From assembly GCA_965221275.1 (NCBI GenBank), contig OZ244875.1, positions 2,704,623 through 2,768,622 of the forward strand: a stretch of 64,000 nucleotides of DNA, given 5' to 3'. The position numbers were made by a program, and so were the translations under genes. This stretch comes from Phototrophicaceae bacterium. GTDB lineage: Bacteria; Chloroflexota; Anaerolineae; Aggregatilineales; Phototrophicaceae. The notes under the pieces are model-generated. The model was not told the origin of the DNA and made no database searches. It was given only the letters and a program-made list of their open reading frames with translations. Shown here piece after piece: positions 1 through 64,000 of the stretch. The first letter of the stretch is position 1; every line of letters starts with the position of its first letter.

Positions 1-8
1 CAAGGCGG

Positions 9-344
9 ATGTTCTTGCATCTGATGCTGGTATTGGCGAGCGGCACCGTCGGCTTTTATTTTGAATATACTGGCGAGCTCGACTACGCCTCGATCATGTA
101 TGGCTTGGGCGCTTTTTGCATTCTGTTGGTATCACTCGCCTATATCGACTGGAAGAATTACAATTACAAGCTCGAGTCAAAGCTGCGGCAAGTGGAAACG
201 CAGATGCGCCAGCTGCAGACCGAAGGCAAGCAAGTGATGAAGCGCTATCATCCCATCGAGATGCAAATCAAGACTTTGATCGCCCAATACAAGCGAACCC
301 GCGCCGGCATCTCCAACTCGACAGAAATACCCATGCTGGCTTAA
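9..344 (+). CDS. Hypothetical small membrane protein (two predicted TM helices plus a charged coiled-coil-like tail). The frame is open to the window edge, so the 5' end may be truncated.
   Basis: 111-aa ORF. Hydrophobic stretches LMLVLASGTVGFYF and YGLGAFCILLVSLAYI are followed by KLESKLRQVETQMRQLQTEGKQ. No family recognised. It converges on the next gene with a 4-nt overlap. Confidence 0.35.
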   Translation: MFLHLMLVLASGTVGFYFEYTGELDYASIMYGLGAFCILLVSLAYIDWKNYNYKLESKLRQVETQMRQLQTEGKQVMKRYHPIEMQIKTLIAQYKRTRAGISNSTEIPMLA

Positions 345-1498
345 GCGGGGTCAAGGCGATAGAGCTCCCCGCCATAATCTATGACGTAGATCTCGCCAGC
401 CGCATCCTCGCCAAAACTGCTGATCTGTGTGCCCGTGAGCATGAATAGGTCAGTTTTCCAGGTTGAGTCATCATCGCGCCGAGACGCCCAAATTCGGCCG
501 CTGCAATAATCTCCAAAGAGATAAGTCGCATCTAATTCTGGGATCGCCTCGCCACGATAGACATAGCCGCCGGTGACTGAACAATCCATGCCCCCTCGGC
601 CGTATTGGTAGAATGGCAGCACATGATTAGGCGCATCTCCGCCGGCGAAGATATGTTTGCCCTCCCAGACATTCCAGCCATAATTCTCGCCGCCTTTGCT
701 GTCGGCGGGCTGGAAATTGACCTCCTCCCAGCGGTTCTGGCCAACATCGGCCAGATACATATCGCCGGTCAAGCGGTCAAAGCTGAAGCGCCAGACATTG
801 CGCAAGCCATACGCCCAGATCTCGTCCAGCGCCGCGTCATCGCCGACGAATGGATTGTCTGGCGGGATGGTATAAAGCGCGCTATCACGAACGTCAATAC
901 GCAAGATCTTCCCCAGCAGCAAACGCAGATTCTGCCCAGCGCCCAGCGGGTCATTTGCCGAGCCGCCATCGCCAAGGGTGATATAAAGATAACCATCCGG
1001 TCCAAAAGCGAGATGCCCTCCATTATGATTGCTGTAAGGCTGCGCCAGTTGGAAAATGATCTGTGCGCTACTGGCAACGGCACTATCCGGATCTTCCGCT
1101 GAAACTCGATAGCGGGCGATGACAGTTCCGCCATTGTGATTCGTATAGTTGATGTAGAAAATGCCGTTACTAGCGTATTCCGGATCGAATACCAAGCCCA
1201 GCAAGCCCTGTTCGGTATAGCGGTTGGTTAAAGCCACCGGGGTGATCAAATGTGAAATATCGAGAAAAGGCTGTGCCGAACGCACCCTGTCTTGCAGAAT
1301 CCAGATCTTGCCGCTCTGCTCGACCAAAAACAAGCGGTTCGATCCATCGCCGGCATGTGTCACATATAGCGGGCGGGAGAACCCGGTGGCGATCGGCGTC
1401 AGTTTGACGATGCCATCAAGAGACACAGCTTCTTGCGCAGATACCGCCGCTAGCGAGAAGACGAATACGAGCAAAATGACGCTGCCAAAAGTCTTCAT
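341..1498 (-). CDS. PQQ-dependent sugar dehydrogenase (soluble glucose/sorbosone dehydrogenase family), secreted
   Basis: 385 aa. Signal peptide MKTFGSVILLVFVFSLAAVSAQE. Family motifs LFLVEQSGKIWIL, YSNHNGGHLAFGPDGYLYITLGDGG and GLRNVWRFSFD. Confidence 0.8.
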   Translation of the reverse strand: MKTFGSVILLVFVFSLAAVSAQEAVSLDGIVKLTPIATGFSRPLYVTHAGDGSNRLFLVEQSGKIWILQDRVRSAQPFLDISHLITPVALTNRYTEQGLLGLVFDPEYASNGIFYINYTNHNGGTVIARYRVSAEDPDSAVASSAQIIFQLAQPYSNHNGGHLAFGPDGYLYITLGDGGSANDPLGAGQNLRLLLGKILRIDVRDSALYTIPPDNPFVGDDAALDEIWAYGLRNVWRFSFDRLTGDMYLADVGQNRWEEVNFQPADSKGGENYGWNVWEGKHIFAGGDAPNHVLPFYQYGRGGMDCSVTGGYVYRGEAIPELDATYLFGDYCSGRIWASRRDDDSTWKTDLFMLTGTQISSFGEDAAGEIYVIDYGGELYRLDPA

Positions 1499-1586
1499 GG
1501 GCTTCCCTTTTTCTGAGTTTATCCTTTAGGGGGTAATGGATTACTGGAAATCCTTAACGATAACCTAGTCTGTATCGCGGGAGGTG

Positions 1587-3995
1587 TCAAGCGCGGGCGG
1601 GCTGACCCCGCAATAGCCGCGAAAGAATCTTGTAATTGTTAGCGCGCTCGGGCGCATCGATCCGCTCATCGCCATGTATGTGCCGCAAGCAGCGCACGAG
1701 ATGAGACTCGATGACGTGTTGGCTGCGCGTGCGAGATTTGAGCCAGCTCTCGCCCCAGATCTCGGCGGCGACGCTGATGCAGTGCAGCGCTTGTTCGTTG
1801 AGCGCCTGGTTGATCGTTTTCGGCAGCAACTCGTCGATGAGATGCCAGCGCATATCTTGCCATTTGCCAGCCGCGATAATGGCGCCGGCAAACAGCACCA
1901 CATTGCGCCAGCGCGCATAATCATGACAGAGCAAGGCGACGATATTCTGTGGGAAGATCCAGCCTTCCGGGCTCGCTGCTTTTAGCCCTGCTGGCATCTT
2001 GCACTCGTCATAAAATTCCAGCAAGGCACAAGCCGCCAGGTATTCTTGAATAGTCAAGTGTGGGAAGCGATACAAGTTGGGCGCATCGGAAACCAGGATG
2101 CCATTGCGTGTGGCGAGGTACTCAAGCACGTCTTCGATGCCGGCTCCCAAGCCGCCGCCAAACGCTTGCTGCTCAATCAATTTGTCCAAGAGCCGCGCCC
2201 GATCGATGATGGTCGGGTAACGCTGGTAGCTCTGCTGCTCCGAATGTAGCTCAAAGGCGATCAATTTCAGCGCCGCCCGCATCCGATCCAAATTGATATT
2301 GGACAATTTTTCATGCAGTTTATCGGCTGGCGAGGGGATATTCCAACGATCGAGCAGCTCAACCGTGTGCTCGTAAAGCTCGGCGCGCTTGTCTGGCAAT
2401 TGACGATAATCCTCATGGATCAAGGTGAGCAGCGCCAACATCAATGGCTGTCGCGCCAGGGGCCACAATGCCCTGTTCTCTCTGATCGCTTTGTAAAGAT
2501 CAGCCACCATCAAGCCAGCCTGTTTGCTCGCCACTGCTCGCCCACCAAGCACGCTGGGGCGATTCTCCGCGACATTGGCATACCAGCGCTCTATGTATGT
2601 TTTCACTTGTTGCCAGGTGAAAGGCGCTAATTCAGCCGAGGCGAAGCGATCTGACAAGTGCCAACGTGAATCATGCCGATACGCATAAGTGCGGCTGGTG
2701 ACAATGATGCGGCAATTGGGAAAACGATCCGCCCAATTCTCGATAATCCGCTGCAGGATGATGCGGTCGCTCTCTTCATAAACTTCATCCAAGCCATCCA
2801 AGACCAGCAGACTACCATGCGTCGGCACATCGGTTTGGGTCAGATATGCTTCCAGATGCGGTCCCAGATTGCCGGTGGCTTCTTTAATGTAATTCAGCAG
2901 ATGTTCTGATGAACTTTCGTTCAGCGATTTGGGGAAAAGCTCTTGCCGGTTGGCGAAATCGCGCAGGCTGACATAGATCGGCAAGATGGGTCCATGGATC
3001 CAGGAGGCGCCCAACATCTCCAACCCTTTGACTTTGTCCTGCTTTTCAGCCCGCGGGTCACAGGCATAGGCGAGGGCGGTGACGATAAAGCGGCAAAGCG
3101 AACTCTTTCCCGTTCCGGCGGCCCCCGTGATGACGATCAGCGAGTGCGCGGAGATGACTTCAAAGACCGATTCGCGCACATAGCCCATATCTTTTTCAAT
3201 CGCTTGATAACGCCGCGCGTTCAGCTCTTCAATACCGACGGTGTGGAACTGCCGCTGGTCAGTCCAAATATCAACGGGTGTGTACAGTTGGTGTAACATG
3301 GCGGGTGTATGATGCTGCGAGGCGGGATGAATGACCGTGGTGGGTATGTTCCACTCGGTGCGCACCGCGGCAAGATAATTTTTGAGCGCCGATTTGTTGC
3401 CGTGATAATGCTCGGCGACAATATTGACATCTTGCCCGGCGAATATGACATGCCCCCCCGCCGAGATGGTCCCCGCTTGTACGCGCACGGCTGAGGGATA
3501 ATCCCCATATTCGCGCATCGCTTCCAGCAGGTTGCGGGCGAATTGTATCGCGCGTTGCCCCTGATTCGCCGAGCCATCCAAACCGCCAGTGGCAACGATC
3601 AACCAATCCAAGCCCACCAACTCATCGGCATTGAGCCGCTCCGGTAGCAGCTCGTCACCAGCCAGCTCCTCGGCAGTGCGGTTGTAATTTCGGTCTCGAT
3701 AGATCTCGGTCAGGCGTTTGCTCAACGGCGCGCAATAACGAAATTTCTTCAGCAACCGCCGCAGCAAAGTCAGCTTGGTGCTCGGGTTGGGCATCACCGG
3801 CGTGAACACCATCATGACCAGTTTTTGATAAGGTGAAGCCAGGGTGGATTGGTCTGCTTGTCGTTTAAGGGTGGACCAATTACTCTGGACAAATTTGCGC
3901 CAGGCAGCCGGAGATGCGATCATCAGTTGGCTGGGGCCGGCGCGGTTTTTTTTTGTGATAGCATCGCTAGCATGTCGTCGGGCGCGCTGATTCAT
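1587..3995 (-). CDS. Stand-alone NACHT/STAND P-loop NTPase with an unassigned N-terminal region of about 290 aa and a helical C-terminal region. Last gene of the TIR/STAND operon.
   Basis: 802 aa. Walker A GAAGTGKS (nt 3102-3125, verified on the reverse complement). Walker B LLVLDGLDEV. Pre-NACHT segment KNYLAAVRTEW...LYTPVDIW. N-terminal GHVIFAGQD (nt 3429-3455) is shared with the upstream small protein. No recognisable repeat sensor. Confidence 0.85.
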   Translation of the reverse strand: MNQRARRHASDAITKKNRAGPSQLMIASPAAWRKFVQSNWSTLKRQADQSTLASPYQKLVMMVFTPVMPNPSTKLTLLRRLLKKFRYCAPLSKRLTEIYRDRNYNRTAEELAGDELLPERLNADELVGLDWLIVATGGLDGSANQGQRAIQFARNLLEAMREYGDYPSAVRVQAGTISAGGHVIFAGQDVNIVAEHYHGNKSALKNYLAAVRTEWNIPTTVIHPASQHHTPAMLHQLYTPVDIWTDQRQFHTVGIEELNARRYQAIEKDMGYVRESVFEVISAHSLIVITGAAGTGKSSLCRFIVTALAYACDPRAEKQDKVKGLEMLGASWIHGPILPIYVSLRDFANRQELFPKSLNESSSEHLLNYIKEATGNLGPHLEAYLTQTDVPTHGSLLVLDGLDEVYEESDRIILQRIIENWADRFPNCRIIVTSRTYAYRHDSRWHLSDRFASAELAPFTWQQVKTYIERWYANVAENRPSVLGGRAVASKQAGLMVADLYKAIRENRALWPLARQPLMLALLTLIHEDYRQLPDKRAELYEHTVELLDRWNIPSPADKLHEKLSNINLDRMRAALKLIAFELHSEQQSYQRYPTIIDRARLLDKLIEQQAFGGGLGAGIEDVLEYLATRNGILVSDAPNLYRFPHLTIQEYLAACALLEFYDECKMPAGLKAASPEGWIFPQNIVALLCHDYARWRNVVLFAGAIIAAGKWQDMRWHLIDELLPKTINQALNEQALHCISVAAEIWGESWLKSRTRSQHVIESHLVRCLRHIHGDERIDAPERANNYKILSRLLRGQPARA

Positions 3996-4046
3996 CGGCA
4001 GCTCTCGATATCAAAATGGAAAAACGGCTGACCACTAGAAACTGTA

Positions 4047-4595
4047 TCAGATCTTCTTGGGCGATCGATGCCGCGAAATCGCCTCGTGAAAATTGAAAGC
4101 GACTTCCCCAGCGCTGGCGAGAATAGCGCCAACCAGCGGCTGATCAAATAGCGTCATGGCGGCGGCGGTCAAGGCGGGGGAGAAACGCAAAAGCGATTTC
4201 GCCGCGCGCACCAGAAGGCGAGTATTCGGCTTCTTGCTGGTGGTCAATTGCTGCTCAACCGTCTGCAGGTCGTGCATGGCGGCTTCCTGAGTTTCGCTAG
4301 GGAGTTCTTCTTTTTTGATCGTGTCTTCGATATTACGAATACACTGGATCATCATATCCAATTCTTGTGGCGTTGTCTCGACGCCGCCGACAGTGACAGT
4401 CTGGGTCGTATGCTGCGCTACATCGCCGCCCGTCTGCACTTTGACTTGGCCATCCCGCCCGGCAAAAACCACGTGCCCAGTGACGGATAAATGGTCGATT
4501 TCGATGTTCATATCACGGCGGTATGGCATAGTTTCTTCCAGGCTACGTTCGCTTGAGTCCATTGTCATCATCCCTTCTTTTCTGCCTGCGAGCAA
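4047..4595 (-). CDS. Small hypothetical protein (about 170-182 aa), adaptor-like. It has an N-terminal Gly/Val-rich beta-like segment, an acidic helical middle and a moderately hydrophobic C-terminus.
   Basis: The ORF lies between the TIR-FGE gene (29-nt gap) and the NACHT gene (51-nt gap) on the same strand. It contains GHVVFAGRD (nt 4452-4478). The start is uncertain: TTG at 4595, or ATG at 4562 preceded by GAAGGG-N9. No family recognised. Confidence 0.55.
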   Translation of the reverse strand: MLAGRKEGMMTMDSSERSLEETMPYRRDMNIEIDHLSVTGHVVFAGRDGQVKVQTGGDVAQHTTQTVTVGGVETTPQELDMMIQCIRNIEDTIKKEELPSETQEAAMHDLQTVEQQLTTSKKPNTRLLVRAAKSLLRFSPALTAAAMTLFDQPLVGAILASAGEVAFNFHEAISRHRSPKKI

Positions 4596-4624
4596 GTCTA
4601 CACTAACGAGCTATCTAAATCTGT

Positions 4625-6343
4625 CTAGGTCAATCCAACCAGCCGAATGCCAATTGAAGAATAGCGCACCTTGGGATCCAAATAATAGCGGATGGAGGTC
4701 TGGGCGCGGTCACAGGTACTGACGAAACTGCCCCCAGCCACCGCCCGTCGATAATCCCGCCCTTCTTCCGTCGCATCGGCGGTATTCAGGGTCCATTCCC
4801 AGATATTGCCTGCCATGTCAAATACGCCATAGGGGCTGACGCCTTTGTGATAACGGTCGACCGGCGTTGTCGTTCTCAAGCCCGTTTCTATTGTGTTGCA
4901 ATGTTCCTCGTGATATTCGTCTCCCCAAGGGAAATAGCGATCATCGTCCCCTTTGGCGGCGCGCTGCCATTGCGCAATCGTCGGCAGGGTGATCTTCATC
5001 TTGAGTTGATGTGCCAGCCAGTTGGCGAATGCCATCGCTTCATACCAGTTGACATTCTCCCGCGGATGCTTGCCGCCGCTGAAATGCGACTTAGACGGAC
5101 CTTTGCTCGACTTAAACCAGCGCTGGGCACGAGCGGAAAATTCCCACCAGCGCGGATTGCGGTAGCCATCTTCGGCTTGTACGAAAATGGCGAATTGCGC
5201 GTTAGTCACTGGATACTTACTCATAACAAAGTTGTCAACCTGCTCGGTCCTCTCGCCGAAGTCTTCATCTGCTCCCACAATGCTGGATACTGTGACGGTG
5301 CCGTGGGGAATGTCACACCATTTTAGCATAGGCAGAATTTCTTTGGTGCTCAACGTTGAATTATTGTCAAAGATATGGTTCGTCGGCGTCGCGCCGATTG
5401 CCTCGAACCTTGGCGGCTGCTTATGCCCAGGTCTGGGATTGTTCGCTGACGGGTTTGCTGGTGGTCTCACAGGGCTTTGGCTGACATCTTGCTTGTCTGC
5501 ATCCAAAATTGAGTCTGCTCGTGGCGGGGCATTTCGCTGGTTCGTGCTCCCATTTGGTGGATTTTCACCGGTAGCAGGCAGGCTGGAATCGCAGAAGCGG
5601 CGCAAGTTTTGGGGATCGTAATCGCCAAATTCTTTTCTGAACTCCGCCAGCGCTTCGCAAGCCATCTGCCGGGTACTCGCAAAATTGAAAAGCGCCACAA
5701 TATGCTCATACTCGCGTTCCACTTCGCGGTCTTGTGTCCGCTCTTTCAAAGCTGACTCAGCGATACGCAGCAGCTTGTCCAAGCGAATAAACTTTGATTG
5801 ATAGCCGCTGGCTCGCGCCCGCTTCAACAAAAGCACGGCATTATCGTAGTCGCCTTGTTCCAGTGCCTCGATGGCGTTGCTGACCCATTGAACGGGGTTG
5901 TCTTTGACAATGGGGTCGCTTTGGGGGGCCGCGCTGGCGATAGGCGGCGCGGTTTGGGCAGCGCGTTGCCGTTCCACGATCAAGATGGCATTCAACAATT
6001 GTGAGACATTTTCCACTGTCAAATTGTCGGATAGATCCACATATTGCCAGTCTTTCATGTTGTCTGGCAGCACCGTATCTTGGTTGATCAGCACCGGTAT
6101 GATGTCTCGCTTCAGCCGGTGGGCAATATCCAATTCGCGGCGACAATAGAGCGAGGCGATAGAATCCGGCGATAGCAGGTAGATGAAAACATCGCACCAA
6201 TCGAGCCGGCGCAGTATCTCTTTCCACCAATCTTGGCCCGCGTAAAGCCGCTGATCATACCAGACATCATGCGCGTGCAAGGTCTCGATGATGCGGATAC
6301 AATAAGGCTTGTCGACCCGCGCATAACTCACAAAGATTTTCAT
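4625..6343 (-). CDS. TIR domain protein fused to a C-terminal FGE-sulfatase (SUMF1/formylglycine-generating-enzyme-like) domain
   Basis: N-terminus MKIFVSYARVDKPY...VFIYLLSPDSIASLYCRRELDIA is a TIR_2-type fold with the conserved Glu (codon 6134-6136). A Pro/Asn-rich linker follows. C-terminus has FVMSKYPVTNAQF, HPRENVNWYEAMAFANWL, GVFDMAGNIWEWT and GGSFVS...IGIRLV, typical of the FGE-sulfatase fold. I moved the start to ATG 6343, which overlaps the upstream stop as ATGA. The track ORF extends to 6385. Confidence 0.85.
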   Translation of the reverse strand: MKIFVSYARVDKPYCIRIIETLHAHDVWYDQRLYAGQDWWKEILRRLDWCDVFIYLLSPDSIASLYCRRELDIAHRLKRDIIPVLINQDTVLPDNMKDWQYVDLSDNLTVENVSQLLNAILIVERQRAAQTAPPIASAAPQSDPIVKDNPVQWVSNAIEALEQGDYDNAVLLLKRARASGYQSKFIRLDKLLRIAESALKERTQDREVEREYEHIVALFNFASTRQMACEALAEFRKEFGDYDPQNLRRFCDSSLPATGENPPNGSTNQRNAPPRADSILDADKQDVSQSPVRPPANPSANNPRPGHKQPPRFEAIGATPTNHIFDNNSTLSTKEILPMLKWCDIPHGTVTVSSIVGADEDFGERTEQVDNFVMSKYPVTNAQFAIFVQAEDGYRNPRWWEFSARAQRWFKSSKGPSKSHFSGGKHPRENVNWYEAMAFANWLAHQLKMKITLPTIAQWQRAAKGDDDRYFPWGDEYHEEHCNTIETGLRTTTPVDRYHKGVSPYGVFDMAGNIWEWTLNTADATEEGRDYRRAVAGGSFVSTCDRAQTSIRYYLDPKVRYSSIGIRLVGLT

Positions 6344-9300
6344 AGTGCGTTCTGCTTTTCCGCCGCGAGCAGTAGAGCGCGGCATGCATCGCTGTCGATA
6401 CGTCGTAAGGCCTGGATCGCCAAATCCCGCAGTGATTCCTCCTCCCAGGAAGGTTTGGCATCATCGTGAAGCAATTGTTGCAAAAGCGGCAAATCGGTCT
6501 CGTCCATATCTGGCGCCAATTGCTTCATAGCATACCAGCGCAGGTGTAGATAACCATCGCTGAGCGCATATTCGAGCTGGCTACGGACATCAGTTGGCTT
6601 GATCTGGCAGATGGCTTTGAGAGCGGCAAGGCGCACAAAACCATCCGGGTCGCGTTTTAGCGTTTCACTGAGCATGGGGATCGCTCCCTCATATTGCAAT
6701 TCGCCGAGGGCTTCGACCGTGGCTTCCCGCACAGCTTTTTGCGAGCTTTGCAGCAAGGGCATCATTCGATCGACACTGTCTACAGCGCCCAGCTCGACTA
6801 GGGAGCGAACTACCGCGACCTGTACAATCCAGCTTGGGTCATTGAGTCCTTCGCTCAAATATGGGATTGCCTCTCGATTTCGCAGCATCGCCAAGGCTTC
6901 CGCCACTGCCCAGCGCACGCTCCAATTGTCATCGCTCAAGCTGCTGCACAGCAAACGCATAATTCGCAGGTTGTCCCTTCCACGCAGGTACTTGGCGAAC
7001 TTGCGCAAGAATTTGGCTGCTTTTTGCGTCCTGCCCCAATCATCATCGCGCAACACTTCCAAGGTTCGGGTGATCTTTTCCTCGTCGCTGAATGCATCTC
7101 TGGATTGTTCGGTGTCTCTACTGCTTTCTGCATCGGACGCTGAAATCGATTCCTCCAGGCGTGGCTCTGCATTTGCGATGGCATCCAAGGCTGCTCGCGC
7201 ATGTCGGCTGAGACTGATGTCATCATCGCTGGCTCGCCTTCCATCATCAAGCAGTTGTCTCAGTTCGGCCGTCGCCGGCTGATATTGCGCATCGCCTAAA
7301 ATCGAAATTGCCGCGGCGACTGTTCTGGCATTATCGCTATCGAGCAAATCGATCAAGGCTTCGTAATCCACCGCGGTCGCCGTTTTGAGCAGATCAATAA
7401 TTGCAGCGACAATTTCTTGATCGGGGTCGGACAAGGCGGCGATGACCGCTTTTTGGGCGGCGGGTTCTCCCTCGAATTGGCAGAGCATTTCATAGGCAGC
7501 CAACCGCAGGCTTTTGTCATCATCGTTCGTCGCTTCAAGCAAGAGTGGTAGAATGGCGGCGGTCGGATAGTCAATCAGACGGTTGAGCGCGCGGTGACGC
7601 TGTTGCCAATCGCTATGGTGCAACTGCTCTAGCAATTCAACCGGCAGAGCGCTGGTAGGCGCAGCTGCCACCGAGGATTTGTCGAAGAGCGGCTCTCCAT
7701 AAACGAGCGCTTCGAGATTGCTACCGGCGATGATGGTTGGCTCGGGAGGGTCCTCCAGCACGCGCTCTATGGCGCTGAGCAATTGCTGAAAGCCCTCGCG
7801 ATTTGGCAAATGCTTGATCGCCCCAGCCAGCAAATGCTGAAGCTCGTTGCTGTTTTTCTTGCCTAAGAGCGCCATTTGAATCATATCGGGCAAGTCCACC
7901 TGCTGCGCGGCGACTCGCGCCAGCCCAAGGGCAATATCGCTTTCCGCCGTATTGACGACAATCTCATAAAACTCCGGATTCAGCGTCAGCCGCCCGGCAT
8001 CGGCAAGAGCGAGCAGCTGGCTAGATACCAGCCGTTTCTGCTCGGCGAGTGCCTCGATAACAACACTGCGATGCTGCGGATTATCCTGCGACCAATGCAG
8101 CACACGGGTCAAAATATCGGAATAAGCGTATTTCATCAGCGCCAGCACGATCTCGCCCCGGTCATCATCGTGCCAATCTTCTTCCAGGCAATTGAGTAAG
8201 GGCAGAGCGGTCGGCAAGTATTTGAGTTCGCCCAAGATCCAGATCGCATTGCGCCGCAGCCGCAGATCTTGATCTTGCGACAGCTTTAGCAAATAAGCCA
8301 CCGATAGCGACAGCGGGTAGCCCGCCAGTTGATCGATCTCGCTTGCCGGCGAATTGCGGTCGATCTCCGCCACGGTCTCGATGAAGTCGATCGGCAATTC
8401 CAGCGGCAGGGCACGGATTTCATGCCAGAGCCATAATTGCTTTGGATTGTCATAATGACCCAGTTGTTGAATCAGTAAATCGGCAGTGATGTCCGGCTTT
8501 GGCAAATTACGGACTGCTTCACGAAAGGCGTTTTGCGCTGTGGGGTTTTGCGCGCACAATTGCACTAGCTTGGCAATCAGCCTCTGTTGATAACTGCCGT
8601 AGAGCTCAGGATGTCGCTGCAAACACATATTGGCAACAAAGGGGTCGATATCGACGATCCTGTCAATGGCGCGCAGGCGATTCTCCTCCGTCAGCGAATC
8701 GACCACCAGCAGCGCCAAACTGTCCCATTTCTGGCGCCGACGCCCGCCTAGCGCCGAGAATTCGGGACTGGTCAGATATTTTGCCATGCCATCTTTTTTG
8801 AGATTCTCGATGGCGAGATAGCTTTGGAAGATCTCGGATGTGAAATGGAGTTTTTCATGTTCTATGGAGACAATCCCCAACTCGAGCGCGCAATCGATGA
8901 TGCCGGCGTCCGCCCCTTGTAAGCTGGCGGAATTCCGCGGCAAGAAGCGATGATTGTCTTGCAACATCATCGACCAGGCAAGGGCTTGCAAGAATTTCAG
9001 CACTTGCTCGGTCCGCAAACCCCTAAACGCGCTGGGCAGCTGCCGCGAGCGCATAGCGATCAGTGCGGGCAGCGGATTTTTCTGCCATTGGCTGAAGGCT
9101 AAAGAGCGATCGTTCGCTAGCAACTCCAAGCCGATTGACAAATAATCCAGTTGGCTATTCTCAATCAGCGGTCTTTTTTGACGCAATAGCTGTCGGAAGC
9201 TGTTTTGTTGTTCCAGGGTGAGGTAGCCGCTGGCAAACTTCTGTGCTAGCGCGGTAGTCAGCGCCTTTGTTTCCAGCACTGGCAGGCTTGGCTCGGCATT

Positions 9301-10335
9301 TGTCTGCCCGGTGGATAGAATCAGAAATTTGTGCTTGGGGCTAGCGTCAATCCAATTGGAAACGCTGCTGACCAAGGCTGGATAATCAGCGCAGAAGACA
9401 TTCCAATTGTCCAGCACAAACAAAGCGCGATGCGTCTCCAACCAATGTTGCCAGAAAGAAAGCAGGGACCACTGCGCTTCGATGAAGGCCTCGAGTGAAT
9501 GGTGCTGCTCATCCCAGTGCGCCAAGTCAAGCCAGATCGGCAGGGCGGCTCCCTCGTCGTGTATGGCAGCTTGCGCCTGTGCCAGCGCCAACAAGCGGGC
9601 GAAGAAAGTCTTGCCGCTGCCGCTATCGCCGCGGATGATGAATTGTGGCTCAGCCTCCGCCCATTGCAGCAGGTCTTCCACTGGCAGAGCATTGCCCGCT
9701 TTCAAGCCCGTGAAATCCCAGCCCTGCAAGAATCGGGTTTGATACAAGCGCGGACGTATGTCCTTGTTGCCGGATATATCGCTGTTCCGCATAGTTGCCC
9801 ATGAAGTTGGCATCTTCGCCAGCGACAGCTCGGTCTCCTCGATGAAACCGCGCAGATAGTCGAGGCGTTCGCCCGTCTGCAAAACCGATGCCGATTCCGG
9901 TATCCGGCTCAGCAAATTCTCCACGCTATGATCATCGGGATTCTCAAACCAGCGGCGAAAGTCGATCCAGTCGTCAAAGGGGAAATCGGCGATCAGTTCG
10001 GTCGAGAAATCGCGGGGGATAACCGCGGTAATCGCTATATCACGAGCTTTGAAGTGGTCAAATTCGGCGCGGCAATAAGGCGAACGCAGGTAATCATCCG
10101 ATACGACCACAATGGCGCCAGTCGCCTGGTTTCGCAGCTGGCGGATCTTGCCCTCCCAATCTTCGTTAGGTCCTATTTCGAAGCGATCGAGCCAGACATT
10201 GCGATAGTAGCGAAGCAACAGGTTGGCGAGCCGGAAGGCGTAGCTCATATCGATGTTATGATAGGAAAGATAAACCAAGCTCTCGTTGATCACGGAACCT
10301 CTTGCGGTTGGACTATTCGATTTCCTATGTTCCAA
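6340..10335 (-). CDS. TIR - STAND/NACHT-like P-loop NTPase - HEAT-repeat protein (1331 aa). First gene of the operon.
   Basis: TIR: LVYLSYHNID...AIVVVSDDYLRSPYCRAEF, with the conserved Glu codon at 10063-10065. Walker A GDSGSGKT (nt 9607-9630, verified). Walker-B-like ALFVLDNW. The C-terminal ~650 aa carry many PBS-lyase/HEAT-like repeats (e.g. DDNWSVRWAVAEALAMLRNREAIPYLSEGLNDPSWIVQVAVVRSLVELG). The track start is TTG 10335. GTG at 10293 preceded by AAGAGG is an alternative. Confidence 0.85.
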   Translation of the reverse strand: MEHRKSNSPTARGSVINESLVYLSYHNIDMSYAFRLANLLLRYYRNVWLDRFEIGPNEDWEGKIRQLRNQATGAIVVVSDDYLRSPYCRAEFDHFKARDIAITAVIPRDFSTELIADFPFDDWIDFRRWFENPDDHSVENLLSRIPESASVLQTGERLDYLRGFIEETELSLAKMPTSWATMRNSDISGNKDIRPRLYQTRFLQGWDFTGLKAGNALPVEDLLQWAEAEPQFIIRGDSGSGKTFFARLLALAQAQAAIHDEGAALPIWLDLAHWDEQHHSLEAFIEAQWSLLSFWQHWLETHRALFVLDNWNVFCADYPALVSSVSNWIDASPKHKFLILSTGQTNAEPSLPVLETKALTTALAQKFASGYLTLEQQNSFRQLLRQKRPLIENSQLDYLSIGLELLANDRSLAFSQWQKNPLPALIAMRSRQLPSAFRGLRTEQVLKFLQALAWSMMLQDNHRFLPRNSASLQGADAGIIDCALELGIVSIEHEKLHFTSEIFQSYLAIENLKKDGMAKYLTSPEFSALGGRRRQKWDSLALLVVDSLTEENRLRAIDRIVDIDPFVANMCLQRHPELYGSYQQRLIAKLVQLCAQNPTAQNAFREAVRNLPKPDITADLLIQQLGHYDNPKQLWLWHEIRALPLELPIDFIETVAEIDRNSPASEIDQLAGYPLSLSVAYLLKLSQDQDLRLRRNAIWILGELKYLPTALPLLNCLEEDWHDDDRGEIVLALMKYAYSDILTRVLHWSQDNPQHRSVVIEALAEQKRLVSSQLLALADAGRLTLNPEFYEIVVNTAESDIALGLARVAAQQVDLPDMIQMALLGKKNSNELQHLLAGAIKHLPNREGFQQLLSAIERVLEDPPEPTIIAGSNLEALVYGEPLFDKSSVAAAPTSALPVELLEQLHHSDWQQRHRALNRLIDYPTAAILPLLLEATNDDDKSLRLAAYEMLCQFEGEPAAQKAVIAALSDPDQEIVAAIIDLLKTATAVDYEALIDLLDSDNARTVAAAISILGDAQYQPATAELRQLLDDGRRASDDDISLSRHARAALDAIANAEPRLEESISASDAESSRDTEQSRDAFSDEEKITRTLEVLRDDDWGRTQKAAKFLRKFAKYLRGRDNLRIMRLLCSSLSDDNWSVRWAVAEALAMLRNREAIPYLSEGLNDPSWIVQVAVVRSLVELGAVDSVDRMMPLLQSSQKAVREATVEALGELQYEGAIPMLSETLKRDPDGFVRLAALKAICQIKPTDVRSQLEYALSDGYLHLRWYAMKQLAPDMDETDLPLLQQLLHDDAKPSWEEESLRDLAIQALRRIDSDACRALLLAAEKQNAL

Positions 10336-10414
10336 TTATACTGTCAGCCGGCAAGCCTTCAATCAAATATCAGTGGCAATCTTTGAAGTTTGCGCTACGA
10401 GAGGGTGGCTTGGC

Positions 10415-11353
10415 ATGCTGGGATCACATTCAGGGATCTGGCGCGGCACAATATATGGCATAACGGCTGCCAGCATTTGGGGCGGCATGTATGTAGTATC
10501 TGATGTCGTCTTGTTGGTATTGCCGCCTTTTACTTTGTTGAGCCTGCGTATTGCCCTCGGCTTGCTTGTCTTGCTGCCAATCGCGAAAGCCAGAGGCTAC
10601 ACCGTCCCCGGGGGTGCAATCCGCTGGCATTTGCTCGCTGTCGGCGTGATTGGGCTTGGCATCAGCCTGGGCGCGCAATTCGTCGGTACCGACTTGTCGA
10701 CCGCGGTCAATGGCGTCCTGGTCACCAGCGCTTCGCCGGCTTTTGTCGTTCTCTTCGCTTTGATTATCCTGCGGGAAAAATTGACAATTCGCAATGCCGC
10801 CGCCGTTCTGCTGGCTAGCGCGGGTGTATTGGTTATTCTCGACCCTAGGACTGCCGATTTTGGGTCTACAACGTTCGTCGGCGATATTTTTCTGGCGCTG
10901 GCCGCCATCACTTGGGGATTGTATTCGGTCTTGGTGCGGCAAGTTTCGCAACGCTATCAGCTCGCTACCTTGAGCGTGACAGTCCATGCCTTGGTTGGCG
11001 GTTTCTTGATCTCGCTTCCAATCAGCCTGCTGGAGTTAGCGCAGCGTCCCATCGGCAACCTAGACTTCGGCATCGTTCTGGGGATCCTTTACTTGGGCTT
11101 GGTATCCACGGCTTTTGCGTTGCTGCTTTGGAACCGCGCTTTTGCCTTGGTCCCTGCGACTGTGGCATCGCTGTTCTTTTTCGCTCAACCTTTGGCCGGC
11201 GCTATCTTAGCCGCAATCTTCCTGGGGCAAAGAATGACCGCCAACCTATGGCTTGGTGCGGCGTTAATTGCGCTGGGAGTGCTGCTCTCAATTCTCTCTC
11301 GCCTCGCTCTACCACTGACAAGGACAAGACCATTCACAGCTGAAGCCAATTGA
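10415..11353 (+). CDS. EamA/DMT-family transporter (10 TM)
   Basis: Two EamA-like halves rich in TM helices (GITAASIWGGMYVVSD..., ...ITWGLYSVLVRQ...). I chose ATG 10415, preceded by GAGGGTGG. The track ORF starts at 10286 and would overlap the divergent gene. Confidence 0.8.
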   Translation: MLGSHSGIWRGTIYGITAASIWGGMYVVSDVVLLVLPPFTLLSLRIALGLLVLLPIAKARGYTVPGGAIRWHLLAVGVIGLGISLGAQFVGTDLSTAVNGVLVTSASPAFVVLFALIILREKLTIRNAAAVLLASAGVLVILDPRTADFGSTTFVGDIFLALAAITWGLYSVLVRQVSQRYQLATLSVTVHALVGGFLISLPISLLELAQRPIGNLDFGIVLGILYLGLVSTAFALLLWNRAFALVPATVASLFFFAQPLAGAILAAIFLGQRMTANLWLGAALIALGVLLSILSRLALPLTRTRPFTAEAN

Positions 11354-11377
11354 TTTCTGTGTGAGTGAGCTGATCGG

Positions 11378-12538
11378 TCAAAAGAGAGAGGGCTCAGCCG
11401 AAAGCAATTCCTTCGCTTCCCGCGCCATCTTCAGCAAGCGAAAATGCCGAACCTCGGCGAAGAACTCCGCGATTACTTCGAGGCTGTTGTTATCATGCGT
11501 GCGCATTAGCCCCTCTTGGTTCGCTTCGTCGATCAAGTTGTTGATATCTTGCTTGACGCCAGCCAAGCCTCGTAGCGTCATGCCACAGGTGTAACCCAGG
11601 CGCGCCAGCTTTTCATCGCCTTGCCAACCAGCTTCTCGCAAGCCCGCGATATAGCCAGCGAAAACCGCCTGATCAACCTGTTCAGCGTATTCTTGTGAGA
11701 AGCCAGCGTAATGCAAGCTGACCGCCACCAGAGCCACCAAGTCCTCCCCAATGGCTCCCTGCCCGCAAACCGCCCAATCCAGCAGGACAATGTCATTCTC
11801 ACGATGTAATACATTGCGGCGGAAGGCATCAATATGGCAGAGCGTTTTCGGCAGCTTCGCCAGCGCCTGACGATATATCTCCCGCTCTTGCCAGATCGTT
11901 TTGATCTCAGCTGCGGCGGCAATCGGCAGCGTCAGTTGAACCAGCGAATGCTCCAGCAATTGATCCAGGCTCTCAAGGGTGTCTGCCAGCTCGGGTACGA
12001 TCGCGCTATGCCAATTGTGAGTCAGCCAATGATAATCGGGCAGGGCAAGCGCCGCCAGCCAGGCGCCGTTAAAGCGGCCGAGACGCAAGCCGATATTTTC
12101 ATAATCTGCCAGCGACCAACTCTCCTTGTGATCATCGATGTCTTCCATCCAGATCCAACAGCTGTCGCCAAAGTCTTGCAAAGCGAAAATGCGTGGTGTC
12201 ACGAAGCTGCCGGCTGGCATGCTATCTATTATGCCAGATCGATAGACCTCATATTCCCGTTTCCAATAATAGGGAGACTGTTCATTCTCATTCGGGCGTT
12301 GGTAGAGGATCTTTAATATCAGCGAACAAGGCTGCTCTGTCGTAGTACGCAAAGTAAAGCGATAAAGCGCTGTACCACCTATGGCGCCACCGAAGCCCCC
12401 ATAGACCGGCGCATACTCCCAAGACAGAACTTCCGCCCCCGCATCAGCCAGAGCAATGCGAGCCACCGCGGTCAACTGACTGCTTGATAGGGAGTCCAGC
12501 CGGTCTTGTGTAACGGTGTTTTGCGGGTTTGGAAACAT
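11378..12538 (-). CDS. Phosphotransferase-family protein (APH / choline-kinase-like kinase fold)
   Basis: 386 aa. Catalytic-loop-like CHIDAFRRNVL (HxDxxxxN) and DWAVCGQGAIGEDL (DxD-like metal-binding region). Confidence 0.6.
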   Translation of the reverse strand: MFPNPQNTVTQDRLDSLSSSQLTAVARIALADAGAEVLSWEYAPVYGGFGGAIGGTALYRFTLRTTTEQPCSLILKILYQRPNENEQSPYYWKREYEVYRSGIIDSMPAGSFVTPRIFALQDFGDSCWIWMEDIDDHKESWSLADYENIGLRLGRFNGAWLAALALPDYHWLTHNWHSAIVPELADTLESLDQLLEHSLVQLTLPIAAAAEIKTIWQEREIYRQALAKLPKTLCHIDAFRRNVLHRENDIVLLDWAVCGQGAIGEDLVALVAVSLHYAGFSQEYAEQVDQAVFAGYIAGLREAGWQGDEKLARLGYTCGMTLRGLAGVKQDINNLIDEANQEGLMRTHDNNSLEVIAEFFAEVRHFRLLKMAREAKELLSAEPSLF

Positions 12539-12543
12539 GCGCT

Positions 12544-13254
12544 CTAGTCAATGCCGAGGTAGGTCTTCTGTACGGTCTCGTTTTCTCGCAGGTTGGCGGC
12601 ACTATCGCTGATAGCGACCTCACCACTCTGCAATACATAACCGCGATCCGCGATTTGTAGAGCCATGTGGGCATTCTGTTCGACCAGCAAGATCGTCACG
12701 CCTTCGTTCGCGATCCGCTGCACGGTATCGAAGACCCCATCCACCAGTACCGGCGCCAAACCCATCGATGGTTCATCCAGCAATAGCAATCGTGGCTTTG
12801 CCATTAACGCTCGTGCGATAGCTAACATCTGTTGCTCGCCGCCGCTCAGCGTGCCCGCTAGCTGCTTCTTGCGCTCTTCCAGCCGGGGGAACATTTCATA
12901 AGCGTTTCGCAGGTCTGCATTGATCGTGTTGTCGCGCCGCGTATAAGCGCCCATATCGAGATTCTCTTCCACTGTTAGTTTTGCGAAGACACCACGCCCC
13001 TCTGGCACCATGGAGATCCCTTTGGAGACCAGCATGTCCGCGCGTTCATGGGAGATCGCCTCCCCATCATAAAGGACTCTGCCTTCACGCGGTTGCATCA
13101 AACCAGAAATCGTGCGCAGGGTGGTCGTCTTGCCCGCGCCATTGGAGCCGATGAGGGCGATGATTTCGCCACTGTCCACTTCAAATGAGACGCCTTTGAG
13201 CGCGTGAATATTGCCGTAATAGGTATGAATGTCTTTGACTTCCAGGAGTGCCAT
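12544..13254 (-). CDS. livF: Branched-chain amino acid ABC transporter, ATP-binding protein (LivF type)
   Basis: 236 aa. Walker A GSNGAGKTT, signature LSGGEQQML, Walker B LLLLDEPS. It lies in a Liv-like operon. Confidence 0.9.
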   Translation of the reverse strand: MALLEVKDIHTYYGNIHALKGVSFEVDSGEIIALIGSNGAGKTTTLRTISGLMQPREGRVLYDGEAISHERADMLVSKGISMVPEGRGVFAKLTVEENLDMGAYTRRDNTINADLRNAYEMFPRLEERKKQLAGTLSGGEQQMLAIARALMAKPRLLLLDEPSMGLAPVLVDGVFDTVQRIANEGVTILLVEQNAHMALQIADRGYVLQSGEVAISDSAANLRENETVQKTYLGID

Positions 13255-13273
13255 ATCAGCTAACCATCTTCGT

Positions 13274-14101
13274 TCAGTTTTCCAGATTGACGTTGTTGTT
13301 GGCTGCCGCGCCCCGCCCCAGATAAGCCTCGATCACATCGGGATTGGTCTGAATATCCGCTGGCAGCCCTTCAGCGATCTTACGCCCATAATCGAGTACG
13401 GTGATATGCTCCGAGATATCCATCACCACGCGCATATCATGCTCGATCAAGACAACAGTAATGCCCAATTCATCGCGCAGGCGGCGAATGAAATCGGTAG
13501 TCTCGATGGTCTCGCGCGGGTTCATGCCGGCTGTCGGTTCATCGAGCAAGATGAGCTTGGGCTTGCTGGCCAGCGCCCGCCCGATTTCCAGCCGCCGCTG
13601 ATCGCCATAAGCCAGGTTCTTGGAAAGCATATCGCCTTTGCCTTCGAGACCGACAAAATAGAGCAATTCGCGAGCGCGCTCTTCGGTAAGGGCATCTTCA
13701 TCCCGGGTTGATGGCAAACCAAGAATCGCGCCGATCCAGGTTGATTTCAGGTGAGGTTCTTGCCCCACCATAATATTCTCGATCGCTGACATATTGCTGA
13801 ATAGCCGGATATTTTGGAAGGTCCGCGCGATGCCTGCCCGTGTGATTTGGTCGGGGGATTTGCCGTTAATGCGGGTTCCATCGAAGCGGATTTCGCCTTC
13901 ATCGATCTGGTAGAATCCGGTGATGCAATTGAAGAAGGTGGTCTTGCCAGCGCCGTTAGGACCGATGATGCTGGCGATAGCGTCTTCCGGGATATAAAAA
14001 TCGAGATTGTCCACGGCGACCAATCCACTAAAGCGCTTGGTCATGCCCGTCGCTTCCAGAATTCGCTTCGGCTTCTGTTCTTTGTTGTTTTCTGCCGCCA
14101 T
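13274..14101 (-). CDS. livG: Branched-chain amino acid ABC transporter, ATP-binding protein (LivG type)
   Basis: 275 aa. Walker A GPNGAGKTT, LAYGDQRRLEIGRAL, LILLDEPTAGMNP. Confidence 0.9.
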   Translation of the reverse strand: MAAENNKEQKPKRILEATGMTKRFSGLVAVDNLDFYIPEDAIASIIGPNGAGKTTFFNCITGFYQIDEGEIRFDGTRINGKSPDQITRAGIARTFQNIRLFSNMSAIENIMVGQEPHLKSTWIGAILGLPSTRDEDALTEERARELLYFVGLEGKGDMLSKNLAYGDQRRLEIGRALASKPKLILLDEPTAGMNPRETIETTDFIRRLRDELGITVVLIEHDMRVVMDISEHITVLDYGRKIAEGLPADIQTNPDVIEAYLGRGAAANNNVNLEN

Positions 14102-14121
14102 GACAGCGCCCCTCCGCTACG

Positions 14122-16005
14122 CTATTGAGCCGGGCTCATTTTTGTTTTGACACCGGTCCGGGTTTCATGCATCACCAACTTGGACGGGATAAAGCCCTGT
14201 GGGCGTTTGATCATCATCAAGATCAACAGCGCGCCATACATCAAGAAGCGAAAATCGGAAAACTCGCGTAATAATTCTGGCATGCCAATTAGCACGACAG
14301 CGCCAATGACGACGCCGGGATTGCTGGCGATGCCGCCAACGATAATCAAGCTCAACACATTGATCGAGATGAACACGGTGAAACTATTGGGGAAGACGGT
14401 GCCCACTTTGGCCGCAAAGATCGCCCCTGCTACACCGCCGGTGGCCGCGCTCAGCGTGAAGGCCAGCAACTTGGCGCGCGCCGTATCAATGCCCATGGCG
14501 GTGGCGACATCTTCGTCCTCGCGTATCGCCATCCATTGGCGCCCAGTGCGAGAATTGTTCAGCCGTATCGAAACAAACAAAGTGACTAAACAGGCGACCA
14601 GCACAATATAATAGAGTTGCTCCGGGTTCTTGAGCTCCGTGCCCAGGAAGATAGGTTTGGGGATTGCCTGAACACCTTGCGCCCCGCCGATCAGCGGTTT
14701 CAACCAGTCAGAGATTGCCAGCTTGCCAATAATCTCGCCAAAGCCCAGGGTGGCAATTGCCAAGTAATCGCCGCGCATCCGCAAAACCGGGACCGCGAAG
14801 ATAAAACCGGCGAACATTGCTGCCAGCAAAGCGATGGGAATAACCATCCAAAAAGTGAAGCTGCCCTTCATCAAGCCCAGTGGTCCCAAAGATGTCAAAA
14901 CTGCCAGAATATAAGCGCCGACCGCGTAATTGGTCACATAACCCAAATCCAGCAAACCCGCCAAGCCAATCGCGATGTTCAAGCCCAGCCCCATCAAGAC
15001 AAAGAGGCCGATGGTCACCGCCACATCACTCAAGGTGCGCCCGATCAGCCAGGGCAGCATCAATAGAATGGCGGCAAGAATCAGCATGCCGATCCCGTTC
15101 ACCCGGCGCCGTTGCCCGCTTTCCATATTGCTGAAGCCTGCTCGGGCACGTTCACCAAACATCGCCCAGAGGAAACCGGCCACTGTGCTGACCAGGAAAA
15201 GCAAGATCGCGGCATTCTGTCTCAATGTGTCGCGCTGGAAAATTTCTCGCAGCGTATCTCGATCGAGGTTCTCTTGCAGCACCAGGCGCACGGTCTCACC
15301 AAATGCGCCGACCAGCAAGGTCACGCCCAAGCCGTATAACAAGGCGCGACGTGGGATACTAGGTATCACATAAAAAACTGCGCCGACCACACCAGCCGCT
15401 ATCGATGCGAAGCAGAACGTCAAGATCCCGGTCAGGAGTTCTCTGCGATTGTCAAAAGTGATGACTTCCACCCAGTCGCGGTTGATATGCACCAACACCG
15501 AGCGCAGGTCGCCCTTGACTTCAAAGATTAGCGCCAGTGAAAAAGTCACTATCCCCAATAACAGCGCGATCAATAACCAGCTGCCACCCACAACTATAGT
15601 CTCAGCGCCGTTACGATACGATCGCCAAGCAAAGTAGCTGGCGACAATCAAAGGGATCAGCCGCAGCGTAATACCCAGCAAAAAGCGGTATTCGTCAGAA
15701 TTGAATAGCAGCAGAATCACGCTGGGCATCGCGGTCAATAGGCTCACGATCACCGCAGCAAGCAATGTTGTCAGGATTGTTGTGTTGCCACCGCGGGTCT
15801 CGCTCAACCGATCTGCCATCATGAAAGCTGTGACAAATGGGGCGAGCAGCAAGATCAACTGTCCAAGCGTGATGAAGTCTTTCACCACTTCCCGTTCGTG
15901 GAAAGCGGCGATCATGCCCACTGCTCCGGTATAGAGAATGAATGCGCCGGAGAGCAAACCCAGGGAAATGACCGTTCTCGCAGTCTGCGATTTGAGCAAA
16001 TTCAT
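14122..16005 (-). CDS. livM: Branched-chain amino acid ABC transporter permease (LivM type) with a long N-terminal multi-TM extension
   Basis: 627 aa. The C-terminal ~330 aa match the LivM core (GLNIAIGLAGLLDLGYV..., ...LMYGALLILMMIKRPQG). The N-terminal ~295 aa are extra TM segments. Confidence 0.85.
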   Translation of the reverse strand: MNLLKSQTARTVISLGLLSGAFILYTGAVGMIAAFHEREVVKDFITLGQLILLLAPFVTAFMMADRLSETRGGNTTILTTLLAAVIVSLLTAMPSVILLLFNSDEYRFLLGITLRLIPLIVASYFAWRSYRNGAETIVVGGSWLLIALLLGIVTFSLALIFEVKGDLRSVLVHINRDWVEVITFDNRRELLTGILTFCFASIAAGVVGAVFYVIPSIPRRALLYGLGVTLLVGAFGETVRLVLQENLDRDTLREIFQRDTLRQNAAILLFLVSTVAGFLWAMFGERARAGFSNMESGQRRRVNGIGMLILAAILLMLPWLIGRTLSDVAVTIGLFVLMGLGLNIAIGLAGLLDLGYVTNYAVGAYILAVLTSLGPLGLMKGSFTFWMVIPIALLAAMFAGFIFAVPVLRMRGDYLAIATLGFGEIIGKLAISDWLKPLIGGAQGVQAIPKPIFLGTELKNPEQLYYIVLVACLVTLFVSIRLNNSRTGRQWMAIREDEDVATAMGIDTARAKLLAFTLSAATGGVAGAIFAAKVGTVFPNSFTVFISINVLSLIIVGGIASNPGVVIGAVVLIGMPELLREFSDFRFLMYGALLILMMIKRPQGFIPSKLVMHETRTGVKTKMSPAQ

Positions 16006-16015
16006 AGCGCCCCTC

Positions 16016-17095
16016 CTAGGCTTTCTTCTCGGACAGGCGTTCGCCCAGGATGCCTTGGGGGCGGAAGATCAGCACCAATACCAGCATGGTGAAGGCGATC
16101 ACATCTTTGAGTTGGTTGGCGCCGGGAATGCCCAAACCCGCCAAGACCAGGTTTGGTCCCATAGCTTCGATCACGCCGAGGAACAAGCCACCCAGCATCG
16201 CGCCGGGAATATTGCCGATGCCCCCAAGCACCGCCGCCGTGAAAGCTTTGATGCCCGGTATGAAACCCATGAAGAAATTGACCCCCTGTGGACGGAAGAG
16301 CCCATTAATCACACCAGCCGAACCAGCAAGAAAGCCCCCAACGCCGAAGGTGAAGAGGATGACCCAATCGATGTCGATGCCCATCAAACGGGCAACTTCC
16401 TTGTTTTCCGAAACAGCGCGCATGGCTTTGCCGACCCGCGTCCGCTCCACCAACCAATAGAGGCAGAGCATCAAAAGCAAAGCCGAGCAGAACACAAAAA
16501 TCTGCACCACCGGGATGTTGATATTACCGATTTCGATCACGCCTTGTAGCGCCTGGACTTGCGGATAAGCTTTGAAGCCGGAGCCGTACAAGCCGCGAAA
16601 GGTATATTGCAAAAAGAAGGACGCGCCGATGGCGGTAATCAGCGGTACCAGGCGGGGACTGCCGCGCAAGGGGCGATAGGCAAGGCGCTCGACCAAGATC
16701 GCCACTGTCATCGAAATCAAGCCGGCGAACATGATCATCAGTAAAATCGCCAACAAGGGCTGTTCGTTGAGGAAGCCCGTTCGATTTAGCGCCTCAGCCA
16801 GAAAAACTGTCGAGAAAGCGCCAGCCATGAACACCTCGCCATGAGCGAAATTGATCATGAGCAGGATGCCATATACCAGCGTGTACCCAAGGGCGATCAG
16901 CGCGTAGATGCTGCCTTGTGACAAGCCAGCGATGAAGAGGTTGACCCACTGCGCAAAGGTGATACGCCCCGAAGAGAGTGTGTTCCAGGCGCCGACAACA
17001 ACGGCTAATACAATGACGATGCGTAGCACATCAATCGTGAAATCGACCCAGGAAAAATCATCTTTGTTGAATTTGAACATAAGCGCAACCGTCAA
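16016..17095 (-). CDS. livH: Branched-chain amino acid ABC transporter permease (LivH type)
   Basis: 359 aa. GSIYALIALGYTLVYGILLMINFAHGEVFM is the LivH hallmark. Confidence 0.9.
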   Translation of the reverse strand: MTVALMFKFNKDDFSWVDFTIDVLRIVIVLAVVVGAWNTLSSGRITFAQWVNLFIAGLSQGSIYALIALGYTLVYGILLMINFAHGEVFMAGAFSTVFLAEALNRTGFLNEQPLLAILLMIMFAGLISMTVAILVERLAYRPLRGSPRLVPLITAIGASFFLQYTFRGLYGSGFKAYPQVQALQGVIEIGNINIPVVQIFVFCSALLLMLCLYWLVERTRVGKAMRAVSENKEVARLMGIDIDWVILFTFGVGGFLAGSAGVINGLFRPQGVNFFMGFIPGIKAFTAAVLGGIGNIPGAMLGGLFLGVIEAMGPNLVLAGLGIPGANQLKDVIAFTMLVLVLIFRPQGILGERLSEKKA

Positions 17096-17169
17096 GCTAA
17101 GTCGGCAAAATGAAGTCCCAAGAATAAATTCATTTTGAAATGACTAGTGTCAAATTTAGGGTAGAACAG

Positions 17170-18438
17170 TCATCTATTCTCCTGCCGCGCCGCAAAATTC
17201 CAAGCTAGTGGCGGGGGCCAATTGTCATCATATACTTCAGCTTCGGTAACCAGGAACATTGCCAAGGCGCTGCCCGTCGCGCAGTCGCCATCGAAGGGCG
17301 ATTCTTCTTGACAAGTCAACCTGCCGGTCAAACCAGGATACTCTTCGGTGTTGGCTAGGGCTTCACGAATGGCGCTGCGGCCGATGATCAAACTCCCATC
17401 TGCTAACTCGATCGCAGCGGCGGTGACTGCATCAAGCAGCAAGTTGGTCGCGTCATAAGCGTGGGCATGGTAGCCGCCGGGCGGCGTCCCGCCGATCTCT
17501 TCTTCCCATGCCATCAGCAATTCTTCATATTCCTCACCGGTCACCAGCGGACCTGAAATATAAATGCCGATGGCGGCCTCGCCCGTATTTTCGGGGAAGC
17601 TCGCCACAAAGCTTGCTCCACCAGCGATAATCGTGCTGCTCTCCAACTCTGATATTTGCTGCATCTGTGCCGTGAAAAAATTGGATTCTGGCTCAAACAA
17701 GGGCAGGTAAATGACATCGGGAGCGTAGACAGCGATCTCGGTCAGAATCGAGGTCATATCAGTATCGCCTTTATTGACCGCGCCCTCGAAAACAACTTCC
17801 CCACCCAGATCGGTGAAGGTATCCGCCACTACGCGAGAAAGCCCTTCGGTGTATGGATCGCCATCATGCACTGTCGCCAAACTTGCCGCCTCCAAGACAT
17901 TTACCGCGAACTCGGCATTGCGCATCCCTTCCATCAAGCCGTTGTGGCTGGTGCGAAAATAGCCGGGCAGATGGGAACCGCCTGCGTCAATATTCGCATT
18001 TGTCAGGCTGGGCGAGGTATTCGATGGGGCGATCATCACCATGCGGGCCTCGCTAATGATGGGCATGGCGCCTTGTGCCGCGCTGGAGCAACTGGTGCCG
18101 ATGACGCCAATAATGCTTTCGTCGGCAGACAGCCGTTGAGCTGCCGCTTGCCCGCCTTCGGCTGAACACAGGCTGTCTTCAAGCACAAGCTCGATGTCGT
18201 GCCCCAGCAGCGATTCACCGCGATCGAGTATCGCCAGCTCCACACCTCCAAGCGCATCTTCACCAAGATAGGACACCGCGCCAGAAACAGCCAACATGGC
18301 GCCGATCGCTATCGGATCCTCCGGTCCCACTTCGATGCAGCCAAAGCTGTCTTCGCACGATTGTTGTGCCAGGAGTGGCAAGCAGCACAGGAAGAGCAAG
18401 CTCAAAATCACCAACAAGCGGATCAAATATCTGGTCAC
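17170..18438 (-). CDS. ABC transporter substrate-binding protein, LivK/type-1 periplasmic-binding fold (paralog 2)
   Basis: 422 aa. Has a signal peptide. IAIGAMLAVSGAVSYLGED..., GVIGTSCSSAAQGA. Clearly paralogous to the neighbouring gene along its whole length. Confidence 0.85.
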   Translation of the reverse strand: MTRYLIRLLVILSLLFLCCLPLLAQQSCEDSFGCIEVGPEDPIAIGAMLAVSGAVSYLGEDALGGVELAILDRGESLLGHDIELVLEDSLCSAEGGQAAAQRLSADESIIGVIGTSCSSAAQGAMPIISEARMVMIAPSNTSPSLTNANIDAGGSHLPGYFRTSHNGLMEGMRNAEFAVNVLEAASLATVHDGDPYTEGLSRVVADTFTDLGGEVVFEGAVNKGDTDMTSILTEIAVYAPDVIYLPLFEPESNFFTAQMQQISELESSTIIAGGASFVASFPENTGEAAIGIYISGPLVTGEEYEELLMAWEEEIGGTPPGGYHAHAYDATNLLLDAVTAAAIELADGSLIIGRSAIREALANTEEYPGLTGRLTCQEESPFDGDCATGSALAMFLVTEAEVYDDNWPPPLAWNFAARQENR

Positions 18439-18552
18439 AGGGTAGAATCCATTGCCGTTGTTGTGGCTATCTGCAAGCGATGTTGATGTCTACACAAAAT
18501 AGCACTTGCCATTATCTGGTTCGCTGCCTGTAGGGTGACGCCGTGAAACCGC

Positions 18553-18599
18553 AAAAAAGTGAAAGACAAGCCCAAGATATATCACTCGGGCTTGTCTTT
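18553..18599 (-). terminator. Rho-independent terminator between the two binding-protein paralogs
   Basis: Perfect 12-bp inverted repeat aaagacaagccc (18562-18573) / gggcttgtcttt (18588-18599). On the minus strand it is followed by a T-run (plus-strand aaaaaa, 18553-18558). Confidence 0.6.
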
Positions 18600-18634
18600 G
18601 ATTCGTTCATAATCGGTTGATTGACCGAAGCAAA

Positions 18635-19906
18635 CTAGCCTTCATCTTCCATCATAGACATGGACAGATCCCAAACAACTGGCGGGGGCCAATTCCCTTC
18701 GTTGACTTCGGCTTCCGTCAGCTCGAAGACAGCCAAAGCCGTACCAGTGGCACAGTCACCAGCATATGGTGATTCTTCCTGACAGGTTAGCGAGCCGGTC
18801 AAACCTTGGTATTCTTCCACCGCTGCCAAGGCATCGCGCAATGCTTGGCGGCCGATGCTGGTGCTGCCGTCATCGGCGTCCTGCGCCACAGCTTCTACCG
18901 CATCCAGCAGCATGTTGGTCGCGTCATAGGAGTGCGCGTGGAAACCGCTGGGCGGCACGCCACCAAATTCATCGTCCCATTTGACCAGGAATTCTTCATA
19001 AGACTCGCCAGTCACGGAGGGACCTGACATGAAGATGCCCAAAGCAGCAGCGCCGGTGTTTTCGGGGAAGCCCGCTACCAGGCTACCGTCAGCCGTCATC
19101 ATGATTGTGTTTTCCAAACCGGGGGTAGTGACCAATTGCGCGGCGATGAAGTTGGCTTCCGGCTCGAACAGCGGGAAGTAAACAACATCCGGTCCGCTGG
19201 CCGCGATTTCTGTCAGGATAGCCGTCATATCGGTATCGCCCTTGCTGACCGCACCCTCGAAGACGACATCGCCGCCCAATTCGGCAAAAGTATCCGCCAT
19301 GACATTGGCAAGACCCTCAGTATAAGGATCGCCATCATGAATGGTCGCCAAGCTTCCAGCTTGCAGGACTTCTTGGGCGAACTGCGCTGCCATCGCACCC
19401 TGGAAGAGGTCGTTGTGGCCCGTGCGGAAGTAACCCGGCAGGTATGCGCCACCGGCATCGGTGTCATCATTGGTCAGGCTGGGTGATGTATTGGAGGGCG
19501 AAATCATCAACATGCCAGCATCGCTGATAATGGGCAAAGCACCCTGCGCGGCGCCGGAACAGTTGGTGCCAACCACGCCGACAATCGTCTCGTCCGCGGC
19601 AATCCGTTGGGCAGCGGATTGACCACCATCAGCAGTACACAGGCTATCTTCCACCACCAAAATGATTTCACGACCCAAAAGCATGCCGTCGCGATCGCCG
19701 ATAGCAATCTCTATACCACCTTGGGAGTCTTCGCCAAGGAAAGAGGTCGCGCCGGAAACCGTGAGCATAGCACCGACTACGATGGGGTCATCGGGACCAA
19801 GTTCGACACAGCCCAACGCATCCATGCACTCCATTTGCGCAAAAGCTGGAACGCTAAAGGCAAGAAGAAGGCTCAGGACAGTGAGTACGAGTAACAAACG
19901 TTTCAT
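18635..19906 (-). CDS. ABC transporter substrate-binding protein, LivK/type-1 periplasmic-binding fold (paralog 1)
   Basis: 423 aa. Signal peptide MKRLLLVLTVLSLLLAFSVPAFA. IVVGAMLTVSGATSFLGED, GVVGTNCSGAAQGA. Confidence 0.85.
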   Translation of the reverse strand: MKRLLLVLTVLSLLLAFSVPAFAQMECMDALGCVELGPDDPIVVGAMLTVSGATSFLGEDSQGGIEIAIGDRDGMLLGREIILVVEDSLCTADGGQSAAQRIAADETIVGVVGTNCSGAAQGALPIISDAGMLMISPSNTSPSLTNDDTDAGGAYLPGYFRTGHNDLFQGAMAAQFAQEVLQAGSLATIHDGDPYTEGLANVMADTFAELGGDVVFEGAVSKGDTDMTAILTEIAASGPDVVYFPLFEPEANFIAAQLVTTPGLENTIMMTADGSLVAGFPENTGAAALGIFMSGPSVTGESYEEFLVKWDDEFGGVPPSGFHAHSYDATNMLLDAVEAVAQDADDGSTSIGRQALRDALAAVEEYQGLTGSLTCQEESPYAGDCATGTALAVFELTEAEVNEGNWPPPVVWDLSMSMMEDEG

Positions 19907-20189
19907 TGTTTCATGTCTCCTTTTCTATTGGACTAATCGTGCTGGAAGCACGATGCTTGAATTATACAGATATTTTCACAGTTTGTATATTACTCTCTTT
20001 AGAATAATCTGATTTCCGTCAAGCCCCAGTGTTCTCCCCGAGAAACCTAAATTAATGGCGCAAGCTCTATAGCGATATCTCTTTGTCAGCTGGACATCGA
20101 CAAACGCAAGTGGGAAATCTCAAGCGTTATTGTACAATTCTTTTGTGCCGACACTACATAATTGGGCTAATGGAGCGGCTATCCGGATT

Positions 20190-21377
20190 ATGAAGTTGCT
20201 TGTTGTCGTATCGTCACTCGATTTGAAACAGCCTTTCAGCGCGACGCCAGCTTGGTGGCAGCTGCTAAAAGGCTTATACGAACTCGGGGTGGAAATCATC
20301 GCCACACCATATCAGGGAGCGGCGATTGAAAGCCTCTGGTGGCGCTCGGAAAAAAATCCAGCCCGTTGGCAGGGGGATGCCTTCAAGACTTTGCGGGAGC
20401 TCTCTCGCGCTGCTTTGCCCGCGAGATCAACCGCGACCAGCGAGCCAGCTACGCGGGACTCAGTATCCGACAAAGCGATACGCACTATCGCCAACACGAT
20501 GATCGCGCCCTTATGGCGGCGGCATTTGGAGCGGATCCTGCTGGGCGATTCCGATATCGATGCGCTGCTGTTCTTGACGGTGCCGCTCAACCAGCTCAAA
20601 GGTGTGCCGCGCTATATCTCGCAAAAGTTCAATATGCCTGTTTTTTATTTCGATGGCGATGTCCCAGCCAGCCTGCCTAATATGGAGGGTTTTGCCTCTG
20701 GTTTTCGTATTTATCAAGGGGCGGATCTGGGCGAATACGCCGCCTTCATCAGCAACAGTAAGGGTGGTGAAGAACTGTTGCGGCAACTGGGCGTCAAGAA
20801 TGTGCATACCGTTTTCTACGGCGCCGATCCCGATGTCTTCAGTCCGATATCAGTGTCGGCCCAAGATATCGATGTCTTCTTTTATGGACATGGACGCGAA
20901 TACCGGCAGGAGTGGATCGACAACATGATCAGCGAGCCATCGCGTCAACTTAGCCAATATCAGTTTGCCGTGCGCGGTACCAAGCTGGGAAACTTGGGCA
21001 ACACCGAAGAGCTGCCTTATCTCAGCTTCAGCAAACTCCGCGAATATGTCTGCCGCAGCAAAATCAACCTTTGTATCACCCGCGACGCCCACGCCAGCGT
21101 ATACGCTTCATCATCCTCACGCCCTTTTGAGTTGAGCGCCATGGGTGCCTGTATTGTGGCAAATCCCTATCTGGGGCTGGAGCAATGGTTCGAGCCAGGT
21201 AAGGAACTGCTCATAGTGCACTCCGCCGAAGAAGCCATCGAGCGCTACAAGTATCTGCTAGCTCATGACGCTGAACGGATCGTTATTGGCAATGCGGCGC
21301 GCCAACGTGTATTGAAGCAGCACACTTTTCGTCATCGCGCTCGGGAACTGCTAGGTATCATCAGACAGTACCTTTAG
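20190..21377 (+). CDS. CgeB-like glycosyltransferase-family protein (Glyco_trans_1_2-type C-terminus)
   Basis: The C-terminal RPFELSAMGACIVANPY...ELLIVHSAEEAIERYKYLLAHDAERIVIGNAARQRVLKQHTFRHRA resembles CgeB/DUF3880-type proteins. I chose the start at ATG 20190 (MKLLVVV). The track ORF starts at 20130. Confidence 0.55.
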   Translation: MKLLVVVSSLDLKQPFSATPAWWQLLKGLYELGVEIIATPYQGAAIESLWWRSEKNPARWQGDAFKTLRELSRAALPARSTATSEPATRDSVSDKAIRTIANTMIAPLWRRHLERILLGDSDIDALLFLTVPLNQLKGVPRYISQKFNMPVFYFDGDVPASLPNMEGFASGFRIYQGADLGEYAAFISNSKGGEELLRQLGVKNVHTVFYGADPDVFSPISVSAQDIDVFFYGHGREYRQEWIDNMISEPSRQLSQYQFAVRGTKLGNLGNTEELPYLSFSKLREYVCRSKINLCITRDAHASVYASSSSRPFELSAMGACIVANPYLGLEQWFEPGKELLIVHSAEEAIERYKYLLAHDAERIVIGNAARQRVLKQHTFRHRARELLGIIRQYL

Positions 21378-21444
21378 CCCTGTGCGCATATCCCAGCGTT
21401 TGTATTGAAGTTCGCAGTTGTCATCGAGAAATGGAGAAATAACG

Positions 21445-22275
21445 ATGTCTTTTGATGTGTCGAAAGCCCGCCACTTTGTTCATCAAGCAGGCACGCTGTT
21501 TGAACGCGCTCTGTTTTCCTGGTTGTTTGATGGCGGAAGCCTCGAACGGCTGCAACAGATCATCCTTTGTTATAAGAACCCCGACAATGGATTCGGGCAT
21601 GGATTCGAGCATGATTTGAAGGCGCCCCAATCGAATCCGCTGGCGCTGGAATACCTGCTAAGCGTGATGAAACACGCTGGGATCCCGCCCGGATCGATCC
21701 TCGAGGGAACGGCGGACTGGTTGGAAAGTCAAATGGATGACGATGGCAATCTGCGCAACTCGCCAGCGATGCGGGATTATCCAATGGCGCCCTGGTGGCA
21801 GGAGAGCGGTGGGCAAACAATGCCCGATGCCATCGTCGGCAATCTGATACATTTTGGCTACGCCACGCCTTCTCTAATTCGGCGGACCAAAGACTGGGTG
21901 CTCGCAAACTATACACCCGAGAAAATCGGCGAGAATGAATGGCTCTTCATGGCATATCACGCCGTTGATTTCTTCTTCGCGGTAGATGACTTGCCGGATC
22001 TGGCAAACTTCCGCCGGGCAACCATTGACAATGTCGTCGCTTGTGCCTTGCAAGCGCCGGCAGAGCAATACGATTCCATTTTCGCTTTTGCCCCAACGTC
22101 GGATTCTGTTGTGGCGCAGGCGCTGCCAGCTGGATTGCTCGATCGTTTTCTCGATGTCCTCTCCGGGTCGCAACAGGAAGATGGCCACTGGGACGACCAA
22201 CACAATCTGCCGCAATGGTATCCGATGACAACCATCAATGTCCTGCTGGCGCTGCGGCGTTATGGCAGGTGGTAG
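21445..22275 (+). CDS. Hypothetical protein, possibly alpha/alpha-toroid (prenyltransferase/terpene-cyclase-like repeats)
   Basis: Recurrent [NQ]xxDGxx motifs (YKNPDNGFGH, QMDDDGNL, QQEDGHWDD). Start ATG 21445 is preceded by GGAGA-N7. Confidence 0.45.
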   Translation: MSFDVSKARHFVHQAGTLFERALFSWLFDGGSLERLQQIILCYKNPDNGFGHGFEHDLKAPQSNPLALEYLLSVMKHAGIPPGSILEGTADWLESQMDDDGNLRNSPAMRDYPMAPWWQESGGQTMPDAIVGNLIHFGYATPSLIRRTKDWVLANYTPEKIGENEWLFMAYHAVDFFFAVDDLPDLANFRRATIDNVVACALQAPAEQYDSIFAFAPTSDSVVAQALPAGLLDRFLDVLSGSQQEDGHWDDQHNLPQWYPMTTINVLLALRRYGRW

Positions 22276-22341
22276 GGTACATCGGGCGCTGTGTTATACT
22301 GACTGCCGAAGGTAATAATATCGCGGGAATGGAGTAGCGTT

Positions 22342-23163
22342 TTGTCTATCGATTACATCATCGAATACGATTGTATTCCCAAGCGCGAATTGAAGGCTGA
22401 AGGCATTTTGGATCGTCTTAAGGAACGCGCGCGCGCCCAAGAAGTCATCCGCTGGTTTCGCACGGCCGGCGATCAACGCTCTCCCGATCAAATGGGTTTT
22501 GAATTCAGCCAGAGCGTGCCCGGCGACGAGGGCGACAAACAACTGATCGTCGTTCAGGATTTGCTCGATCATTCGGCTGCCCTCGATGATTATGCCGAAT
22601 ACTGCCAGGACTGCCCAGCCAATCGCGGGCGCGGCGCTTATGGCTGTGTGGGCTTTGTCAAGTACCCCATCTCGGCATCGGCGGAAGCCTGGCTGTTGGA
22701 TCGGCTGCCATTGCCCACGGAACCACTGATTTGGTTGTTGTTGAAGCAAGGCATTCAAAAGCTCGGCTATGACGGATCTTCGATACTGGCTTTGCGCCAA
22801 ATTGACGGGGATGATGAGGTTGGCGAGCGCAACTATTTTGAATTGCCGGTCGCTCCACAGCGACGCCTGGGTGAGCTGCGGGTATCGGGCGATCAAGTGC
22901 TGGAAATGATTTTTGGAGTGGGGCAGCGCATCATCCCCAATCACGCGGGGATTCTTTTGCTCTTCTTTCATGCCATCGGGCGCGATCTGGAAGCGCATGA
23001 GATACAAGATATCTCGTCTTCCAACTCGACGCTCAGGGACCAGATAGACTTCGAGCTGCCAGATACAACCGAATATGATGACTGCATCAAGGAATTAGCA
23101 CTATTCTTTCAAGCATTGTACATGGCTTGGAAGCTCAATGTGCCGCTCTTCCTTGATGCCTAA
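22342..23163 (+). CDS. Hypothetical protein (Cys-containing segment CQDCPANRGRGAYGCVGF); no family recognised
   Basis: 273-aa ORF with a TTG start, on the same strand and closely spaced with the two upstream genes. A long antisense ORF overlaps it, so the strand choice is not certain. Confidence 0.4.
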   Translation: MSIDYIIEYDCIPKRELKAEGILDRLKERARAQEVIRWFRTAGDQRSPDQMGFEFSQSVPGDEGDKQLIVVQDLLDHSAALDDYAEYCQDCPANRGRGAYGCVGFVKYPISASAEAWLLDRLPLPTEPLIWLLLKQGIQKLGYDGSSILALRQIDGDDEVGERNYFELPVAPQRRLGELRVSGDQVLEMIFGVGQRIIPNHAGILLLFFHAIGRDLEAHEIQDISSSNSTLRDQIDFELPDTTEYDDCIKELALFFQALYMAWKLNVPLFLDA

Positions 23164-23192
23164 TTACGCAACCAAGCGGGAGAACCTTTACG

Positions 23193-23780
23193 ATGGACAC
23201 AGCCAAACAATCGATAGCCTGGATTGAAACTGTCCCAGAGGGGGAGGCAACTGGTGAGTTGAAGCGCGCCTATCAACGCGCTGGTGACGCCAAGACCGGG
23301 CAAGTTGATCATATTATGAAGATTCATAGTTTGAACCCTGCCTCGCTGATTGATCATTTACATCTCTACAAGACATTGATGTTCGCCGATTCTCCACTGA
23401 CCCGCGCGCAGCGCGAGATGATCGGCGTAGTGGTCTCCGCCATTAACCGCTGCCAATATTGACTGCGGCATCATGCGCGCAACCTCCGTCAGTTGACTGG
23501 AGATCGAGATTTGACGGCTCAGATTGAGCGGGATTACCAGAACGCGGCTTTGGCGCGGGCCGACCGAGCCATGCTGGATTATACTGCCAAGTTGACCCGC
23601 AAGCCCGAGGATATGGTCGAGGAAGATCTGGTTGCCTTGCGGGCATGTGGATTTGGCGATCGAGCGATCCTCGATATTGCGCAAGTCGTGGCATATTACG
23701 CTTATGTCAATCGAATCGCCGATGGCTTAGGGGTATCGCTGGAAGGCTATTGGACCGAGGGCAAGGAAGATTATGACTAA
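23193..23780 (+). CDS. AhpD-like / carboxymuconolactone-decarboxylase-family peroxidase-related protein. Probable selenoprotein with an in-frame TGA (Sec) at 23460-23462.
   Basis: Track ORFs 23193..23462 and 23493..23780 share one frame. Read-through gives ...VVSAINRCQY-U-LRHHARNL..., i.e. the AhpD-family C-x-Y-C-x-x-H-H redox motif with TGA at the second Cys. The downstream part (AILDIAQVVAYYAYVNRIADGLG) continues the family fold. Confidence 0.6.
23484..23502 (+). promoter_or_regulatory. Candidate SECIS-like hairpin downstream of the AhpD-like TGA
   Basis: ctccgtc-agtt-gac(t)ggag: a 7-bp stem with one bulged U and an AGUU apical loop. The loop starts 31 nt after the U of UGA. Alternative pairings exist (ctgcgg/ccgtcag at 23463-23492; ccgtca/tgacgg at 23486-23517). 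Confidence 0.3.
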
Positions 23781-23782
23781 CT

Positions 23783-23923
23783 TCAGCCGCCACGAGTGGC
23801 CAGCGCCAACAAAACCAGCACAGCCAGAATAATGGCAATCGCGGCGGCCGCATAGAATTTGCCGAAGAGCTTGCGCGCCTCCGAGCCTTCGCGGAAGATA
23901 TCGGACAATTTCAAGTGATTCAC
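23783..23923 (-). CDS. Possible small tail-anchored membrane peptide (46 aa), not in the ORF track
   Basis: My own translation is V(M)NHLKLSDIFREGSEARKLFGKFYAAAAIAIILAVLVLLALATRGG*. It has a clean C-terminal TM helix, but only GTG/TTG start options and a weak RBS. Confidence 0.25.
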   Translation of the reverse strand: MNHLKLSDIFREGSEARKLFGKFYAAAAIAIILAVLVLLALATRGG

Positions 23924-24043
23924 CTTCGCCCTGTTTCATGCAACACTATTATTAGCTTAGTCGGATTCGCAGTCTAAAGCAATAGCTGCATACTGAGCAA
24001 GCACATGCTATGATGATACCAACAGTCAAGGGCAAAGAATCCC

Positions 24044-25489
24044 ATGTCAGTTATTCCTAAGGACTTCACCGGTTATATCGCTGTGGTCAAGCGGGACTGC
24101 GCCACTTGTAGACTTATCGAACCCGTGCTGCGGGACCTGCAACGGAAGCTGAATCTGCGCCTCTATTCTCAAGACGATCCCAGTTTTCCGGCGGGCATGA
24201 AAACTGTGTTCGACGACCGCGAGCTGGAAATCTCCTATCGTCTCGATATCGAGATTGTGCCGACACTGATTCGAGTGGAAGCTGGACTGGAGGCGGAACG
24301 CCTGCTCGGCTGGCGGCGGGATGAGTGGCGCCGCTTGACTGAGTTGCCTCGGTTGGGCGCTGGCTTACCGTGCTCAAGCCCGGGCTGTGGTTCAAAGTCC
24401 TGCGACCCAGGTATGCCGGAAAAATTGGCATTTGAGTTCGGTCATACAACTTTGCAAGCCCGTCGCATTGAATTGGCGAGCCAGCAAGATGCTCAGGAAC
24501 TGGCTCATGAGCGCGGCTGGTCGGATGGCTTGCCAATCGTACCGCCTACCGAAGAGCGTGTCTTGAAAATGCTGGGCGGGACAGATCGCTTGCCGTCCGA
24601 AATCCTGGGCATTGTCCCGCCGGATAATGCCCCCTGCACGGTGGAAAAGGTCGCGATCAATGCGGTCATGGCGGGCTGCAAACCGGAATACCTGCCGGTG
24701 GTATTGGCGGCGGTGGAAGCAGCTTGTCTCGATGAATTTTGCATGCATGGTGTGTTGGCAACCACATACTTCGCAGCGCCCATCGTTATTGTCAACGGAC
24801 CCATCGTCAAACAGATCGGCATGAACACGGCGCACAATGTATTGGGGCAGGGCAATCGCGCCAACTCGACGATTGGGCGGGCGCTGCAGTTGGTGATTCG
24901 CAATGTTGGTGGCGGTAAACCGGGAGGCGTTGATCGCGCCACATTAGGACAACCTGGCAAACTTGGCTTCTGTTTTGCCGAGCGAGAGCAGGATTCTTAT
25001 TGGGATTCGCTGGCGGTGGAGCGCGGATTCACCTCACAAGATTCGACTGTGACACTTTTCGCCGGCGGTGGCGTACATCCCATCGGCGATCAGAAATCGC
25101 GCGAGCCGGAGTCTCTGACACGCAGCCTGGCTTTGACATTGCGCACCATATACCACAGCAAAATATATGGCGCCGCCGATGCGATGCTGGTTATTTCGCC
25201 GGAGCACATGCGTGTCTTCCGCGAAGCGGGCTGGTCCAAAGCGCGTTTTCGTGAAGTGCTGGATGCACATTTGACGGTTGCTGGGCGAGAGATCCTGCAA
25301 GGTGTTGATGGAATTGCCGAGGGCATGCCGGCGCAGCTCGCCGATAAACGATTGTCCAAGTTTCGTCCCGGTGGGCTGCTGATTGTGCATGCTGGCGGCG
25401 GGGCTGGTATGTGGTCGGCGGTCATCACTGGCTGGGCGGCCAGCGGCGCAAAAGGCAGTGTACCCGTCACTGTCGCCATCAAGTCTTGA
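24044..25489 (+). CDS. Thioredoxin-fold (CxxC) N-terminal domain fused to an uncharacterised ~350-aa C-terminal domain
   Basis: 481 aa. N-terminus YIAVVKRDCATCRLIEPVL...IEIVPTLI is thioredoxin-like. I cannot assign the C-terminal domain (GWSDGLPIVPPTEERVLKMLGG..., NRANSTIGRALQLVIRNVGGGKPGG). There is a 22-nt gap to the downstream UGSC gene. Confidence 0.7.
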   Translation: MSVIPKDFTGYIAVVKRDCATCRLIEPVLRDLQRKLNLRLYSQDDPSFPAGMKTVFDDRELEISYRLDIEIVPTLIRVEAGLEAERLLGWRRDEWRRLTELPRLGAGLPCSSPGCGSKSCDPGMPEKLAFEFGHTTLQARRIELASQQDAQELAHERGWSDGLPIVPPTEERVLKMLGGTDRLPSEILGIVPPDNAPCTVEKVAINAVMAGCKPEYLPVVLAAVEAACLDEFCMHGVLATTYFAAPIVIVNGPIVKQIGMNTAHNVLGQGNRANSTIGRALQLVIRNVGGGKPGGVDRATLGQPGKLGFCFAEREQDSYWDSLAVERGFTSQDSTVTLFAGGGVHPIGDQKSREPESLTRSLALTLRTIYHSKIYGAADAMLVISPEHMRVFREAGWSKARFREVLDAHLTVAGREILQGVDGIAEGMPAQLADKRLSKFRPGGLLIVHAGGGAGMWSAVITGWAASGAKGSVPVTVAIKS

Positions 25490-25511
25490 AGGAATTGATT
25501 GGAGGGAAACG

Positions 25512-26027
25512 ATGAATGTATTGTTAGATCCAACGAATGAGTTGCAGCCAGCACAACGACAGATTTTGCCACGGCCGCAATCTCTGAGCGGCAAGCGGGT
25601 CGCGCTGCTTGATATTTCCAAACCGCGTGGGGATGTTTTCTTGGATCGGCTGACGGAGCATCTTAGCGATCTGGGGGTGGAAACGCGACGCTATCAAAAG
25701 CCGACATTTGCCCGCGTCGCCCCCGCGGAACTCAAGCAGCAGATCGTCAACGAATGCGATCTTGTCATCGAAGCCCTGGCTGATTGAGGCTCATGCACGT
25801 CGTGCAGTGTGCACGACATCACTGATCTGGAGTCTCGCGGGATTCCGGGCATGTTCATCGCCACCAGCGAATTTGTGGAAGCGGCTGCCGCACAAGGGGA
25901 GGCGCTCGGTTTCAACCCGGCTGTCTGTTATGTGCCTCATCCGATTCAAGACCGCAGCGATGATGAAATTTGCGCGCTGGTGGATGCCGCCTTTGAGGAA
26001 ATTCTGTCGCGGATCCTCCAACCATAA
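25512..26027 (+). CDS. UGSC-motif protein. Probable selenoprotein (171 aa) with an in-frame TGA (Sec) at 25785-25787.
   Basis: RBS GGAGGG (25501-25506) lies before ATG 25512. Track ORFs 25383..25787 and 25809..26027 share one frame. Read-through gives ...LVIEALAD-U-GSCTSCSVHDITDLESRGIPGMF... Confidence 0.7.
25799..25817 (+). promoter_or_regulatory. Candidate bacterial SECIS hairpin for the UGSC gene
   Basis: Perfect 8-bp stem gtcgtgca / tgcacgac with apical GUG. It begins 12 nt after the TGA, and the loop is about 22 nt from the U of UGA. Confidence 0.5.
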
Positions 26028-26036
26028 AGCCGATAT

Positions 26037-27278
26037 TCAGGTATAACGGCTGATGACGACCGCCGTGTTGTGGCCCCCGAAACCAAAAGAATTGCTCAAG
26101 ACATGTTCTATTGGCTGCGCCCTACCCACCTGCGGCGTGTAATCGAGGTCACATTCGGGATCAGGCGTTTCCAGGTTGATAGTCGGCGGGATGAAATCAT
26201 CCTGTAGCGCTTTGATCGAGAAGATGGCTTCGGCGGCGGCGGTCGCGCCCAGGATATGCCCCGTCATTGACTTGGTTGAGCTGATGGGAATGTCATAAGC
26301 TATTTTGTCGAATGCTTGCTTGATAGCCAGGGTCTCGCTCTTGTCATTGAGTTGCGTGCCAGTCCCGTGCGCGTTGATGTAGCTGATCTCGTTCGCGTCG
26401 ATACCCACTTCCCGCAGCGCTCGCCGGATCGCCTCTGCCGCATCAGCGCCATTTGGATTGGGCGCTGTCACATGGAAAGCATCGGACGTATGTCCGTATC
26501 CGGTGAGCTCGGCATGAATCCTGACGCCACGCGCCAAAGCGTGATCCAAGTCTTCCAAGATCAACAGAGCGGCCCCCTCGGCCGCGACAAATCCATCGCG
26601 ATTGGCATCGAAGGGGCGGGCAGCTTTTTCCGGAATATCTTCAGTATTGCTCAAGACTTTCATATTGTTGAAGCCGCTGATGACCATCGGCATGATGCAG
26701 GCTTCACTGCCACCGGCGACCATCACTTTGGCGCGGCCCATGCGAATCAAATCAGCCGCATCGCCTAGAGAATTATTGCTGGTGGCGCAAGCTGCCGTGA
26801 TATTGTAGTTGGGACCTTTGAGGCCGAAGTGCATGGATACGCGGGAGCTGATACCATCGTGCAGCAGGGCGGGGACGATGACCGGGCTAACACCACGATG
26901 CCCCTTCGCCTCGAAGCCTTGTAAAGCCTGCACCACAGTCACAATGCCGCCGATACCGGAGCCGACCACCACACCGACATCGTATTTATTCTCATCCGTG
27001 ATTTCGATGCCAGCGTCCTCGAGGGCTTCTTCGGCAGCGACCAGCGCCAGCATCTGCGCCCGGTCCATCCGGCGCATTTCTCGTTTCCCGAACTTGCTCA
27101 CCAAGTCCAGCCCTCTTACCTCGCCCGCCACGCGATTCTCGACCAAGTCGGCATCGAACAGGCTGATCCAATCGATACCGGAATTGCCAGCGCGAATATT
27201 CGCCCAGGAATCATCGACATTGTTGCCAACCGGGCAGACCAGTCCCATCCCCGTGATGACTACACGTTTCTTAGCCAT
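26037..27278 (-). CDS. fabF: Beta-ketoacyl-ACP synthase II
   Basis: 413 aa. Active-site ITAACATSNNS, HGTGTQLND, NSFGFGGHN. Confidence 0.92.
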   Translation of the reverse strand: MAKKRVVITGMGLVCPVGNNVDDSWANIRAGNSGIDWISLFDADLVENRVAGEVRGLDLVSKFGKREMRRMDRAQMLALVAAEEALEDAGIEITDENKYDVGVVVGSGIGGIVTVVQALQGFEAKGHRGVSPVIVPALLHDGISSRVSMHFGLKGPNYNITAACATSNNSLGDAADLIRMGRAKVMVAGGSEACIMPMVISGFNNMKVLSNTEDIPEKAARPFDANRDGFVAAEGAALLILEDLDHALARGVRIHAELTGYGHTSDAFHVTAPNPNGADAAEAIRRALREVGIDANEISYINAHGTGTQLNDKSETLAIKQAFDKIAYDIPISSTKSMTGHILGATAAAEAIFSIKALQDDFIPPTINLETPDPECDLDYTPQVGRAQPIEHVLSNSFGFGGHNTAVVISRYT

Positions 27279-27435
27279 ATCTCAACTTTCTTGCTTTCTT
27301 CGCTTATACACCCACCAACGTAATAATACTTCGCCAATTATATACTTGTTTTCCAAGGCTGTTGTTTCATCGCATCTCAATCACTCTGTCTCGCTATCTA
27401 GTTCATCTTGATACTTGACTGGGCAACCGGCAACG

Positions 27436-28746
27436 TCATGCTCCCGCACCGTTAGCGCTCGAATCGGAGCTTTCAGGTCCCGCGACAGCGATGACCATCT
27501 TGTCCAGGCACAGATAGTTCCGTGCCGCGCGCAGCAAATCCTCTTCGCTAATGCGCTGAATCATCTCTTCGTATTGCAGCAGATAATCCAAGCCCAAATC
27601 GAAGCTTTCCATGCTATGGATATGAGAGGCGATGCCCTCGTTGCTCTCCAAGCGCAGTGGCATACGACCAGTGAAATAACTTTTATTATCAGCCAGGTCT
27701 TCCTCGGAAACGGCTTCCGTGGTCAAGCGTTCAAGCTCTTCAAATATAGATGCGATTGCCGAGTCGACATTTTCGGGATTGACCCCTGCGCTGATGGTCC
27801 AGGGATCCGGTCCATGTCCCCCGCCGAGCCGACTGAAGGCGTAATATGCCAAGCCTTTTTGCTCGCGCACGCTTTTGCCAATTCTGCCCATCATACCGAA
27901 CTCGCCAAGCACACTGTTCACCAATTGTGCTGGAACATAATCCGCCGCTTTACGAGCGGGACCAACAACACCCATACTGATATCGGATTGCGTCTTGCCC
28001 GGCACGAAGGCGAATTGTCGTCGCTCGCCAGCAGGTAGCTCAGGGGCATCCGCTTTTAATGGGGCGGGCTGCTCATCGTTGCGCCAGTCCCCAAAAGCAT
28101 TGTTGGCGAGGGAGATGGCTTCTCCAGCATTAACAGCGCCGACGATGACCAAGATCATACCGCGTGGACCAAAATGTGCGTTGTGAAAACGGACCATATC
28201 ATCGGCATTGATTTTGGCGATGCTGTCTTCGTTGCCGTAGCTGCTGTAGTGATAGGGATGCGTTTTGGGGTAGAGCGCTGCTCGCATGGCTTTGGCGGCG
28301 CGAAAGCGGGTGTCAAAATTGCTGTATTGCAGCCAGGTCAGCCGTTCACCGCGTAAACGGTCGACATGTTCGGTGGGGAAGACCGGGTGGCGGAGCGCGT
28401 CTTTGGCGAGCTCCAGCAACAACGGCAAGTCTTCCGCCAGTGCCTTGCCGGAAATGCCTAATTTATGCATATGGCTGCGGAAATTGAGGTCGGCACCGAC
28501 ATCTTCCAGCGCGCCGTGGACTTCATCGAAATTGCGGTCCCGCGTGCCAGTCATCAGCGCGCCAGCTGTTAGCGATGCCAAGCCGCTTTGGCCAGGACTT
28601 TCGTAGATGCTGCCGGCATGGATCGAGGCCATCAGGTTGACCGATTGCACCGCCGGGTTCTCGTAGACCAGTATGGTAATCCCGTTAGCCAGTTGTACTC
28701 GCTTGATATTGCTTGAGTTGGGCATGCTTGCAAGGCGGCTGGTCAT
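27436..28746 (-). CDS. M16-family (pitrilysin-like) peptidase subunit lacking the HxxEH zinc motif (likely non-catalytic partner)
   Basis: 436 aa with M16 architecture. The motif position reads GLASLTAGALMTGT. Its ATG overlaps the upstream stop as ATGA (28743-28746). Confidence 0.8.
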   Translation of the reverse strand: MTSRLASMPNSSNIKRVQLANGITILVYENPAVQSVNLMASIHAGSIYESPGQSGLASLTAGALMTGTRDRNFDEVHGALEDVGADLNFRSHMHKLGISGKALAEDLPLLLELAKDALRHPVFPTEHVDRLRGERLTWLQYSNFDTRFRAAKAMRAALYPKTHPYHYSSYGNEDSIAKINADDMVRFHNAHFGPRGMILVIVGAVNAGEAISLANNAFGDWRNDEQPAPLKADAPELPAGERRQFAFVPGKTQSDISMGVVGPARKAADYVPAQLVNSVLGEFGMMGRIGKSVREQKGLAYYAFSRLGGGHGPDPWTISAGVNPENVDSAIASIFEELERLTTEAVSEEDLADNKSYFTGRMPLRLESNEGIASHIHSMESFDLGLDYLLQYEEMIQRISEEDLLRAARNYLCLDKMVIAVAGPESSDSSANGAGA

Positions 28747-30059
28747 GCTGGTTCTCCCTCCGGTTCAGTTGGATGCAAGATGCCAACTACCCGATTCTTC
28801 GGCAGCAGGTAGCTCTCCGCCACTGCCAGCACATCTTCCGCCGTCACTCGCATCAGCCCTTCAGCGTAATTGTCAAACCAGTTGATATCGCCCAGGATAA
28901 AAGATTGCGCCAACCAGAAAGCTTGCTCGGTGACACTTTCGGTGCTGTAAGCAAAAGCTGCTTTGGATTGCTTTCTGGCTTTATTCAATTCCGCCTCGCT
29001 GATGCCATCCGATTGCAACTTGGCGATTTCTTGCAAGAGCGCCGCTTCGGCTTCCTCCGGACTTCGCCCCTCGCGCAAAGTGACCAGGATGCTGTAGAGA
29101 TAGGGATCGACTGTCGGCGTGAGCCAGCTGCCGACCGCAGCCGCAATCTCGGTCTTGACGAGGGCTTGATATAGCCGGCTGGTCTTATTGTCAGAGGCGC
29201 CGCTTGAACCGCTTAAAATCGCGTCCAATACTTTTAGCTTCATCCAACCGTCATCTTTGGCTGGTGGCGCGCGATGGCAGATTTCGTAAAAGGCGGTCTT
29301 GCCGGGTCGCTCCACCTGGACGCGTCGCTCGCCTTGCTGCACTGGTTCTTGACGGACGAAGAGTTCCGGCGCTGTTTCTGTTGGCAATGCGCCATATAGC
29401 TGCTCGATTTTTGCCAGCATCTCATCGGTATCGAAAGCACCAACGGCGATGGCAGCGGCATTGGCAGGTAGGTAATGCCGGCGATAATGTTGATAGAGAT
29501 CGTCCCGGGTCATGCTGCGTAGGTCGGCCTCATCGCCGATTATCTCGTGATGATAACCATGGACGCGGAAGGCGGCTCCACGCACTTCCTCTTGTAACCA
29601 GAATGTTGGCTGGTTCTCCGCCCCCTGCCGCTCGGAGATGATCACAGTCCGCTCGGACTCGGTCTCCTCGGGATCGAAGATGGCGTTGGTCATTCTGTCG
29701 GCTTCTGCACGCATGGCGATATCGATTTTGCCCGCCGGCAAAGTCTCAAAATACTTGGTGGAATCCATTGAAGTGAATGCATTCCATTGCCCACCGGCGC
29801 GGTCGATCTCGCGGTCGAGTAGACCAGCCGGGAATTGCTCGGTGCCTTTGAACATCATATGCTCGACCCAGTGAGAGCTACCGGTTTTGCCGGTAGGTTC
29901 GTTGCGGCTGCCCACTTTATAAGCGAGCCACCAACTGATGACCGGCGCGCTATGTACTTCTTTGAGCAGCACGGTCAAGCCATTGTCGAGGGTGCGGTGG
30001 GTTAATTTTGTCACGTCTTGTCCTGTTTGTTCTCCATCATCCCGTGGAGTGGGCGCCAA
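28743..30059 (-). CDS. M16-family zinc peptidase, catalytic subunit
   Basis: 438 aa. Inverted zincin motif HWVEHMMFKGT (HxxEH). Confidence 0.85.
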   Translation of the reverse strand: MAPTPRDDGEQTGQDVTKLTHRTLDNGLTVLLKEVHSAPVISWWLAYKVGSRNEPTGKTGSSHWVEHMMFKGTEQFPAGLLDREIDRAGGQWNAFTSMDSTKYFETLPAGKIDIAMRAEADRMTNAIFDPEETESERTVIISERQGAENQPTFWLQEEVRGAAFRVHGYHHEIIGDEADLRSMTRDDLYQHYRRHYLPANAAAIAVGAFDTDEMLAKIEQLYGALPTETAPELFVRQEPVQQGERRVQVERPGKTAFYEICHRAPPAKDDGWMKLKVLDAILSGSSGASDNKTSRLYQALVKTEIAAAVGSWLTPTVDPYLYSILVTLREGRSPEEAEAALLQEIAKLQSDGISEAELNKARKQSKAAFAYSTESVTEQAFWLAQSFILGDINWFDNYAEGLMRVTAEDVLAVAESYLLPKNRVVGILHPTEPEGEPA

Positions 30060-30177
30060 CGATAGATAATCAGCGGATTATAGCATAGCCTTGTTAGGCT
30101 TGCGAAATAGCTGGGCGCCTGTGGAATTTTGCAACTTGCCTTTTCCATCCAAGAGCGCGAGGTCTGCAAAATGCTAG

Positions 30178-31161
30178 TCAGCTTTGCAGCTTGGTCTCCA
30201 GCACCCGCGCCTCTTCATGCAAGCCCGCCACATATTCGCCAACAGCCTCCACCGCGCGATGCATACCATAAGTCGGGCGGGCATGACCCAAGCTCGTCAT
30301 CTTAACGATATATTCTGCCGGCGCGTCCCGCGGCGCCAGCAGGATCATCGTATGTTGATCGATGGTCGGCTCTTGCACCACCACTTCGAAAACGGCTGTA
30401 TCCCGACTTGGATCGGCATAGGCGTGCAATATCGCGATGTGGATCCCGCCAGACGATTGCCGCAGGGTCGAAAAGACTTTGACAATTTCCACCGCGTTCA
30501 ACGGGGAATGCAAAAACAAATGTGGCATTTCCAATTCCTCGATTATTGCCGGATGCGTCACCGGCAGCGCATTACGCCGATATTTGAAGAAATAAGCGCG
30601 CCGTCCTTCGCGATACGCTTTGAGCTCGTATTTGGTCTGGAAGCGATTCTCAAGTTCATGTACCCATGCTGTCTCAAACTGATTGCTCAACCCCGCTGTG
30701 CGCGAGAGAATCTCATGCGCCATTTCAGCATAGTCGCTGATATCGGTCACCAGCAACAAAGTTCCATCTTTCTGCAGGCGACTTGACAGCAGGTCGACCG
30801 TCTCCTGCTTGATCAGTCGGCGACGACCATGCCTCTTCTTGAACCAGGGATCAGGGAAATTGATATGAAACTCCTTGACCATCTCCGGCTCCAGCAGATG
30901 CGCTAAGGCGGTTTCGGCGCTGCTGTGAATAGGGCGCGCATTTTGCAGCCCCCGTCTTTCGATCTTGCGCTCCGCCCGATCCATGGATTGGCTGGAAATC
31001 TCGAAACCAATGATATTGTGATCCGGTCGCGCCTGCGCCAAGTGAATCAGATAATCGCCATTGCCGAAGCCGATCTCGATGATCAATGGTCCCACGCCGG
31101 GGAATAGCTTTTCCTGCTTCAGGGACCAATCCAGATTGAGGTAATTGAGCTTGCGCAACAT
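30178..31161 (-). CDS. trmB: tRNA (guanine-N7)-methyltransferase with a C-terminal extension of about 110 aa
   Basis: LIIEIGFGNGDYL (SAM motif I) and FPDPWFKKRHGRRRL (TrmB hallmark). At 327 aa it is longer than typical TrmB. Confidence 0.8.
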   Translation of the reverse strand: MLRKLNYLNLDWSLKQEKLFPGVGPLIIEIGFGNGDYLIHLAQARPDHNIIGFEISSQSMDRAERKIERRGLQNARPIHSSAETALAHLLEPEMVKEFHINFPDPWFKKRHGRRRLIKQETVDLLSSRLQKDGTLLLVTDISDYAEMAHEILSRTAGLSNQFETAWVHELENRFQTKYELKAYREGRRAYFFKYRRNALPVTHPAIIEELEMPHLFLHSPLNAVEIVKVFSTLRQSSGGIHIAILHAYADPSRDTAVFEVVVQEPTIDQHTMILLAPRDAPAEYIVKMTSLGHARPTYGMHRAVEAVGEYVAGLHEEARVLETKLQS

Positions 31162-31198
31162 AAAAGTTGACTATAACGAACAGCTACTGGCGATCAAC

Positions 31199-32443
31199 TC
31201 AGGGAGCTGCCATCAGTGGACGCTTGCGTTTGAGCGTCTCCGGCACAAAAAAGAGGAAGATGCTGGCTGCCACCAGACCAGAGCCAGCGATCACCCAAAT
31301 GGCCGAGCTCAACACCAAAAAATCGGCCACGACACCAACAACCAGCGGCCCCCCAGTCTGGCCCACATCGCCAATCAAGCGCCAAACCCCCAAAAATTCC
31401 CCGCGCGAGCTCGATGGAGACAAATCGGCGCCCAGTGTCATCATGCTGCCAGCGCCCAAGCCATTGCCGAAACCGATCAAGACAGCGGCAAAAAGCAATC
31501 CGGCAAAACTGGTGGCAAAGGGAACCAGCGCCATGCCCAGGGCTTGAATGCCAAAACAAGGTACGATAGCGAACTTGCGGCCGAATCGATCCATCAGCCA
31601 GCCCGCAACCAGGAAAAGGCTGAAATCGACCGCGACTGAAATGCTTACAATCAGACCAATTTGGTCAACGCCAAAGCCCAGCACATCAGCGGCGAACAAG
31701 GGGATGATAACTGTGCGGCCCGCCCGGATCATCTGCCCAAAGATCTGCCCAGCCCCCGCCGATGCCAGCACCCGGTAATTCCCTTGCAGCACAGCCTTAA
31801 AATGCAACTGCGGTCCTTCCAGTATGCTTTTGCCGTGGCTTTCTCGTTTGCTGTTGCGGGTGAACAAGATGACCAGCATCAGCCCAATAACTGTAACCAG
31901 ACCGACAACGATGAAAGCCGCGCGCAGCCCCAAGATGCCAGCCACGATACCGCCGATCGCTGGACCAAGAAAACCACCGAACCGATGCGTACCACCATAC
32001 ATCGAGATGGCTTTGCCCCGCTGGCTCAAAACCACATTATTGGTCACATAGACATGCGCCGAGATGCTGTACATCGAGCGGCCGAAACCCGCGATAAACC
32101 GCAGCAACAGCACAAACCATACGGAAGGCGCGAAGAAGAGCGCGAAGATCGAAAGCGATTGCACCAGCAAGCCTATTATCATGACTTGTTTGTCACCGAA
32201 GCGCCTTTGTAGCAAGCCCGCTGGTACGTCAGCGATCAAGGTGCCCAAGCCTTCTCCCGCTAAGACCAAGCCAATCAAGACATAGCTGATATCGAACTCG
32301 GTGGCGTACAAAGGCAACACAGGTACCAACAAGCCATAGCCCACGGTCACCATCAAGGCCGGCAAATAGAACGTCAGAACTAGCCCGCGCAAGCCAGTGG
32401 AAGGTTCGTTTAATCTTGTTGCTTTGGATTTTTTCAACGGCAT
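31199..32443 (-). CDS. MFS transporter
   Basis: 414 aa with about 12 TM segments. MFS loop motif GLLQRRFGDKQV. Confidence 0.8.
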   Translation of the reverse strand: MPLKKSKATRLNEPSTGLRGLVLTFYLPALMVTVGYGLLVPVLPLYATEFDISYVLIGLVLAGEGLGTLIADVPAGLLQRRFGDKQVMIIGLLVQSLSIFALFFAPSVWFVLLLRFIAGFGRSMYSISAHVYVTNNVVLSQRGKAISMYGGTHRFGGFLGPAIGGIVAGILGLRAAFIVVGLVTVIGLMLVILFTRNSKRESHGKSILEGPQLHFKAVLQGNYRVLASAGAGQIFGQMIRAGRTVIIPLFAADVLGFGVDQIGLIVSISVAVDFSLFLVAGWLMDRFGRKFAIVPCFGIQALGMALVPFATSFAGLLFAAVLIGFGNGLGAGSMMTLGADLSPSSSRGEFLGVWRLIGDVGQTGGPLVVGVVADFLVLSSAIWVIAGSGLVAASIFLFFVPETLKRKRPLMAAP

Positions 32444-32481
32444 TAGATAAGTGTAGCCGCAAATAGGCAGATAGGTAGTGC

Positions 32482-33687
32482 CTAGTCGCCGCTAAATTCG
32501 CGGATGACGCGGCCCAAAGTAGCGATCGCTTCCGTGATCGTCTCTTCATCAAAGCGCGTGAAATTCAGGCGCATGGTCGGCAGGCCCTGTTGCGGATTGA
32601 TGAAGAAGTATTTGCCGGGCACAAATGCCACCTTCTGCTCCACAGCTTTCCAGTAGAGTTCTTCGGCGTCAATGCCGGCCGGAGCTTCGACCCAGATGAA
32701 CATACCGCCTTCCGGCTTTGTCCAGCGATATGTCTCTGGAAAATACTGGTCCATAGCGGCCAGCATTGCCACTTGCCGCGAACGATAAAGTGAAATGATT
32801 TTGGGAATCTGCCGCTCAATATAACCGCCGCAAATATATTCGGTAGCCAGCGCCTGAGCATAAGAATTGCTGTGCAAATCCGCGCCTTGCTTGGTGATAT
32901 GCAACCACTCGTAAATCAATGGCGGCGCCAGGCAGAACCCCAGCCGTAGCCCCGGCGCGAAGATCTTCGATATCGTGCTGACGTAGACAGTGTTTTCCGG
33001 CGCGAAAGTATAAAATGCGGGCACTGCATTACCGCGAAATCGTAGATCGCTATAAGGATCGTCTTCAATCACCAGGGCATCGCGCGCCTTGATGATCTCC
33101 GCGATTTGCCGCCGCCGGCGAACGCTCATGCTGCGCCCGGTTGGATTCTGAAAAGTAGTCACCAGATAGATGAACTTGACCAATTGCCCGTCAAGCGCGG
33201 CTTCCAACGATTCTGGCAAGATGCCTTGTTCATCCGAGTCGATAGTGATGTATTGGGGATTGTAGGCGCTAAAAGCGGAAATGGCGCCAAGATAACTGGG
33301 TGACTCCAAGGCGACGATATCACCAGGGCTAATCAACACTTTGCCCAATGTATCCAGGGCGCTCTGCGAACCATTAAAGACCAATAACTGGTCAGCGCTG
33401 GCTTCAATAGATTTACTCGCTAGATAGCTGACCAGCGCTTCGCGGAATGGGGTGAAGCCCTCGGTCAGATCGTATTGCAGCGCAGCAGCGCCATAACGAT
33501 CGAGCACGACTTCATTGATGCGATAGAGTTCTTCGATGGGAAAACTCTCCGGCGCCGGGATGCCCCCCGCCAGCGAAATCATGCCCGGTTGCGATACCAC
33601 CTTTAATATTTCGCGGATCTGGTTTTTGCGCATGGTGAGTGTGCGTTGGCTGAGCAAATGCTGAAACTTTTCTGTCATATTGTCCAC
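32482..33687 (-). CDS. PLP-dependent aminotransferase (class I/II fold, 2-aminoadipate/LysN-like)
   Basis: 401 aa. ISLAGGIPAPESFP and YVSTISKIFAPGLRLGF (PLP-lysine region). Confidence 0.8.
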   Translation of the reverse strand: MDNMTEKFQHLLSQRTLTMRKNQIREILKVVSQPGMISLAGGIPAPESFPIEELYRINEVVLDRYGAAALQYDLTEGFTPFREALVSYLASKSIEASADQLLVFNGSQSALDTLGKVLISPGDIVALESPSYLGAISAFSAYNPQYITIDSDEQGILPESLEAALDGQLVKFIYLVTTFQNPTGRSMSVRRRRQIAEIIKARDALVIEDDPYSDLRFRGNAVPAFYTFAPENTVYVSTISKIFAPGLRLGFCLAPPLIYEWLHITKQGADLHSNSYAQALATEYICGGYIERQIPKIISLYRSRQVAMLAAMDQYFPETYRWTKPEGGMFIWVEAPAGIDAEELYWKAVEQKVAFVPGKYFFINPQQGLPTMRLNFTRFDEETITEAIATLGRVIREFSGD

Positions 33688-33757
33688 ACTCCATATGCAA
33701 AGATCAGCCGCAAAACGTACCTGGCTCGCTCGTTAAGATTAAGTTTGCGATTGTACT

Positions 33758-34927
33758 TTAAGCGAGGTAATCGCGCAAATTATGTGCAAGTTGCGGGTGG
33801 CGCAAGCGTCGCAGCGCTTCCTTCTCCAATTGGCGGATACGTTCCCGGCTCAAGCCAAATTTATTGGCGATTTCTTCCAAGGTATGTGGCTCGCCACCAC
33901 CCAAGCCAAAGCGCAAGCGCAGTATATGGCTCTGGCGCGGTGTTAGCTCTGCCAAGACCTCTTCGATCGCTTCTTCCAGCAGGTTCTGCGTCGCCGAATC
34001 CACCGGGCTGATGGTGTTGTTGTCTTCGATGAAATCGCCGAATTCGCTATCCCCATCATCCCCCACGGGTCGCTCTAGGGCGATGGCATGTTGGCTGGCG
34101 TCCATCATTGCCCGAACGGCATCCGCTTCCACTTGCATAATGGAGGCGATTTCTTCTGCCGTCGGCCGACGACCTAGCAATTGTTCCAGATCTTGCGAAG
34201 CGCGATACATCTGCCGGATGCGCTCGGTCATATGCAAGGGTATGCGGATGGTGCGTGTCTTTTGTGCCAAAGCGCGGGTAATGGCTTGCCTGATCCACCA
34301 GGTGGCATAAGTGCTGAAGCGATTGCCGCGGGAATAATCGTATTTGTCCACTGCCCGCATCAAGCCGACATTGCCTTCTTGTATCAGATCTGGGAAAGGC
34401 AAGCCTTGTCCCATATAACGCTTGGCAATGCTGACGACTAGGCGTGTGTTTGCTCGCCCCAGGTGTTCGCGGGCGAATTGTCCATCCAGCACCAGGCGTC
34501 GCAGGTGACGGCGCCAACGTTTGCTCTTCTGTAATACTTCCGGATCTGCCAAACGCTCACGCGCTTTGAAGCCCCGTTCGATGCGTTTCGCCAGATCGAT
34601 CTCATCTGAAGACGTCAACAGGGGCTCTTGCGCCATTTGACGAAAATACAAGCCGACGGGGTCGTCGGAAGAGATGGCGTTTATATCAGCGACAACACGG
34701 TTTTGGGCGGGTTCGCGGCTCTCAAACTCTTGCTCAATAGTATCCGCGCCGTGTTTGTTCTGGGAGTTTTCCCCATCTTTGCGCAGCTCGATACCCAGTT
34801 CTTGTAATTCGTAAAGAAGGCTACGCAAAGCCACTCGGTCTTCGCCGTCATCATCCAGCGCTTCTATAACTTGTTCGTATGTCACATAACCACGTTTGTC
34901 AGCAAGTTCAAGAAGTGCTTGAATCAC
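33758..34927 (-). CDS. rpoD: Primary-like RNA polymerase sigma factor (sigma-70 group 1)
   Basis: 389 aa. LIQEGNVGLMRAVDKYDY, FSTYATWWIRQAITRA, TRTIRIPLHM, LEEIANKFGLSRERIRQLEKEALRRLR. GTG start. Confidence 0.9.
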   Translation of the reverse strand: MIQALLELADKRGYVTYEQVIEALDDDGEDRVALRSLLYELQELGIELRKDGENSQNKHGADTIEQEFESREPAQNRVVADINAISSDDPVGLYFRQMAQEPLLTSSDEIDLAKRIERGFKARERLADPEVLQKSKRWRRHLRRLVLDGQFAREHLGRANTRLVVSIAKRYMGQGLPFPDLIQEGNVGLMRAVDKYDYSRGNRFSTYATWWIRQAITRALAQKTRTIRIPLHMTERIRQMYRASQDLEQLLGRRPTAEEIASIMQVEADAVRAMMDASQHAIALERPVGDDGDSEFGDFIEDNNTISPVDSATQNLLEEAIEEVLAELTPRQSHILRLRFGLGGGEPHTLEEIANKFGLSRERIRQLEKEALRRLRHPQLAHNLRDYLA

Positions 34928-35193
34928 GTCTAACCTCTACTGTGTCGGTGAATAAGATTAATTCATTTTTTTGGTTGCCCACTATGGTAAGGTCACCATA
35001 CCTATTTTGTGCGTAACATTTGGTAGATGTCAACTGACAAAATCTAACAAAAACAGCAGGGCAAAAGATGTGCTATTTGACGACAACTGTGCCTTGGGCA
35101 AACAAAACTAGTTAAGTTCACTCACTCGAATGAGCATAGATCTCAAATGCAGCGTTTTTTGGCATTTGCGATAGGCTTCAAATTGAAGCCAGT

Positions 35194-36438
35194 CTAGCGG
35201 CGGAGGATTCTGTTGACAATGCCGAACCAGAAGGGAGCGCCTTGCGCTGTTGCAATCACTGTCGCGGCAATGCCTAAGAACTTCATCACCAGCAAGCCCA
35301 GCCAACCTTCGGGATTGTTGTCTGGGAAATAATTCCACAAATTATTGGGGTCGCTGCGGGCGAGATCATTTGCGGGCTGGTCGCCCACATTCTGGAAGCT
35401 CCAGCCAATCGGCAAGCTGAGATCCTGGAGATCTTGCAACTGATTGGCGATGGCTGCGCCCGATTCCACCGCATCCCCGATCGGGTCCTCCAACTCCGCC
35501 TGACTGGCGGTGAATTCGTCGTCAGACCCCGTCGCATTACCTAGCTCTGTCTCCAGGTCTCCACTTTGCACCGAATAATTGAGCGCGCCGCTGATTTGCT
35601 CGCGTCGGGCGGGGTCTTCCCACAATGTACGGGCGATCTGCAGCGTATCGATGTTGATAGCCAGCGCAAAACACAGCGCCACCACAATCGACAAGTTTTT
35701 CATTTTAGAGGAGTAAGCCGCACTGGCGCGGCTCATCGAATTGTTGAACCAGTGTTCCAAATTGCTGCGCGCGACTTCCGCATTCTCCGCGCTTGCCACG
35801 ACAGTAGAGAGAGCGCTACGTAGATTGAGATTCTGAATCTGCAGGATGCCAGCCATCAGCGAGACATTCCTGGTTGGCTCCAAGCCGAGCAGGCTGACTT
35901 CCTCATCAATCTGATTCAGTATATCGGTGAGAGCGCTGCGGTAACGGCGGTCTTGTACATAGGGCAGGGCTTTTCGCAGTTCCGCCATTCCTTGACCCGT
36001 GCTGATAACGCGGTTCACCATCACGCGCAATCCGCGCCGTTCCGGTCCAGAGGGCATGCCATCGATGACATTCAAGAGCGCGCCGAATAATTGCTGGTCC
36101 GATTCTGCCTTGATAGTCGCCAACACGACATCAACAAAAGTATGCCTGTCGATCCAGTCCACCGAACCGATCGACCCTTTGGCGACTTTCTCCGCATCTG
36201 CCCGCGAGATGCGTTGTGTCGGGGCGATTGGATCCGCTTTCACCAGCTGAATCAAAGGATGAGTATATACTTTCGCCCGAATCACCGGGTCTTCGATGAT
36301 TTGGTCGAGGGTGTTGCGCAGGTTTTTCGCGCGCAGCCTTGCCGCCCTAGCAATCAAGGAGTTGACCTCTGTCACCAAGATGCTCAGCAAGATGAAGACA
36401 AAGATTAAGCCAACGATGACTTGAACAATGGCAGCCAA
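35194..36438 (-). CDS. Hypothetical membrane protein (N- and C-terminal TM helices, large helical middle)
   Basis: 414-aa ORF. MAAIVQVIVGLIFVFILLSILV at the N-terminus and GWLGLLVMKFLGIAATVIATAQGAPFWF at the C-terminus. No family recognised. Confidence 0.5.
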   Translation of the reverse strand: MAAIVQVIVGLIFVFILLSILVTEVNSLIARAARLRAKNLRNTLDQIIEDPVIRAKVYTHPLIQLVKADPIAPTQRISRADAEKVAKGSIGSVDWIDRHTFVDVVLATIKAESDQQLFGALLNVIDGMPSGPERRGLRVMVNRVISTGQGMAELRKALPYVQDRRYRSALTDILNQIDEEVSLLGLEPTRNVSLMAGILQIQNLNLRSALSTVVASAENAEVARSNLEHWFNNSMSRASAAYSSKMKNLSIVVALCFALAINIDTLQIARTLWEDPARREQISGALNYSVQSGDLETELGNATGSDDEFTASQAELEDPIGDAVESGAAIANQLQDLQDLSLPIGWSFQNVGDQPANDLARSDPNNLWNYFPDNNPEGWLGLLVMKFLGIAATVIATAQGAPFWFGIVNRILRR

Positions 36439-36526
36439 ATCAGTTCCCTTTCGCCGCGGCGCACCTCGCCCGTAAAGACCGAGGCGTATTGAAATTTAGT
36501 ATAGTCGAAGCCTTCTTTCCCGCAAG

Positions 36527-37150
36527 CTAAAGGCTAACGCTTGCCGGCGCTGCTGTCGCGCTGGGGAGTGGTGTGGGCGAGGGCAGCGTTCGTTGACGGG
36601 TGGCGGTGATAGGTGGCTCAGTCGGTTGGGGGCTTGGCTTTTGGGTCATGGTGGCTGTGTCAGTCGGCGTCGGACTTAGGGTATTGGTAGGTGTTGCTGT
36701 TGGATGCAGAGCGCGGATGATATCCCGATGCATGTATACCATTTCCAGGCGACGTGTCAATGTATTCTGGTCAATCAGATACCAGTTAGTATTTGGCACC
36801 AGCGCAATGACGCAGACGATTTCCCCTTCTTTGAGCGCGCCAACAATGCCGCTGTTTATGTCTGGCGTGGCGCGCACGATGGCTTCAGGCACTCGTACAA
36901 CAAACTCCTGGCAGGCTGGGACGGGGGTCAAACTGGGCAAAGGACTCGGCGCGTTGAACTCGATTTCTCGAATCTGCAGGGCAGTAGCTGTTACTTGTTG
37001 CACTGCCTGCTCGGTCGATTCGCTGACGGAGACGCCAGTGTTCACGAAATTGCGGAAGCCCAGCCAAACATAGTAGATGCCAAAGACAATGGCAACGCCG
37101 ACCACTATGACAAACCAAGATGGAGGTCCGGATCGCTGACGGAAACTCAT
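36527..37150 (-). CDS. Membrane-anchored protein with an SH3b-like domain and a Pro/Thr-rich C-terminal tail
   Basis: Start chosen at ATG 37150 (MSFRQRSGPPSWFVIVVGVAIVF...). VRVPEAIVRATPDINSGIVGALKEGEIVCVIALVPNTNWYLI resembles bacterial SH3. The tail reads PTATPTNTLSPTPTDT... Confidence 0.5.
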   Translation of the reverse strand: MSFRQRSGPPSWFVIVVGVAIVFGIYYVWLGFRNFVNTGVSVSESTEQAVQQVTATALQIREIEFNAPSPLPSLTPVPACQEFVVRVPEAIVRATPDINSGIVGALKEGEIVCVIALVPNTNWYLIDQNTLTRRLEMVYMHRDIIRALHPTATPTNTLSPTPTDTATMTQKPSPQPTEPPITATRQRTLPSPTPLPSATAAPASVSL

Positions 37151-37349
37151 GAAGCCCTCATTAGCTGCTGAGACCCTAAAATAACGGATTCTGCCCCCGC
37201 TACGCAAGCGAGCGTAGCGGAAACGTCAAATGATCGACAGGTTCATAGGATTTCTAAGCGCAGAACGGAGCATCTGAATGATTGCCGCCACACGCTTGAA
37301 ATATGTGGGACATGGGATATGATGTTGCCCTATGTTGGAGGTGAAATTT

Positions 37350-38252
37350 ATGCCAGCTCCTAGCAGATTGCTATTGCTGATCTTTGCCAGCTTATTGGCT
37401 GTCAGCGGCATCAGTGCGCAAGAGCAACCCAGGCAGTATCTGACGATCTATGCGGCGACATCGCTCACGGATGTCTTTGAAGCCTTGGAAGTCGCTTATC
37501 TGGAGAACCATCCCGAAACCGAGATCCTGCTGAATTTCGCCAGCTCCTCTACCTTGGCAGCCCAGATCAACGCGGGCGCCCCAGCCGATATCTTCGCCAG
37601 CGCCAACGAAACCCAGATGAGCCTCGTCGTTGATGCGGAACGTATCAATCAGGATGACGTACATATCTTTGCTCATAATCAACTTGTCTTGATCCTGCCA
37701 GCTGACAATCCCGCGGAAATCGAATCGATGGCGGATTTGGCAAACGAAAGCATCTTGCTGGTTTTGGCAGCGGAAGGAACGCCCATCCGCGCTTACACCG
37801 ATGCTATGCTGGTCTCTTATAATGAGGAATATGGGCAAGACTTCAGCGAGCGTGTCTTGCGTAATCTAGTTTCCGAAGAGAGTAATGTGCGTCAAGTGAC
37901 GACGCGCATCGCGCTGGGCGAGGCCGATGCTGGCATTGTCTATCAAACCGATGCCATGGGCGACTTGGGGCAGCAACTTATCACTCTCCCTATTTCTGCG
38001 GAACACAATCAGCTGGCATCCTACCTTATCGCCATGCTATCTGATTCCTCTAACGCTTCGGCGGCCGCGGGCTTCATTGATTTCCTGCTCTCGGAAGCAG
38101 CGCGCGATATCCTCATCGAATACGGCTTTTGCTCACCTGCTATACTAGATGATGTTCCCTTAACTGATGTCAGGCTGGAGCCAACACGTGAAGCCGAAGA
38201 CAACCCTGCAGCGGAAAGCAGCCCCTGCCAGGCGCAGCCAGTTGAAGACTGA
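37350..38252 (+). CDS. modA: Molybdate ABC transporter substrate-binding protein
   Basis: IYAATSLTDVFEAL, FASSSTLAAQINAGAPADIFASAN. ATG 37350 is preceded by GGAGG-N8. The track ORF starts at 37332. Confidence 0.85.
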   Translation: MPAPSRLLLLIFASLLAVSGISAQEQPRQYLTIYAATSLTDVFEALEVAYLENHPETEILLNFASSSTLAAQINAGAPADIFASANETQMSLVVDAERINQDDVHIFAHNQLVLILPADNPAEIESMADLANESILLVLAAEGTPIRAYTDAMLVSYNEEYGQDFSERVLRNLVSEESNVRQVTTRIALGEADAGIVYQTDAMGDLGQQLITLPISAEHNQLASYLIAMLSDSSNASAAAGFIDFLLSEAARDILIEYGFCSPAILDDVPLTDVRLEPTREAEDNPAAESSPCQAQPVED

Positions 38253-39033
38253 CAAGCTGCTCCTTTTTAGCATAAGTACCTTCGCTTTTTTATTACTCGC
38301 GACACCCGTGCTGGTGCTGCTGGCTAGCGGCATCCGCTCCCGCGCTTGGGAAGGCTTGCCGAATCCATCGACCATTCTCTCCGCTATTGTCCTGAGTTTC
38401 GCTTCAACCTTGGTTGTGGTGCTGCTGGCGGCCTTGTTGGGGACGCCATTGGCGTATGTGCTTTCTCGTTATGACTTTGCCGGAAAGCGCTTTGTCAGTC
38501 TGTTCATCGAGCTGCCCATTGTCATGCCGCCGGCGGTGGCGGGCTTGGCGCTCTTGCTGACTTTTGGCAGGCGCGGCGCCATTGGCTCGCTACTGGCGGA
38601 AGCGGGTATTATCATCCCATTTTCGCTGCTGGCGGTCATCATCGCCCAGTTTTTCATTTCAGCCCCCTTCTACATCCGCTCGGCACAAGTCGGATTTGCC
38701 GGCATCGCCCCGGAAATCGAGGATGCCGCGCGTGTGGATGGCGCCTATGGTTGGCTGATGTTTTGGTATATCACGCTGCCCATTGCCTGGCGGGCGCTAA
38801 TCTCTGGCATGATTTTGAGCTGGGCACGCGCCCTCGGCGAATTTGGCGCGACCATTCTCTTCGCCGGCAATCTGGAAGGCAAAACGCAGACCATGCCACT
38901 CCTGGTCTACAGTGTATTCGAACGGGATCTCGATGCGGCTGTCTGGACCGGGCTGATTCTGATTGTGCTGGCTCTGGTCGCTTTGTTCATGTCACAGTGG
39001 CTGGCGCGCTCACAAGACCGCTTGACCCAATAG
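38167..39033 (+). CDS. modB: Molybdate ABC transporter permease
   Basis: WARALGEFGATILFAGNLEGKTQTMPL is the ModB hallmark. The start is uncertain (ATG 38167, or GTG 38188 preceded by GGAG-N7). It overlaps the modA 3' end. No modC is adjacent. Confidence 0.85.
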   Translation: MSGWSQHVKPKTTLQRKAAPARRSQLKTDKLLLFSISTFAFLLLATPVLVLLASGIRSRAWEGLPNPSTILSAIVLSFASTLVVVLLAALLGTPLAYVLSRYDFAGKRFVSLFIELPIVMPPAVAGLALLLTFGRRGAIGSLLAEAGIIIPFSLLAVIIAQFFISAPFYIRSAQVGFAGIAPEIEDAARVDGAYGWLMFWYITLPIAWRALISGMILSWARALGEFGATILFAGNLEGKTQTMPLLVYSVFERDLDAAVWTGLILIVLALVALFMSQWLARSQDRLTQ

Positions 39034-39194
39034 TTGATATAATCCCGCAGGTTGTTCCGAGTATAGGTGGGAGACAGTCAGCTTGAGCGACAAATTGTTC
39101 GCTCTTTCCCAGTCCAGCAGAGCGCATTCATCGGAGTTTCCAAGATCCAGCCGCGGTGCCCGGGGCAGAGCAAAGCGGAAGCGCCAAACAGAAT

Positions 39195-39220
39195 GAAAAA
39201 AGCGATCCAACTAGATCGCT
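39195..39220 (-). terminator. Putative intrinsic terminator downstream of icd
   Basis: 7-bp stem agcgatc / gatcgct with a 6-nt loop. On the minus strand it is followed by TTTTTT (plus-strand a-run, 39196-39201). Confidence 0.4.
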
Positions 39221-39258
39221 CTTGGCTTGTTGCTTGAGATGCTGTTTGGGAAAGAAAC

Positions 39259-40548
39259 TTAGACAGTGTCCATGTTGTCGATGATGCGCGTGGCGAACTC
39301 GCTGGTGGCGACTTTGGTGGCATTTTCCATCTGCCGCGCGAAGTCATATGTCACATAGCCCTGATCGATGGTTTTCTCATAGGCTTTGGTGATTAACTCC
39401 GCAGCCTCGAACCAATTCAAATGTTCCAACATCATCACGCCGCTGAAGAGCAGCGAACCCGGATTGACCATGTCCTTGTTGGTATACTTGGGCGCGGTGC
39501 CATGCGTCGCTTCGAACAAGGCGATCTCGTCCCCAATATTGGCGCCTGGCGCAATGCCAACCCCGCCAACTTCCGCCGCCAGCGCATCGCTGAGATAATC
39601 GCCATTGAGGTTGGTGGTGGCGATCACATCGTGTTCGCGCGGGCGCAGCAACATCTTCTGGAACATGATATCGGCGATGGTATCCTGAATCAGAATCTTG
39701 CCATTGGGTACAGTACCGTCATGCTCGGCCGCCACCTCGTCCCAGGAAATTGTCTGCTCGGGGAATTCTTCCCGCGCCAGTTCATAACCCCATTTTTGGA
39801 AGGCGCCTTCGGTGAACTTCTGGATGTTGCCTTTGTGCACGAGGGTGACCGCACTACGCCCGCGGTCGATAGCATACTGAATGGCGGCGCGGATTAAGCG
39901 CTTGCTGCCGAAGGGGCTGATCGGTTTGATGGCCAAGCCGGCATCCGGGAAGAAGTTGGTCGCGCCTAACTCGTCCTTGAGGAATGCAGCCAGTTTTTTG
40001 TTCTCTTCCGTGCCGGATTCGTATTCGATGCCCGCATAGGTATCTTCGATATTTTCGCGAAAGATCACCACATCCACATCTTCCGGGTGCTTCAACGGGC
40101 TGGGTACACCTTTGTACCAGCGCACCGGACGCACACAACTATAGAGATCCAGCACTTGGCGCAAAGTCACATTCAAACTGCGAAAGCCGCCACCGACCGG
40201 GGTGGTCAGCGGTCCCTTGATGCCGACTTTGTATTCGCGGAAGGCCTCGAAGGTTTCTTCCGGCATGTAATTGCCATCATAGATTTCGGCAGCTTTTTCG
40301 CCAGCATAAACTTCCATCCAGGAGATTTGCCGTTCGGCCCCATAAGCCTTCGCCACCGCCGCATCCCAAATGCGCTTGCTGGCGGTCATAATATCGTAGC
40401 CGATGCCGTCTCCTTCGATAAATAGCAGGATAGGATGATCCGGCACCTGCATATCACCATTGCTAAAGGTGATTTTTTCTCCCGCATTCGGCATCTTTAT
40501 CTTGTCGTAAACCATTGCCAGCTGGTCCTCCTTATTTCTTCGGCTCAA
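39259..40548 (-). CDS. icd: NADP-dependent isocitrate dehydrogenase
   Basis: 429 aa. [54 protein letters not shown]. Confidence 0.93.
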
Positions 40549-40726
40549 TTATTCAATCCGCGGAATTATAGCACATATCTCCCGCAGGTAAACTAGCTAG
40601 TTAGTCCGAGCCTTAGCCCGCTCCTAGAGCCCGCAGCGCCGACATTTGCATTGTTTTCCCTTGCAAAGGCGCAAAGATTCAATCAAAATCAAGTCACTCG
40701 TACAATTGAATATGCAGGAGTTACTT

Positions 40727-42517
40727 ATGCACAGTCCCCTGCCGTCCAACGAGGAGTTAGAAGCGCATAGTGCTGCCGTCTCTTGGCGGCAAATTGAAGA
40801 GCTAAAAGAGAAATTCAACCAACGCTTAAACCAACTTGAGGAGACAACAACGGCGGACGAGCTCCCCTTAGAAGATCTCTCCCGCAGCACCGGTATACCG
40901 ATTAAAACATTTCACAATTCAACCCAGGCAGGCAATAGCATCTACGGCGAAATTAACGGGCGGCGCATTTTGCTCGCCAGCTACGTTAGCAAGCGCTATC
41001 GTAAAGAGCCGCTGCTCAAATCTATTATCCCTTACAATCTCAATCCGAGTGTCAATCATCTGAATTTGAATCAGGCGGATTGCCCAAATACCAGGCTGCG
41101 CGCACTAGGTGCCGAATTGGAGTTGGGTCTCTATTGCCCCGATGGATCACCACCAGCCGAGGAACAGGTACAGCGCTTCATCAGCGTTTACCGCGCTCAT
41201 GCCCATCGCCTCGGCATCACAGTACAGGTGGATCGCGAAGCCTGCATGTACCAAGTTGAGGTACATGTGGCGCCGGGCATCGGCTATCACCGCACGCGGC
41301 GTTCTCTCGATGGGATACTGCAATCCCTGGTAGCTGCTGCGAACGCGACCAAACTGCACACGGCAATCCTGTCCGCTTATCCGATAGACAGCGATTTCAA
41401 ACTGTCAGATGACCCCAAAGTACAGACTGCCGTCGATGTCATGCAAGAAGTCAACAACGCTTTCCCGCAGTATTTGGAACGATTGCGGGCGGCGCATCAA
41501 CGTTACCATATCGACCCGAAGGCGAATTTTGTCGAAACTTTTCGCTTGCAGGGCTGCCATGTTCATCTTGATATTGCTGGTCGTTCAGAAGCGCTGGGCT
41601 TGTTCGCTTTTCATACGCTGCTGCACAGTGCCTCGGCGATCGCCAATAAAGCTGTGTTAAAAGGCGGTCCCTTTGTCAATGGCACTTGTGACGCCGAGCT
41701 GCTTTGTACGCGGGAGTACCTGCGGGATACGACCGTCACGGGACGCTATTTGTCGCTGCCAGTCTCCCCACATTATAGTCCTGATGGCTTGGCGCTTTAT
41801 ACCAGCTTGTTGCAGAACGATCGGGCTAATGCGGTCGCTCGCGCTCTCTTGCTAGATAATTCTCTGGGGTCGCCTGTCTCGGTCATGCACAACCCAATCG
41901 GGCGCATCCGCCCGGAACTCGGCGGCAGCAGACGTATCTGCACCATCGAAAGCACCGGTTTGCCAGTCAATATTAGCGCCTCGCGGCAGGCTGCGGTATT
42001 GACCGACCTGGAATTCACCTACGCGCTGGTAGAGCATTATTTTCGCCGGCATGGCACTGACCTGAGACCACTTCATGACGATGCCGATTTGTCTGCCATG
42101 ATCGCTCCGCTGGAGCATAGTCTCTACCGCCGTTTACAAGATCAATCCGATCGTTGTGGCAATGACCTGCTGCTCGAGACGGCGGCGGGAACAGGCATGG
42201 CGCTGCAGGAATTCTATGAACTGAAGCGAGCTTACATGCATCAACACTTGATCGATATCGTTGATGTGACCCCGCGCGATATTGACGATGTCTACGTGAG
42301 CTTGCAGCGAATGTTGAACCCGCCCAGCGGACGGGTAGCCGAGACGCCGGAGCACTATATCATTGACAGCGCGCGCCGCAGTACCGGCAACTGGGGGCGG
42401 ATATTGCGCCAGGCATTTCTGGAGGAGGGCGGTGTCCCGGGTGAGCATTGCCCGGATGCAGTCCTGCGCGTGGCGAACCGCGTGCATCAGGCGCTGGAGC
42501 GGCGCTATAGCGGCTAG
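40727..42517 (+). CDS. Large hypothetical protein with a glutamate-cysteine-ligase family 2 / carboxylate-amine-ligase (YbdK)-like core
   Basis: LGAELELGLY (ExE) and FRLQGCHVHLDIAG (GxHVH) resemble GCS2 motifs. The other ~300 aa are unassigned. Start ATG 40727 is preceded by AGGAG-N5. The track ORF starts at 40646. Confidence 0.45.
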   Translation: MHSPLPSNEELEAHSAAVSWRQIEELKEKFNQRLNQLEETTTADELPLEDLSRSTGIPIKTFHNSTQAGNSIYGEINGRRILLASYVSKRYRKEPLLKSIIPYNLNPSVNHLNLNQADCPNTRLRALGAELELGLYCPDGSPPAEEQVQRFISVYRAHAHRLGITVQVDREACMYQVEVHVAPGIGYHRTRRSLDGILQSLVAAANATKLHTAILSAYPIDSDFKLSDDPKVQTAVDVMQEVNNAFPQYLERLRAAHQRYHIDPKANFVETFRLQGCHVHLDIAGRSEALGLFAFHTLLHSASAIANKAVLKGGPFVNGTCDAELLCTREYLRDTTVTGRYLSLPVSPHYSPDGLALYTSLLQNDRANAVARALLLDNSLGSPVSVMHNPIGRIRPELGGSRRICTIESTGLPVNISASRQAAVLTDLEFTYALVEHYFRRHGTDLRPLHDDADLSAMIAPLEHSLYRRLQDQSDRCGNDLLLETAAGTGMALQEFYELKRAYMHQHLIDIVDVTPRDIDDVYVSLQRMLNPPSGRVAETPEHYIIDSARRSTGNWGRILRQAFLEEGGVPGEHCPDAVLRVANRVHQALERRYSG

Positions 42518-42569
42518 CGCCTTCGCAGGGAATTCACGCAGTTTTCATACACCGCAGAAAGATTCAGCA

Positions 42570-42597
42570 TTGGGGACGCTGGGGATTGTGATATAAT
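42570..42597 (+). promoter_or_regulatory. Putative sigma-70-type promoter with extended -10, upstream of rnj
   Basis: TTGGGG (42570-42575), a 16-nt spacer containing TG (42589-42590), then TATAAT (42592-42597). Confidence 0.4.
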
Positions 42598-42732
42598 GCA
42601 CTTATGCTCGTGAGTGCAATATTTTGCTTCAGGACCAATACATGCCGGGCTTAGGCATGATTATCAATCAATAGAAGCTTCAAAGGAGCGCACCTATCGA
42701 TATCAGACAACGTAATACCATAGGACATCTAA

Positions 42733-42770
42733 CACCCGCAAGATCAAACGTTGACGGGTGATTTTGATTT
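42733..42770 (+). promoter_or_regulatory. Terminator/attenuator-like hairpin in the rnj leader
   Basis: cacccg (42733-42738) pairs with cgggtg (42755-42760), with an inner tcaa/ttga pairing. It is followed by attttgattt and then GGAG (42771-42774) and ATG 42785. Confidence 0.35.
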
Positions 42771-42784
42771 GGAGTAAACATCAC

Positions 42785-44443
42785 ATGGCAAAAAAAGCGA
42801 AATTTAAGATCACCCCGATCGGAGGTTTGGGGGAAATCGGCAAGAACATGACTCTCTTCGAAATGAATGGAGAGGGCTTTCTGATCGACTGCGGCATCAT
42901 GTTCCCCGCCAACGACATGCACGGCGTCGATTATATTATCCCCGATTTCCGTTGGCTGGAAGAACGCAAGAACATCCGCTTGCATGGCATTTGTTTCACC
43001 CACGGGCATGAAGACCACATTGGCGCTGTACAGCACGTTGTCAAGGCTTTTCCCGATTTGCCGTTATACGCCACCCCCTTGACAGCCGGCTTGCTGCAAG
43101 TCAAGCTGAAAAACGCGCGCTTGCTCAAGACGACCGATCTTCACACTTTTGAGGCTGGCGATATCATCAAGATTGGTCCCTTCAAACTGGAGAGCTTCCA
43201 CGTTTGTCACAGCATTCCCGATTGCGTCGGCTATGCGATCAACACGCCTTACGGCATGGTGGTTCACACTGGCGACTACAAGTTTGACAACACCCCCGTC
43301 CATGGCAGGAAGACCGATTATGCGCGCCTGGCTGGTTTTGCCCAGCGTGGCGTTGCCTTGTTGTTGGCGGACAGTACCAACTCGGACAAATCTGGCTGGA
43401 CAAAATCCGAGGCGGTCATCGAGGCTGCTCTGGACAAAGTCTTCCGCCAGGCGCAAGGGCGTATCATGGTGGCAACCTTTGCCTCGCTGATTTCCCGCGT
43501 GCAACAGGTGGTCAATGCCGCTCGCAAGCACAAGCGCAAAGTCTGCATCACTGGCTATACCATGTCCGAATACGCCAAAATCGCGCGCAAGCTCGGTTAT
43601 CTCAATGTCGATGATGGCTTGCTGGTGAACATCAACCAGGCGCAAAACCTCCCGCCGCACAAAGTCGTTTTCATGGTGACCGGCTCACAGGGAGAACCCT
43701 CGGCAGTATTGGGCAAGTTGGCTGCTGGACGGCATCGGCAGCTCGATGTGCGCGAAGGCGATACTATCATCCTTTCGTCGCATCCGATCCCCGGCAACGA
43801 AGAGATGGTCTACCGCACCATCAATCGCTTGATACAGCGCGGCGCCGATGTCATTTACGATCCGATCGAGTCGGTACATGTATCTGGGCACGCCTGTCAA
43901 GAAGAAATGCGCCTGATGCTCAATCTGACACAGCCGAAGCATTTGATCCCGGTGCATGGCGAAATCCGCCATTTGCATCTGCACGCCAAGCTGGCGGCCG
44001 ATAATGGTATACCGGCGAAGAATGTCATCACAATTGAGAATGGCACCACCGTCGAGTTGGATCACAAAGGTGTAAAAGTCGCTGAACGGCAGCCGGGCGG
44101 TTATGTCTTCGTCGATGGAAGCGGTGTGGGCGATGTCGGGCGTGTCGTGATTCGCGATCGCGAGATCCTCGCCAAAGATGGTTTTGTCCTCGTCAGCGCC
44201 AATGTCGATCAGCGGAGTGGCAAGCTGCTGGCTGAGCCAAGGATTATCTCGCGCGGTTTTGTCTATCTTAGGGATGCGGAAGACTTCCTGGATCAAATTC
44301 GTGACAATGTTACACAGGTGCTGCATCAAAAACGCTCCCTCAATGGCAATCGCAGTAACCTGGTCGAGGAGAGCCTGGGCAAGCTGATCTACAACGAAAC
44401 CAAACGCCGCCCCATGATCTTCAGCATCATCAACGAAATCTAA
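42785..44443 (+). CDS. rnj: Ribonuclease J (beta-CASP metallo-beta-lactamase RNase)
   Basis: ITPIGGLGEIGKNMT, CFTHGHEDHIGA (HxHxDH), SGHACQEEM, IPVHGE. Start chosen at ATG 42785. Confidence 0.9.
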   Translation: MAKKAKFKITPIGGLGEIGKNMTLFEMNGEGFLIDCGIMFPANDMHGVDYIIPDFRWLEERKNIRLHGICFTHGHEDHIGAVQHVVKAFPDLPLYATPLTAGLLQVKLKNARLLKTTDLHTFEAGDIIKIGPFKLESFHVCHSIPDCVGYAINTPYGMVVHTGDYKFDNTPVHGRKTDYARLAGFAQRGVALLLADSTNSDKSGWTKSEAVIEAALDKVFRQAQGRIMVATFASLISRVQQVVNAARKHKRKVCITGYTMSEYAKIARKLGYLNVDDGLLVNINQAQNLPPHKVVFMVTGSQGEPSAVLGKLAAGRHRQLDVREGDTIILSSHPIPGNEEMVYRTINRLIQRGADVIYDPIESVHVSGHACQEEMRLMLNLTQPKHLIPVHGEIRHLHLHAKLAADNGIPAKNVITIENGTTVELDHKGVKVAERQPGGYVFVDGSGVGDVGRVVIRDREILAKDGFVLVSANVDQRSGKLLAEPRIISRGFVYLRDAEDFLDQIRDNVTQVLHQKRSLNGNRSNLVEESLGKLIYNETKRRPMIFSIINEI

Positions 44444-44596
44444 GCAGCGGCAACTCGGGAAAGTGCTGAACTTCAAGGGCATCGCAAACCCCTGTTCAGC
44501 AATCCCGACTGGACACCGCAACATTCGCTCTCAGTCTCCGTACTAAGACATGGAACAATCCATAGGCAAAGAATATAAAGAAAGCAGGAAAACAGA

Positions 44597-45289
44597 TTGA
44601 TGCCGCAACCCGTAATCCGCGCCAGGGATATTACGCGCGATCTCAAACTTGGTACCCATGTTGTGCAAGCCTTGCGCGGGGTAAACCTGGAAATCCATCG
44701 CAAGGAAATGGTGGGAATTATCGGTCCTTCCGGCAGTGGCAAAAGTACCCTGCTCGGCATCATCGGCGGCTTGGATAGCCCGACGGATGGCAAGATGGAA
44801 ATCGATGGCGTTGATATCACCAACATGAACGAGGACCAACTCACCGATATTCGCAACCAAAAGATTGGATTCGTTTTCCAATTCTTCAACTTGATACCGA
44901 CCTTGACCGCCCTGGAAAATGTCACCTTGCCGATTGAATTTGCCCAACAGCGCCGGCACAAACCCTTCCAGCGCGCCAAAGAATTGCTGGATATGTTAGG
45001 TATGGAGGATCGCTTCAATCATCGCCCCAACGAGCTTAGCGGGGGCCAGCAACAGCGGGTTGCCATCGCCCGCGCCCTCGCCAACGACCCGCCGATACTG
45101 CTGGCGGATGAGCCAACTGGTAATCTGGACACCGATTCCGGTGAGACCGTGCTGCAAGCGCTCAACACCATTCGTGACCAAAATGGCACCACTGTTGTAT
45201 TGGTAACACACGATCAATCGCTGGCATCGCAAATGGACCGCGTGCTCACGCTGGTGGACGGCAAGATCGTTGATGGACTTGCCGTCTGA
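44597..45289 (+). CDS. ABC transporter ATP-binding protein (LolD/MacB/FtsE-like); no adjacent permease
   Basis: 230 aa. [36 protein letters not shown]. Confidence 0.85.
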
Positions 45290-45411
45290 TAACAACCAAA
45301 AGCCGATCATCGATTTCTTCGGGAGCGCGCCTTCACAAAATCCGCCTGTTTACCCGCTGCAAACGCGCTATAATCAGCTGCTGATTGTCTAGGGTCGGAG
45401 AAGGAAATCCA

Positions 45412-45963
45412 ATGGCTGCTGAAGTCTTTTCTGTGGAAGTTGCTGGCATCAAGCGTGATTTGCCCTTGATGGAAATCAAACCCGGTGTCAAAATCGCGAT
45501 CCTCAATATTCTCGGAGACTACGAGTTTGTCAACGCAGCCAGCGCCGAATTGGCGACCAAGCTGGCAGGCATGGATATCGAGGTGTTTGTGACCGCCGAA
45601 GCCAAGTCCATTCCCCTGGCGCATGCCCTCAGCACTGAGATGGAGCTGCCTTATGTGGTCTTGCGCAAGTCTCACAAACCCTATATGGGAGATGCTCTGC
45701 AAAGCGAGACCTTGAGCATCACCACCGGCAAACCGCAAACATTGTTCCTGGACGAAAAAGATCGCAAGTTGGTCGCGGGCAAGCGCGTCGCCATCATTGA
45801 CGATGTCATCTCTACCGGCAGCACCCTGCAAGGTATGCGCCTGCTCATGAGCAGAGCCGGCGCGAATACCATCGCTGAAGCTGCGATTTTCACCGAAGGC
45901 GACCGCGCGCAATGGTATGACATTGTCGCTTTGGGACATTTGCCGGTCTGGGTCGAGGACTAA
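45412..45963 (+). CDS. Phosphoribosyltransferase-family protein (adenine/purine PRTase-like)
   Basis: PRPP-binding motif RVAIIDDVISTGSTL. Start ATG 45412 is preceded by GGAGAAGGA. Confidence 0.75.
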   Translation: MAAEVFSVEVAGIKRDLPLMEIKPGVKIAILNILGDYEFVNAASAELATKLAGMDIEVFVTAEAKSIPLAHALSTEMELPYVVLRKSHKPYMGDALQSETLSITTGKPQTLFLDEKDRKLVAGKRVAIIDDVISTGSTLQGMRLLMSRAGANTIAEAAIFTEGDRAQWYDIVALGHLPVWVED

Positions 45964-46034
45964 TCTATACCTAATGTTTTTGCTACAATAAACTGTAAAC
46001 CGCTAATCATCGATATTCATTGCCGAATTGCCAT

Positions 46035-46625
46035 ATGTCTTCACAGAACTCACCGCGATTGACCCTCATTGTTTTCCTGACAGCAATCATCCTAATTGCA
46101 TTGGCCGGCCTTGTTTTGTTAGCTTCCCGCCCGCAGCCGGCGATCATTACCATTCATCCTCCGTTGCCCAGTGCAACACCGCTGCCCACAGCGACGCCTA
46201 AGCCGATTCTTGTCTATGTCACTGGCGAAGTGCAACATCGAGGGACGCTCCATTACTTGCCTTATGGCAGCCGCATTTCCGACGCGATAGCAGCAGCTGG
46301 TGGCTTCACCGATGGAGCTAACCGGACGCTGGTCAATCTGGCGGGAATCGCCCGCGATGGCGACCAGATCCATGTGCCCGCTCGTGATGTCACCGTAACT
46401 GAAAATACCTTGCCGACGCCATCAGGTGGGCGACGCATCTATATCAATACGGCAACACAAGCGGAGCTGGAAACATTGCCCGGCATCGGTCCAGCGACTG
46501 CGGCTCGCATCATCGAGTATCGTGATCACGTGGACAACTTTGCGAGCCTGGAGGATTTAGACCAGGTCGCGGGTATCGGCGAAGTGACGCTGGAAAGCTT
46601 GCGCGATTTGATCGCCTTTGATTAG
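46035..46625 (+). CDS. comEA: ComEA-family DNA-binding protein (TM anchor, SLBB-like domain, helix-hairpin-helix)
   Basis: VYVTGEVQHRGTLHYLPYGSRISDAIAAAGG (SLBB-like). INTATQAELETLPGIGPATAARIIEYR (HhH). Confidence 0.8.
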   Translation: MSSQNSPRLTLIVFLTAIILIALAGLVLLASRPQPAIITIHPPLPSATPLPTATPKPILVYVTGEVQHRGTLHYLPYGSRISDAIAAAGGFTDGANRTLVNLAGIARDGDQIHVPARDVTVTENTLPTPSGGRRIYINTATQAELETLPGIGPATAARIIEYRDHVDNFASLEDLDQVAGIGEVTLESLRDLIAFD

Positions 46626-47707
46626 CGAATGCGCTCACCGGAAACTGCATCGAAAAAATAGGCGCGTGACCAATCCAGCCGGCAGTGGATCGTATCACCT
46701 GGTTCGTATGGTACATCCAGTGGCGCCTGAACTCGCCAACGCCGTTTACGCAGCCAAACTTCCAGCAACTGGAATTTCTCGGCATAGAAGGGAATGGCGC
46801 GGTCGATGATCGCGGGGATGCCACTTGTGCCATCACAGAGCGCGATATGCTGTGGGCGAATCCCAACGATGACCTCGCTGCCATTCGGACGATAGCTTGG
46901 TATGGCGGCGCGCCCTATATAACTGCCATCCCATTCGCCATCGATAACCCGCCCCCAAAATGTATTGATGGTCGGCGTGCCTAGAAATTCCGCCACGAAC
47001 AGACTATTCGGGTTATCCTGCAATGCTTCGTAGGAGCCGCTTTGGATGATGCGCCCGGCATTAAGCACCACGATGCGGTCGGCTATGCTCATCGCTTCCA
47101 CCTGGTCATGGGTCACATAGACCAAAGTGACGTTGAATTGCTGGATCAAGCGTTTCAGCTCCACCCGCGCTTGGGCACGAAATTTGGCATCCAGGTTGGC
47201 GAAGGGCTCATCAAATAGCAGCAATTCCAGATCCCGCGCGAAAGCCCGCGCGATCGAAACCCGCTGTTTTTCTCCGCCAGAGAGGTTACGGGGAAATCTG
47301 CCCATCAGACGCTCGATATCGACGCCGGTGATATTGGCGACAGTTTGCACATGTGCGGGCACTTCATCTTCACGATCGCGTAGCCGCAGAAAAAAACCAA
47401 CGGTCTTGCGGCTTTCCCAATGTGGTATCAGCACATAGTTCTGGAAGACCATGCCGATGCCGCGGTTTTCTATCGGAATATCGTCTAATGGCACGCCATT
47501 GTATAGAATCTCGCCATTGTCCGGCGTCTCTAAACCGGCGATCAAGCGCAACAGGGTAGTTTTGCCGCATCCCGATGGACCCAACAAAACAACCGCCTCG
47601 CCATCTTCGATCTGCAAATTGAAGTCTTTGATCGCCAATACGGGGGTCTGCTTGCGGCTTTTATCGTAAAAGGTCTTGCTCACGTTCTTGAGCGTGATCG
47701 TTCTCAT
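46622..47707 (-). CDS. ABC transporter ATP-binding protein, sugar-type (MalK/UgpC/MsiK-like); orphan
   Basis: 361 aa. GPSGCGKTT, LSGGEKQRVSIARA, LLLFDEPFANLD. C-terminal regulatory/TOBE-like region. Confidence 0.85.
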   Translation of the reverse strand: MRTITLKNVSKTFYDKSRKQTPVLAIKDFNLQIEDGEAVVLLGPSGCGKTTLLRLIAGLETPDNGEILYNGVPLDDIPIENRGIGMVFQNYVLIPHWESRKTVGFFLRLRDREDEVPAHVQTVANITGVDIERLMGRFPRNLSGGEKQRVSIARAFARDLELLLFDEPFANLDAKFRAQARVELKRLIQQFNVTLVYVTHDQVEAMSIADRIVVLNAGRIIQSGSYEALQDNPNSLFVAEFLGTPTINTFWGRVIDGEWDGSYIGRAAIPSYRPNGSEVIVGIRPQHIALCDGTSGIPAIIDRAIPFYAEKFQLLEVWLRKRRWRVQAPLDVPYEPGDTIHCRLDWSRAYFFDAVSGERIR

Positions 47708-47858
47708 CGCTCGAATCCCACCTTATCCTGCCAATTGCTAGCATAACATATTGGCGAGCGATGCGTGCCTCCCACTATGGTATTGTCCCCCGGCTGAGAT
47801 ATAATCAATTTATCGTAGTAGTCATTTAACCAAGTTATTTCTGAACCGGAGCACGGAT

Positions 47859-48827
47859 TTGACCAACACGATTCAAGCGGATTTGATACCGCTGACAACA
47901 TCGGAAGAGTGGCAACCCGATCCCAAGAGTCCGCGGCGACGCCCGCCCTGGATCCGCGTCCGTGCGCCCAGTGGCGAAACCTATGAACAAGTGCGCCAAC
48001 TCATGCGCAACAAGACTTTGCACACCGTTTGTGAAGAGGCGCAATGTCCTAATTTAGGCGAATGTTGGGGCAAGGGAACCGCTACCTTCTTGATGATGGG
48101 CGATACCTGCACCCGCAGTTGTGGCTTTTGTGATATCAAGACGGGGAGACCCAATCCGCTTGATTGGGCGGAACCGAATCGGATCGCCCAGAGCGTCCGG
48201 GCAATGGGCTTGCAACATGTTGTCATCACCAGCGTCAATCGTGATGATCGCCCCGATGGCGGCGCGCCGCTTTTCGCTATGGTCATTCGACGAATCCGCC
48301 AGTTGCAACCCGGCTGTTCCATCGAGGTGCTAATCCCGGATTTCAAGGGAAGCGAACTGGCGCTGAAAATCGTGATGGACGCTCAACCAGAAATCCTCAA
48401 TCACAATGTGGAGACGGTGCCGCGCCTGTTCAAAAAAGTGCAGCCACAAGATCGTTATGATTGGGCGCTATCGACATTGGACAACGCCAAAAAGATGGAT
48501 CCCCTGGTCTTAACCAAGAGTGGGATTATGCTCGGCTTGGGCGAGACGATGGAAGAAGTCCTTGAAACCATGGCAGATCTGGTGGCTGTCGGCGTCGATA
48601 TTCTGACGCTGGGGCAATATTTGCAGCCCAGCAAAAGCCACTTGCCGATCGAGCGGTATTACACCCCGGCCGAATTTGACAGTCTGCGCGAAGCTGGTTT
48701 GTCGTTGGGCTTCCAATGGGTCGAGAGCGGACCACTGGTGCGCAGCAGCTATCGCGCCGCTGAACAAGTTCGAGAGCTTTCAAAGCTGGATCATTATCGT
48801 CTGCATGAACTGCGGCTGAACAGCTAA
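47859..48827 (+). CDS. lipA: Lipoyl synthase (radical SAM)
   Basis: [13 protein letters not shown] and [10 protein letters not shown] cluster motifs. TTG start preceded by GGAG-N7. Confidence 0.92.
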
Positions 48828-48868
48828 AGCGCGCAGCCATACCGGGCGAAACTAGAATCAAAAGTGAG

Positions 48869-49465
48869 TTGAGCAAACGAGGAAAAAACATGAGCGCATT
48901 TTTTGCTAATCGCCGTGGACAAACGGAAGCCGAAGCAGCAGAGGCAGTCACAGTTTTGCCAACTGGCAGGTCCCTCGGTTTCGACACGGTCATCGGTTCC
49001 AATACCCAATTCGAAGGCAAGTTCACCAGCTCGGGCAATGTACGCATGGATGGGCAATTCAGCGGCTCCTTGGAGATCAGTGGTAACATCTTGGTGGGCG
49101 AATCGGCAGAGATCCACGCCGATATCAACGCGCGTAATATCTCCATCGCCGGCGTCGTTCGCGGCAATGTCGCGGGCAACAAGGTGCAACTGTTGCGTAC
49201 CGGGCGCATCTGGGGCGATATCAGCGCTTCCGCTTTGACCACTGAAGAAGGCGCCTTCATCGATGGCAAGATCACCATGGTCGGGCATGCAGCCACCCGC
49301 CCACCAACAGATGAAGAACTCGCTGAGTATGAAGACGGGACAGTTCTGGCAACTGACCTTGCGAATGATCTCGCCGCTGATATCGAAGAAGAGCCGATAG
49401 CGGAAGACGCGGAAGACGCGGAAGACGATGTGGAGATCGATCCAACTGAAGAGACGGATCGCTAA
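48869..49465 (+). CDS. Bactofilin-family cytoskeletal protein with an acidic C-terminal tail
   Basis: The beta-helical repeat segment FEGKFTSSGNVRMDGQFSGSLEISGNILVGESAEIHADINARNISIAGVVRGNVAGNKVQLLRTGRIWGDISASALTTEEGAFIDGKI is typical of DUF583/bactofilin. Confidence 0.85.
   Translation: MSKRGKNMSAFFANRRGQTEAEAAEAVTVLPTGRSLGFDTVIGSNTQFEGKFTSSGNVRMDGQFSGSLEISGNILVGESAEIHADINARNISIAGVVRGNVAGNKVQLLRTGRIWGDISASALTTEEGAFIDGKITMVGHAATRPPTDEELAEYEDGTVLATDLANDLAADIEEEPIAEDAEDAEDDVEIDPTEETDR
49411..49437 (+). repeat. Perfect 3x tandem 9-nt repeat (cggaagacg) inside the bactofilin tail
   Basis: Read directly: cggaagacg at 49411-19, 49420-28 and 49429-37. It encodes AEDAEDAED. Confidence 0.9.
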
Positions 49466-50232
49466 ATCGAGCCCGCGGTAATCCCGCCATCCAACACAAA
49501 AACCGCCCCCGTTGTGAAGTCCGAAGCCGACGACGCCAGGAACAGTGCGATTCCAGCCATGTCTCTTGGTTGACCAATACGCCCAACAGGTGTCCGCGCT
49601 ATCACCTCTTGTAGTAGATCTGGGTTGCCCCATAATGCCTGGGCGAATTTGGTCTGCACCAAGCCCGGGGCAATAGCGTTGACTTGGATATTATCCCCGC
49701 CGAGCTCCATGGCAAGGGTCTCGGTCAAGCTGATGACAGCGGCTTTAGTCACGCTGTAAATGCCTTGGTAACGCCCTGGTTTCAAGCCAACAATTGATGC
49801 TATGTTGATGATCTTCCCGCCCCCATGCGCCCGCATGATCTTGACCGCCGCTTGAGTCAACCAAATATTGCCCATCAGGTTGACCTCAATCGTCTTTTGC
49901 CAGTAGCTGTCTTCAGCTTCCAGCACGGTGCCAAAATGCGGGTTAGTCGCCGCGTTGTTGACCAGGATATCCAACTTGCCATAACGCTTTACTGTTTGCG
50001 CGACCAGGTTCTTAAGCGCTTCTTTATCACCGTTGTGCGCGGCGATGCCAATGGCTTCCCCGCCCTCGGCGCGTATTTGCTCCGCTACCTCATCGAGTGA
50101 GTTTTGCCGGCGACTGGACAAGACAACTTTGCTCCCGGCCCCGGCAAACTGCTCGGCAATTTCCCTGCCGATGCCACGCGATGCGCCGGTTACGATGGCT
50201 ACCCGTCCGCTCAAATCGAATAAATCATTCAT
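49462..50232 (-). CDS. SDR-family oxidoreductase (FabG-like)
   Basis: VAIVTGASRGIG, NNAA, YSVTKAAV. Start chosen at ATG 50232, preceded by GGAG (50240-50243). The track ORF starts at TTG 50250. Confidence 0.85.
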   Translation of the reverse strand: MNDLFDLSGRVAIVTGASRGIGREIAEQFAGAGSKVVLSSRRQNSLDEVAEQIRAEGGEAIGIAAHNGDKEALKNLVAQTVKRYGKLDILVNNAATNPHFGTVLEAEDSYWQKTIEVNLMGNIWLTQAAVKIMRAHGGGKIINIASIVGLKPGRYQGIYSVTKAAVISLTETLAMELGGDNIQVNAIAPGLVQTKFAQALWGNPDLLQEVIARTPVGRIGQPRDMAGIALFLASSASDFTTGAVFVLDGGITAGSI

Positions 50233-50246
50233 GGCGCTTCTCCGAT

Positions 50247-50924
50247 TCAAGCGCGCTGCTTGGGAATACTGCCAAGAACGGGCAATCCCATACGGCGCAG
50301 GTCATCTTGATGGTGAATCCTGGGATCAACAAATTCGACGAAAAATGCCAATGCCAGCCCGATGAAGAAGGCCACAGCCAAGCGCATTAATGGCGCCAGC
50401 CGCGCTGTTAATGGTGTCGCTATGGGCGAAATCGTCGGCTGATCCAAAATCGTCACTTGAGCCGCTTCCCCTCCCAGTTGCGGAAAATAAGACTGGCTGC
50501 GATTGCTCATTACCAGCATGACCGCTTCCGCCGCTGCCTGCAATGATTCTCTGTCACGATGCTGCAGATACACGACGCCTATATTCCCCGCATTATCGGC
50601 GGCGATGCTTAAGCTCTCCAGGGAGATGGCGGGGTCACCCAAGTGCTGGCTCACTTCTCCGCGAAAACTCGAACCCCGCACCCAATCGGTAAAAGCATCA
50701 ATAGTATACTCGGATGCCTGCCAGACATCTGTATAATCGCCATCGCGTTCCGGCAAGTTGAGTTTTTGCGCCGCGCTATAGCTGATCTGGGTAGTGAAGC
50801 CGCTGGCTGCGCCTTGGCCCGCGCTGATAAGATCCGGCAGAACAAGTCCCGCGCCCAGCAAAACTGGCAGCGCGATCAACCACCAGCGACGCAGGATAAT
50901 ACGAATGAGTTCTCTGTAGTCCAT
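50247..50924 (-). CDS. Wzz/YwqC-like polysaccharide chain-length determinant (two-TM modulator type)
   Basis: MDYRELIRIILRRWWLIALPVLLGAG at the N-terminus and a second TM near the C-terminus (LMRLAVAFFIGLALAFFVEF). Confidence 0.7.
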   Translation of the reverse strand: MDYRELIRIILRRWWLIALPVLLGAGLVLPDLISAGQGAASGFTTQISYSAAQKLNLPERDGDYTDVWQASEYTIDAFTDWVRGSSFRGEVSQHLGDPAISLESLSIAADNAGNIGVVYLQHRDRESLQAAAEAVMLVMSNRSQSYFPQLGGEAAQVTILDQPTISPIATPLTARLAPLMRLAVAFFIGLALAFFVEFVDPRIHHQDDLRRMGLPVLGSIPKQRA

Positions 50925-50943
50925 GATAATTGTCCCTTCGCGG

Positions 50944-52083
50944 CTATAGCGCTAAAGTGGGGTCCTGAAATTGGAAATCCTGTTGTTCCATATGCGCTTG
51001 CCAAGCTTGTTCCACAAATGCCTTGATACGTTCGAGAAAGACGGCATTGCTAAATTGCAGGGCGTGGCGGCGCATCTTTTCTGGATTGTAGGCTTGGGCA
51101 TCGAAGTTTTGCCAGACCGCATTCAGGCTATTTACCGACGCTTCATCGAAGAACTCGCCGGTCAGGCCAGGGATGACTGTGTCCAAAGCGCCACCCCCTC
51201 TGAAAGCGATCACGGGGCGCCCGGCGGCTTGCGCTTGCACCGGCGTGATGCCAAAATCTTCCAAGCCAGGGAAAAGCAAGGCTTTGCATCGCGCCATCAA
51301 ACCGGGCAATTGCTCGTCCGGCACAAAACCCAGAAACTCTACATTATCGCCCGCGAGCCCGCGCAAGCGATCCAGGTCTCGCCCTTTGCCAGCGATTTTT
51401 AAGCGAACGCCCAATTCAGTTGCTGCTTGCACAGCCAGATCAATCCGCTTGTAGGGGATTAACCGCGATACCACCAAATAATAATCCTCGACTTCGCTCT
51501 CCGCCAACGGTTGAAAACGCTCGGTATCAACCGGGGGGAAGATAATCGATGAGTCCCGTTTGTAATACTGGCTGATGCGCTGCTGCACCGCGCTGCTGAT
51601 AGCGATGAAATGGGAGACCCGTTGCGCCGCCGCATAATCCCAAGTGCGAAGCAGCTTCACCAGCGGTTGCAACAGCCACGTGCCCGGCAGCCCAAGATCC
51701 TCACCAGCGAGATAATTCTCCAGCTGCCAAACGTATCGCGTCGGCGTCAAGCAATAGCAAATATGCAGCGATTTCGCGGGGAAGCGTAAACCATGGCAGA
51801 ACCCGCTCTTGTTGCTCAGAATCACATCATAATCGCGTAGCTGCAGCCGGCTCCAGGCAAGTGGGTAGAAAGGTAAGTAGAGTTGGTGTTGCCGGTGTAT
51901 GGCGGGCAGTTGGTCGATCCACAAAGTACGAATATCCCAGTCTTGATACTGTTTCGGCATCATATCGGGGGCGTAGATGCTGGTATAAATCGGGCTTTCG
52001 GGGAAGTGGCCCATTAGCACAGCCAGGACATCTTCTGCCCCGCCGACTTGGTTCAGCCAATCATGGACGAGCGCCAGTTTCAA
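50944..52083 (-). CDS. Glycosyltransferase family 4 (GT-B, group 1)
   Basis: 379 aa. MKLALVHDWL, and the C-terminal EDFGITPVQAQAAGRPVIA (EX7E region). Confidence 0.85.
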   Translation of the reverse strand: MKLALVHDWLNQVGGAEDVLAVLMGHFPESPIYTSIYAPDMMPKQYQDWDIRTLWIDQLPAIHRQHQLYLPFYPLAWSRLQLRDYDVILSNKSGFCHGLRFPAKSLHICYCLTPTRYVWQLENYLAGEDLGLPGTWLLQPLVKLLRTWDYAAAQRVSHFIAISSAVQQRISQYYKRDSSIIFPPVDTERFQPLAESEVEDYYLVVSRLIPYKRIDLAVQAATELGVRLKIAGKGRDLDRLRGLAGDNVEFLGFVPDEQLPGLMARCKALLFPGLEDFGITPVQAQAAGRPVIAFRGGGALDTVIPGLTGEFFDEASVNSLNAVWQNFDAQAYNPEKMRRHALQFSNAVFLERIKAFVEQAWQAHMEQQDFQFQDPTLAL

Positions 52084-52152
52084 GCGATTCTCCTGTCATG
52101 GCGCTCCGGTGAAAGCAGAAGTATCCAGCTTGCTGATCGGCAGCGCATGTCT

Positions 52153-52827
52153 TTATTCTTTCCCAGTGTCTGTCAGCTGGCAGACAGGTTTGAAGGAGCG
52201 GCGATGCTCCGGGCAGGGACCGTAATCTCGCAAGGCGCGCAGGTGCGCTGCCGTTCCATACCCTTTGTGCTGTGCGAAACCATATTGCTTGTATTCCGCG
52301 TCTAGCTTCACCATGTAAGCATCGCGCCAGACTTTGGCGATGACACTAGCGCAGGCAATGCTGAGAGAGCGCTTGTCCCCATCCACAATGCTCACTTGGG
52401 GTAGATCGCGGCGTTCGGGCAAAAGCATAAAATCTAGGAACAAGCAATCCGGTTCAATGGCGTTGGGGCGCAGCGCCTGTTCCAGCGCGCGCTGCATGGC
52501 TGCTTTGGTGGCTTCAACGATGCCGACACGGTCAATTTCCTCAGCGCAGCTATGACCGATACCCCAAGCCAAGGCGACCTCTTTGATCACTTGGCTATGC
52601 TCTTGTCGCTGCCCGGGGCTCATTTCTTTGCTATCTCGGACTCCCTGTAATACTTTACTGAGATCCCTACGTTCCAAGGGTAGCGCTACTGCGCCCGCGG
52701 CAACAGGACCTGCCAATGGACCGCGCCCCGCTTCATCAATGCCCAAAATATAGCGGCAGCCACTTTTCTGATACTGACGTTCGTGATAAAGGCTAGCTGT
52801 CTTGGCTCTTGCCCTTGGCTTTGTCAT
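52153..52827 (-). CDS. rnhB: Ribonuclease HII
   Basis: GIDEAGRGPLAGPV, DSKEMS, ASVIAKVWRD. Its 5' end overlaps the upstream GT2 gene by 35 nt. Confidence 0.9.
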   Translation of the reverse strand: MTKPRARAKTASLYHERQYQKSGCRYILGIDEAGRGPLAGPVAAGAVALPLERRDLSKVLQGVRDSKEMSPGQRQEHSQVIKEVALAWGIGHSCAEEIDRVGIVEATKAAMQRALEQALRPNAIEPDCLFLDFMLLPERRDLPQVSIVDGDKRSLSIACASVIAKVWRDAYMVKLDAEYKQYGFAQHKGYGTAAHLRALRDYGPCPEHRRSFKPVCQLTDTGKE

Positions 52828-53548
52828 AGTGCCCCTGGCGCCAATTCCGTCTGATTTCCCAAATCTCGCGCAGCATATTGACCGAGTCGTCCCAAAGTTT
52901 CATCGTCGAATAGGGATCGAAATACCAAGCAATTGGCACTTCTTTGACTTTGTAGCCGCGTTTCTTGGCGATAAACAGCAACTCAACATCGAAGCCGATA
53001 CCATTCATTCGTTGTACAGTGAACAGGTCTTCAGCGACATTGGCGCGAAACATCTTGAAGCCGCATTGCGTGTCTTCAAAATCCTGGATAGCCGCCAGCT
53101 TGATGATGAGATTGTTGAGGCGGCCCATCAAATGACGATATTCCGGTTCACCGATGCGTTCGGCACCAGGTGCTTCGCGGCTGGCGATGATGATGTCATA
53201 ATCAGCCGTCGCCGGCGGTAGAAACTTCACCAAATCATCAATGCGCATGGACAAATCGGCATCGCAGATGAAGCGCCATTTGCCCCGCGCCGCCAACATG
53301 CCTTGCTTGACCGCCAAGCCCTTGCCACGCAGATTATCCGGCGACTGGATCACCCGGACGTTCTGCATTTGACGCGCATGCTCCAGGGCGACCTCATAGG
53401 TGCGGTCATGACTGCCGTTTTCGACAATGATGATCTCGGCATTATAATCTTGCTGCTGCAGGAAACTATCGATCTTTGCCAAGCTGGGTGGCAATCGGCT
53501 TTCTTCATTATGTGCCGGTATCACAATGCTCAAGAACGGGTTGCTCAA
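52793..53548 (-). CDS. Glycosyltransferase family 2 (polyprenol-phosphate sugar synthase-like)
   Basis: LSIVIPAHNEE, IIIVENGSHDRT, FICDADLS. Confidence 0.85.
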   Translation of the reverse strand: MSNPFLSIVIPAHNEESRLPPSLAKIDSFLQQQDYNAEIIIVENGSHDRTYEVALEHARQMQNVRVIQSPDNLRGKGLAVKQGMLAARGKWRFICDADLSMRIDDLVKFLPPATADYDIIIASREAPGAERIGEPEYRHLMGRLNNLIIKLAAIQDFEDTQCGFKMFRANVAEDLFTVQRMNGIGFDVELLFIAKKRGYKVKEVPIAWYFDPYSTMKLWDDSVNMLREIWEIRRNWRQGHYDKAKGKSQDS

Positions 53549-53657
53549 CGGTGAATCTCCAACTTGGTGAAAACATCAAACTTATAATACGCCAGAACTG
53601 CCCATTATACACATAGCGGGGTGGCAAAGCGCAGGCGGGCAATTCAAAGACCAGGTG

Positions 53658-54608
53658 CTATGTTTTTGTCAAAATACTGTCCAGATATTCATCGCTGACC
53701 CGCTTCAAGGCTTGTACTTGTTTCCTTTTCCTCAGCATATCTCCTACGCCCAAAAGTCCAGCTAAGCTTCCGCGCAATCTCGCTCTCGCTTCCAAACCAC
53801 GCCATGCCCGCAAGGCTTCCCAGGTCTGCACAACTTGTCTCAGCAGGATCCGCCAGCCATATCGGCGCAAAAGACCAGCTGGCATATTTTTGACGATCAG
53901 CCAGATGCTGTTGCGCCCGTCATGATAGCTGGCTGTTGCGCCACCGCCAGTCGCGGAAAGATGATGATAGACGATGGCGGTTGGCGTGTACCACACACGG
54001 TATCCCGCCAACTGCGCCCGCCATGCCAGATCCACATCTTCAAGCAAAAAAAAGAAATCGTCATCCAGCGTGCCGATCTCCTCCAGCATCGACCGGCGAT
54101 AGGCAGCGGAACCACCACAAGCGGAGAAAACGTATTCCGCCCGGTCATATTGCCCGGTATCGGTCTCCCAAGCGCCACGGTTGCCCGCGCGCCCATCGTT
54201 GGTGAAGAAATCGCCGGCGGTATGGAAGCGGCAACGTTGATCGAAAAGCAGCATCTTGCTAGCCACAATGCCAACTTCGGGATGCTGCTCAAAAGCCGCC
54301 ACAACCTCGGCTGCCCAATCTTGCTGAACTTCGGTATCGTTGTTCAACAAGGCAATGAACTCTCCGCTCGCCAGATCCATACCATGGTTGCAGGCGCCGG
54401 TGAAACCTCGATTCCGCTCCAGCTCAACCAGCTGAAACCCCGGATACGCCCCCTTAATGAATTGCTGTGAGCCATCAGAGGAAGCATTATCCACGATGAT
54501 AACTTCTATATTGGGAAGGCTCTGCCGGCCTATCGCATCCAGGCAAGTAGTGAGGAAGTGTTTCCCGTTCCAATTCGGGATGACGACAGAGAAATGAGGA
54601 GTGGTCAT
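53658..54608 (-). CDS. Glycosyltransferase family 2 (rhamnosyltransferase-like)
   Basis: FSVVIPNWNGKHFL, VIIVDNASSDGS, LLNNDTEV. Start chosen at ATG 54608, overlapping the rmlD stop as TAATG. The track ORF extends to 54737. Confidence 0.8.
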   Translation of the reverse strand: MTTPHFSVVIPNWNGKHFLTTCLDAIGRQSLPNIEVIIVDNASSDGSQQFIKGAYPGFQLVELERNRGFTGACNHGMDLASGEFIALLNNDTEVQQDWAAEVVAAFEQHPEVGIVASKMLLFDQRCRFHTAGDFFTNDGRAGNRGAWETDTGQYDRAEYVFSACGGSAAYRRSMLEEIGTLDDDFFFLLEDVDLAWRAQLAGYRVWYTPTAIVYHHLSATGGGATASYHDGRNSIWLIVKNMPAGLLRRYGWRILLRQVVQTWEALRAWRGLEARARLRGSLAGLLGVGDMLRKRKQVQALKRVSDEYLDSILTKT

Positions 54609-55468
54609 TAACCAGCTGCCTCGGCAGCCAAAAAGACACTCACCGCTTCCTGCCATGGGCGCAGGCGGATCCCGATGCTGCTGCCGGCGATATTTGCCAA
54701 AGAGCTGTATTCCGGTGGAAGCGAGGGACGCTGCCACTCGTGACGGCTGATGCCTTCGATCGCTGTTTTGGCGAAGCCACCTTGATCCAGAACATAGCGG
54801 GCAAATTGCCAGCGGCTGGAACCACCCTCGTTGACCAGGTGATAAATGCCAAAGCGCTCGGTGGATATCAACTTGACGATGGCGGCCGCCAGGTCATTAG
54901 TGTAGGTAGGGTTAGCCACCTCGTTAGTCACGACGCGGAGTGGCTTACCGGCTCCCGCAGCATCCAATATCGCATGGATAAAATTGCGCCCCCCCTCGGC
55001 GAAGAGCCAAGACGACCGAACGATATAGTGCCGCGGATTGACTTGTGCCACAGCCCGTTCGCCATACCATTTGCTGTAGCCATAGGCATTGATTGGGTTG
55101 GGAATATCAAATTCCTTATATGGCTGGCTTTGCTTCCCGTCAAAAACTTCATTGCTGCTGACATAAAGTATGGGAATGCACATCCCCGCCGTTATCGCCG
55201 CCAGATGATGTGTCGCCACCCCGTTGATTCGTAGCGCCTTTTGTGGATCTAGCTCGCAGCCATCCACATCAGTCCAGGCAGCTGAATGAAGGACAATCTC
55301 TGGTTTTGCTTCGTTAATCAGTTGGCGGCAAGCACCATGGTCGGTCACATCCAGAACATGGCTGATATCCCCGACGATGTCCGTGCTGATGATCTCATGC
55401 TTCTCGGAGAGTTGCCGGCAGAGCTCTGAGCCGAGTTTGCCCCCCGCACCTGTTACCAATATTTTCAT
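54608..55468 (-). CDS. rmlD: dTDP-4-dehydrorhamnose reductase
   Basis: MKILVTGAGGKLG and YGYSKWYGE (YxxxK). It sits next to rmlB and rmlA. Confidence 0.85.
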   Translation of the reverse strand: MKILVTGAGGKLGSELCRQLSEKHEIISTDIVGDISHVLDVTDHGACRQLINEAKPEIVLHSAAWTDVDGCELDPQKALRINGVATHHLAAITAGMCIPILYVSSNEVFDGKQSQPYKEFDIPNPINAYGYSKWYGERAVAQVNPRHYIVRSSWLFAEGGRNFIHAILDAAGAGKPLRVVTNEVANPTYTNDLAAAIVKLISTERFGIYHLVNEGGSSRWQFARYVLDQGGFAKTAIEGISRHEWQRPSLPPEYSSLANIAGSSIGIRLRPWQEAVSVFLAAEAAG

Positions 55469-55563
55469 GCCCACTGCCCGTTTATGTATCCCTTAGCCAC
55501 TGCTGGTCATACCGAAAAGTGACAGAGAGCCGTTAGCGACTAACTTCAGGCTGTCACCAGCGC

Positions 55564-56586
55564 TCATTCGACCGCGGCGAGACGATCGGCATATTGACGC
55601 CGATAATAATCCAGGTATTCGCCGGTCTTGATTTTGCGCCACCACCATTCGTTATCCCGGTACCAACGCACTGTCGCTTCCAACCCTTGATCGAAGTCAA
55701 ATTGCCGTTGCCAGCCCAAATCCCGCGCTTTTTCCGCAGTCATGGCATATCGTCGATCATGCCCCTCACGATCGGGCACATGCTTGATCAGGGATTTTGG
55801 TTTATCGAGCAAGCTCAGAATGCGATGGGTGACATCAATATTGAAGCGCTGGTTTTCGCCCGCGAGGTTGTAGGCTTGCCCCGGCTCGCCATCATGCAGG
55901 ATACGATCGACGCCCCGCGCGTGGTCATCCACATAGAGCCAATCCCGAATTTGCTTTCCATCGCCGTAGAGCGGCAAGGGACGGTCCTCGATGGCTTCAG
56001 TGGTGAAAAATGGAATTAACTTCTCTGGGTATTGATAGGGTCCGTAAGTATTGCTGCCACGGGTGATGACTGTATTCATATCGTAGGTGACATGGTAAGC
56101 GCGCACCATCAGTTCGCCGCCGGCTTTGCTGGCTGCATAGGGGCTATTGGGCAGAAAGCGGTCATCTTCAACCGAATGGCCCTCCTCAATATCCCCGTAT
56201 ACCTCATCGGTGGATACCTGGCAGAAGCGCTCGATACCATGCTGGCGCCCTTCATCGAGCAGGATATAGGTTCCAACCACATCTGTATGGATAAAAGCAT
56301 CGGGAGCGAGGATGCTGCGGTCGACATGGCTCTCGGCGGCGAAATTGACAACCGTATCAATATCGTAGGTTTCAAGAATGTGACGAACAGTTAGGCGATC
56401 AGCGATATCACCGCGCTCGAAGCGATAATTCTCCTCATCGCTGACTGACAGCAGGTTGTCAAGATTGCCCGCGTAAGTGAGTTTGTCATAACAGATGATA
56501 TTGTAATGGGGATAGGTGTAAACCATGTGGCGAACAAAGGCGCTGCCGATAAAGCCGGCGCCGCCTGTGACCAGGATATTCTTCAT
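55564..56586 (-). CDS. rmlB: dTDP-glucose 4,6-dehydratase
   Basis: MKNILVTGGAGFIGS, STDEVYG, YAASKAG. Confidence 0.92.
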   Translation of the reverse strand: MKNILVTGGAGFIGSAFVRHMVYTYPHYNIICYDKLTYAGNLDNLLSVSDEENYRFERGDIADRLTVRHILETYDIDTVVNFAAESHVDRSILAPDAFIHTDVVGTYILLDEGRQHGIERFCQVSTDEVYGDIEEGHSVEDDRFLPNSPYAASKAGGELMVRAYHVTYDMNTVITRGSNTYGPYQYPEKLIPFFTTEAIEDRPLPLYGDGKQIRDWLYVDDHARGVDRILHDGEPGQAYNLAGENQRFNIDVTHRILSLLDKPKSLIKHVPDREGHDRRYAMTAEKARDLGWQRQFDFDQGLEATVRWYRDNEWWWRKIKTGEYLDYYRRQYADRLAAVE

Positions 56587-56617
56587 ATCTGCTGCATCCT
56601 TTCCCAGTTCTCAATCG

Positions 56618-57688
56618 TTATACCCACAAGGTACTGTGATCACCGAGGTTCATCTTGATACCGCTGGGCTTTTCATCGCGGTGCTTGACCGTCGCATTCC
56701 TGCCGATGAGGCTGTCGCGCAAAGCCTGGTCGATATCGAGGATGCGGCAGTTTTCCAGGACGATGCTGCGTTCGATGTGGCAATTGCGAATTTGACAGCC
56801 ATTATAAATGCTGGTGAAAGGACCGACATAACTGTTTTCAATCAGCGTGTTCTTGCCGATAACAGTAGGTCCCCGCAAGGTACTATTGACGATTTTGGCG
56901 CCGGCTTGCACGGTAACACGCGCATCCACCTGCGACCGTTCGTCGATGTCAGCATCGGCGGCAATCACCGGCTCGATTTCTTCCAGCACAAAACTATTCG
57001 CTTCCAGCATATCGGTGGGTTTGCCTGTGTCGATCCACCAGCCACAGTGGATATGCGGGAAAACCGTGTATCCATGTTCGATCAGCCATTGTATGGCATC
57101 GGTGATCTCGTATTCACCTCGCGCGGAAGGCTTTATAGCGTTGACCGCTTCAAAAATGTGATGGTCGAACATATATATGCCGACCAGCGCCAGATCGCTC
57201 GGTGGCTGTTTCGGTTTTTCGATCAGCTGCTCAATGCTGCCATCAGCACGCAGCTTGGCAACGCCATAAGCCGAGGGGTTTTCCACCGCTTTCAGCACAA
57301 TCTGGCTGTTCCAGGCATTATTGGCGAAGTCCCGAATTAATGCGCTGATGCCACCTTGGATCACATTGTCGCCCAAGAACATCACGAAGGGATCATCACC
57401 CAGGAAGTCCTGCGAAATCTTAACCGCCTGCGCCAAGCCATCCGGACTTTCTTGATGAATGTAGCACAGACTGACATCCCATTGGGAGCCGTCCCCCAGG
57501 GCATCCTTTATCTCCGGCGCGGTATGCCCGACCACAATGCCGATCTCGCGCACGCCAGCTTCTCGAATCGCTTCAATCACGCGCACCAGCACTGGTTTGT
57601 TGGCGACAGGGATCAATTGCTTGGCGCGGGTATAAGTCAAAGGGTAGAGGCGGGTTCCCTTGCCGCCACTGAGGATGAGTCCTTTCAT
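56618..57688 (-). CDS. rmlA: Glucose-1-phosphate thymidylyltransferase, long form with a C-terminal left-handed beta-helix
   Basis: MKGLILSGGKGTRLYPLTYTRAKQLIPVANKP. C-terminal hexapeptide-repeat-like region. Start chosen at ATG 57688. Confidence 0.8.
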   Translation of the reverse strand: MKGLILSGGKGTRLYPLTYTRAKQLIPVANKPVLVRVIEAIREAGVREIGIVVGHTAPEIKDALGDGSQWDVSLCYIHQESPDGLAQAVKISQDFLGDDPFVMFLGDNVIQGGISALIRDFANNAWNSQIVLKAVENPSAYGVAKLRADGSIEQLIEKPKQPPSDLALVGIYMFDHHIFEAVNAIKPSARGEYEITDAIQWLIEHGYTVFPHIHCGWWIDTGKPTDMLEANSFVLEEIEPVIAADADIDERSQVDARVTVQAGAKIVNSTLRGPTVIGKNTLIENSYVGPFTSIYNGCQIRNCHIERSIVLENCRILDIDQALRDSLIGRNATVKHRDEKPSGIKMNLGDHSTLWV

Positions 57689-57718
57689 TATCGAAAATGG
57701 TCTCCTTCTTGAGAGCAC

Positions 57719-58372
57719 TTAATAAGCGAATCTGTTGTCGCGCGGTGCGTTGGTCAACACAGCGCCAACGATGCGCACATGCACACGCTCCAGCGCTTGC
57801 CGAGCTTGGGCTGTGTGATCGCGACGGGTATCGCCCGCGCGTATCGCCAAAAGGGCGCCATCCAATTTGATGCCTAATAGCGCGGCATCTGTCGCCGCCA
57901 ATATGGGTGGGCTGTCAAATAACACGTAGTCAGCCCGCTCTTTGAGGGCGGTGATGATCTTGTCCATACGCTTGCCACTCAGCAAGTCAGCCGGGTTAGG
58001 TGGCAAATCGCCAGCCGCCAGCAACTGCAGGTTCTCGACTTGCGTTTTTTGCAGCGGTGGTTGGTCGATAGCGCTGTCGTCAACCATCATGTCGCTCAGC
58101 CCGGGGCTGCGGTTAAGGTCCCAGATTTCCTGCTGTTGCGGCTGTCTCAAATCGGAATCGACCAAGATGGTCTCGTTACCGCTCTGGGCGAAGGTGACGG
58201 CTAAATTGGCAAGCGTGATGCTCTTTTGGTCTTCCCGCGCGGCTGATGTCACCAGCAGAGTGCGGATCGGGCTTTCCACGCTGCTGAACATCAAATTGGT
58301 GCGCAAGCTGCGATATGCCTCGGCGGCGGCGGATCGAGGTTGAGATAGCGTGATCAGGTTTTCAATCGCCAT
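57719..58372 (-). CDS. CpsD/CapB-type BY-kinase-like protein with a degenerate Walker A
   Basis: AEAYRSLRTNLMF, Walker A' ILVDSDLRQP and Walker B VLFDSPPI are present. The P-loop position reads AAREDQKS (nt 58220-58243) instead of GEGKS/T. There is only one C-terminal Tyr. Confidence 0.7.
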   Translation of the reverse strand: MAIENLITLSQPRSAAAEAYRSLRTNLMFSSVESPIRTLLVTSAAREDQKSITLANLAVTFAQSGNETILVDSDLRQPQQQEIWDLNRSPGLSDMMVDDSAIDQPPLQKTQVENLQLLAAGDLPPNPADLLSGKRMDKIITALKERADYVLFDSPPILAATDAALLGIKLDGALLAIRAGDTRRDHTAQARQALERVHVRIVGAVLTNAPRDNRFAY

Positions 58373-58522
58373 AGTTGTTCCTGCCTGCTTTCAACTGTCC
58401 TACTACATATTCGAAATGTCAATTTCCCTCATGCTAACACGCCCATTTTAGCTGATACGCTTGCTAGTCGTCAGGGCGAAACCAGCGCGCCACCATACTT
58501 ACATCCGCAACCGCAATATGCC

Positions 58523-59395
58523 TCATTTCTGCCGCCTAAAATCCAGCTCGACTGGCTGCATTGCCTCAAAATCCAAAGCTGCGGCGATGTCGCGCAATGT
58601 CCTGCAGTTTAGAGGATGAACAAAATCCGGACTTAGATCCGCCAGTGGAACAGCCACATGGGCAACCTGGAGGATGTCTGGGTCGGGGATTACCCAGGGT
58701 TTCGCCCCGTATTCCAGCATCTCATCATTCCATAATGAGATGTCAAGGTCGATGGTGCGCGGCGCATTTTTGTTGTTAGGATCTCGCCGCCGCTCTAGCT
58801 CCAGTTCGATGCGGTCAATCACCTCAGTTTTGAATTGGATTGGGCTGCGTAATGTGTAGATCTTGACAGCCATGTTGAGGAAGGGCGCTTGCCCCAAATA
58901 ACCTTGGGGCGGGCTACGGTACACCGGCGATAAGGCCAGCACTGTAGTATAGCGCCGCAAAAGCGCAATTGCCTTCGCCAGGTTTTCCTCTGGCGCAATG
59001 TTGGACCCCAATGAGACAAATATCAGATTTCGCTCGTAATCCGCCGCGCGCCTGGCGATACGAATGCCCACCGAATCCGAACGGCGTAAAGCACCCGGCT
59101 TGTCCAAACTGACTTCGATGAAAGGGGCACCATACTCGATTATTGCCAAGCGGGCGATCTCTTCCGCCAGCTTCTCCACCAGCGAAAAGCGGGACCCTTC
59201 CACTAGCTCGATGATCGCTTTATTGAGAGGCTTGTAGTTAAAGGCATCCGCTGGATTGTCGCTTTCCCCAGCACGCCGCGAGGGGCAGCCAAGCCGCAAG
59301 CTAATCACAATATCTTGCGCCGCGTCAAGCTCGTGAGCGCTGAAACCGATGATGCTGCGCAGGCGCAGGTTCTTGATCTCTATGATGTCCATCAA
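58523..59395 (-). CDS. Bifunctional dihydroneopterin aldolase / HPPK (FolB-FolK fusion)
   Basis: The N-terminus IEIKNLRLRSIIGFSAHE is FolB-like. The C-terminal half has IFVSLGSNIAPEENL and RTIDLDISLW (HPPK). Confidence 0.8.
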   Translation of the reverse strand: MMDIIEIKNLRLRSIIGFSAHELDAAQDIVISLRLGCPSRRAGESDNPADAFNYKPLNKAIIELVEGSRFSLVEKLAEEIARLAIIEYGAPFIEVSLDKPGALRRSDSVGIRIARRAADYERNLIFVSLGSNIAPEENLAKAIALLRRYTTVLALSPVYRSPPQGYLGQAPFLNMAVKIYTLRSPIQFKTEVIDRIELELERRRDPNNKNAPRTIDLDISLWNDEMLEYGAKPWVIPDPDILQVAHVAVPLADLSPDFVHPLNCRTLRDIAAALDFEAMQPVELDFRRQK

Positions 59396-59533
59396 ATATC
59401 CGCTGCATCTGTATTCGCAAGAAGTTTAGCACGGAAAACTTTTTTCAGGCTTGCTAATTCGATGTATTTCATCTATGCTAAGTTTGTCGTGTGAGCTAGA
59501 AGCTGTAAATTCAATACCTTTAACAAACCAGTA

Positions 59534-59562
59534 TTGCATATAACTTGGCAAGTATCTATAAT
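59534..59562 (+). promoter_or_regulatory. Putative sigma-70-type promoter for folE
   Basis: TTGCAT (59534-59539), a 17-nt spacer, then TATAAT (59557-59562), in an AT-rich divergent intergenic region. Confidence 0.45.
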
Positions 59563-59652
59563 TTTAGCCAACTAAACATATCGATACGGAAAGCTCCATC
59601 ACACGCATAAGGACAATTAAATGACGTACCGTGGAAACAGATTGGCTGTTAT

Positions 59653-60327
59653 ATGAGCAGCCATGAAACGCAAGTGGTCACCGTTGAAGAAAATGGCATT
59701 CAGCAAAAGCTCGAATCAGAGGAGCTGCTGAAGCGCTTTGGCTTGAATTCCAAACTGGTTGATGAATCCACCGTCATGCGCTCAGTGGCGGAAATATTGT
59801 CTGCAATCGGCGAGAACCCCGACCGAGCTGGCTTGACCGATACCCCTAAACGAGTCGCCAAAGCTTATCGCGAATTGGTCAGCGGTTACACGACCAATCC
59901 GGTCGAGCTGCTCAACAATGCCATCTTTGATATTGAACATGACGATATGGTGGTCGTCAGCAATATCGAGTATTCTAGCCTCTGTGAACATCATCTTTTG
60001 CCTTTTATCGGTCATGCCCATGTCGCCTATATTCCCAATCGAAAGATCGTCGGGCTGAGCAAAATCCCCCGTATCATCGATATGTTCTCGCGGCGCTTGC
60101 AGGTGCAAGAGCGGCTGACGCGGCAAGTTGCCGAGTTTATTGACGAAGTCTTGGAGCCACAAGGCGTTGCCGTGGTGATGACGGCGCAACATATGTGCTC
60201 GATGATTCGCGGCGTCAAAAAGCATGACTCCAACATGACCACCAGCGTGATGCTGGGCGAGTTCAAGCATAACCAGCATCTGCGCAGCGAATTCCTGATA
60301 CATGTTCAGCGATCAAATAAGCTCTAG
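59653..60327 (+). CDS. folE: GTP cyclohydrolase I
   Basis: [39 protein letters not shown]. Confidence 0.92.
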
Positions 60328-60373
60328 CAAGACTAACTCTAATTGCCTTTTCCGTCTTCCTCTTCAATTCGCT

Positions 60374-60401
60374 TTGCAGCAATTTTGAACTATGATATAA
60401 T
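60374..60401 (+). promoter_or_regulatory. Putative promoter with extended -10 for the SAM riboswitch and metK
   Basis: TTGCAG (60374-60379), a 16-nt spacer containing TG (60393-60394), then TATAAT (60396-60401). Confidence 0.5.
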
Positions 60402-60432
60402 CTCCAATACCGCGGTTGGCAAGATCCGCGGA

Positions 60433-60535
60433 CTCATCAAGAGCGAGTGAGAGAACCGGCTCCAAGAACTCGCGGCAACCCCCCGTATATTGGGACGGTG
60501 CTAAATCCGGCAGGGTATCTACTCTGGCAGATGAG
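60433..60535 (+). ncRNA. SAM-I (S-box) riboswitch aptamer
   Basis: CUCAUCAAGAG...GAGAACCGGCUCC...GCGGCAACC...GGUGCUAAAUCCGGCAG...GGCAGAUGAG. The P1 halves are ctcatc (60433-38) and gatgag (60530-35). It lies directly upstream of metK. Confidence 0.85.
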
Positions 60536-60554
60536 CGTATCTGAGTGAAACATT

Positions 60555-60589
60555 CCTGCGCCCGCTGCCCCGCAAGGCGTTTTTGTTTT
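60555..60589 (+). terminator. Riboswitch expression-platform terminator
   Basis: GC-rich hairpin (cgcc-c-gc / gc-aa-ggcg, 60559-60579) immediately followed by tttttgtttt (60580-60589). RBS aaagga and ATG 60606 follow. Confidence 0.6.
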
Positions 60590-60605
60590 CAATGAAAGGA
60601 CAATC

Positions 60606-61820
60606 ATGTCAACCACATTCATGACATCCCCCAAATACTTCTTCACATCGGAGTCGGTTTCCGAAGGGCACCCCGACAAAATGTGCGACCAAATTAGCGA
60701 TGCCATCCTGGATGCTATTCTGGAGCAGGATCCAATGGCGCGGGTCGCTTGCGAAGTGGCGACGACCACCGGACTGGTGGTGGTGATGGGGGAAATTACC
60801 ACCAAAGCATATGTTGAAATTGAGCGGATCGTCCGCGATACAGTCCGGGATATCGGCTACACCGATTCGAGTTACGGCTTTGACGCCGAAACTTGTGCTG
60901 TAATCATCTCAGTCAAAGAACAATCTGCCGATATAAAACAAGGTGTCGATACCGCTTTGGAAGCTCGTGAAGGCGAAATGTCAGATGCCGAAATCGAAGC
61001 CACCGGCGCTGGCGACCAAGGTATGATGATCGGGTTCGCCTGTGATGAGACCGCCGAGCTTATGCCGCTGACCGTCTCACTGGCACAAGGTTTGACCCGC
61101 CGCCTGGCTGCCGCGCGCAAAAGTGGCGAGTTGCCTTGGCTGCGCCCAGACGCCAAAAGCCAGGTCACTGTCGAATACGCTTGCGGGAAGCCGCAACGGG
61201 TGGATACCATCGTGATCTCGACCCAGCATGCACCAGAGATCGAACAAGCGGATATCCGAAGCCAGATCATCGATTCCATCGTGCACAAAGTCGTACCTGC
61301 CGAGCTGATAGATGCACAGACCCGCTTCTTCATCAATCCAACCGGGCGCTTTGTCACCGGCGGACCACTAGGGGATGCCGGTTTGACCGGGCGCAAGATC
61401 ATTGTCGATACCTATGGTGGTGTTGCCCGGCATGGTGGCGGCGCATTTTCCGGCAAAGACAGCACTAAGGTCGATCGCAGCGCGGCCTACATGGCTCGCT
61501 ATGTTGCCAAGAACATCGTCAAAGCTGGGCTAGCCAAACGATTTGAATTGCAACTCTCATACGCCATCGCCAAGGCAGAGCCAACATCGCTTTCGGTTGA
61601 AACATTTGGCACTGGCATCGTCAGCGACCAGGAAATCGAAGCTCTCATCAAGAAACATTTTGACCTGCGCCCCGCGGCCATCATCCGCGATCTGGGCTTG
61701 CGGCGTCCGATCTTCAAGCAAGTGGCAGCATACGGACACTTCGGACGTGAAGATGTCGATGTGCCTTGGGAACAGACCGACAAAGCCGATATGTTGCGCC
61801 GGGAAGCGGGCTTGACCTGA
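60606..61820 (+). CDS. metK: S-adenosylmethionine synthetase
   Basis: [48 protein letters not shown]. Confidence 0.95.
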
Positions 61821-61853
61821 TTGTAATTGCAGCATCTCGAGCAGGGAAATGCT

Positions 61854-62765
61854 ATGAGCCAGCGACCACGCATCTGTCAGTATGGCGATTCCACCTATCG
61901 GCAAGACTTCTGGGAAGGGCAGGGGCGCAACTACGAAGATACCGTTGAACGCCATGTCCTGGCACAATTGCTGCCCAAAAGTGGTCACCGTTTGCTAGAA
62001 ATTGGCGCGGGCTACGGCAGAATTACTGGCGAATACCACATGTATCAGCAGGTGGTATTGCTCGATTATTCCCTGGAACAACTACAATACGCGCGGCAAC
62101 AATTGGGAGATACTGGCTATCTTTATGTGGCGGCCGATGCTTATCGCATGCCGTTCCAAACCGGCGTCTTTGATGCCGCCACTATGATTCGTGTCATCCA
62201 TCATTTTGAAAATGTCCCGGCAGTTTTGGAACAGATCTACAATGCTCTGTCAGACCGAAGCAAGTTCATCCTCGAATACGCCAACAAACGCAATCTAAAA
62301 GCGATGCTGCGGCACCTGCTGGGCAAAAATCGTTGGAATCCTTACTCGCTTGATCCGGTCGAATTCGTCGAGCTCAATTTCAACTTCCATCCTGATTATA
62401 TGGCGCGGCAGCTTGCCGACGTTGGCTTTGAGCTGCAAGCTGTGGCGCCGGTATCCTGGTTTCGCTTGGGCTTGCTCAAACGCGCATTGCCCACCGCCAT
62501 GCTGGCCAATCTGGATACCCTCATGCAACGCACTGGTTGGCAAGTTTCGCCAAGTATATTCCTCGATTTGGGATTGCGGCGGGAAGAGACCGCGACCACA
62601 GTGAGCGCTTCAGAGGACCCGCTCGCCATCTTCAAATGTCCCGAATCCGGCACCTCGCTGCGCCGTCAAGGGGAGGCGCTAATAAGTGAAAATGGACTTC
62701 GTTGGGGCATTTGCCAAGGCGTTTATGATTTCCGCCAACCCCTGGATTCACTCCACCCAGATTAA
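61854..62765 (+). CDS. Class I SAM-dependent methyltransferase with a C-terminal Trm112-like segment
   Basis: LLEIGAGYGRITGEY (motif I). The C-terminal IFKCPESGTSLRRQGEALISENGLRWGICQGVYDF resembles Trm112/UPF0434-type ribbons. Start ATG 61854, 33 nt after metK. Confidence 0.7.
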   Translation: MSQRPRICQYGDSTYRQDFWEGQGRNYEDTVERHVLAQLLPKSGHRLLEIGAGYGRITGEYHMYQQVVLLDYSLEQLQYARQQLGDTGYLYVAADAYRMPFQTGVFDAATMIRVIHHFENVPAVLEQIYNALSDRSKFILEYANKRNLKAMLRHLLGKNRWNPYSLDPVEFVELNFNFHPDYMARQLADVGFELQAVAPVSWFRLGLLKRALPTAMLANLDTLMQRTGWQVSPSIFLDLGLRREETATTVSASEDPLAIFKCPESGTSLRRQGEALISENGLRWGICQGVYDFRQPLDSLHPD

Positions 62766-62779
62766 CCTTATGTACTCCA

Positions 62780-63541
62780 TCAAAAATGCGCAAGCCAAGC
62801 ATCGAGCTGCTCGACAACTTTGGTTGGTTGCTCAAGCAGCATCATGTGACCAGCTTGGGGGATAACAATTAGCTTGGAGCCCTCGATTCCCCGTTCCAGT
62901 TCCTCGCTGAGCGCGGTCGGCGTCATCATGTCATTTTCCCCGGCGATAATCAACGTTGGGATGTCGATTTCACACAGGCGGTTTCTGATATCAAAATTGT
63001 CGCAGGCGATGAAATCATTTTGAATCACAAATGGGGGAGTCCCTCTTATCACTTGCGCCGATTCCTCCCGCAAGTCGGCCGCCGTCTCTTTTGACCACAT
63101 CCAGCGAACGAGATTATCAATAGTCGATTCTGTCTCAGCAATGATTCCATGGATCAAGGCGGGATTAACAGGCAGCCGGGGGCCTGTGCCAACTAGCACC
63201 AAAGCTAATACGCGCTCTGGCTGCTGCAATGCCTGCCACTGGGCGATGGCGCCACCCATGCTGTGCCCCATCAGGATTGCCTTTTCAATCTCTAAGGCAT
63301 CCATCAACGCGACCAGATCCAGCGCATAATCAGCGATGCTGCAATGCCCCGCGCCTTCGCTAGCGCCATGACCATTCAGATCGACTAACACAGCGTTTAT
63401 CAACTTATGCCGGCGCAACTCTTTGGGAAAGCTCAAGTGAGAACCGCCAGCGCCGTGGATCAGGATCGATGTGATCGGCGAATGCTCGCGGCGATGGTCG
63501 GCAATCCAAAAGTTGCCGCGCTTTGTCTCAATCGTCGGCAT
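62780..63541 (-). CDS. Alpha/beta-fold hydrolase
   Basis: 253 aa. HGAGGS and the nucleophile elbow GHSMGGAIA. Confidence 0.8.
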   Translation of the reverse strand: MPTIETKRGNFWIADHRREHSPITSILIHGAGGSHLSFPKELRRHKLINAVLVDLNGHGASEGAGHCSIADYALDLVALMDALEIEKAILMGHSMGGAIAQWQALQQPERVLALVLVGTGPRLPVNPALIHGIIAETESTIDNLVRWMWSKETAADLREESAQVIRGTPPFVIQNDFIACDNFDIRNRLCEIDIPTLIIAGENDMMTPTALSEELERGIEGSKLIVIPQAGHMMLLEQPTKVVEQLDAWLAHF

Positions 63542-63631
63542 AATGATACAAAAATATACCTGAATAGAAAACAGCTCAACCAGCCGCGATTATATTGACC
63601 TTATGTCCCGGTCGCAAATCATAGGTCCACA

Positions 63632-63657
63632 GTAGCCAAATTCAAGAGTTTGGCTAC
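63632..63657. repeat. Perfect 9-bp inverted repeat (hairpin) in the divergent intergenic region
   Basis: gtagccaaa (63632-63640) / tttggctac (63649-63657), with loop ttcaagag. Confidence 0.8.
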
Positions 63658-63719
63658 AATCATTTATCAGAACACGATAGTCCGCTGATCACCCGTTAAA
63701 AAGGAGCGCAATCTTGAAA

Positions 63720-64000
63720 ATGGAACAGCAAGATCTATCCCAGCCGAAGACGGCAGCGCAATACCTGCGTCTGCTTTTGACGGGATTTGCCATGGGCGCG
63801 GCTGATATTGTCCCCGGCGTCAGCGGCGGCACAATGGCTTTCATCCTCGGTGTTTATGAAAACCTGATCGACGCGATCAAATCTTTTAACTTGGGCGCGC
63901 TTCGCCTGTTGCTCAACCTCAAGTTTAGCCAATTGCTGGACCATGTTTCATTTCGTTTTTTGCTGCCATTGGGCTTGGGCTTGCTGTCTGCTGTGCTGCT
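63720..64000 (+). CDS. DUF368-family membrane protein, 3'-truncated by the window edge
   Basis: My own translation is MEQQDLSQPKTAAQYLRLLLTGFAMGAADIVPGVSGGTMAFILGVYENLIDAIK... The GxAxxxPGVSGGTxAxxxGxY segment is the DUF368 hallmark. RBS AAGGAG is at 63701-63706. It is absent from the track because there is no stop before the window end. Confidence 0.75.
   Translation, partial: MEQQDLSQPKTAAQYLRLLLTGFAMGAADIVPGVSGGTMAFILGVYENLIDAIKSFNLGALRLLLNLKFSQLLDHVSFRFLLPLGLGLLSAVL

Follow-up and report, generated by a model that had tools for sequence, protein, structure and literature searches.

TIR and NACHT-type parts serve innate immunity and cell suicide in animals, plants, and bacteria. The 64,000-nt stretch of Phototrophicaceae DNA analyzed here (the window) contains four adjacent genes of the minus strand at 1587-10335, numbered g1 to g4 in 5′ to 3′ order, in which two TIR domains and two NACHT domains accompany a small protein of no recognized family. 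Do these genes form one system, and does that system act in immunity? All features below lie on the minus strand.

Gene calls and domain content

The g1 ORF extends at most over 6340-10335 (1331 aa from TTG 10335). A start at GTG 10293, with AAGAGG 4 nt upstream and a product of 1317 aa, appears more likely because a promoter-like -35/-10 pair (10362-10335) ends on TTG 10335. This pair, TTGAAG-16 nt-TATAAT at 10335..10362, is a candidate promoter 5′ of g1 by consensus match only; it is the sole 10/12 match in the region, where the number of promoter-like sites is not above shuffled expectation. The g1 stop TGA (6342-6340) overlaps the g2 ATG (6343-6341) as ATGA, giving a g2 gene of 572 aa (4625..6343) within an ORF of 4625-6385. 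The g3 ORF (4047-4595) opens with TTG 4595, and its sequence makes ATG 4571, with GAAGGG ahead of it, the more likely start of a 174-aa gene (4047..4571). A preliminary description of this DNA had reported an ATGA overlap and gaps of 29 and 51 nt; the overlap and the 51-nt g3-g4 gap stand, and the g2-g3 gap is 29 nt solely with TTG 4595 and 53 nt with ATG 4571. The last gene, g4, encodes an 802-aa NACHT protein (1587..3995). A single operon seems the best explanation for the four genes.

The domains in the preliminary description were borne out by the ORFs and Pfam. We find in g1 a TIR domain (TIR_2, 6e-14; ~9913-10275), a NACHT domain (1e-6, 29.2 bits vs a cut-off of 26.7) with the P-loop GDSGSGKT at 9607-9630, and HEAT/ARM repeats (HEAT_2, 4e-44; ~6343-8298). 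In g2, a TIR domain (TIR_2, 3e-22; ~5996-6337) is followed by a linker and an FGE-sulfatase-like domain of C-type-lectin fold (5e-41; ~4637-5317), whose nearest solved relatives are ToxD, FGE, TvpA, and EgtB. The g4 protein matches NACHT (3e-12) as well as NPHP3_N and nSTAND1, with Walker A GAAGTGKS at 3102-3125 and Walker B LLVLDGLDEV at 2781-2810; Pfam assigned no family to its N-terminal ~270 aa and recognized no repeats in its C-terminal 322 aa.

Both TIR domains have the catalytic Glu where it had been placed, with codons at 10065-10063 in g1 and 6136-6134 in g2, and it is kept in 63/63 and 70/70 orthologues, respectively. The P-loops behave differently in the two NTPases. Across 69 orthologues of g4, neither the Walker A Lys nor the Walker B Asp ever changes and the positions around them hardly do, whereas the g1 Walker A Lys is kept in just 51/63. 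In one subclade g1 has jointly lost the Walker A Lys and Walker B Asp while retaining the ORF and the TIR Glu. The g1 NTPase thus appears dispensable in this subclade, and the NTPase that cannot be dispensed with would therefore be that of g4.

Distribution, chromosomal context, and selection

We recovered about 70 related genomes, mostly sponge or coral MAGs by their record titles. Every locus with enough flank shows a single gene order, across 66 species-level Chloroflexota genomes plus further metagenome contigs. Co-occurrence of the four genes, which the preliminary description had proposed as a check, held wherever it could be checked, and so did its check on residue conservation among orthologues. 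The ORFs are intact in 62/65 loci for g1, 69/70 for g2, 71/71 for g3, and 68/68 for g4. In nearly all genomes EamA, APH, and a branched-chain amino-acid ABC transporter flank one side and GSDH the other; the cassette occupies a fixed chromosomal site amid housekeeping genes. We found no mobile genes near it and no viral contigs carrying g3. With its synteny, vertical inheritance, and purifying selection, the locus does not resemble a mobile defence island.

All four genes are under purifying selection (dN/dS 0.09-0.24), with a gradient in median identity and dN/dS from g4, the slowest, to g1, the fastest. The median identity of g4 is 85% (88% in the neighboring ABC ATPases, judged equally conserved) with a dN/dS of 0.09; dN/dS is 0.15 for g2, and g1 has a median identity of 55% and a dN/dS of 0.24. 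This gradient fits a putative hub (g4) with a faster-evolving sensor (g1). The preliminary description had regarded g4 as an effector-less second NACHT; instead, its sequence conservation marks it as the most constrained component, and g3 and g4 as the apparent conserved core. The FGE domain of g2 is 79% conserved without hypervariability, and no DGR template repeat was found within the window.

Distant cassette versions occur in other genomic contexts, with g3 identity down to 25-37%. Loci L001, L077, and L083 have the same four genes at much lower identity, and L072 and L078 are partial versions retaining FGE-small-NACHT. In L073 the small gene and the NACHT gene are kept with a Response_reg gene between them, the FGE gene is absent, and a divergently oriented g1-like gene has lost both NACHT and the TIR Glu.

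The cassette is unlike typical defence genes because it sits at a fixed site, lacks mobile elements, and is present in every recovered genome, and because all of its genes are under purifying selection and its FGE domain has neither hypervariability nor a DGR. The same properties, from the shared flanks and the ABC-ATPase-like conservation of g4 to the absence of g3 from viral contigs, would suit a conserved signaling or cell-fate module that reuses NLR/TIR parts outside anti-phage immunity. Such a lineage-core pathway could serve stress dormancy, filament or cell-death control, or interaction with a sponge or coral host, as the origin of most genomes would allow, and the response-regulator receiver gene and Glu-less TIR of L073 also point this way. 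However, TIR + NACHT + HEAT/FGE combinations are overwhelmingly conflict systems in the surveyed literature and the invariant catalytic Glu points to an NAD-consuming output, so we consider a non-defence role rather unlikely. Additionally, the loci were retrieved through g3 and the sample consists of cassette-carrying genomes only; with cassette-less genomes outside it, "core" status in the lineage does not follow.

The small protein and the motif common to g3 and g4

In the g3 protein, a strand-prone motif at the N-terminus precedes a helical bundle with a C-terminal hydrophobic helix-turn-helix; the protein has no family match in Pfam or NCBIfam. Its family comprises 42 representatives among 1.84 billion proteins, with lengths of 44-206 aa, and 0/42 have any further domain. 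The motif region, MNIEIDHLSVTGHVVFAGRDGQVKVQTGGDVAQHTTQTVTVGG (aa 21-63; 4383..4511), is the best-conserved part of g3 and alternates short strands with Gly turns. Over the 46 residues scored (aa 22-67), 67% are G/V/T/Q/N/I and 4% are K/P/L. The g3 copy of the motif also resembles two pseudo-repeats.

The helical domain (aa 68-166; 4074..4370) is conserved family-wide together with its hydrophobic hairpin, SPALTAAAMTLFDQPLVGAILASAGEVA. AF2 models it as six helices at pLDDT 86-95; the model is confident over aa 56-166 and below pLDDT 50 at aa 1-55. Foldseek found no match in PDB or BFVD, and we detected no similarity to Bell, HeLo, or MLKL. In three family members the hairpin averages 1.4-1.7 on the Kyte-Doolittle scale over 19 aa, a score by which membrane insertion would be borderline.

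The N-terminal domain of g4 (aa 25-165; 3501..3923) is likewise predicted to be helical (AF2 pLDDT ~90) and has no Foldseek match and no PDB sequence match. It is followed by the motif YPSAVRVQAGTISAGGHVIFAGQDVNIVAEHYHGN (aa 166-200; 3396..3500), which aligns with that of g3; the part of g4 around it, aa 161-275, is the best conserved of the protein, at 90% median identity. In L072 the N-domain and motif form a separate 256-aa gene.

A motif common to g3 and g4 had been noted before, and our comparisons confirm it. It spans ~24 G/V/T/Q-rich residues and is matched by BLASTP (E 7e-4) and by hhalign (E 1.2e-4 over 30 columns, with a probability of just 55%). When the g4-motif HMM was run against 1517 ORF segments, the top five non-g4 matches were g3 from five loci, and g1 and g2 were found to be without the motif. 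Cognate g3-g4 motif pairs are more similar than non-cognate ones, the observed sum being reached in 14/720 permutations; pair similarity exceeds the 99th percentile of shuffles in 4/7 lineages, over a short match. L078 has NAGxNAIxA in both proteins, and the window has GHV[VI]FAG in both. The motif is highly conserved in g3 and g4, yet AF2 does not model it in the monomer (in g4, pLDDT <50 at aa 181-197). Its composition resembles that of known beta-arch/amyloid signaling motifs (Dyrka et al. 2020). We suggest that this strand-forming motif probably couples a molecular switch (g4) to a small executioner (g3), possibly in a homotypic, amyloid-like manner.

HEAT/ARM solenoids typically bind extended peptides, and the motif could instead be a docking peptide, with the same strand on g3 and on g4 binding some further component, for instance the g1 HEAT solenoid or the g2 lectin-like domain, or a remnant of common descent. 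The internal position of the motif in g4, its modest pair-specific signal, and the lack of AF2 structure for either copy are all consistent with this. However, cognate motifs co-vary in some lineages, as the L078 and window versions illustrate, and L073 still keeps the motif pair next to a strongly remodeled g1-like protein, and we regard docking or mere common descent as unlikely.

With the motif confined to g3 and g4, the cassette could also be two independent neighbors, a bNACHT/Avs-like g1 with the TIR-FGE g2 and a separate NACHT/small-effector pair. By itself g1 is built like a single-gene bacterial NLR, and in L073 the g3-g4 pair persists although the g1-like gene is divergently oriented and has neither NACHT nor Glu. 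Against this, the four genes stay together at g3 identities of 37-60% with unrelated flanks (L001, L077, L083), L072 and L078, too, have the FGE gene immediately 5′ of the small gene, the genes are tightly spaced behind one promoter-like site, and g4 has no recognizable sensor repeats of its own. Two independent systems are therefore improbable, and we treat the four genes as one.

Known systems and a possible mechanism

The preliminary description had found no named system that fits. PADLOC gave only weak single-domain matches and no system-level match, and NCBIfam returned nothing above cut-offs for the cassette proteins. However, the design principle is already present in Kaur et al., Dyrka et al., and Bab/Agp, and therefore the cassette is best read as a multi-gene variant of STAND/TIR conflict systems and not as a category of its own. 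In systems of STAND NTPase, FGS, and TIR, the NTPase and the separately encoded effectors carry matching adaptor copies (PMC7159879, PMC8195603), and sensor/small-effector gene pairs can be coupled via a short common motif (bioRxiv 10.1101/2020.01.06.895854, bioRxiv 10.1101/2024.11.07.622273).

The EAD-coupled systems (Kaur, Burroughs, Iyer, Aravind 2020; Kaur, Iyer, Burroughs, Aravind 2021), described from bacteria with a multicellular habit, share a NACHT-clade STAND NTPase, TIR, lectin-like FGS, and alpha-helical repeats, with one small adaptor copy on the NTPase and another on the partner from an adjacent gene. The cassette differs in having two NTPases, an FGS fused to TIR and not to the NTPase, no DGR, and a new helical domain in the adaptor partner g3; its common element is a short strand motif instead of a folded domain and matches no Pfam EAD, bDLD, or TRADD-N family. 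The amyloid pairs Bell/BASS (Dyrka et al. 2020), Bab/Agp (Ibarlosa et al. 2024), and fungal HET-S/NWD2 also join a large sensor/NTPase to a small helical protein from the adjacent gene through a motif of ~20-25 residues, G/V/Q/N/T-rich and K/P/L-poor, and are reported in filamentous bacteria, Chloroflexi included. Those pairs carry the motif C-terminally in the effector and N-terminally in the NLR, whereas here it is at the g3 N-terminus and internal in g4 (aa 166-200), after a 140-aa helical domain. Moreover, g3 matches the Bell, HeLo, and BB domains in neither sequence nor fold, and the cassette adds two TIR genes.

Like bNACHT and Avs/AVAST, g1 has an N-terminal TIR effector, NACHT, and C-terminal repeats; however, no PADLOC model of Avs or bNACHT matches the cassette, which is obligately multi-gene, lies outside defence islands, and has a dead g1 NTPase in one subclade. 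The g2 TIR retains the catalytic Glu and has weak matches to Thoeris ThsB models (best E 7e-6), but the cassette offers neither a ThsA-type effector (SIR2, TM, or Macro/SLOG) nor any recognizable receptor for what a TIR would produce. Plant TIR-NLR sensor/helper-NLR networks offer a functional analogy only: there, too, a TIR sensor NLR is combined with a highly conserved second NLR without sensor repeats that controls a helical executioner. Homology is limited to the TIR and STAND folds, and the cassette has no EDS1-like signal receptor and a separate small protein as executioner.

Tentatively, and at somewhat less than an even chance, we propose that the operon is a STAND/TIR regulated-response module with g4 as hub and g3 as an effector coupled by the motif. 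The response would most likely be cell-autonomous immunity or regulated cell death/arrest in filamentous Chloroflexota. The g1 (TIR-NACHT-HEAT) and g2 (TIR, lectin-like FGE) proteins would be ligand-binding inputs that sense a presumed trigger, and their TIRs, once assembled, would probably cleave NAD+ or produce an NAD-derived signal, since the catalytic Glu is retained. Profile searches detected no nucleotide-sensor domain (SLOG, SAVED, Macro, CARF) in g3 or g4, so the TIR output has no evident link to g4, and any such link would be conjectural. We infer that g4, as the obligatory NTP-driven switch, would oligomerize and draw its motifs together, and that these could recruit the N-terminal motif of its small effector g3, or template it like amyloid/beta-arch signaling motifs. 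The g3 helical domain would then be released and may attack the membrane through the hydrophobic hairpin buried in it. Precedents for motif coupling are the EAD principle and Bab/Agp.

Gene layout and domain content

We find that the interval 1587-10335 is filled by four long minus-strand ORFs, as the preliminary description had proposed. These encode g1, a TIR-NACHT-HEAT protein (6340-10335), g2, a 572-aa protein in which a linker joins a TIR domain to an FGE-sulfatase-like (FGS) domain (4625-6343), g3, a small protein (4047-4571), and g4, an 802-aa NACHT protein (1587-3995). The 4-nt ATGA overlap described earlier joins the g1 stop codon and the g2 start codon at 6343-6340, and the 51-nt gap holds between g3 and g4. 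A 29-nt gap between g2 and g3 stands only if g3 starts at TTG 4595; judged by the preceding GAAGGG, ATG 4571 is the more likely start, yielding 174 aa and a gap of 53 nt. The cassette region has a single strong promoter-like site, sigma-70-like in character (TTGAAG-16 nt-TATAAT, 10362-10335, minus strand). Because its last bases are TTG 10335, the opening codon of the maximal g1 ORF, a g1 start at GTG 10293, with AAGAGG four bases upstream, is more plausible.

Every domain named in the preliminary description was recovered with Pfam: TIR_2, NACHT (weak, above threshold) and abundant HEAT repeats in g1, TIR_2 and FGE-sulfatase in g2, and a central NACHT in g4. The codons given for the two TIR glutamates were also exactly right. 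No Pfam match was found for g3 or for the N-terminal ~270 residues of g4, even at E up to 5. An N-terminal effector and C-terminal repeats are combined in one polypeptide in g1 (TIR to HEAT), and in g4 neither an effector domain nor repeats were recognised by Pfam, NCBIfam or a PDB-sequence profile search. Neither g3 nor g4 resembles a receptor for TIR products in Pfam, PADLOC or NCBIfam.

Paralogous TIR domains, both of the TIR_2 type, are found in g1 and g2 (27% identity, E 1e-8). Among solved TIR proteins, CRISPR-associated Cat1 comes nearest in sequence, a weak match (E 0.12) in which WCWDELE aligns to LYCRRELD of g2. The nearest matches of the g2 FGE domain, which is not hypervariable, are the FGE-like domain of ToxD, FGE itself, the DGR variable protein TvpA and EgtB. 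A DGR linked to this domain was rejected for this window, as the 64-kb window contains no template repeat and its only repeats are paralogous transporter genes.

A motif common to g3 and g4

A motif common to g3 (aa 21-63) and g4 (aa 166-200), noticed in the preliminary description, proved real by three approaches. BLASTP gave E 7e-4, and profile-profile comparison gave E 1.2e-4 over 30 ungapped columns with a probability of 55%. When 1517 ORF segments taken from the window and nine loci were ranked by an HMM built on 35 residues of g4, the g4 homologues came first and the g3 proteins of five different loci took the next five places. The match spans ~24 residues, MNIEIDHLSVTGHVVFAGRDGQV in g3 versus VRVQAGTISAGGHVIFAGQDVNI in g4, and both segments have short strands with alternating hydrophobic positions and Gly-rich turns between them; QVKVQTGGDVAQHTTQTVTVGG looks like a second pseudo-repeat in g3. 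The g3 motif region is 67% G/V/T/Q/N/I and 4% K/P/L, a bias also described for beta-solenoids and for the amyloid signalling motifs of bacteria and fungi (Dyrka et al. 2020, bioRxiv 10.1101/2020.01.06.895854).

The motif is the best-conserved region of both g3 and g4. In AlphaFold2 monomer models both copies have pLDDT <50 and the adjacent helical domains ~90, a combination of high conservation and low model confidence that would be expected of a segment folding only in a complex or polymer. Cognate motif pairs are more alike than non-cognate pairs across seven lineages (sum 181 versus a permutation mean of 140, with 14 of 720 permutations reaching 181). Some of this matching is specific to a lineage; for example, both proteins of the cassette-bearing locus L078 have NAGxNAIxA where both window proteins have GHV[VI]FAG. 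Since the cognate score exceeds the 99th percentile of shuffled controls in just 4 of the 7 lineages, pair-specific co-variation is suggestive, not strong. Strict residue-by-residue co-variation holds only in part: the g3 motif does not vary across the main clade, L001 and L071, and that of g4 has either GGHV or GQN[VI].

Searched exhaustively with HMMER, 1.84 billion representatives yield 42 proteins of the g3 family. Leaving aside obvious fragments, 39 remain, with lengths of 134-206 aa, and no member of the family is a fusion. Conserved throughout is a helical domain, especially its C-terminal hydrophobic helix-turn-helix (P.LAG.L..LF..P.VG.I...AG..A; Kyte-Doolittle mean 1.4-1.7). We inspected the genomic context of eight distant members: P0120, P0137, P0139, P0143 and P0147 adjoin a g4-like NACHT gene, P0152, on a short contig, is followed by a g4-type N-domain, P0150 lies on a contig too short to show its neighbours, and P0159, the weakest match, has no adjacent NACHT gene. 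At the locus L072 (1705-3936) two genes stand in for g4: one of 256 aa, with the small gene on one side and the NACHT gene on the other, encodes the N-domain and motif, and the other, of 482 aa, encodes the NACHT; a 50-aa ORF comes after them. This split could reflect true gene fission or a MAG frameshift. Because N-domain and motif form a separate gene there, they appear to behave as a module.

No relative of the g3 helical bundle or of the g4 N-domain (aa 25-165) was found in Pfam, in a profile search of PDB sequences, or by Foldseek against PDB/BFVD, where no score fell below E 0.2 (Foldseek) or E 0.0017 (PDB sequence). For g3 the best Foldseek match in the PDB has E 0.27, MLKL first appearing at E 4.7, and a flagellin match was discarded as a coiled-coil artefact. 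Additionally, g3 matches PDC-M14B weakly (7e-7); no PDC-M14A match was found for g4, and our literature search returned no mention of PDC-M14.

Relation to named conflict systems

No named defence system was found for the cassette in PADLOC v2.0.0, NCBIfam or Pfam, and the PADLOC run agrees with the earlier claim that the gene set matches no named system. PADLOC returned only weak TIR, HEAT or P-loop matches and no Avs or bNACHT model, and the NCBIfam models EruA (25 bits against a cut-off of 1000) and Thoeris type III ThcB4 (19 bits against 220) scored far below threshold. The cassette shares with Avs and bNACHT systems a STAND NTPase with intact Walker A and B motifs (in g4, and in g1 outside one subclade), and their layout, with N-terminal effector and C-terminal repeats, is seen in g1 (TIR to HEAT), whereas neither part was recognised in g4. 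Matches of g2 to Thoeris ThsB models are weak and partial (E 7e-6 to 9e-3), and no ThsA-type effector (SIR2, TM or Macro with a SLOG sensor) was found in g1-g4 or their neighbours.

The EAD-coupled NTPase-FGS systems (Kaur et al. 2021, PMC8195603) likewise carry an adaptor on the NTPase (here g4) and on a separately encoded partner (here g3). The g3/g4 adaptor, however, lies outside the described EAD, bDLD and TRADD-N families, and FGS, which in those systems is fused to a STAND NTPase and is often DGR-diversified, is fused in the cassette to the TIR of g2. By analogy, the g3-g4 pair resembles the NLR/small-effector pairs coupled by amyloid signalling motifs, BASS/Bell and Bab/Agp, in which adjacent sensor and small-effector genes have in common a 20-25-aa motif rich in G/N/Q/V and poor in K/P/L. 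In those pairs the motif is at the C-terminus of the effector and the extreme N-terminus of the sensor, whereas here it is N-terminal in g3 and internal in g4, the reverse of the Bell/BASS arrangement; g3 also differs in matching no Bell, HeLo or BB-type executioner domain.

By its domain vocabulary and adaptor logic, the cassette belongs with the NTP-dependent conflict systems of Kaur et al. (PMC7159879, PMC8195603). It falls outside every named family on account of the missing PADLOC system, the non-EAD adaptor, the TIR-fused FGS, the reversed motif positions and the unrecognised effector fold. A literature search on sponge Chloroflexi with TIR or NACHT found nothing relevant. The cassette is not categorically new; it contains two domains of no assigned family along with a new coupling motif, and its inheritance is unusually stable.

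Inheritance, selection and proposed wiring

With g3 as query we recovered 147 clusters at 60-85% identity, none functionally annotated, and those bearing an organism name are all Chloroflexota MAGs. A scan of one genome per GTDB species gave 66 loci, again all Chloroflexota, with the submitter labels Anaerolineae, Aggregatilineales or Phototrophicaceae; the isolate names of many are presumably of the kind given to sponge or coral metagenome bins. Wherever a locus has sufficient flanking DNA, g1-g4 are all present in identical order. The ORFs are intact in 62 of 65 loci for g1, 69 of 70 for g2, 71 of 71 for g3, and all 68 in which g4 is not truncated by a contig end. A scan of metagenomes with the g4-motif alignment found only four loci, all from JGI metagenomes and all matching the cassette order.

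Divergent cassettes occur in other contexts at L001 (g3 60%, g4 62%, g1 36% identity), L083 (55%, 57% and 34%, respectively) and L077 (37% and 42%), where the called part of the g1-like protein shows no TIR beside its P-loop and HEAT repeats; L072 and L078 both retain FGE-small-NACHT. The preliminary description had staked its reading on the four genes staying together, and they do so, because the cassette keeps its order in flanked loci and recurs in other contexts. That g1 with g2 and g3 with g4 are two independent systems is the less likely reading of this four-gene set.

A few loci depart from this pattern. At L073 (1-5723) a remodelled cassette encodes a divergently oriented TIR-HEAT protein with no NACHT and with Thr for the catalytic Glu (YCRSTL), followed by the small protein, a separate gene for a response-regulator receiver alone, and a g4-like NACHT gene in convergent orientation. 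In L004 (4205-8213) and L035 (4340-8271) g1 is split in two ORFs (845 and 469 aa in L004), and the near-identical genomes L003 and L005 have g1 intact; either g1 has recently become a pseudogene there or the assembly is at fault. In L001, four tandem paralogous S-Me-THD (PF06032) genes (11526-14778) lie beside a hydantoinase gene downstream of the divergent cassette and are unrelated to the cassette.

In the main clade the flanks are conserved, with EamA, APH and a branched-chain amino-acid ABC transporter on one side and GSDH genes on the other. Housekeeping genes make up the remainder of the window (M16 peptidases, RNase J, MetK), and no integrases, transposases or further defence genes lie near the cassette within it. 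A phage origin was rejected, as g3 is encoded on no IMG/VR viral contig. Across about 65 genomes, median identity to the window proteins is 85% for g4 (motif region, aa 161-275, 90%; NACHT, 88%; C-terminal third, 86%), 78% for g3, 67% for g2 (TIR 84%, FGE 79%, linker 48%) and 55% for g1, compared with 88% for the neighbouring ABC ATPases, 70% for EamA, 66% for GSDH and 59% for APH. The constraint on g4 is that of a transporter ATPase, and g1 is the fastest evolving. Pairwise dN/dS is 0.24 for g1, 0.15 for g2, 0.12 for g3 and 0.09 for g4 (NG86, 400 pairs, with dS of 1.0-1.4 partly saturated); purifying selection therefore acts on all four genes. Such selection, together with synteny and the housekeeping neighbourhood, lends real support to the main rival to a conflict system, a non-defence, lineage-core role in signalling or cell fate. 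However, all loci were retrieved through g3, placing cassette-free genomes outside the sample from which that core-like pattern is drawn.

Conservation of key residues, on which the preliminary description also relied, holds for the TIR Glu (63 of 63 g1 and 70 of 70 g2 proteins) and for g4, whose Walker A and B motifs are intact and invariant in 69 orthologues, but not for g1, where the Walker A Lys is kept in only 51 of 63. Although Walker A and B of g1 are intact in the window, in a subclade (L012, L017, L023, L026, L027, L029 and L047-L051) both key residues have changed together, the Walker A Lys to T, R, G or L and the Walker B Asp to N, K or E, and the 1300-aa ORF and the TIR Glu are retained; L044 has a Walker A K-to-I change alone. 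In this subclade the g1 NACHT is almost certainly an inactive scaffold, and g4 is the sole NTPase that the system always retains. Loss of the g1 NTPase with the rest retained is a natural evolutionary experiment on which component is essential. The earlier interpretation as a conflict system is supported in part: the gene set, its co-occurrence, the TIR Glu and the motif bear it out, and the constancy of the g1 NTPase does not hold.

The best-supported model has three parts: g1 and g2 would be input proteins with NAD-cleaving TIR outputs, g4 an obligatory switch, and g3 an effector recruited or converted through the shared motif. From the domains present, we infer each step to NADase activity, immunity, templating and membrane attack. 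If the model holds, the cassette is a compact, genetically tractable four-gene case of NLR-like proteins wired in series (sensor to hub to separate executioner), in contrast to the single-gene Avs and bNACHT layout, and it adds a short coupling motif and two domains without relatives, the g3 bundle and the g4 N-domain. It would also be a conflict-type module inherited core-like across a sponge- and coral-associated Chloroflexota lineage, which questions the view of such modules as always mobile, patchy defence islands. A more specific version, to which we give little credence, is a sensor-NLR/helper-NLR/executioner cascade in which g1 and g2 activate g4 as conserved helper, and g4 converts g3, a small pore former of a new type, via an amyloid-like, beta-solenoid motif not described before, N-terminal in the effector and internal in the NLR; if true, it would provide a new amyloid-signalling motif family, a new executioner fold and a prokaryotic counterpart of plant TNL-helper-resistosome logic.

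Elsewhere in the window, two long plus-strand ORFs (24044-25489, 481 aa; 40646-42517, 623 aa) match nothing in Pfam at E <= 1e-5. Two tandem paralogous Peripla_BP_6 periplasmic-binding-protein genes (17170-19906, minus strand; 422 and 423 aa), ~72% identical in DNA with copies 1471 nt apart, belong to the branched-chain amino-acid ABC transporter operon at roughly 12544-19906.

What the first reader, a model, noticed from the sequence alone, without database searches (positions are those of the whole stretch)
4625..6343. TIR domain fused directly to an FGE-sulfatase (SUMF1-like) domain without an intervening NTPase
Seen: the N-terminal ~125 aa are TIR-like. A TPR-like helix and a Pro/Asn-rich low-complexity linker follow. 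The C-terminal ~235 aa carry FGE-sulfatase fold motifs (YPVTNAQF, NVNWYEAMAFANWL, MAGNIWEWT, GGSF...IGIRLV). Established: this fold includes formylglycine-generating enzymes and EgtB, and also many non-catalytic ligand-binding versions. Inference: here it more likely acts as a ligand or invader sensor, or as a targeting module that gates the TIR. The protein may depend on the neighbouring STAND ATPases for oligomerisation. I am not aware of experimental work on this architecture.
Basis: partly seen in the sequence, partly recalled or inferred. Interest (0 to 1): 0.65.

Follow-up and report, generated by a model that had tools for sequence, protein, structure and literature searches.

The report
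TIR–lectin-fold protein paired with NLR
A filamentous Chloroflexota (Anaerolineae) bacterium encodes a cytoplasmic protein that joins a probable NAD-cleaving TIR domain to a non-enzymatic, lectin-like FGE-fold domain. It is usually co-transcribed with a TIR-NACHT-HEAT "NLR-like" partner, so it is an untested variant of a class of bacterial immune/cell-death modules that has already been predicted.

Summary
Window 4625-6343 (-) encodes a 572-aa protein with five regions:
- TIR_2 domain (aa 3-116, E 2.5e-22)
- short spacer
- four-helix domain (aa 150-251)
- hypervariable Pro/Asn-rich disordered linker (aa 252-336)
- FGE-sulfatase domain (aa 343-569, E 4.5e-41)

The TIR catalytic Glu (E70) is kept in 78 of 80 divergent relatives. 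The FGE Cu-binding Cys pair is absent, there is no DinB/His-triad domain, and there is no DGR template repeat. It is therefore not an FGE or EgtB enzyme and not a DGR target.

The architecture is not rare. At least 80 clusters at 50% identity share it, and all those that carry a taxon label are Anaerolineae.

In 31 of 46 metagenomic loci, a TIR-NACHT-HEAT gene ends just upstream on the same strand. In the window its stop codon overlaps the TIR-FGE start (ATGA).

In the window's clade, a four-gene cassette sits in conserved housekeeping synteny: TIR-NACHT-HEAT, TIR-FGE, a ~180-aa protein and an 802-aa NACHT protein. The TIR and FGE domains evolve about as slowly as ABC-transporter ATPases. This argues against a fast-diversifying invader sensor.

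The function is inferred: ligand- or NLR-driven clustering of TIR domains that activates NAD+ cleavage. Kaur/Aravind predicted the general concept (lectin-like FGS sensor plus TIR), but I found no experimental work. I rate it a new variant of a known kind, of moderate interest.

The parts
4625..6343 (-). Gene B: the 572-aa TIR / helical / linker / FGE-fold protein (stop codon at 4625-4627).
   Evidence: ORF and translation. Pfam TIR_2 plus FGE-sulfatase. More than 120 full-length orthologue clusters at 63-71% identity. The start is conserved.
5969..6343 (-). TIR domain, aa 1-125. The putative catalytic Glu70 codon is at 6134-6136, in the motif YCRRELDIA.
   Evidence: Pfam TIR_2, E 2.5e-22. E70 is invariant in 25 of 25 orthologues and present in 78 of 80 distant relatives. 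Foldseek hits to the SPARTA TIR-APAZ and TRR-2 TIRs. pLDDT is about 95.
5591..5896 (-). Conserved four-helix middle domain, aa 150-251 (a TPR-like hairpin plus a long helical hairpin, ending in the DYDP motif).
   Evidence: Helices 150-162, 166-178, 188-219 and 222-239 have pLDDT above 90. Y212 and D243-P244 are at least 90% conserved across 80 relatives. Orthologues are 72% identical here.
5336..5590 (-). Hypervariable, disordered Pro/Asn/Ser-rich linker, aa 252-336.
   Evidence: 14% mean pairwise identity and a length of 52-116 aa among orthologues. pLDDT is about 40. dN is 0.9-0.95, against about 0.1 for the flanking domains.
4628..5335 (-). FGE-sulfatase (C-type-lectin-like) domain, aa 337-572. 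It lacks the FGE Cys pair.
   Evidence: Pfam E 4.5e-41. Sequence and fold matches to ToxD, pFGE, EgtB, FGE and TvpA in the PDB. The Cys pair is missing. Orthologues are 81% identical.
6340..10335 (-). Gene A: the TIR-NACHT-HEAT protein (about 1331 aa) and conserved upstream partner. Its TGA stop overlaps the ATG of gene B.
   Evidence: Pfam TIR_2, NACHT and HEAT_2. ATGA overlap. A homologous gene lies immediately upstream in 31 of 46 metagenomic loci and in L001-L003, L083, L084 and L086.
4047..4595 (-). Gene C: a protein of about 170-182 aa with no Pfam match. It carries an N-terminal beta-strand motif (LSVTGHVVFAGRDGQVKV) that gene D shares.
   Evidence: No Pfam hit and a weak PADLOC PDC-M14B hit. 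Conserved in the four-gene cassettes. Motif alignment.
1587..3995 (-). Gene D: the 802-aa NACHT protein, the slowest-evolving gene of the cassette. Its pre-NACHT segment carries the shared motif (ISAGGHVIFAGQDVNIV).
   Evidence: Pfam NACHT, E 2.8e-12. 83-88% identical to its orthologues, against 65-72% for the flanking GSDH gene. Motif.

Best explanation
What it is (shown): gene B encodes a soluble cytoplasmic protein of three ordered parts. An N-terminal TIR domain keeps the catalytic glutamate of NAD+-cleaving TIRs. A conserved four-helix domain follows. A long disordered tether then leads to a C-terminal FGE-fold (C-type-lectin-like) domain, which has lost the FGE copper-binding cysteine pair and therefore binds rather than catalyses. 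Gene B is the downstream, translationally coupled partner of a TIR-NACHT-HEAT NLR-like ATPase. In this clade the pair is followed by a small protein and a second NACHT protein.

How it most likely works (inferred): the two-gene module behaves like a paired NLR. The faster-evolving NACHT-HEAT protein senses a trigger and oligomerises using ATP. Its N-terminal TIRs then nucleate a TIR assembly that recruits the TIR of gene B by TIR-TIR contacts, possibly helped by the helical domain. The lectin-like domain of gene B binds a conserved macromolecule or metabolite. That binding either supplies a second input or anchors and concentrates the enzyme. The clustered TIRs form composite active sites and cleave NAD+, either depleting it or making ADP-ribose-derived signals. 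The affected cell of the filament then stops growing or dies. Where gene B stands alone, a multivalent ligand bound by the lectin-like domain would do the clustering itself.
For: Domains and catalytic residues:
- Pfam domain calls.
- E70 is present in 78 of 80 relatives.
- The Cys pair is absent.
- NCBIfam scores for the enzyme families are far below their cut-offs.
- The confident AlphaFold2 model shows three ordered domains and a disordered tether.
- Foldseek matches the FGE-fold family, including the non-catalytic pFGE and the ligand-binding TvpA, and matches an NADase TIR from SPARTA.
- No signal peptide or transmembrane segment is predicted.

Linkage to gene A:
- The stop and start codons overlap as ATGA.
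- The same pairing occurs in 31 of 46 independent metagenomic loci.
- It recurs in at least five different flanking contexts: L083, L084, L086, L090 and L142/L143.
- Both TIRs keep the Glu.
- Gene A has an intact Walker A motif, GSGKT.
- Gene A evolves fastest (33-55% identity) and the TIR and FGE domains of gene B evolve slowly. This fits gene A as the specific sensor and gene B as a conserved co-component.

Published context:
- FGS/FGE domains are predicted to act as intracellular lectin-like sensors next to TIR and STAND domains in multicellular bacteria (PMC7159879, PMC8195603).
- FGE-sulfatase-like sensors occur on defence STANDs (PMC13581612).
- SpbK is a TIR NADase characterised together with its interaction with a phage protein (PMC12847820 abstract).
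Against: - No biochemical step has been shown. NADase activity, TIR-TIR hetero-assembly and any ligand are all inferences.
- About one third of the loci lack the NLR partner, so the partner is not obligatory.
- The cassette is vertically inherited in housekeeping synteny and under strong purifying selection. This is atypical for phage-defence genes and would fit a non-immune role equally well.
- PADLOC defence models give only weak generic TIR hits.
- dS is saturated, so the dN/dS values are only rough.
Confidence: 0.5

Rival explanations
1. Autonomous single-protein sensor-effector. The lectin-like domain binds a multivalent invader structure such as a capsid, a tail or glycosylated or modified DNA. 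The tethered TIRs cluster and deplete NAD+, with no need for the neighbouring STAND proteins, which would be separate systems that happen to sit alongside.
For: Solitary TIR-helical-FGE genes sit among unrelated housekeeping genes in L004, L006, L085 and L088. 15 of 46 metagenomic loci have no gene A upstream. The helical domain could provide self-association. SpbK is a precedent for a single TIR defence protein that works through a phage protein (PMC12847820 abstract).
Against: Two thirds of the loci keep the A-B pair, often with overlapping stop and start codons, across 30-70% sequence divergence and in different flanks. The FGE domain shows no sign of diversifying selection.
Confidence: 0.2
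2. Not anti-phage immunity. The operon would be a lineage-core regulated cell-death, differentiation or NAD-signalling system of filamentous Anaerolineae. The FGE-fold domain would recognise a conserved endogenous ligand, such as a cell-envelope glycan precursor or a guarded host protein.
For: The flanks are identical in the window, L001, L002, L003 and L089: branched-chain amino-acid ABC transporter, APH and EamA on one side, GSDH on the other. The dN of the TIR domain (0.08), the FGE domain (0.10) and the NACHT802 protein (0.09) equals that of the ABC ATPases (0.08). The rest of the window is housekeeping: RNase J, MetK and M16 peptidases. No DGR, mobile-element gene or known defence gene lies nearby.
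Against: TIR-NACHT-repeat architectures are overwhelmingly immune or conflict-related in characterised cases (my own knowledge). The cassette also occurs in different genomic contexts, once beside Prim-Pol and a DNA methyltransferase (L086), so it does move. Gene A evolves fast, as a sensor in conflict would.
Confidence: 0.2
3. The C-terminal domain is a real enzyme: an FGE, an EgtB/OvoA-type sulfoxide synthase, or a ToxD- or PvdO-like oxidase. The TIR domain would be only a regulatory or scaffolding appendage.
For: NCBI names the orthologues 'SUMF1/EgtB/PvdO family nonheme iron enzyme'. The best PDB match is ToxD, a biosynthetic protein. One Cys (C544) is invariant within the orthologue group.
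Against: The first FGE Cys is deleted, and C544 is Cys in only 6 of 80 relatives. There is no DinB domain or His triad, because the N-terminus is a TIR domain. The bit scores are 84, 60, 54 and 42, against cut-offs of 400, 360, 420 and 500, for OvoA, EgtB, SenA and PvdO. No sulfatase, ergothioneine or pyoverdine genes appear in any locus.
Confidence: 0.04

Closest known systems
Conflict systems with FGS (FGE-sulfatase, C-type-lectin-fold) domains in multicellular bacteria, as predicted by Kaur, Burroughs, Iyer and Aravind (eLife 2020 PMC7159879; eLife 2021 PMC8195603)
   Same: The FGS domain is always C-terminal, with an effector or signalling domain (TIR among them) N-terminal to it. It is associated with STAND NTPases, enriched in filamentous or multicellular bacteria, and predicted to be an intracellular lectin-like binder.
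   Different: In those systems the FGS domain is usually fused to vWA or STAND modules and is often diversified by a DGR. Here the TIR domain is fused to the FGS domain through a helical domain and a tether, with no NTPase in the polypeptide and no DGR. The FGS domain is strongly conserved, and the NTPase comes from a separate TIR-NACHT-HEAT gene. The passages I read did not mention this two-gene pair.
DGR-diversified CLec target proteins carrying TIR or CHAT domains (Thiohalocapsa PB-PSB1; PNAS 2024 PMC10907252) and TvpA (PDB 2y3c)
   Same: An FGE/CLec fold used as a ligand-binding module. TIR domains occur in the same proteins or loci. The fold matches TvpA.
   Different: The window has no template repeat and no sign of a reverse-transcriptase/DGR cassette. 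The region equivalent to the variable region (aa 517-556) is 85-95% conserved among orthologues.
Bacterial NLR-like defence proteins (bNACHT, Avs and STANDs with FGE-sulfatase-like sensors; Nature 2026 PMC13581612)
   Same: The logic of effector, NTPase and sensor. Gene A is a classic TIR-NACHT-repeat protein. FGE-sulfatase-like domains are recognised there as one type of STAND sensor.
   Different: Gene B has no NTPase. The system splits into two TIR-bearing polypeptides, each with its own C-terminal binding domain. PADLOC finds no defined system.
Single-polypeptide TIR NADase defence proteins, for example SpbK of Bacillus subtilis (PMC12847820), and TIR effectors that act by oligomerising (TIR-STING PMC9402430; SPARTA TIR-APAZ)
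   Same: A TIR domain with the catalytic Glu is joined to a non-enzymatic sensor or assembly domain. Activation by induced oligomerisation is the established mechanism for this class. The fold matches the SPARTA TIR.
   Different: The sensor domains are unrelated: coiled-coil, STING and APAZ/Ago in those proteins, FGE fold here. None of them has a paired TIR-NLR partner.
Formylglycine-generating enzyme (SUMF1) and its inactive paralogue pFGE (SUMF2, PDB 1y4j)
   Same: The same fold. Foldseek E-values are 1e-15 to 1e-16, and TM-score normalised to the target is 0.58-0.66.
   Different: The protein lacks the Cys pair, as pFGE does. It is cytoplasmic, fused to a TIR domain, and has no sulfatase context.

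Membership tests
TIR-domain NAD+ hydrolases/cyclases | Match to a TIR fold or profile | tested here: met
   Pfam TIR_2, E 2.5e-22, 80 bits against a cut-off of 28. Foldseek matches SPARTA TIR-APAZ 8qlp and the TRR-2 TIR 4w8g, with TM-score 0.77 normalised to the target.
TIR-domain NAD+ hydrolases/cyclases | Conserved catalytic glutamate in the 'S..C..E' region | tested here: met
   E70 (SLYCRRELDIA) is invariant in 25 orthologues and present in 78 of 80 relatives. That this Glu is the catalytic one rests on my knowledge of plant and bacterial TIR NADases.
TIR-domain NAD+ hydrolases/cyclases | Measured NAD+ cleavage | not testable with these tools
   This needs an enzyme assay.
Formylglycine-generating enzyme (FGE/SUMF1) | FGE-sulfatase fold | tested here: met
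   Pfam PF03781, E 4.5e-41. PDB sequence and fold hits.
Formylglycine-generating enzyme (FGE/SUMF1) | Two active-site cysteines (GGS-x-x-C-H-x-S-x-C) that bind Cu(I) | tested here: not met
   The profile alignment to T. curvata FGE 6s07 pairs 'GGSFLcheSYCNRYR' with 'GGSFV---sscdraqt', so the first Cys falls in a deletion. The second position (C544) is Cys in only 6 of 80 relatives.
Formylglycine-generating enzyme (FGE/SUMF1) | Sulfatase or other metabolic gene context | tested here: not met
   No sulfatase gene appears in the window or in 10 orthologous loci.
EgtB/OvoA/SenA sulfoxide and selenoxide synthases | N-terminal DinB-like domain with a 3-His iron site, and a score above the family cut-off | tested here: not met
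   The N-terminus is a TIR domain plus a helical domain. NCBIfam scores are 84, 60 and 54 bits, against cut-offs of 400, 360 and 420.
DGR variable (target) proteins with a CLec/FGS fold | A variable region at the 3' end, with a matching template repeat and a reverse transcriptase | tested here: not met
   No repeat of the gene's 3' end occurs anywhere in the 64-kb window. The C-terminal blocks are 85-98% conserved among orthologues. A template repeat or reverse transcriptase elsewhere in the genome cannot be excluded.
STAND/NLR-centred conflict systems with FGS sensors (Kaur et al. 2020/2021) | C-terminal FGS domain with an effector domain N-terminal to it | tested here: met
   The order TIR ... 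FGE holds in all 79 relatives that have both domains.
STAND/NLR-centred conflict systems with FGS sensors (Kaur et al. 2020/2021) | A STAND NTPase in the same polypeptide | tested here: not met
   Gene B has no P-loop domain. Instead, a NACHT gene lies immediately upstream in 31 of 46 loci.
STAND/NLR-centred conflict systems with FGS sensors (Kaur et al. 2020/2021) | Occurrence in multicellular or filamentous bacteria | tested here: inconclusive
   Named relatives are Anaerolineae, Anaerolineales, Aggregatilineales and Chloroflexota MAGs. That these organisms are filamentous is my own knowledge and was not verified for these MAGs.
Thoeris (ThsB TIR plus ThsA) | A ThsB-type TIR with a ThsA (SIR2/SLOG or Macro) partner gene | tested here: not met
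   Only weak ThsB hits (E 1e-5 to 1e-2). No ThsA-like gene is present in the operon.

The most novel reading that the evidence does not exclude
The A-B(-C-D) cassette is not a phage-defence island. It would be a lineage-core, vertically inherited 'paired NLR' that monitors a conserved endogenous ligand through the invariant lectin-like domain (a guard or self-surveillance role, or developmental cell death along the filament). That would make it a bacterial counterpart of paired TIR-NLRs in plants, with a lectin-bearing TIR co-receptor and a possibly amyloid-like or adaptor motif linking the small protein to the second NACHT.
Probability: 0.2. Interest if true: 0.7.

Novelty: new variant of a known kind. 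Interest (0 to 1): 0.45.

Why it matters
TIR domains and NLR-like ATPases are shared by bacterial, plant and animal immunity. How bacterial TIRs are switched on by sensor domains other than nucleotide receptors is known for only a few cases.

This family offers a compact, abundant and sequence-conserved test case. A lectin-fold binding domain is tethered to a TIR domain, and it usually works beside a TIR-NACHT-HEAT partner. Four questions become testable:
- whether an FGE-fold domain can act as an intracellular receptor;
- what that domain binds;
- whether two different TIR proteins co-assemble in bacteria as paired plant NLRs do;
- why such a module is kept as a slowly evolving core gene set in filamentous Chloroflexota.

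On the practical side, public annotation names these proteins 'SUMF1/EgtB/PvdO family nonheme iron enzyme', which this analysis indicates is misleading.

Tried and rejected
1. DGR target. No template-like repeat occurs in the window and the VR-equivalent region is conserved. Rejected.
2. Genuine FGE, EgtB, OvoA or PvdO enzyme. Rejected on the Cys pair, the missing DinB domain and the sub-threshold NCBIfam scores.
3. Known defence system. PADLOC gives only weak generic hits to ThsB, SEFIR, TIR and HEAT models.
4. First AlphaFold2 run on the shallow orthologue alignment A1. The FGE domain came out at pLDDT below 50 and was unusable. The run on the diverse alignment A2 gave pLDDT 85.
5. Genome-contig scan with the full-length alignment. 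The search patterns came from the FGE domain, so most of the 80 loci were unrelated FGE-domain proteins. Only L003, L004 and L006 matched over both the TIR and FGE regions (L005 and L007 were FGE-only fragments on Anaerolineae contigs).
6. PDB sequence search for the 802-aa NACHT protein. No hit. For gene A, only designed HEAT (alphaRep) proteins matched.
7. Shared domain between gene B and genes A or D beyond the TIR. None was found.
8. Promoter and terminator scan. The counts were not above the shuffled expectation. The best -35/-10 match lies just upstream of gene A, so the single-operon reading rests mainly on the short or overlapping intergenic gaps.
9. dN/dS. dS is saturated (above 1), so only the dN values are used for comparison.
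10. Literature on ToxD. Nothing I found defined catalytic residues that could be checked here.
Full report
**1. Observation**

The minus-strand ORF 4625-6385 translates to a protein whose conserved start is the ATG at 6343 (MKIFVSYARVDK...). All 24 aligned orthologues begin MK(I/L)F. This ATG overlaps the TGA stop of the upstream gene (cta-TGA / ATG-aaa, an ATGA overlap).

Pfam assigns two domains:
- TIR_2 at aa 3-116, E 2.5e-22.
- FGE-sulfatase at aa 343-569, E 4.5e-41.

**2. Anatomy**

An alignment of 25 orthologues (A1) and an AlphaFold2 model built on 80 diverse relatives (mean pLDDT 85) show five regions.

| Region | Residues | Model | Mean pairwise identity among orthologues |
|---|---|---|---|
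| TIR | 1-125 | pLDDT ~95 | 82% |
| Spacer | 126-149 | disordered | 23% |
| Four-helix domain | 150-251 | pLDDT >90 | 72% |
| Pro/Asn/Ser-rich linker | 252-336 | pLDDT ~40 | 14%; length 52-116 aa |
| FGE-fold domain | 337-572 | pLDDT >95 | 81%; no indels |

The four-helix domain has helices at 150-162, 166-178, 188-219 and 222-239.

Hydropathy finds no signal peptide or transmembrane segment, so the protein is cytoplasmic.

Foldseek matches the C-terminal domain to ToxD, the inactive FGE paralogue pFGE, CalU17, EgtB, FGE, the DGR variable protein TvpA, PvdO and PorK. It matches the N-terminal domain to the SPARTA TIR-APAZ and Hydra TRR-2 TIRs.

**3. Catalytic competence**

*TIR domain.* The glutamate in SLYCRRELDIA (E70) is invariant among orthologues and present in 78 of 80 relatives. 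That this is the catalytic Glu of TIR NADases is my own knowledge. The TIR domain is therefore probably enzymatic.

*FGE-fold domain.* In the profile alignment to the copper enzyme from T. curvata (PDB 6s07), 'GGSFLcheSYCNRYR' pairs with 'GGSFV---sscdraqt'. The first active-site Cys falls in a deletion. Only the position of the second is a Cys (C544). Across the wider family that position is Cys in just 6 of 80 sequences.

There is no DinB/His-triad domain. NCBIfam scores against the enzyme families are far below the cut-offs:

| Family | Bit score | Cut-off |
|---|---|---|
| OvoA | 84 | 400 |
| EgtB | 60 | 360 |
| SenA | 54 | 420 |
| PvdO | 42 | 500 |

No repeat of the gene's 3' end exists in the window. 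The region equivalent to a DGR variable region is 85-98% conserved among orthologues.

The domain is therefore a non-catalytic binding version of the fold, and it is not DGR-diversified.

**4. How common the architecture is, and in which organisms**

A word-indexed search returned at least 120 clusters (at 90% identity) of full-length orthologues, 63-71% identical. All carry PF13676 plus PF03781. Where a source names them, they are Chloroflexi or Chloroflexota MAGs called 'SUMF1/EgtB/PvdO family nonheme iron enzyme'.

An exhaustive HMMER search of 1.84 billion representatives at 50% identity found 1,492 proteins at E below 1e-30. Among the best 150, most are proteins of about 480-575 aa that match in two stretches: TIR plus helical domain (1-253) and FGE (336-569).

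I aligned 80 of these (A2). Pfam finds TIR_2 in 80 of 80 and FGE-sulfatase in 79 of 80.

Named members are Anaerolineae, Anaerolineales or Aggregatilineales.

TIR / helical domain / FGE is thus a large and coherent family. The helical domain (Y212 and the DYDP motif at 241-244) is an integral part of it.

**5. Genomic context**

In the window the gene order on the minus strand is:
- A: TIR-NACHT-HEAT, 6340-10335.
- B: TIR-FGE, 4625-6343.
- C: 182 aa, no Pfam match, 4047-4595.
- D: 802-aa NACHT protein, 1587-3995.

The gaps are -4, about 30 and about 50 bp.

*Same cassette, same flanks.* The cassette sits between the same genes in L001 (a 4.36-Mb contig), L002, L003 (an Anaerolineae MAG) and L089. 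Upstream are the branched-chain amino-acid ABC transporter, APH and EamA. Downstream is GSDH, followed in L001 and L002 by a phosphomannose isomerase gene.

*Same cassette, unrelated flanks.* It recurs in L083, L090, L142 and L143.

*A-B pair only.* The pair alone is seen in L084, and in L086 next to a Prim-Pol and a DNA methyltransferase.

*Gene B alone.* Solitary gene B occurs in L004, L085, L006 and L088.

*Quantification.* I scanned metagenome contigs with an alignment of the TIR plus helical region (A3) and searched the flanks by tblastn.
- Of 46 loci with at least 700 bp upstream, 31 have a TIR-NACHT-HEAT-type gene ending just upstream on the same strand.
- Of 32 loci with at least 1.5 kb downstream, 4 have genes C and D.
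- Some contigs may be redundant.

The conserved functional unit is therefore A plus B. Genes C and D are an extension found in the window's wider clade.

The rest of the window is housekeeping: RNase J, SAM synthetase, M16 peptidases and ABC transporters. It is not a defence island.

**6. Evolutionary tempo**

These are window-versus-L001 values.

| Gene or domain | dN |
|---|---|
| ABC ATPases | 0.08 |
| Gene B, TIR domain | 0.08 |
| Gene B, FGE domain | 0.10 |
| Gene D | 0.09 |
| Gene C | 0.12 |
| GSDH | 0.23 |
| Gene B, helical domain | 0.26 |
| APH | 0.35 |
| Gene A | 0.35 |
| Gene B, linker | 0.95 |

dS is saturated, so the ratios are only indicative.

The two globular end domains of gene B, and gene D, are as constrained as core transporter ATPases. 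Gene A is the fast-evolving member.

Between subfamilies, the FGE domain varies mainly in blocks 347-366, 407-426 and 517-556. The last block corresponds to the ligand-binding face of CLec-fold variable proteins (my own knowledge). This suggests that each subfamily binds its own stable ligand.

**7. Mechanism**

*Shown.* The domain composition, the retained TIR Glu, the lost FGE active site, the cytoplasmic location, the disordered tether, and the conserved translational coupling to a TIR-NACHT-HEAT gene with an intact Walker A motif (GSGKT) and its own TIR Glu.

*Inferred.* The module works as a paired NLR. Gene A senses a trigger through its HEAT repeats and oligomerises. Its TIRs seed an assembly that recruits the TIR of gene B. 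The lectin-like domain of gene B binds a conserved macromolecule or metabolite, which gives a second input or concentrates the enzyme. The clustered TIRs cleave NAD+, and growth arrest or death of that cell follows. Solitary copies of gene B would be clustered directly by a multivalent ligand.

I put about 0.5 on this. The main alternatives are:
- autonomous action (0.2);
- a non-immune, lineage-core cell-death or signalling role with an endogenous ligand (0.2);
- a real enzyme (0.04).

**8. Comparison with the literature**

- Kaur et al. (PMC7159879; PMC8195603) described FGS domains as C-terminal modules. These are fused to or encoded next to many domains, including TIR and STAND NTPases, in multicellular bacteria. 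The authors proposed that FGS domains are intracellular lectin-like sensors of invaders, often diversified by DGRs.
- Doré et al. (PMC10907252) found DGR-diversified CLec targets carrying TIR and CHAT domains.
- A 2026 survey lists FGE-sulfatase-like sensors on defence STANDs (PMC13581612).
- None of the passages I read describes the TIR / helical / tether / FGE protein paired with a TIR-NACHT-HEAT gene.
- Full-text searches for 'FGE-sulfatase' plus 'TIR domain' found nothing experimental.

The finding is therefore a new variant of a predicted kind rather than a new kind.

**9. Verdict**

A non-catalytic binding domain and a STAND partner both hold. A rapidly adapting 'invader sensor' is doubtful. 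The architecture is neither rare nor conceptually unprecedented. Interest is 0.45.

Noticed in passing
window 4431-4499 (-) in gene C (aa 33-55) and window 3411-3488 (-) in gene D (aa 170-195): The small protein and the 802-aa NACHT protein share a short beta-strand-like motif: 'LSVTGHVVFAGRDGQVKV' and 'ISAGGHVIFAGQDVNIV'. The pairwise BLASTP E-value is 0.002. The motif is conserved in both proteins in cassettes down to about 50% identity (L001, L002, L083). It resembles the logic of effector/NLR pairs linked by a shared adaptor or amyloid-signalling (BASS) motif (bioRxiv 10.1101/2020.01.06.895854). Here, however, the motif is N-terminal in the small protein and internal (pre-NACHT) in the NLR.
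   Followed up: partly
window 1587-3995 (-): The NACHT802 protein is the most conserved gene of the region. It is 83-88% identical to its orthologues, against 65-72% for the neighbouring GSDH enzyme and 55% for the other NACHT protein. It has no PDB sequence hit. Its roughly 270-aa N-terminal region matches no Pfam family. This is unusual for an NLR-like protein.
   Followed up: partly
window 17170-18438 (-) and 18635-19906 (-): Two tandem paralogous genes encode periplasmic binding proteins (Peripla_BP_6) of the branched-chain amino-acid ABC transporter. They appear as direct repeats D1-D3, at 71-72% nucleotide identity and 1471-bp spacing.
   Followed up: no
L086 1681-7822: In one distant relative (an Anaerolineales MAG; gene B 39% identical by phmmer, 36% by tblastn), the TIR-NACHT-HEAT plus TIR-FGE pair lies next to a Prim-Pol/PriCT gene and an N6_N4 DNA methyltransferase. 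This looks like a mobile-element or defence-island context, unlike the housekeeping context of the window.
   Followed up: no
L088 9746-9937: Directly downstream of a solitary TIR-FGE gene (33% identical by phmmer, 31% by tblastn), a second ORF begins with a TIR N-terminus that is 39% identical to aa 1-61. The contig ends there. TIR-TIR gene pairs may exist in other arrangements.
   Followed up: no
proteins P0124 (1025 aa, Anaerolineae) and P0203 (1773 aa, Candidatus Parabeggiatoa): These are larger relatives that match the query in 4 and 7 separate stretches, so multi-copy or extended TIR/FGE architectures exist. P0203 comes from another filamentous lineage.
   Followed up: no
window 24044-25489 (+), 35194-36438 (-), 40646-42517 (+): Three long ORFs (481, 414 and 623 aa) have no Pfam match at E below 1e-5.
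   Followed up: no
public annotation of orthologues (P0018, P0034, P0054, P0140 and others): NCBI names the family 'SUMF1/EgtB/PvdO family nonheme iron enzyme'. The missing Cys pair, the missing DinB domain and the N-terminal TIR domain indicate that this name is misleading.
   Followed up: yes
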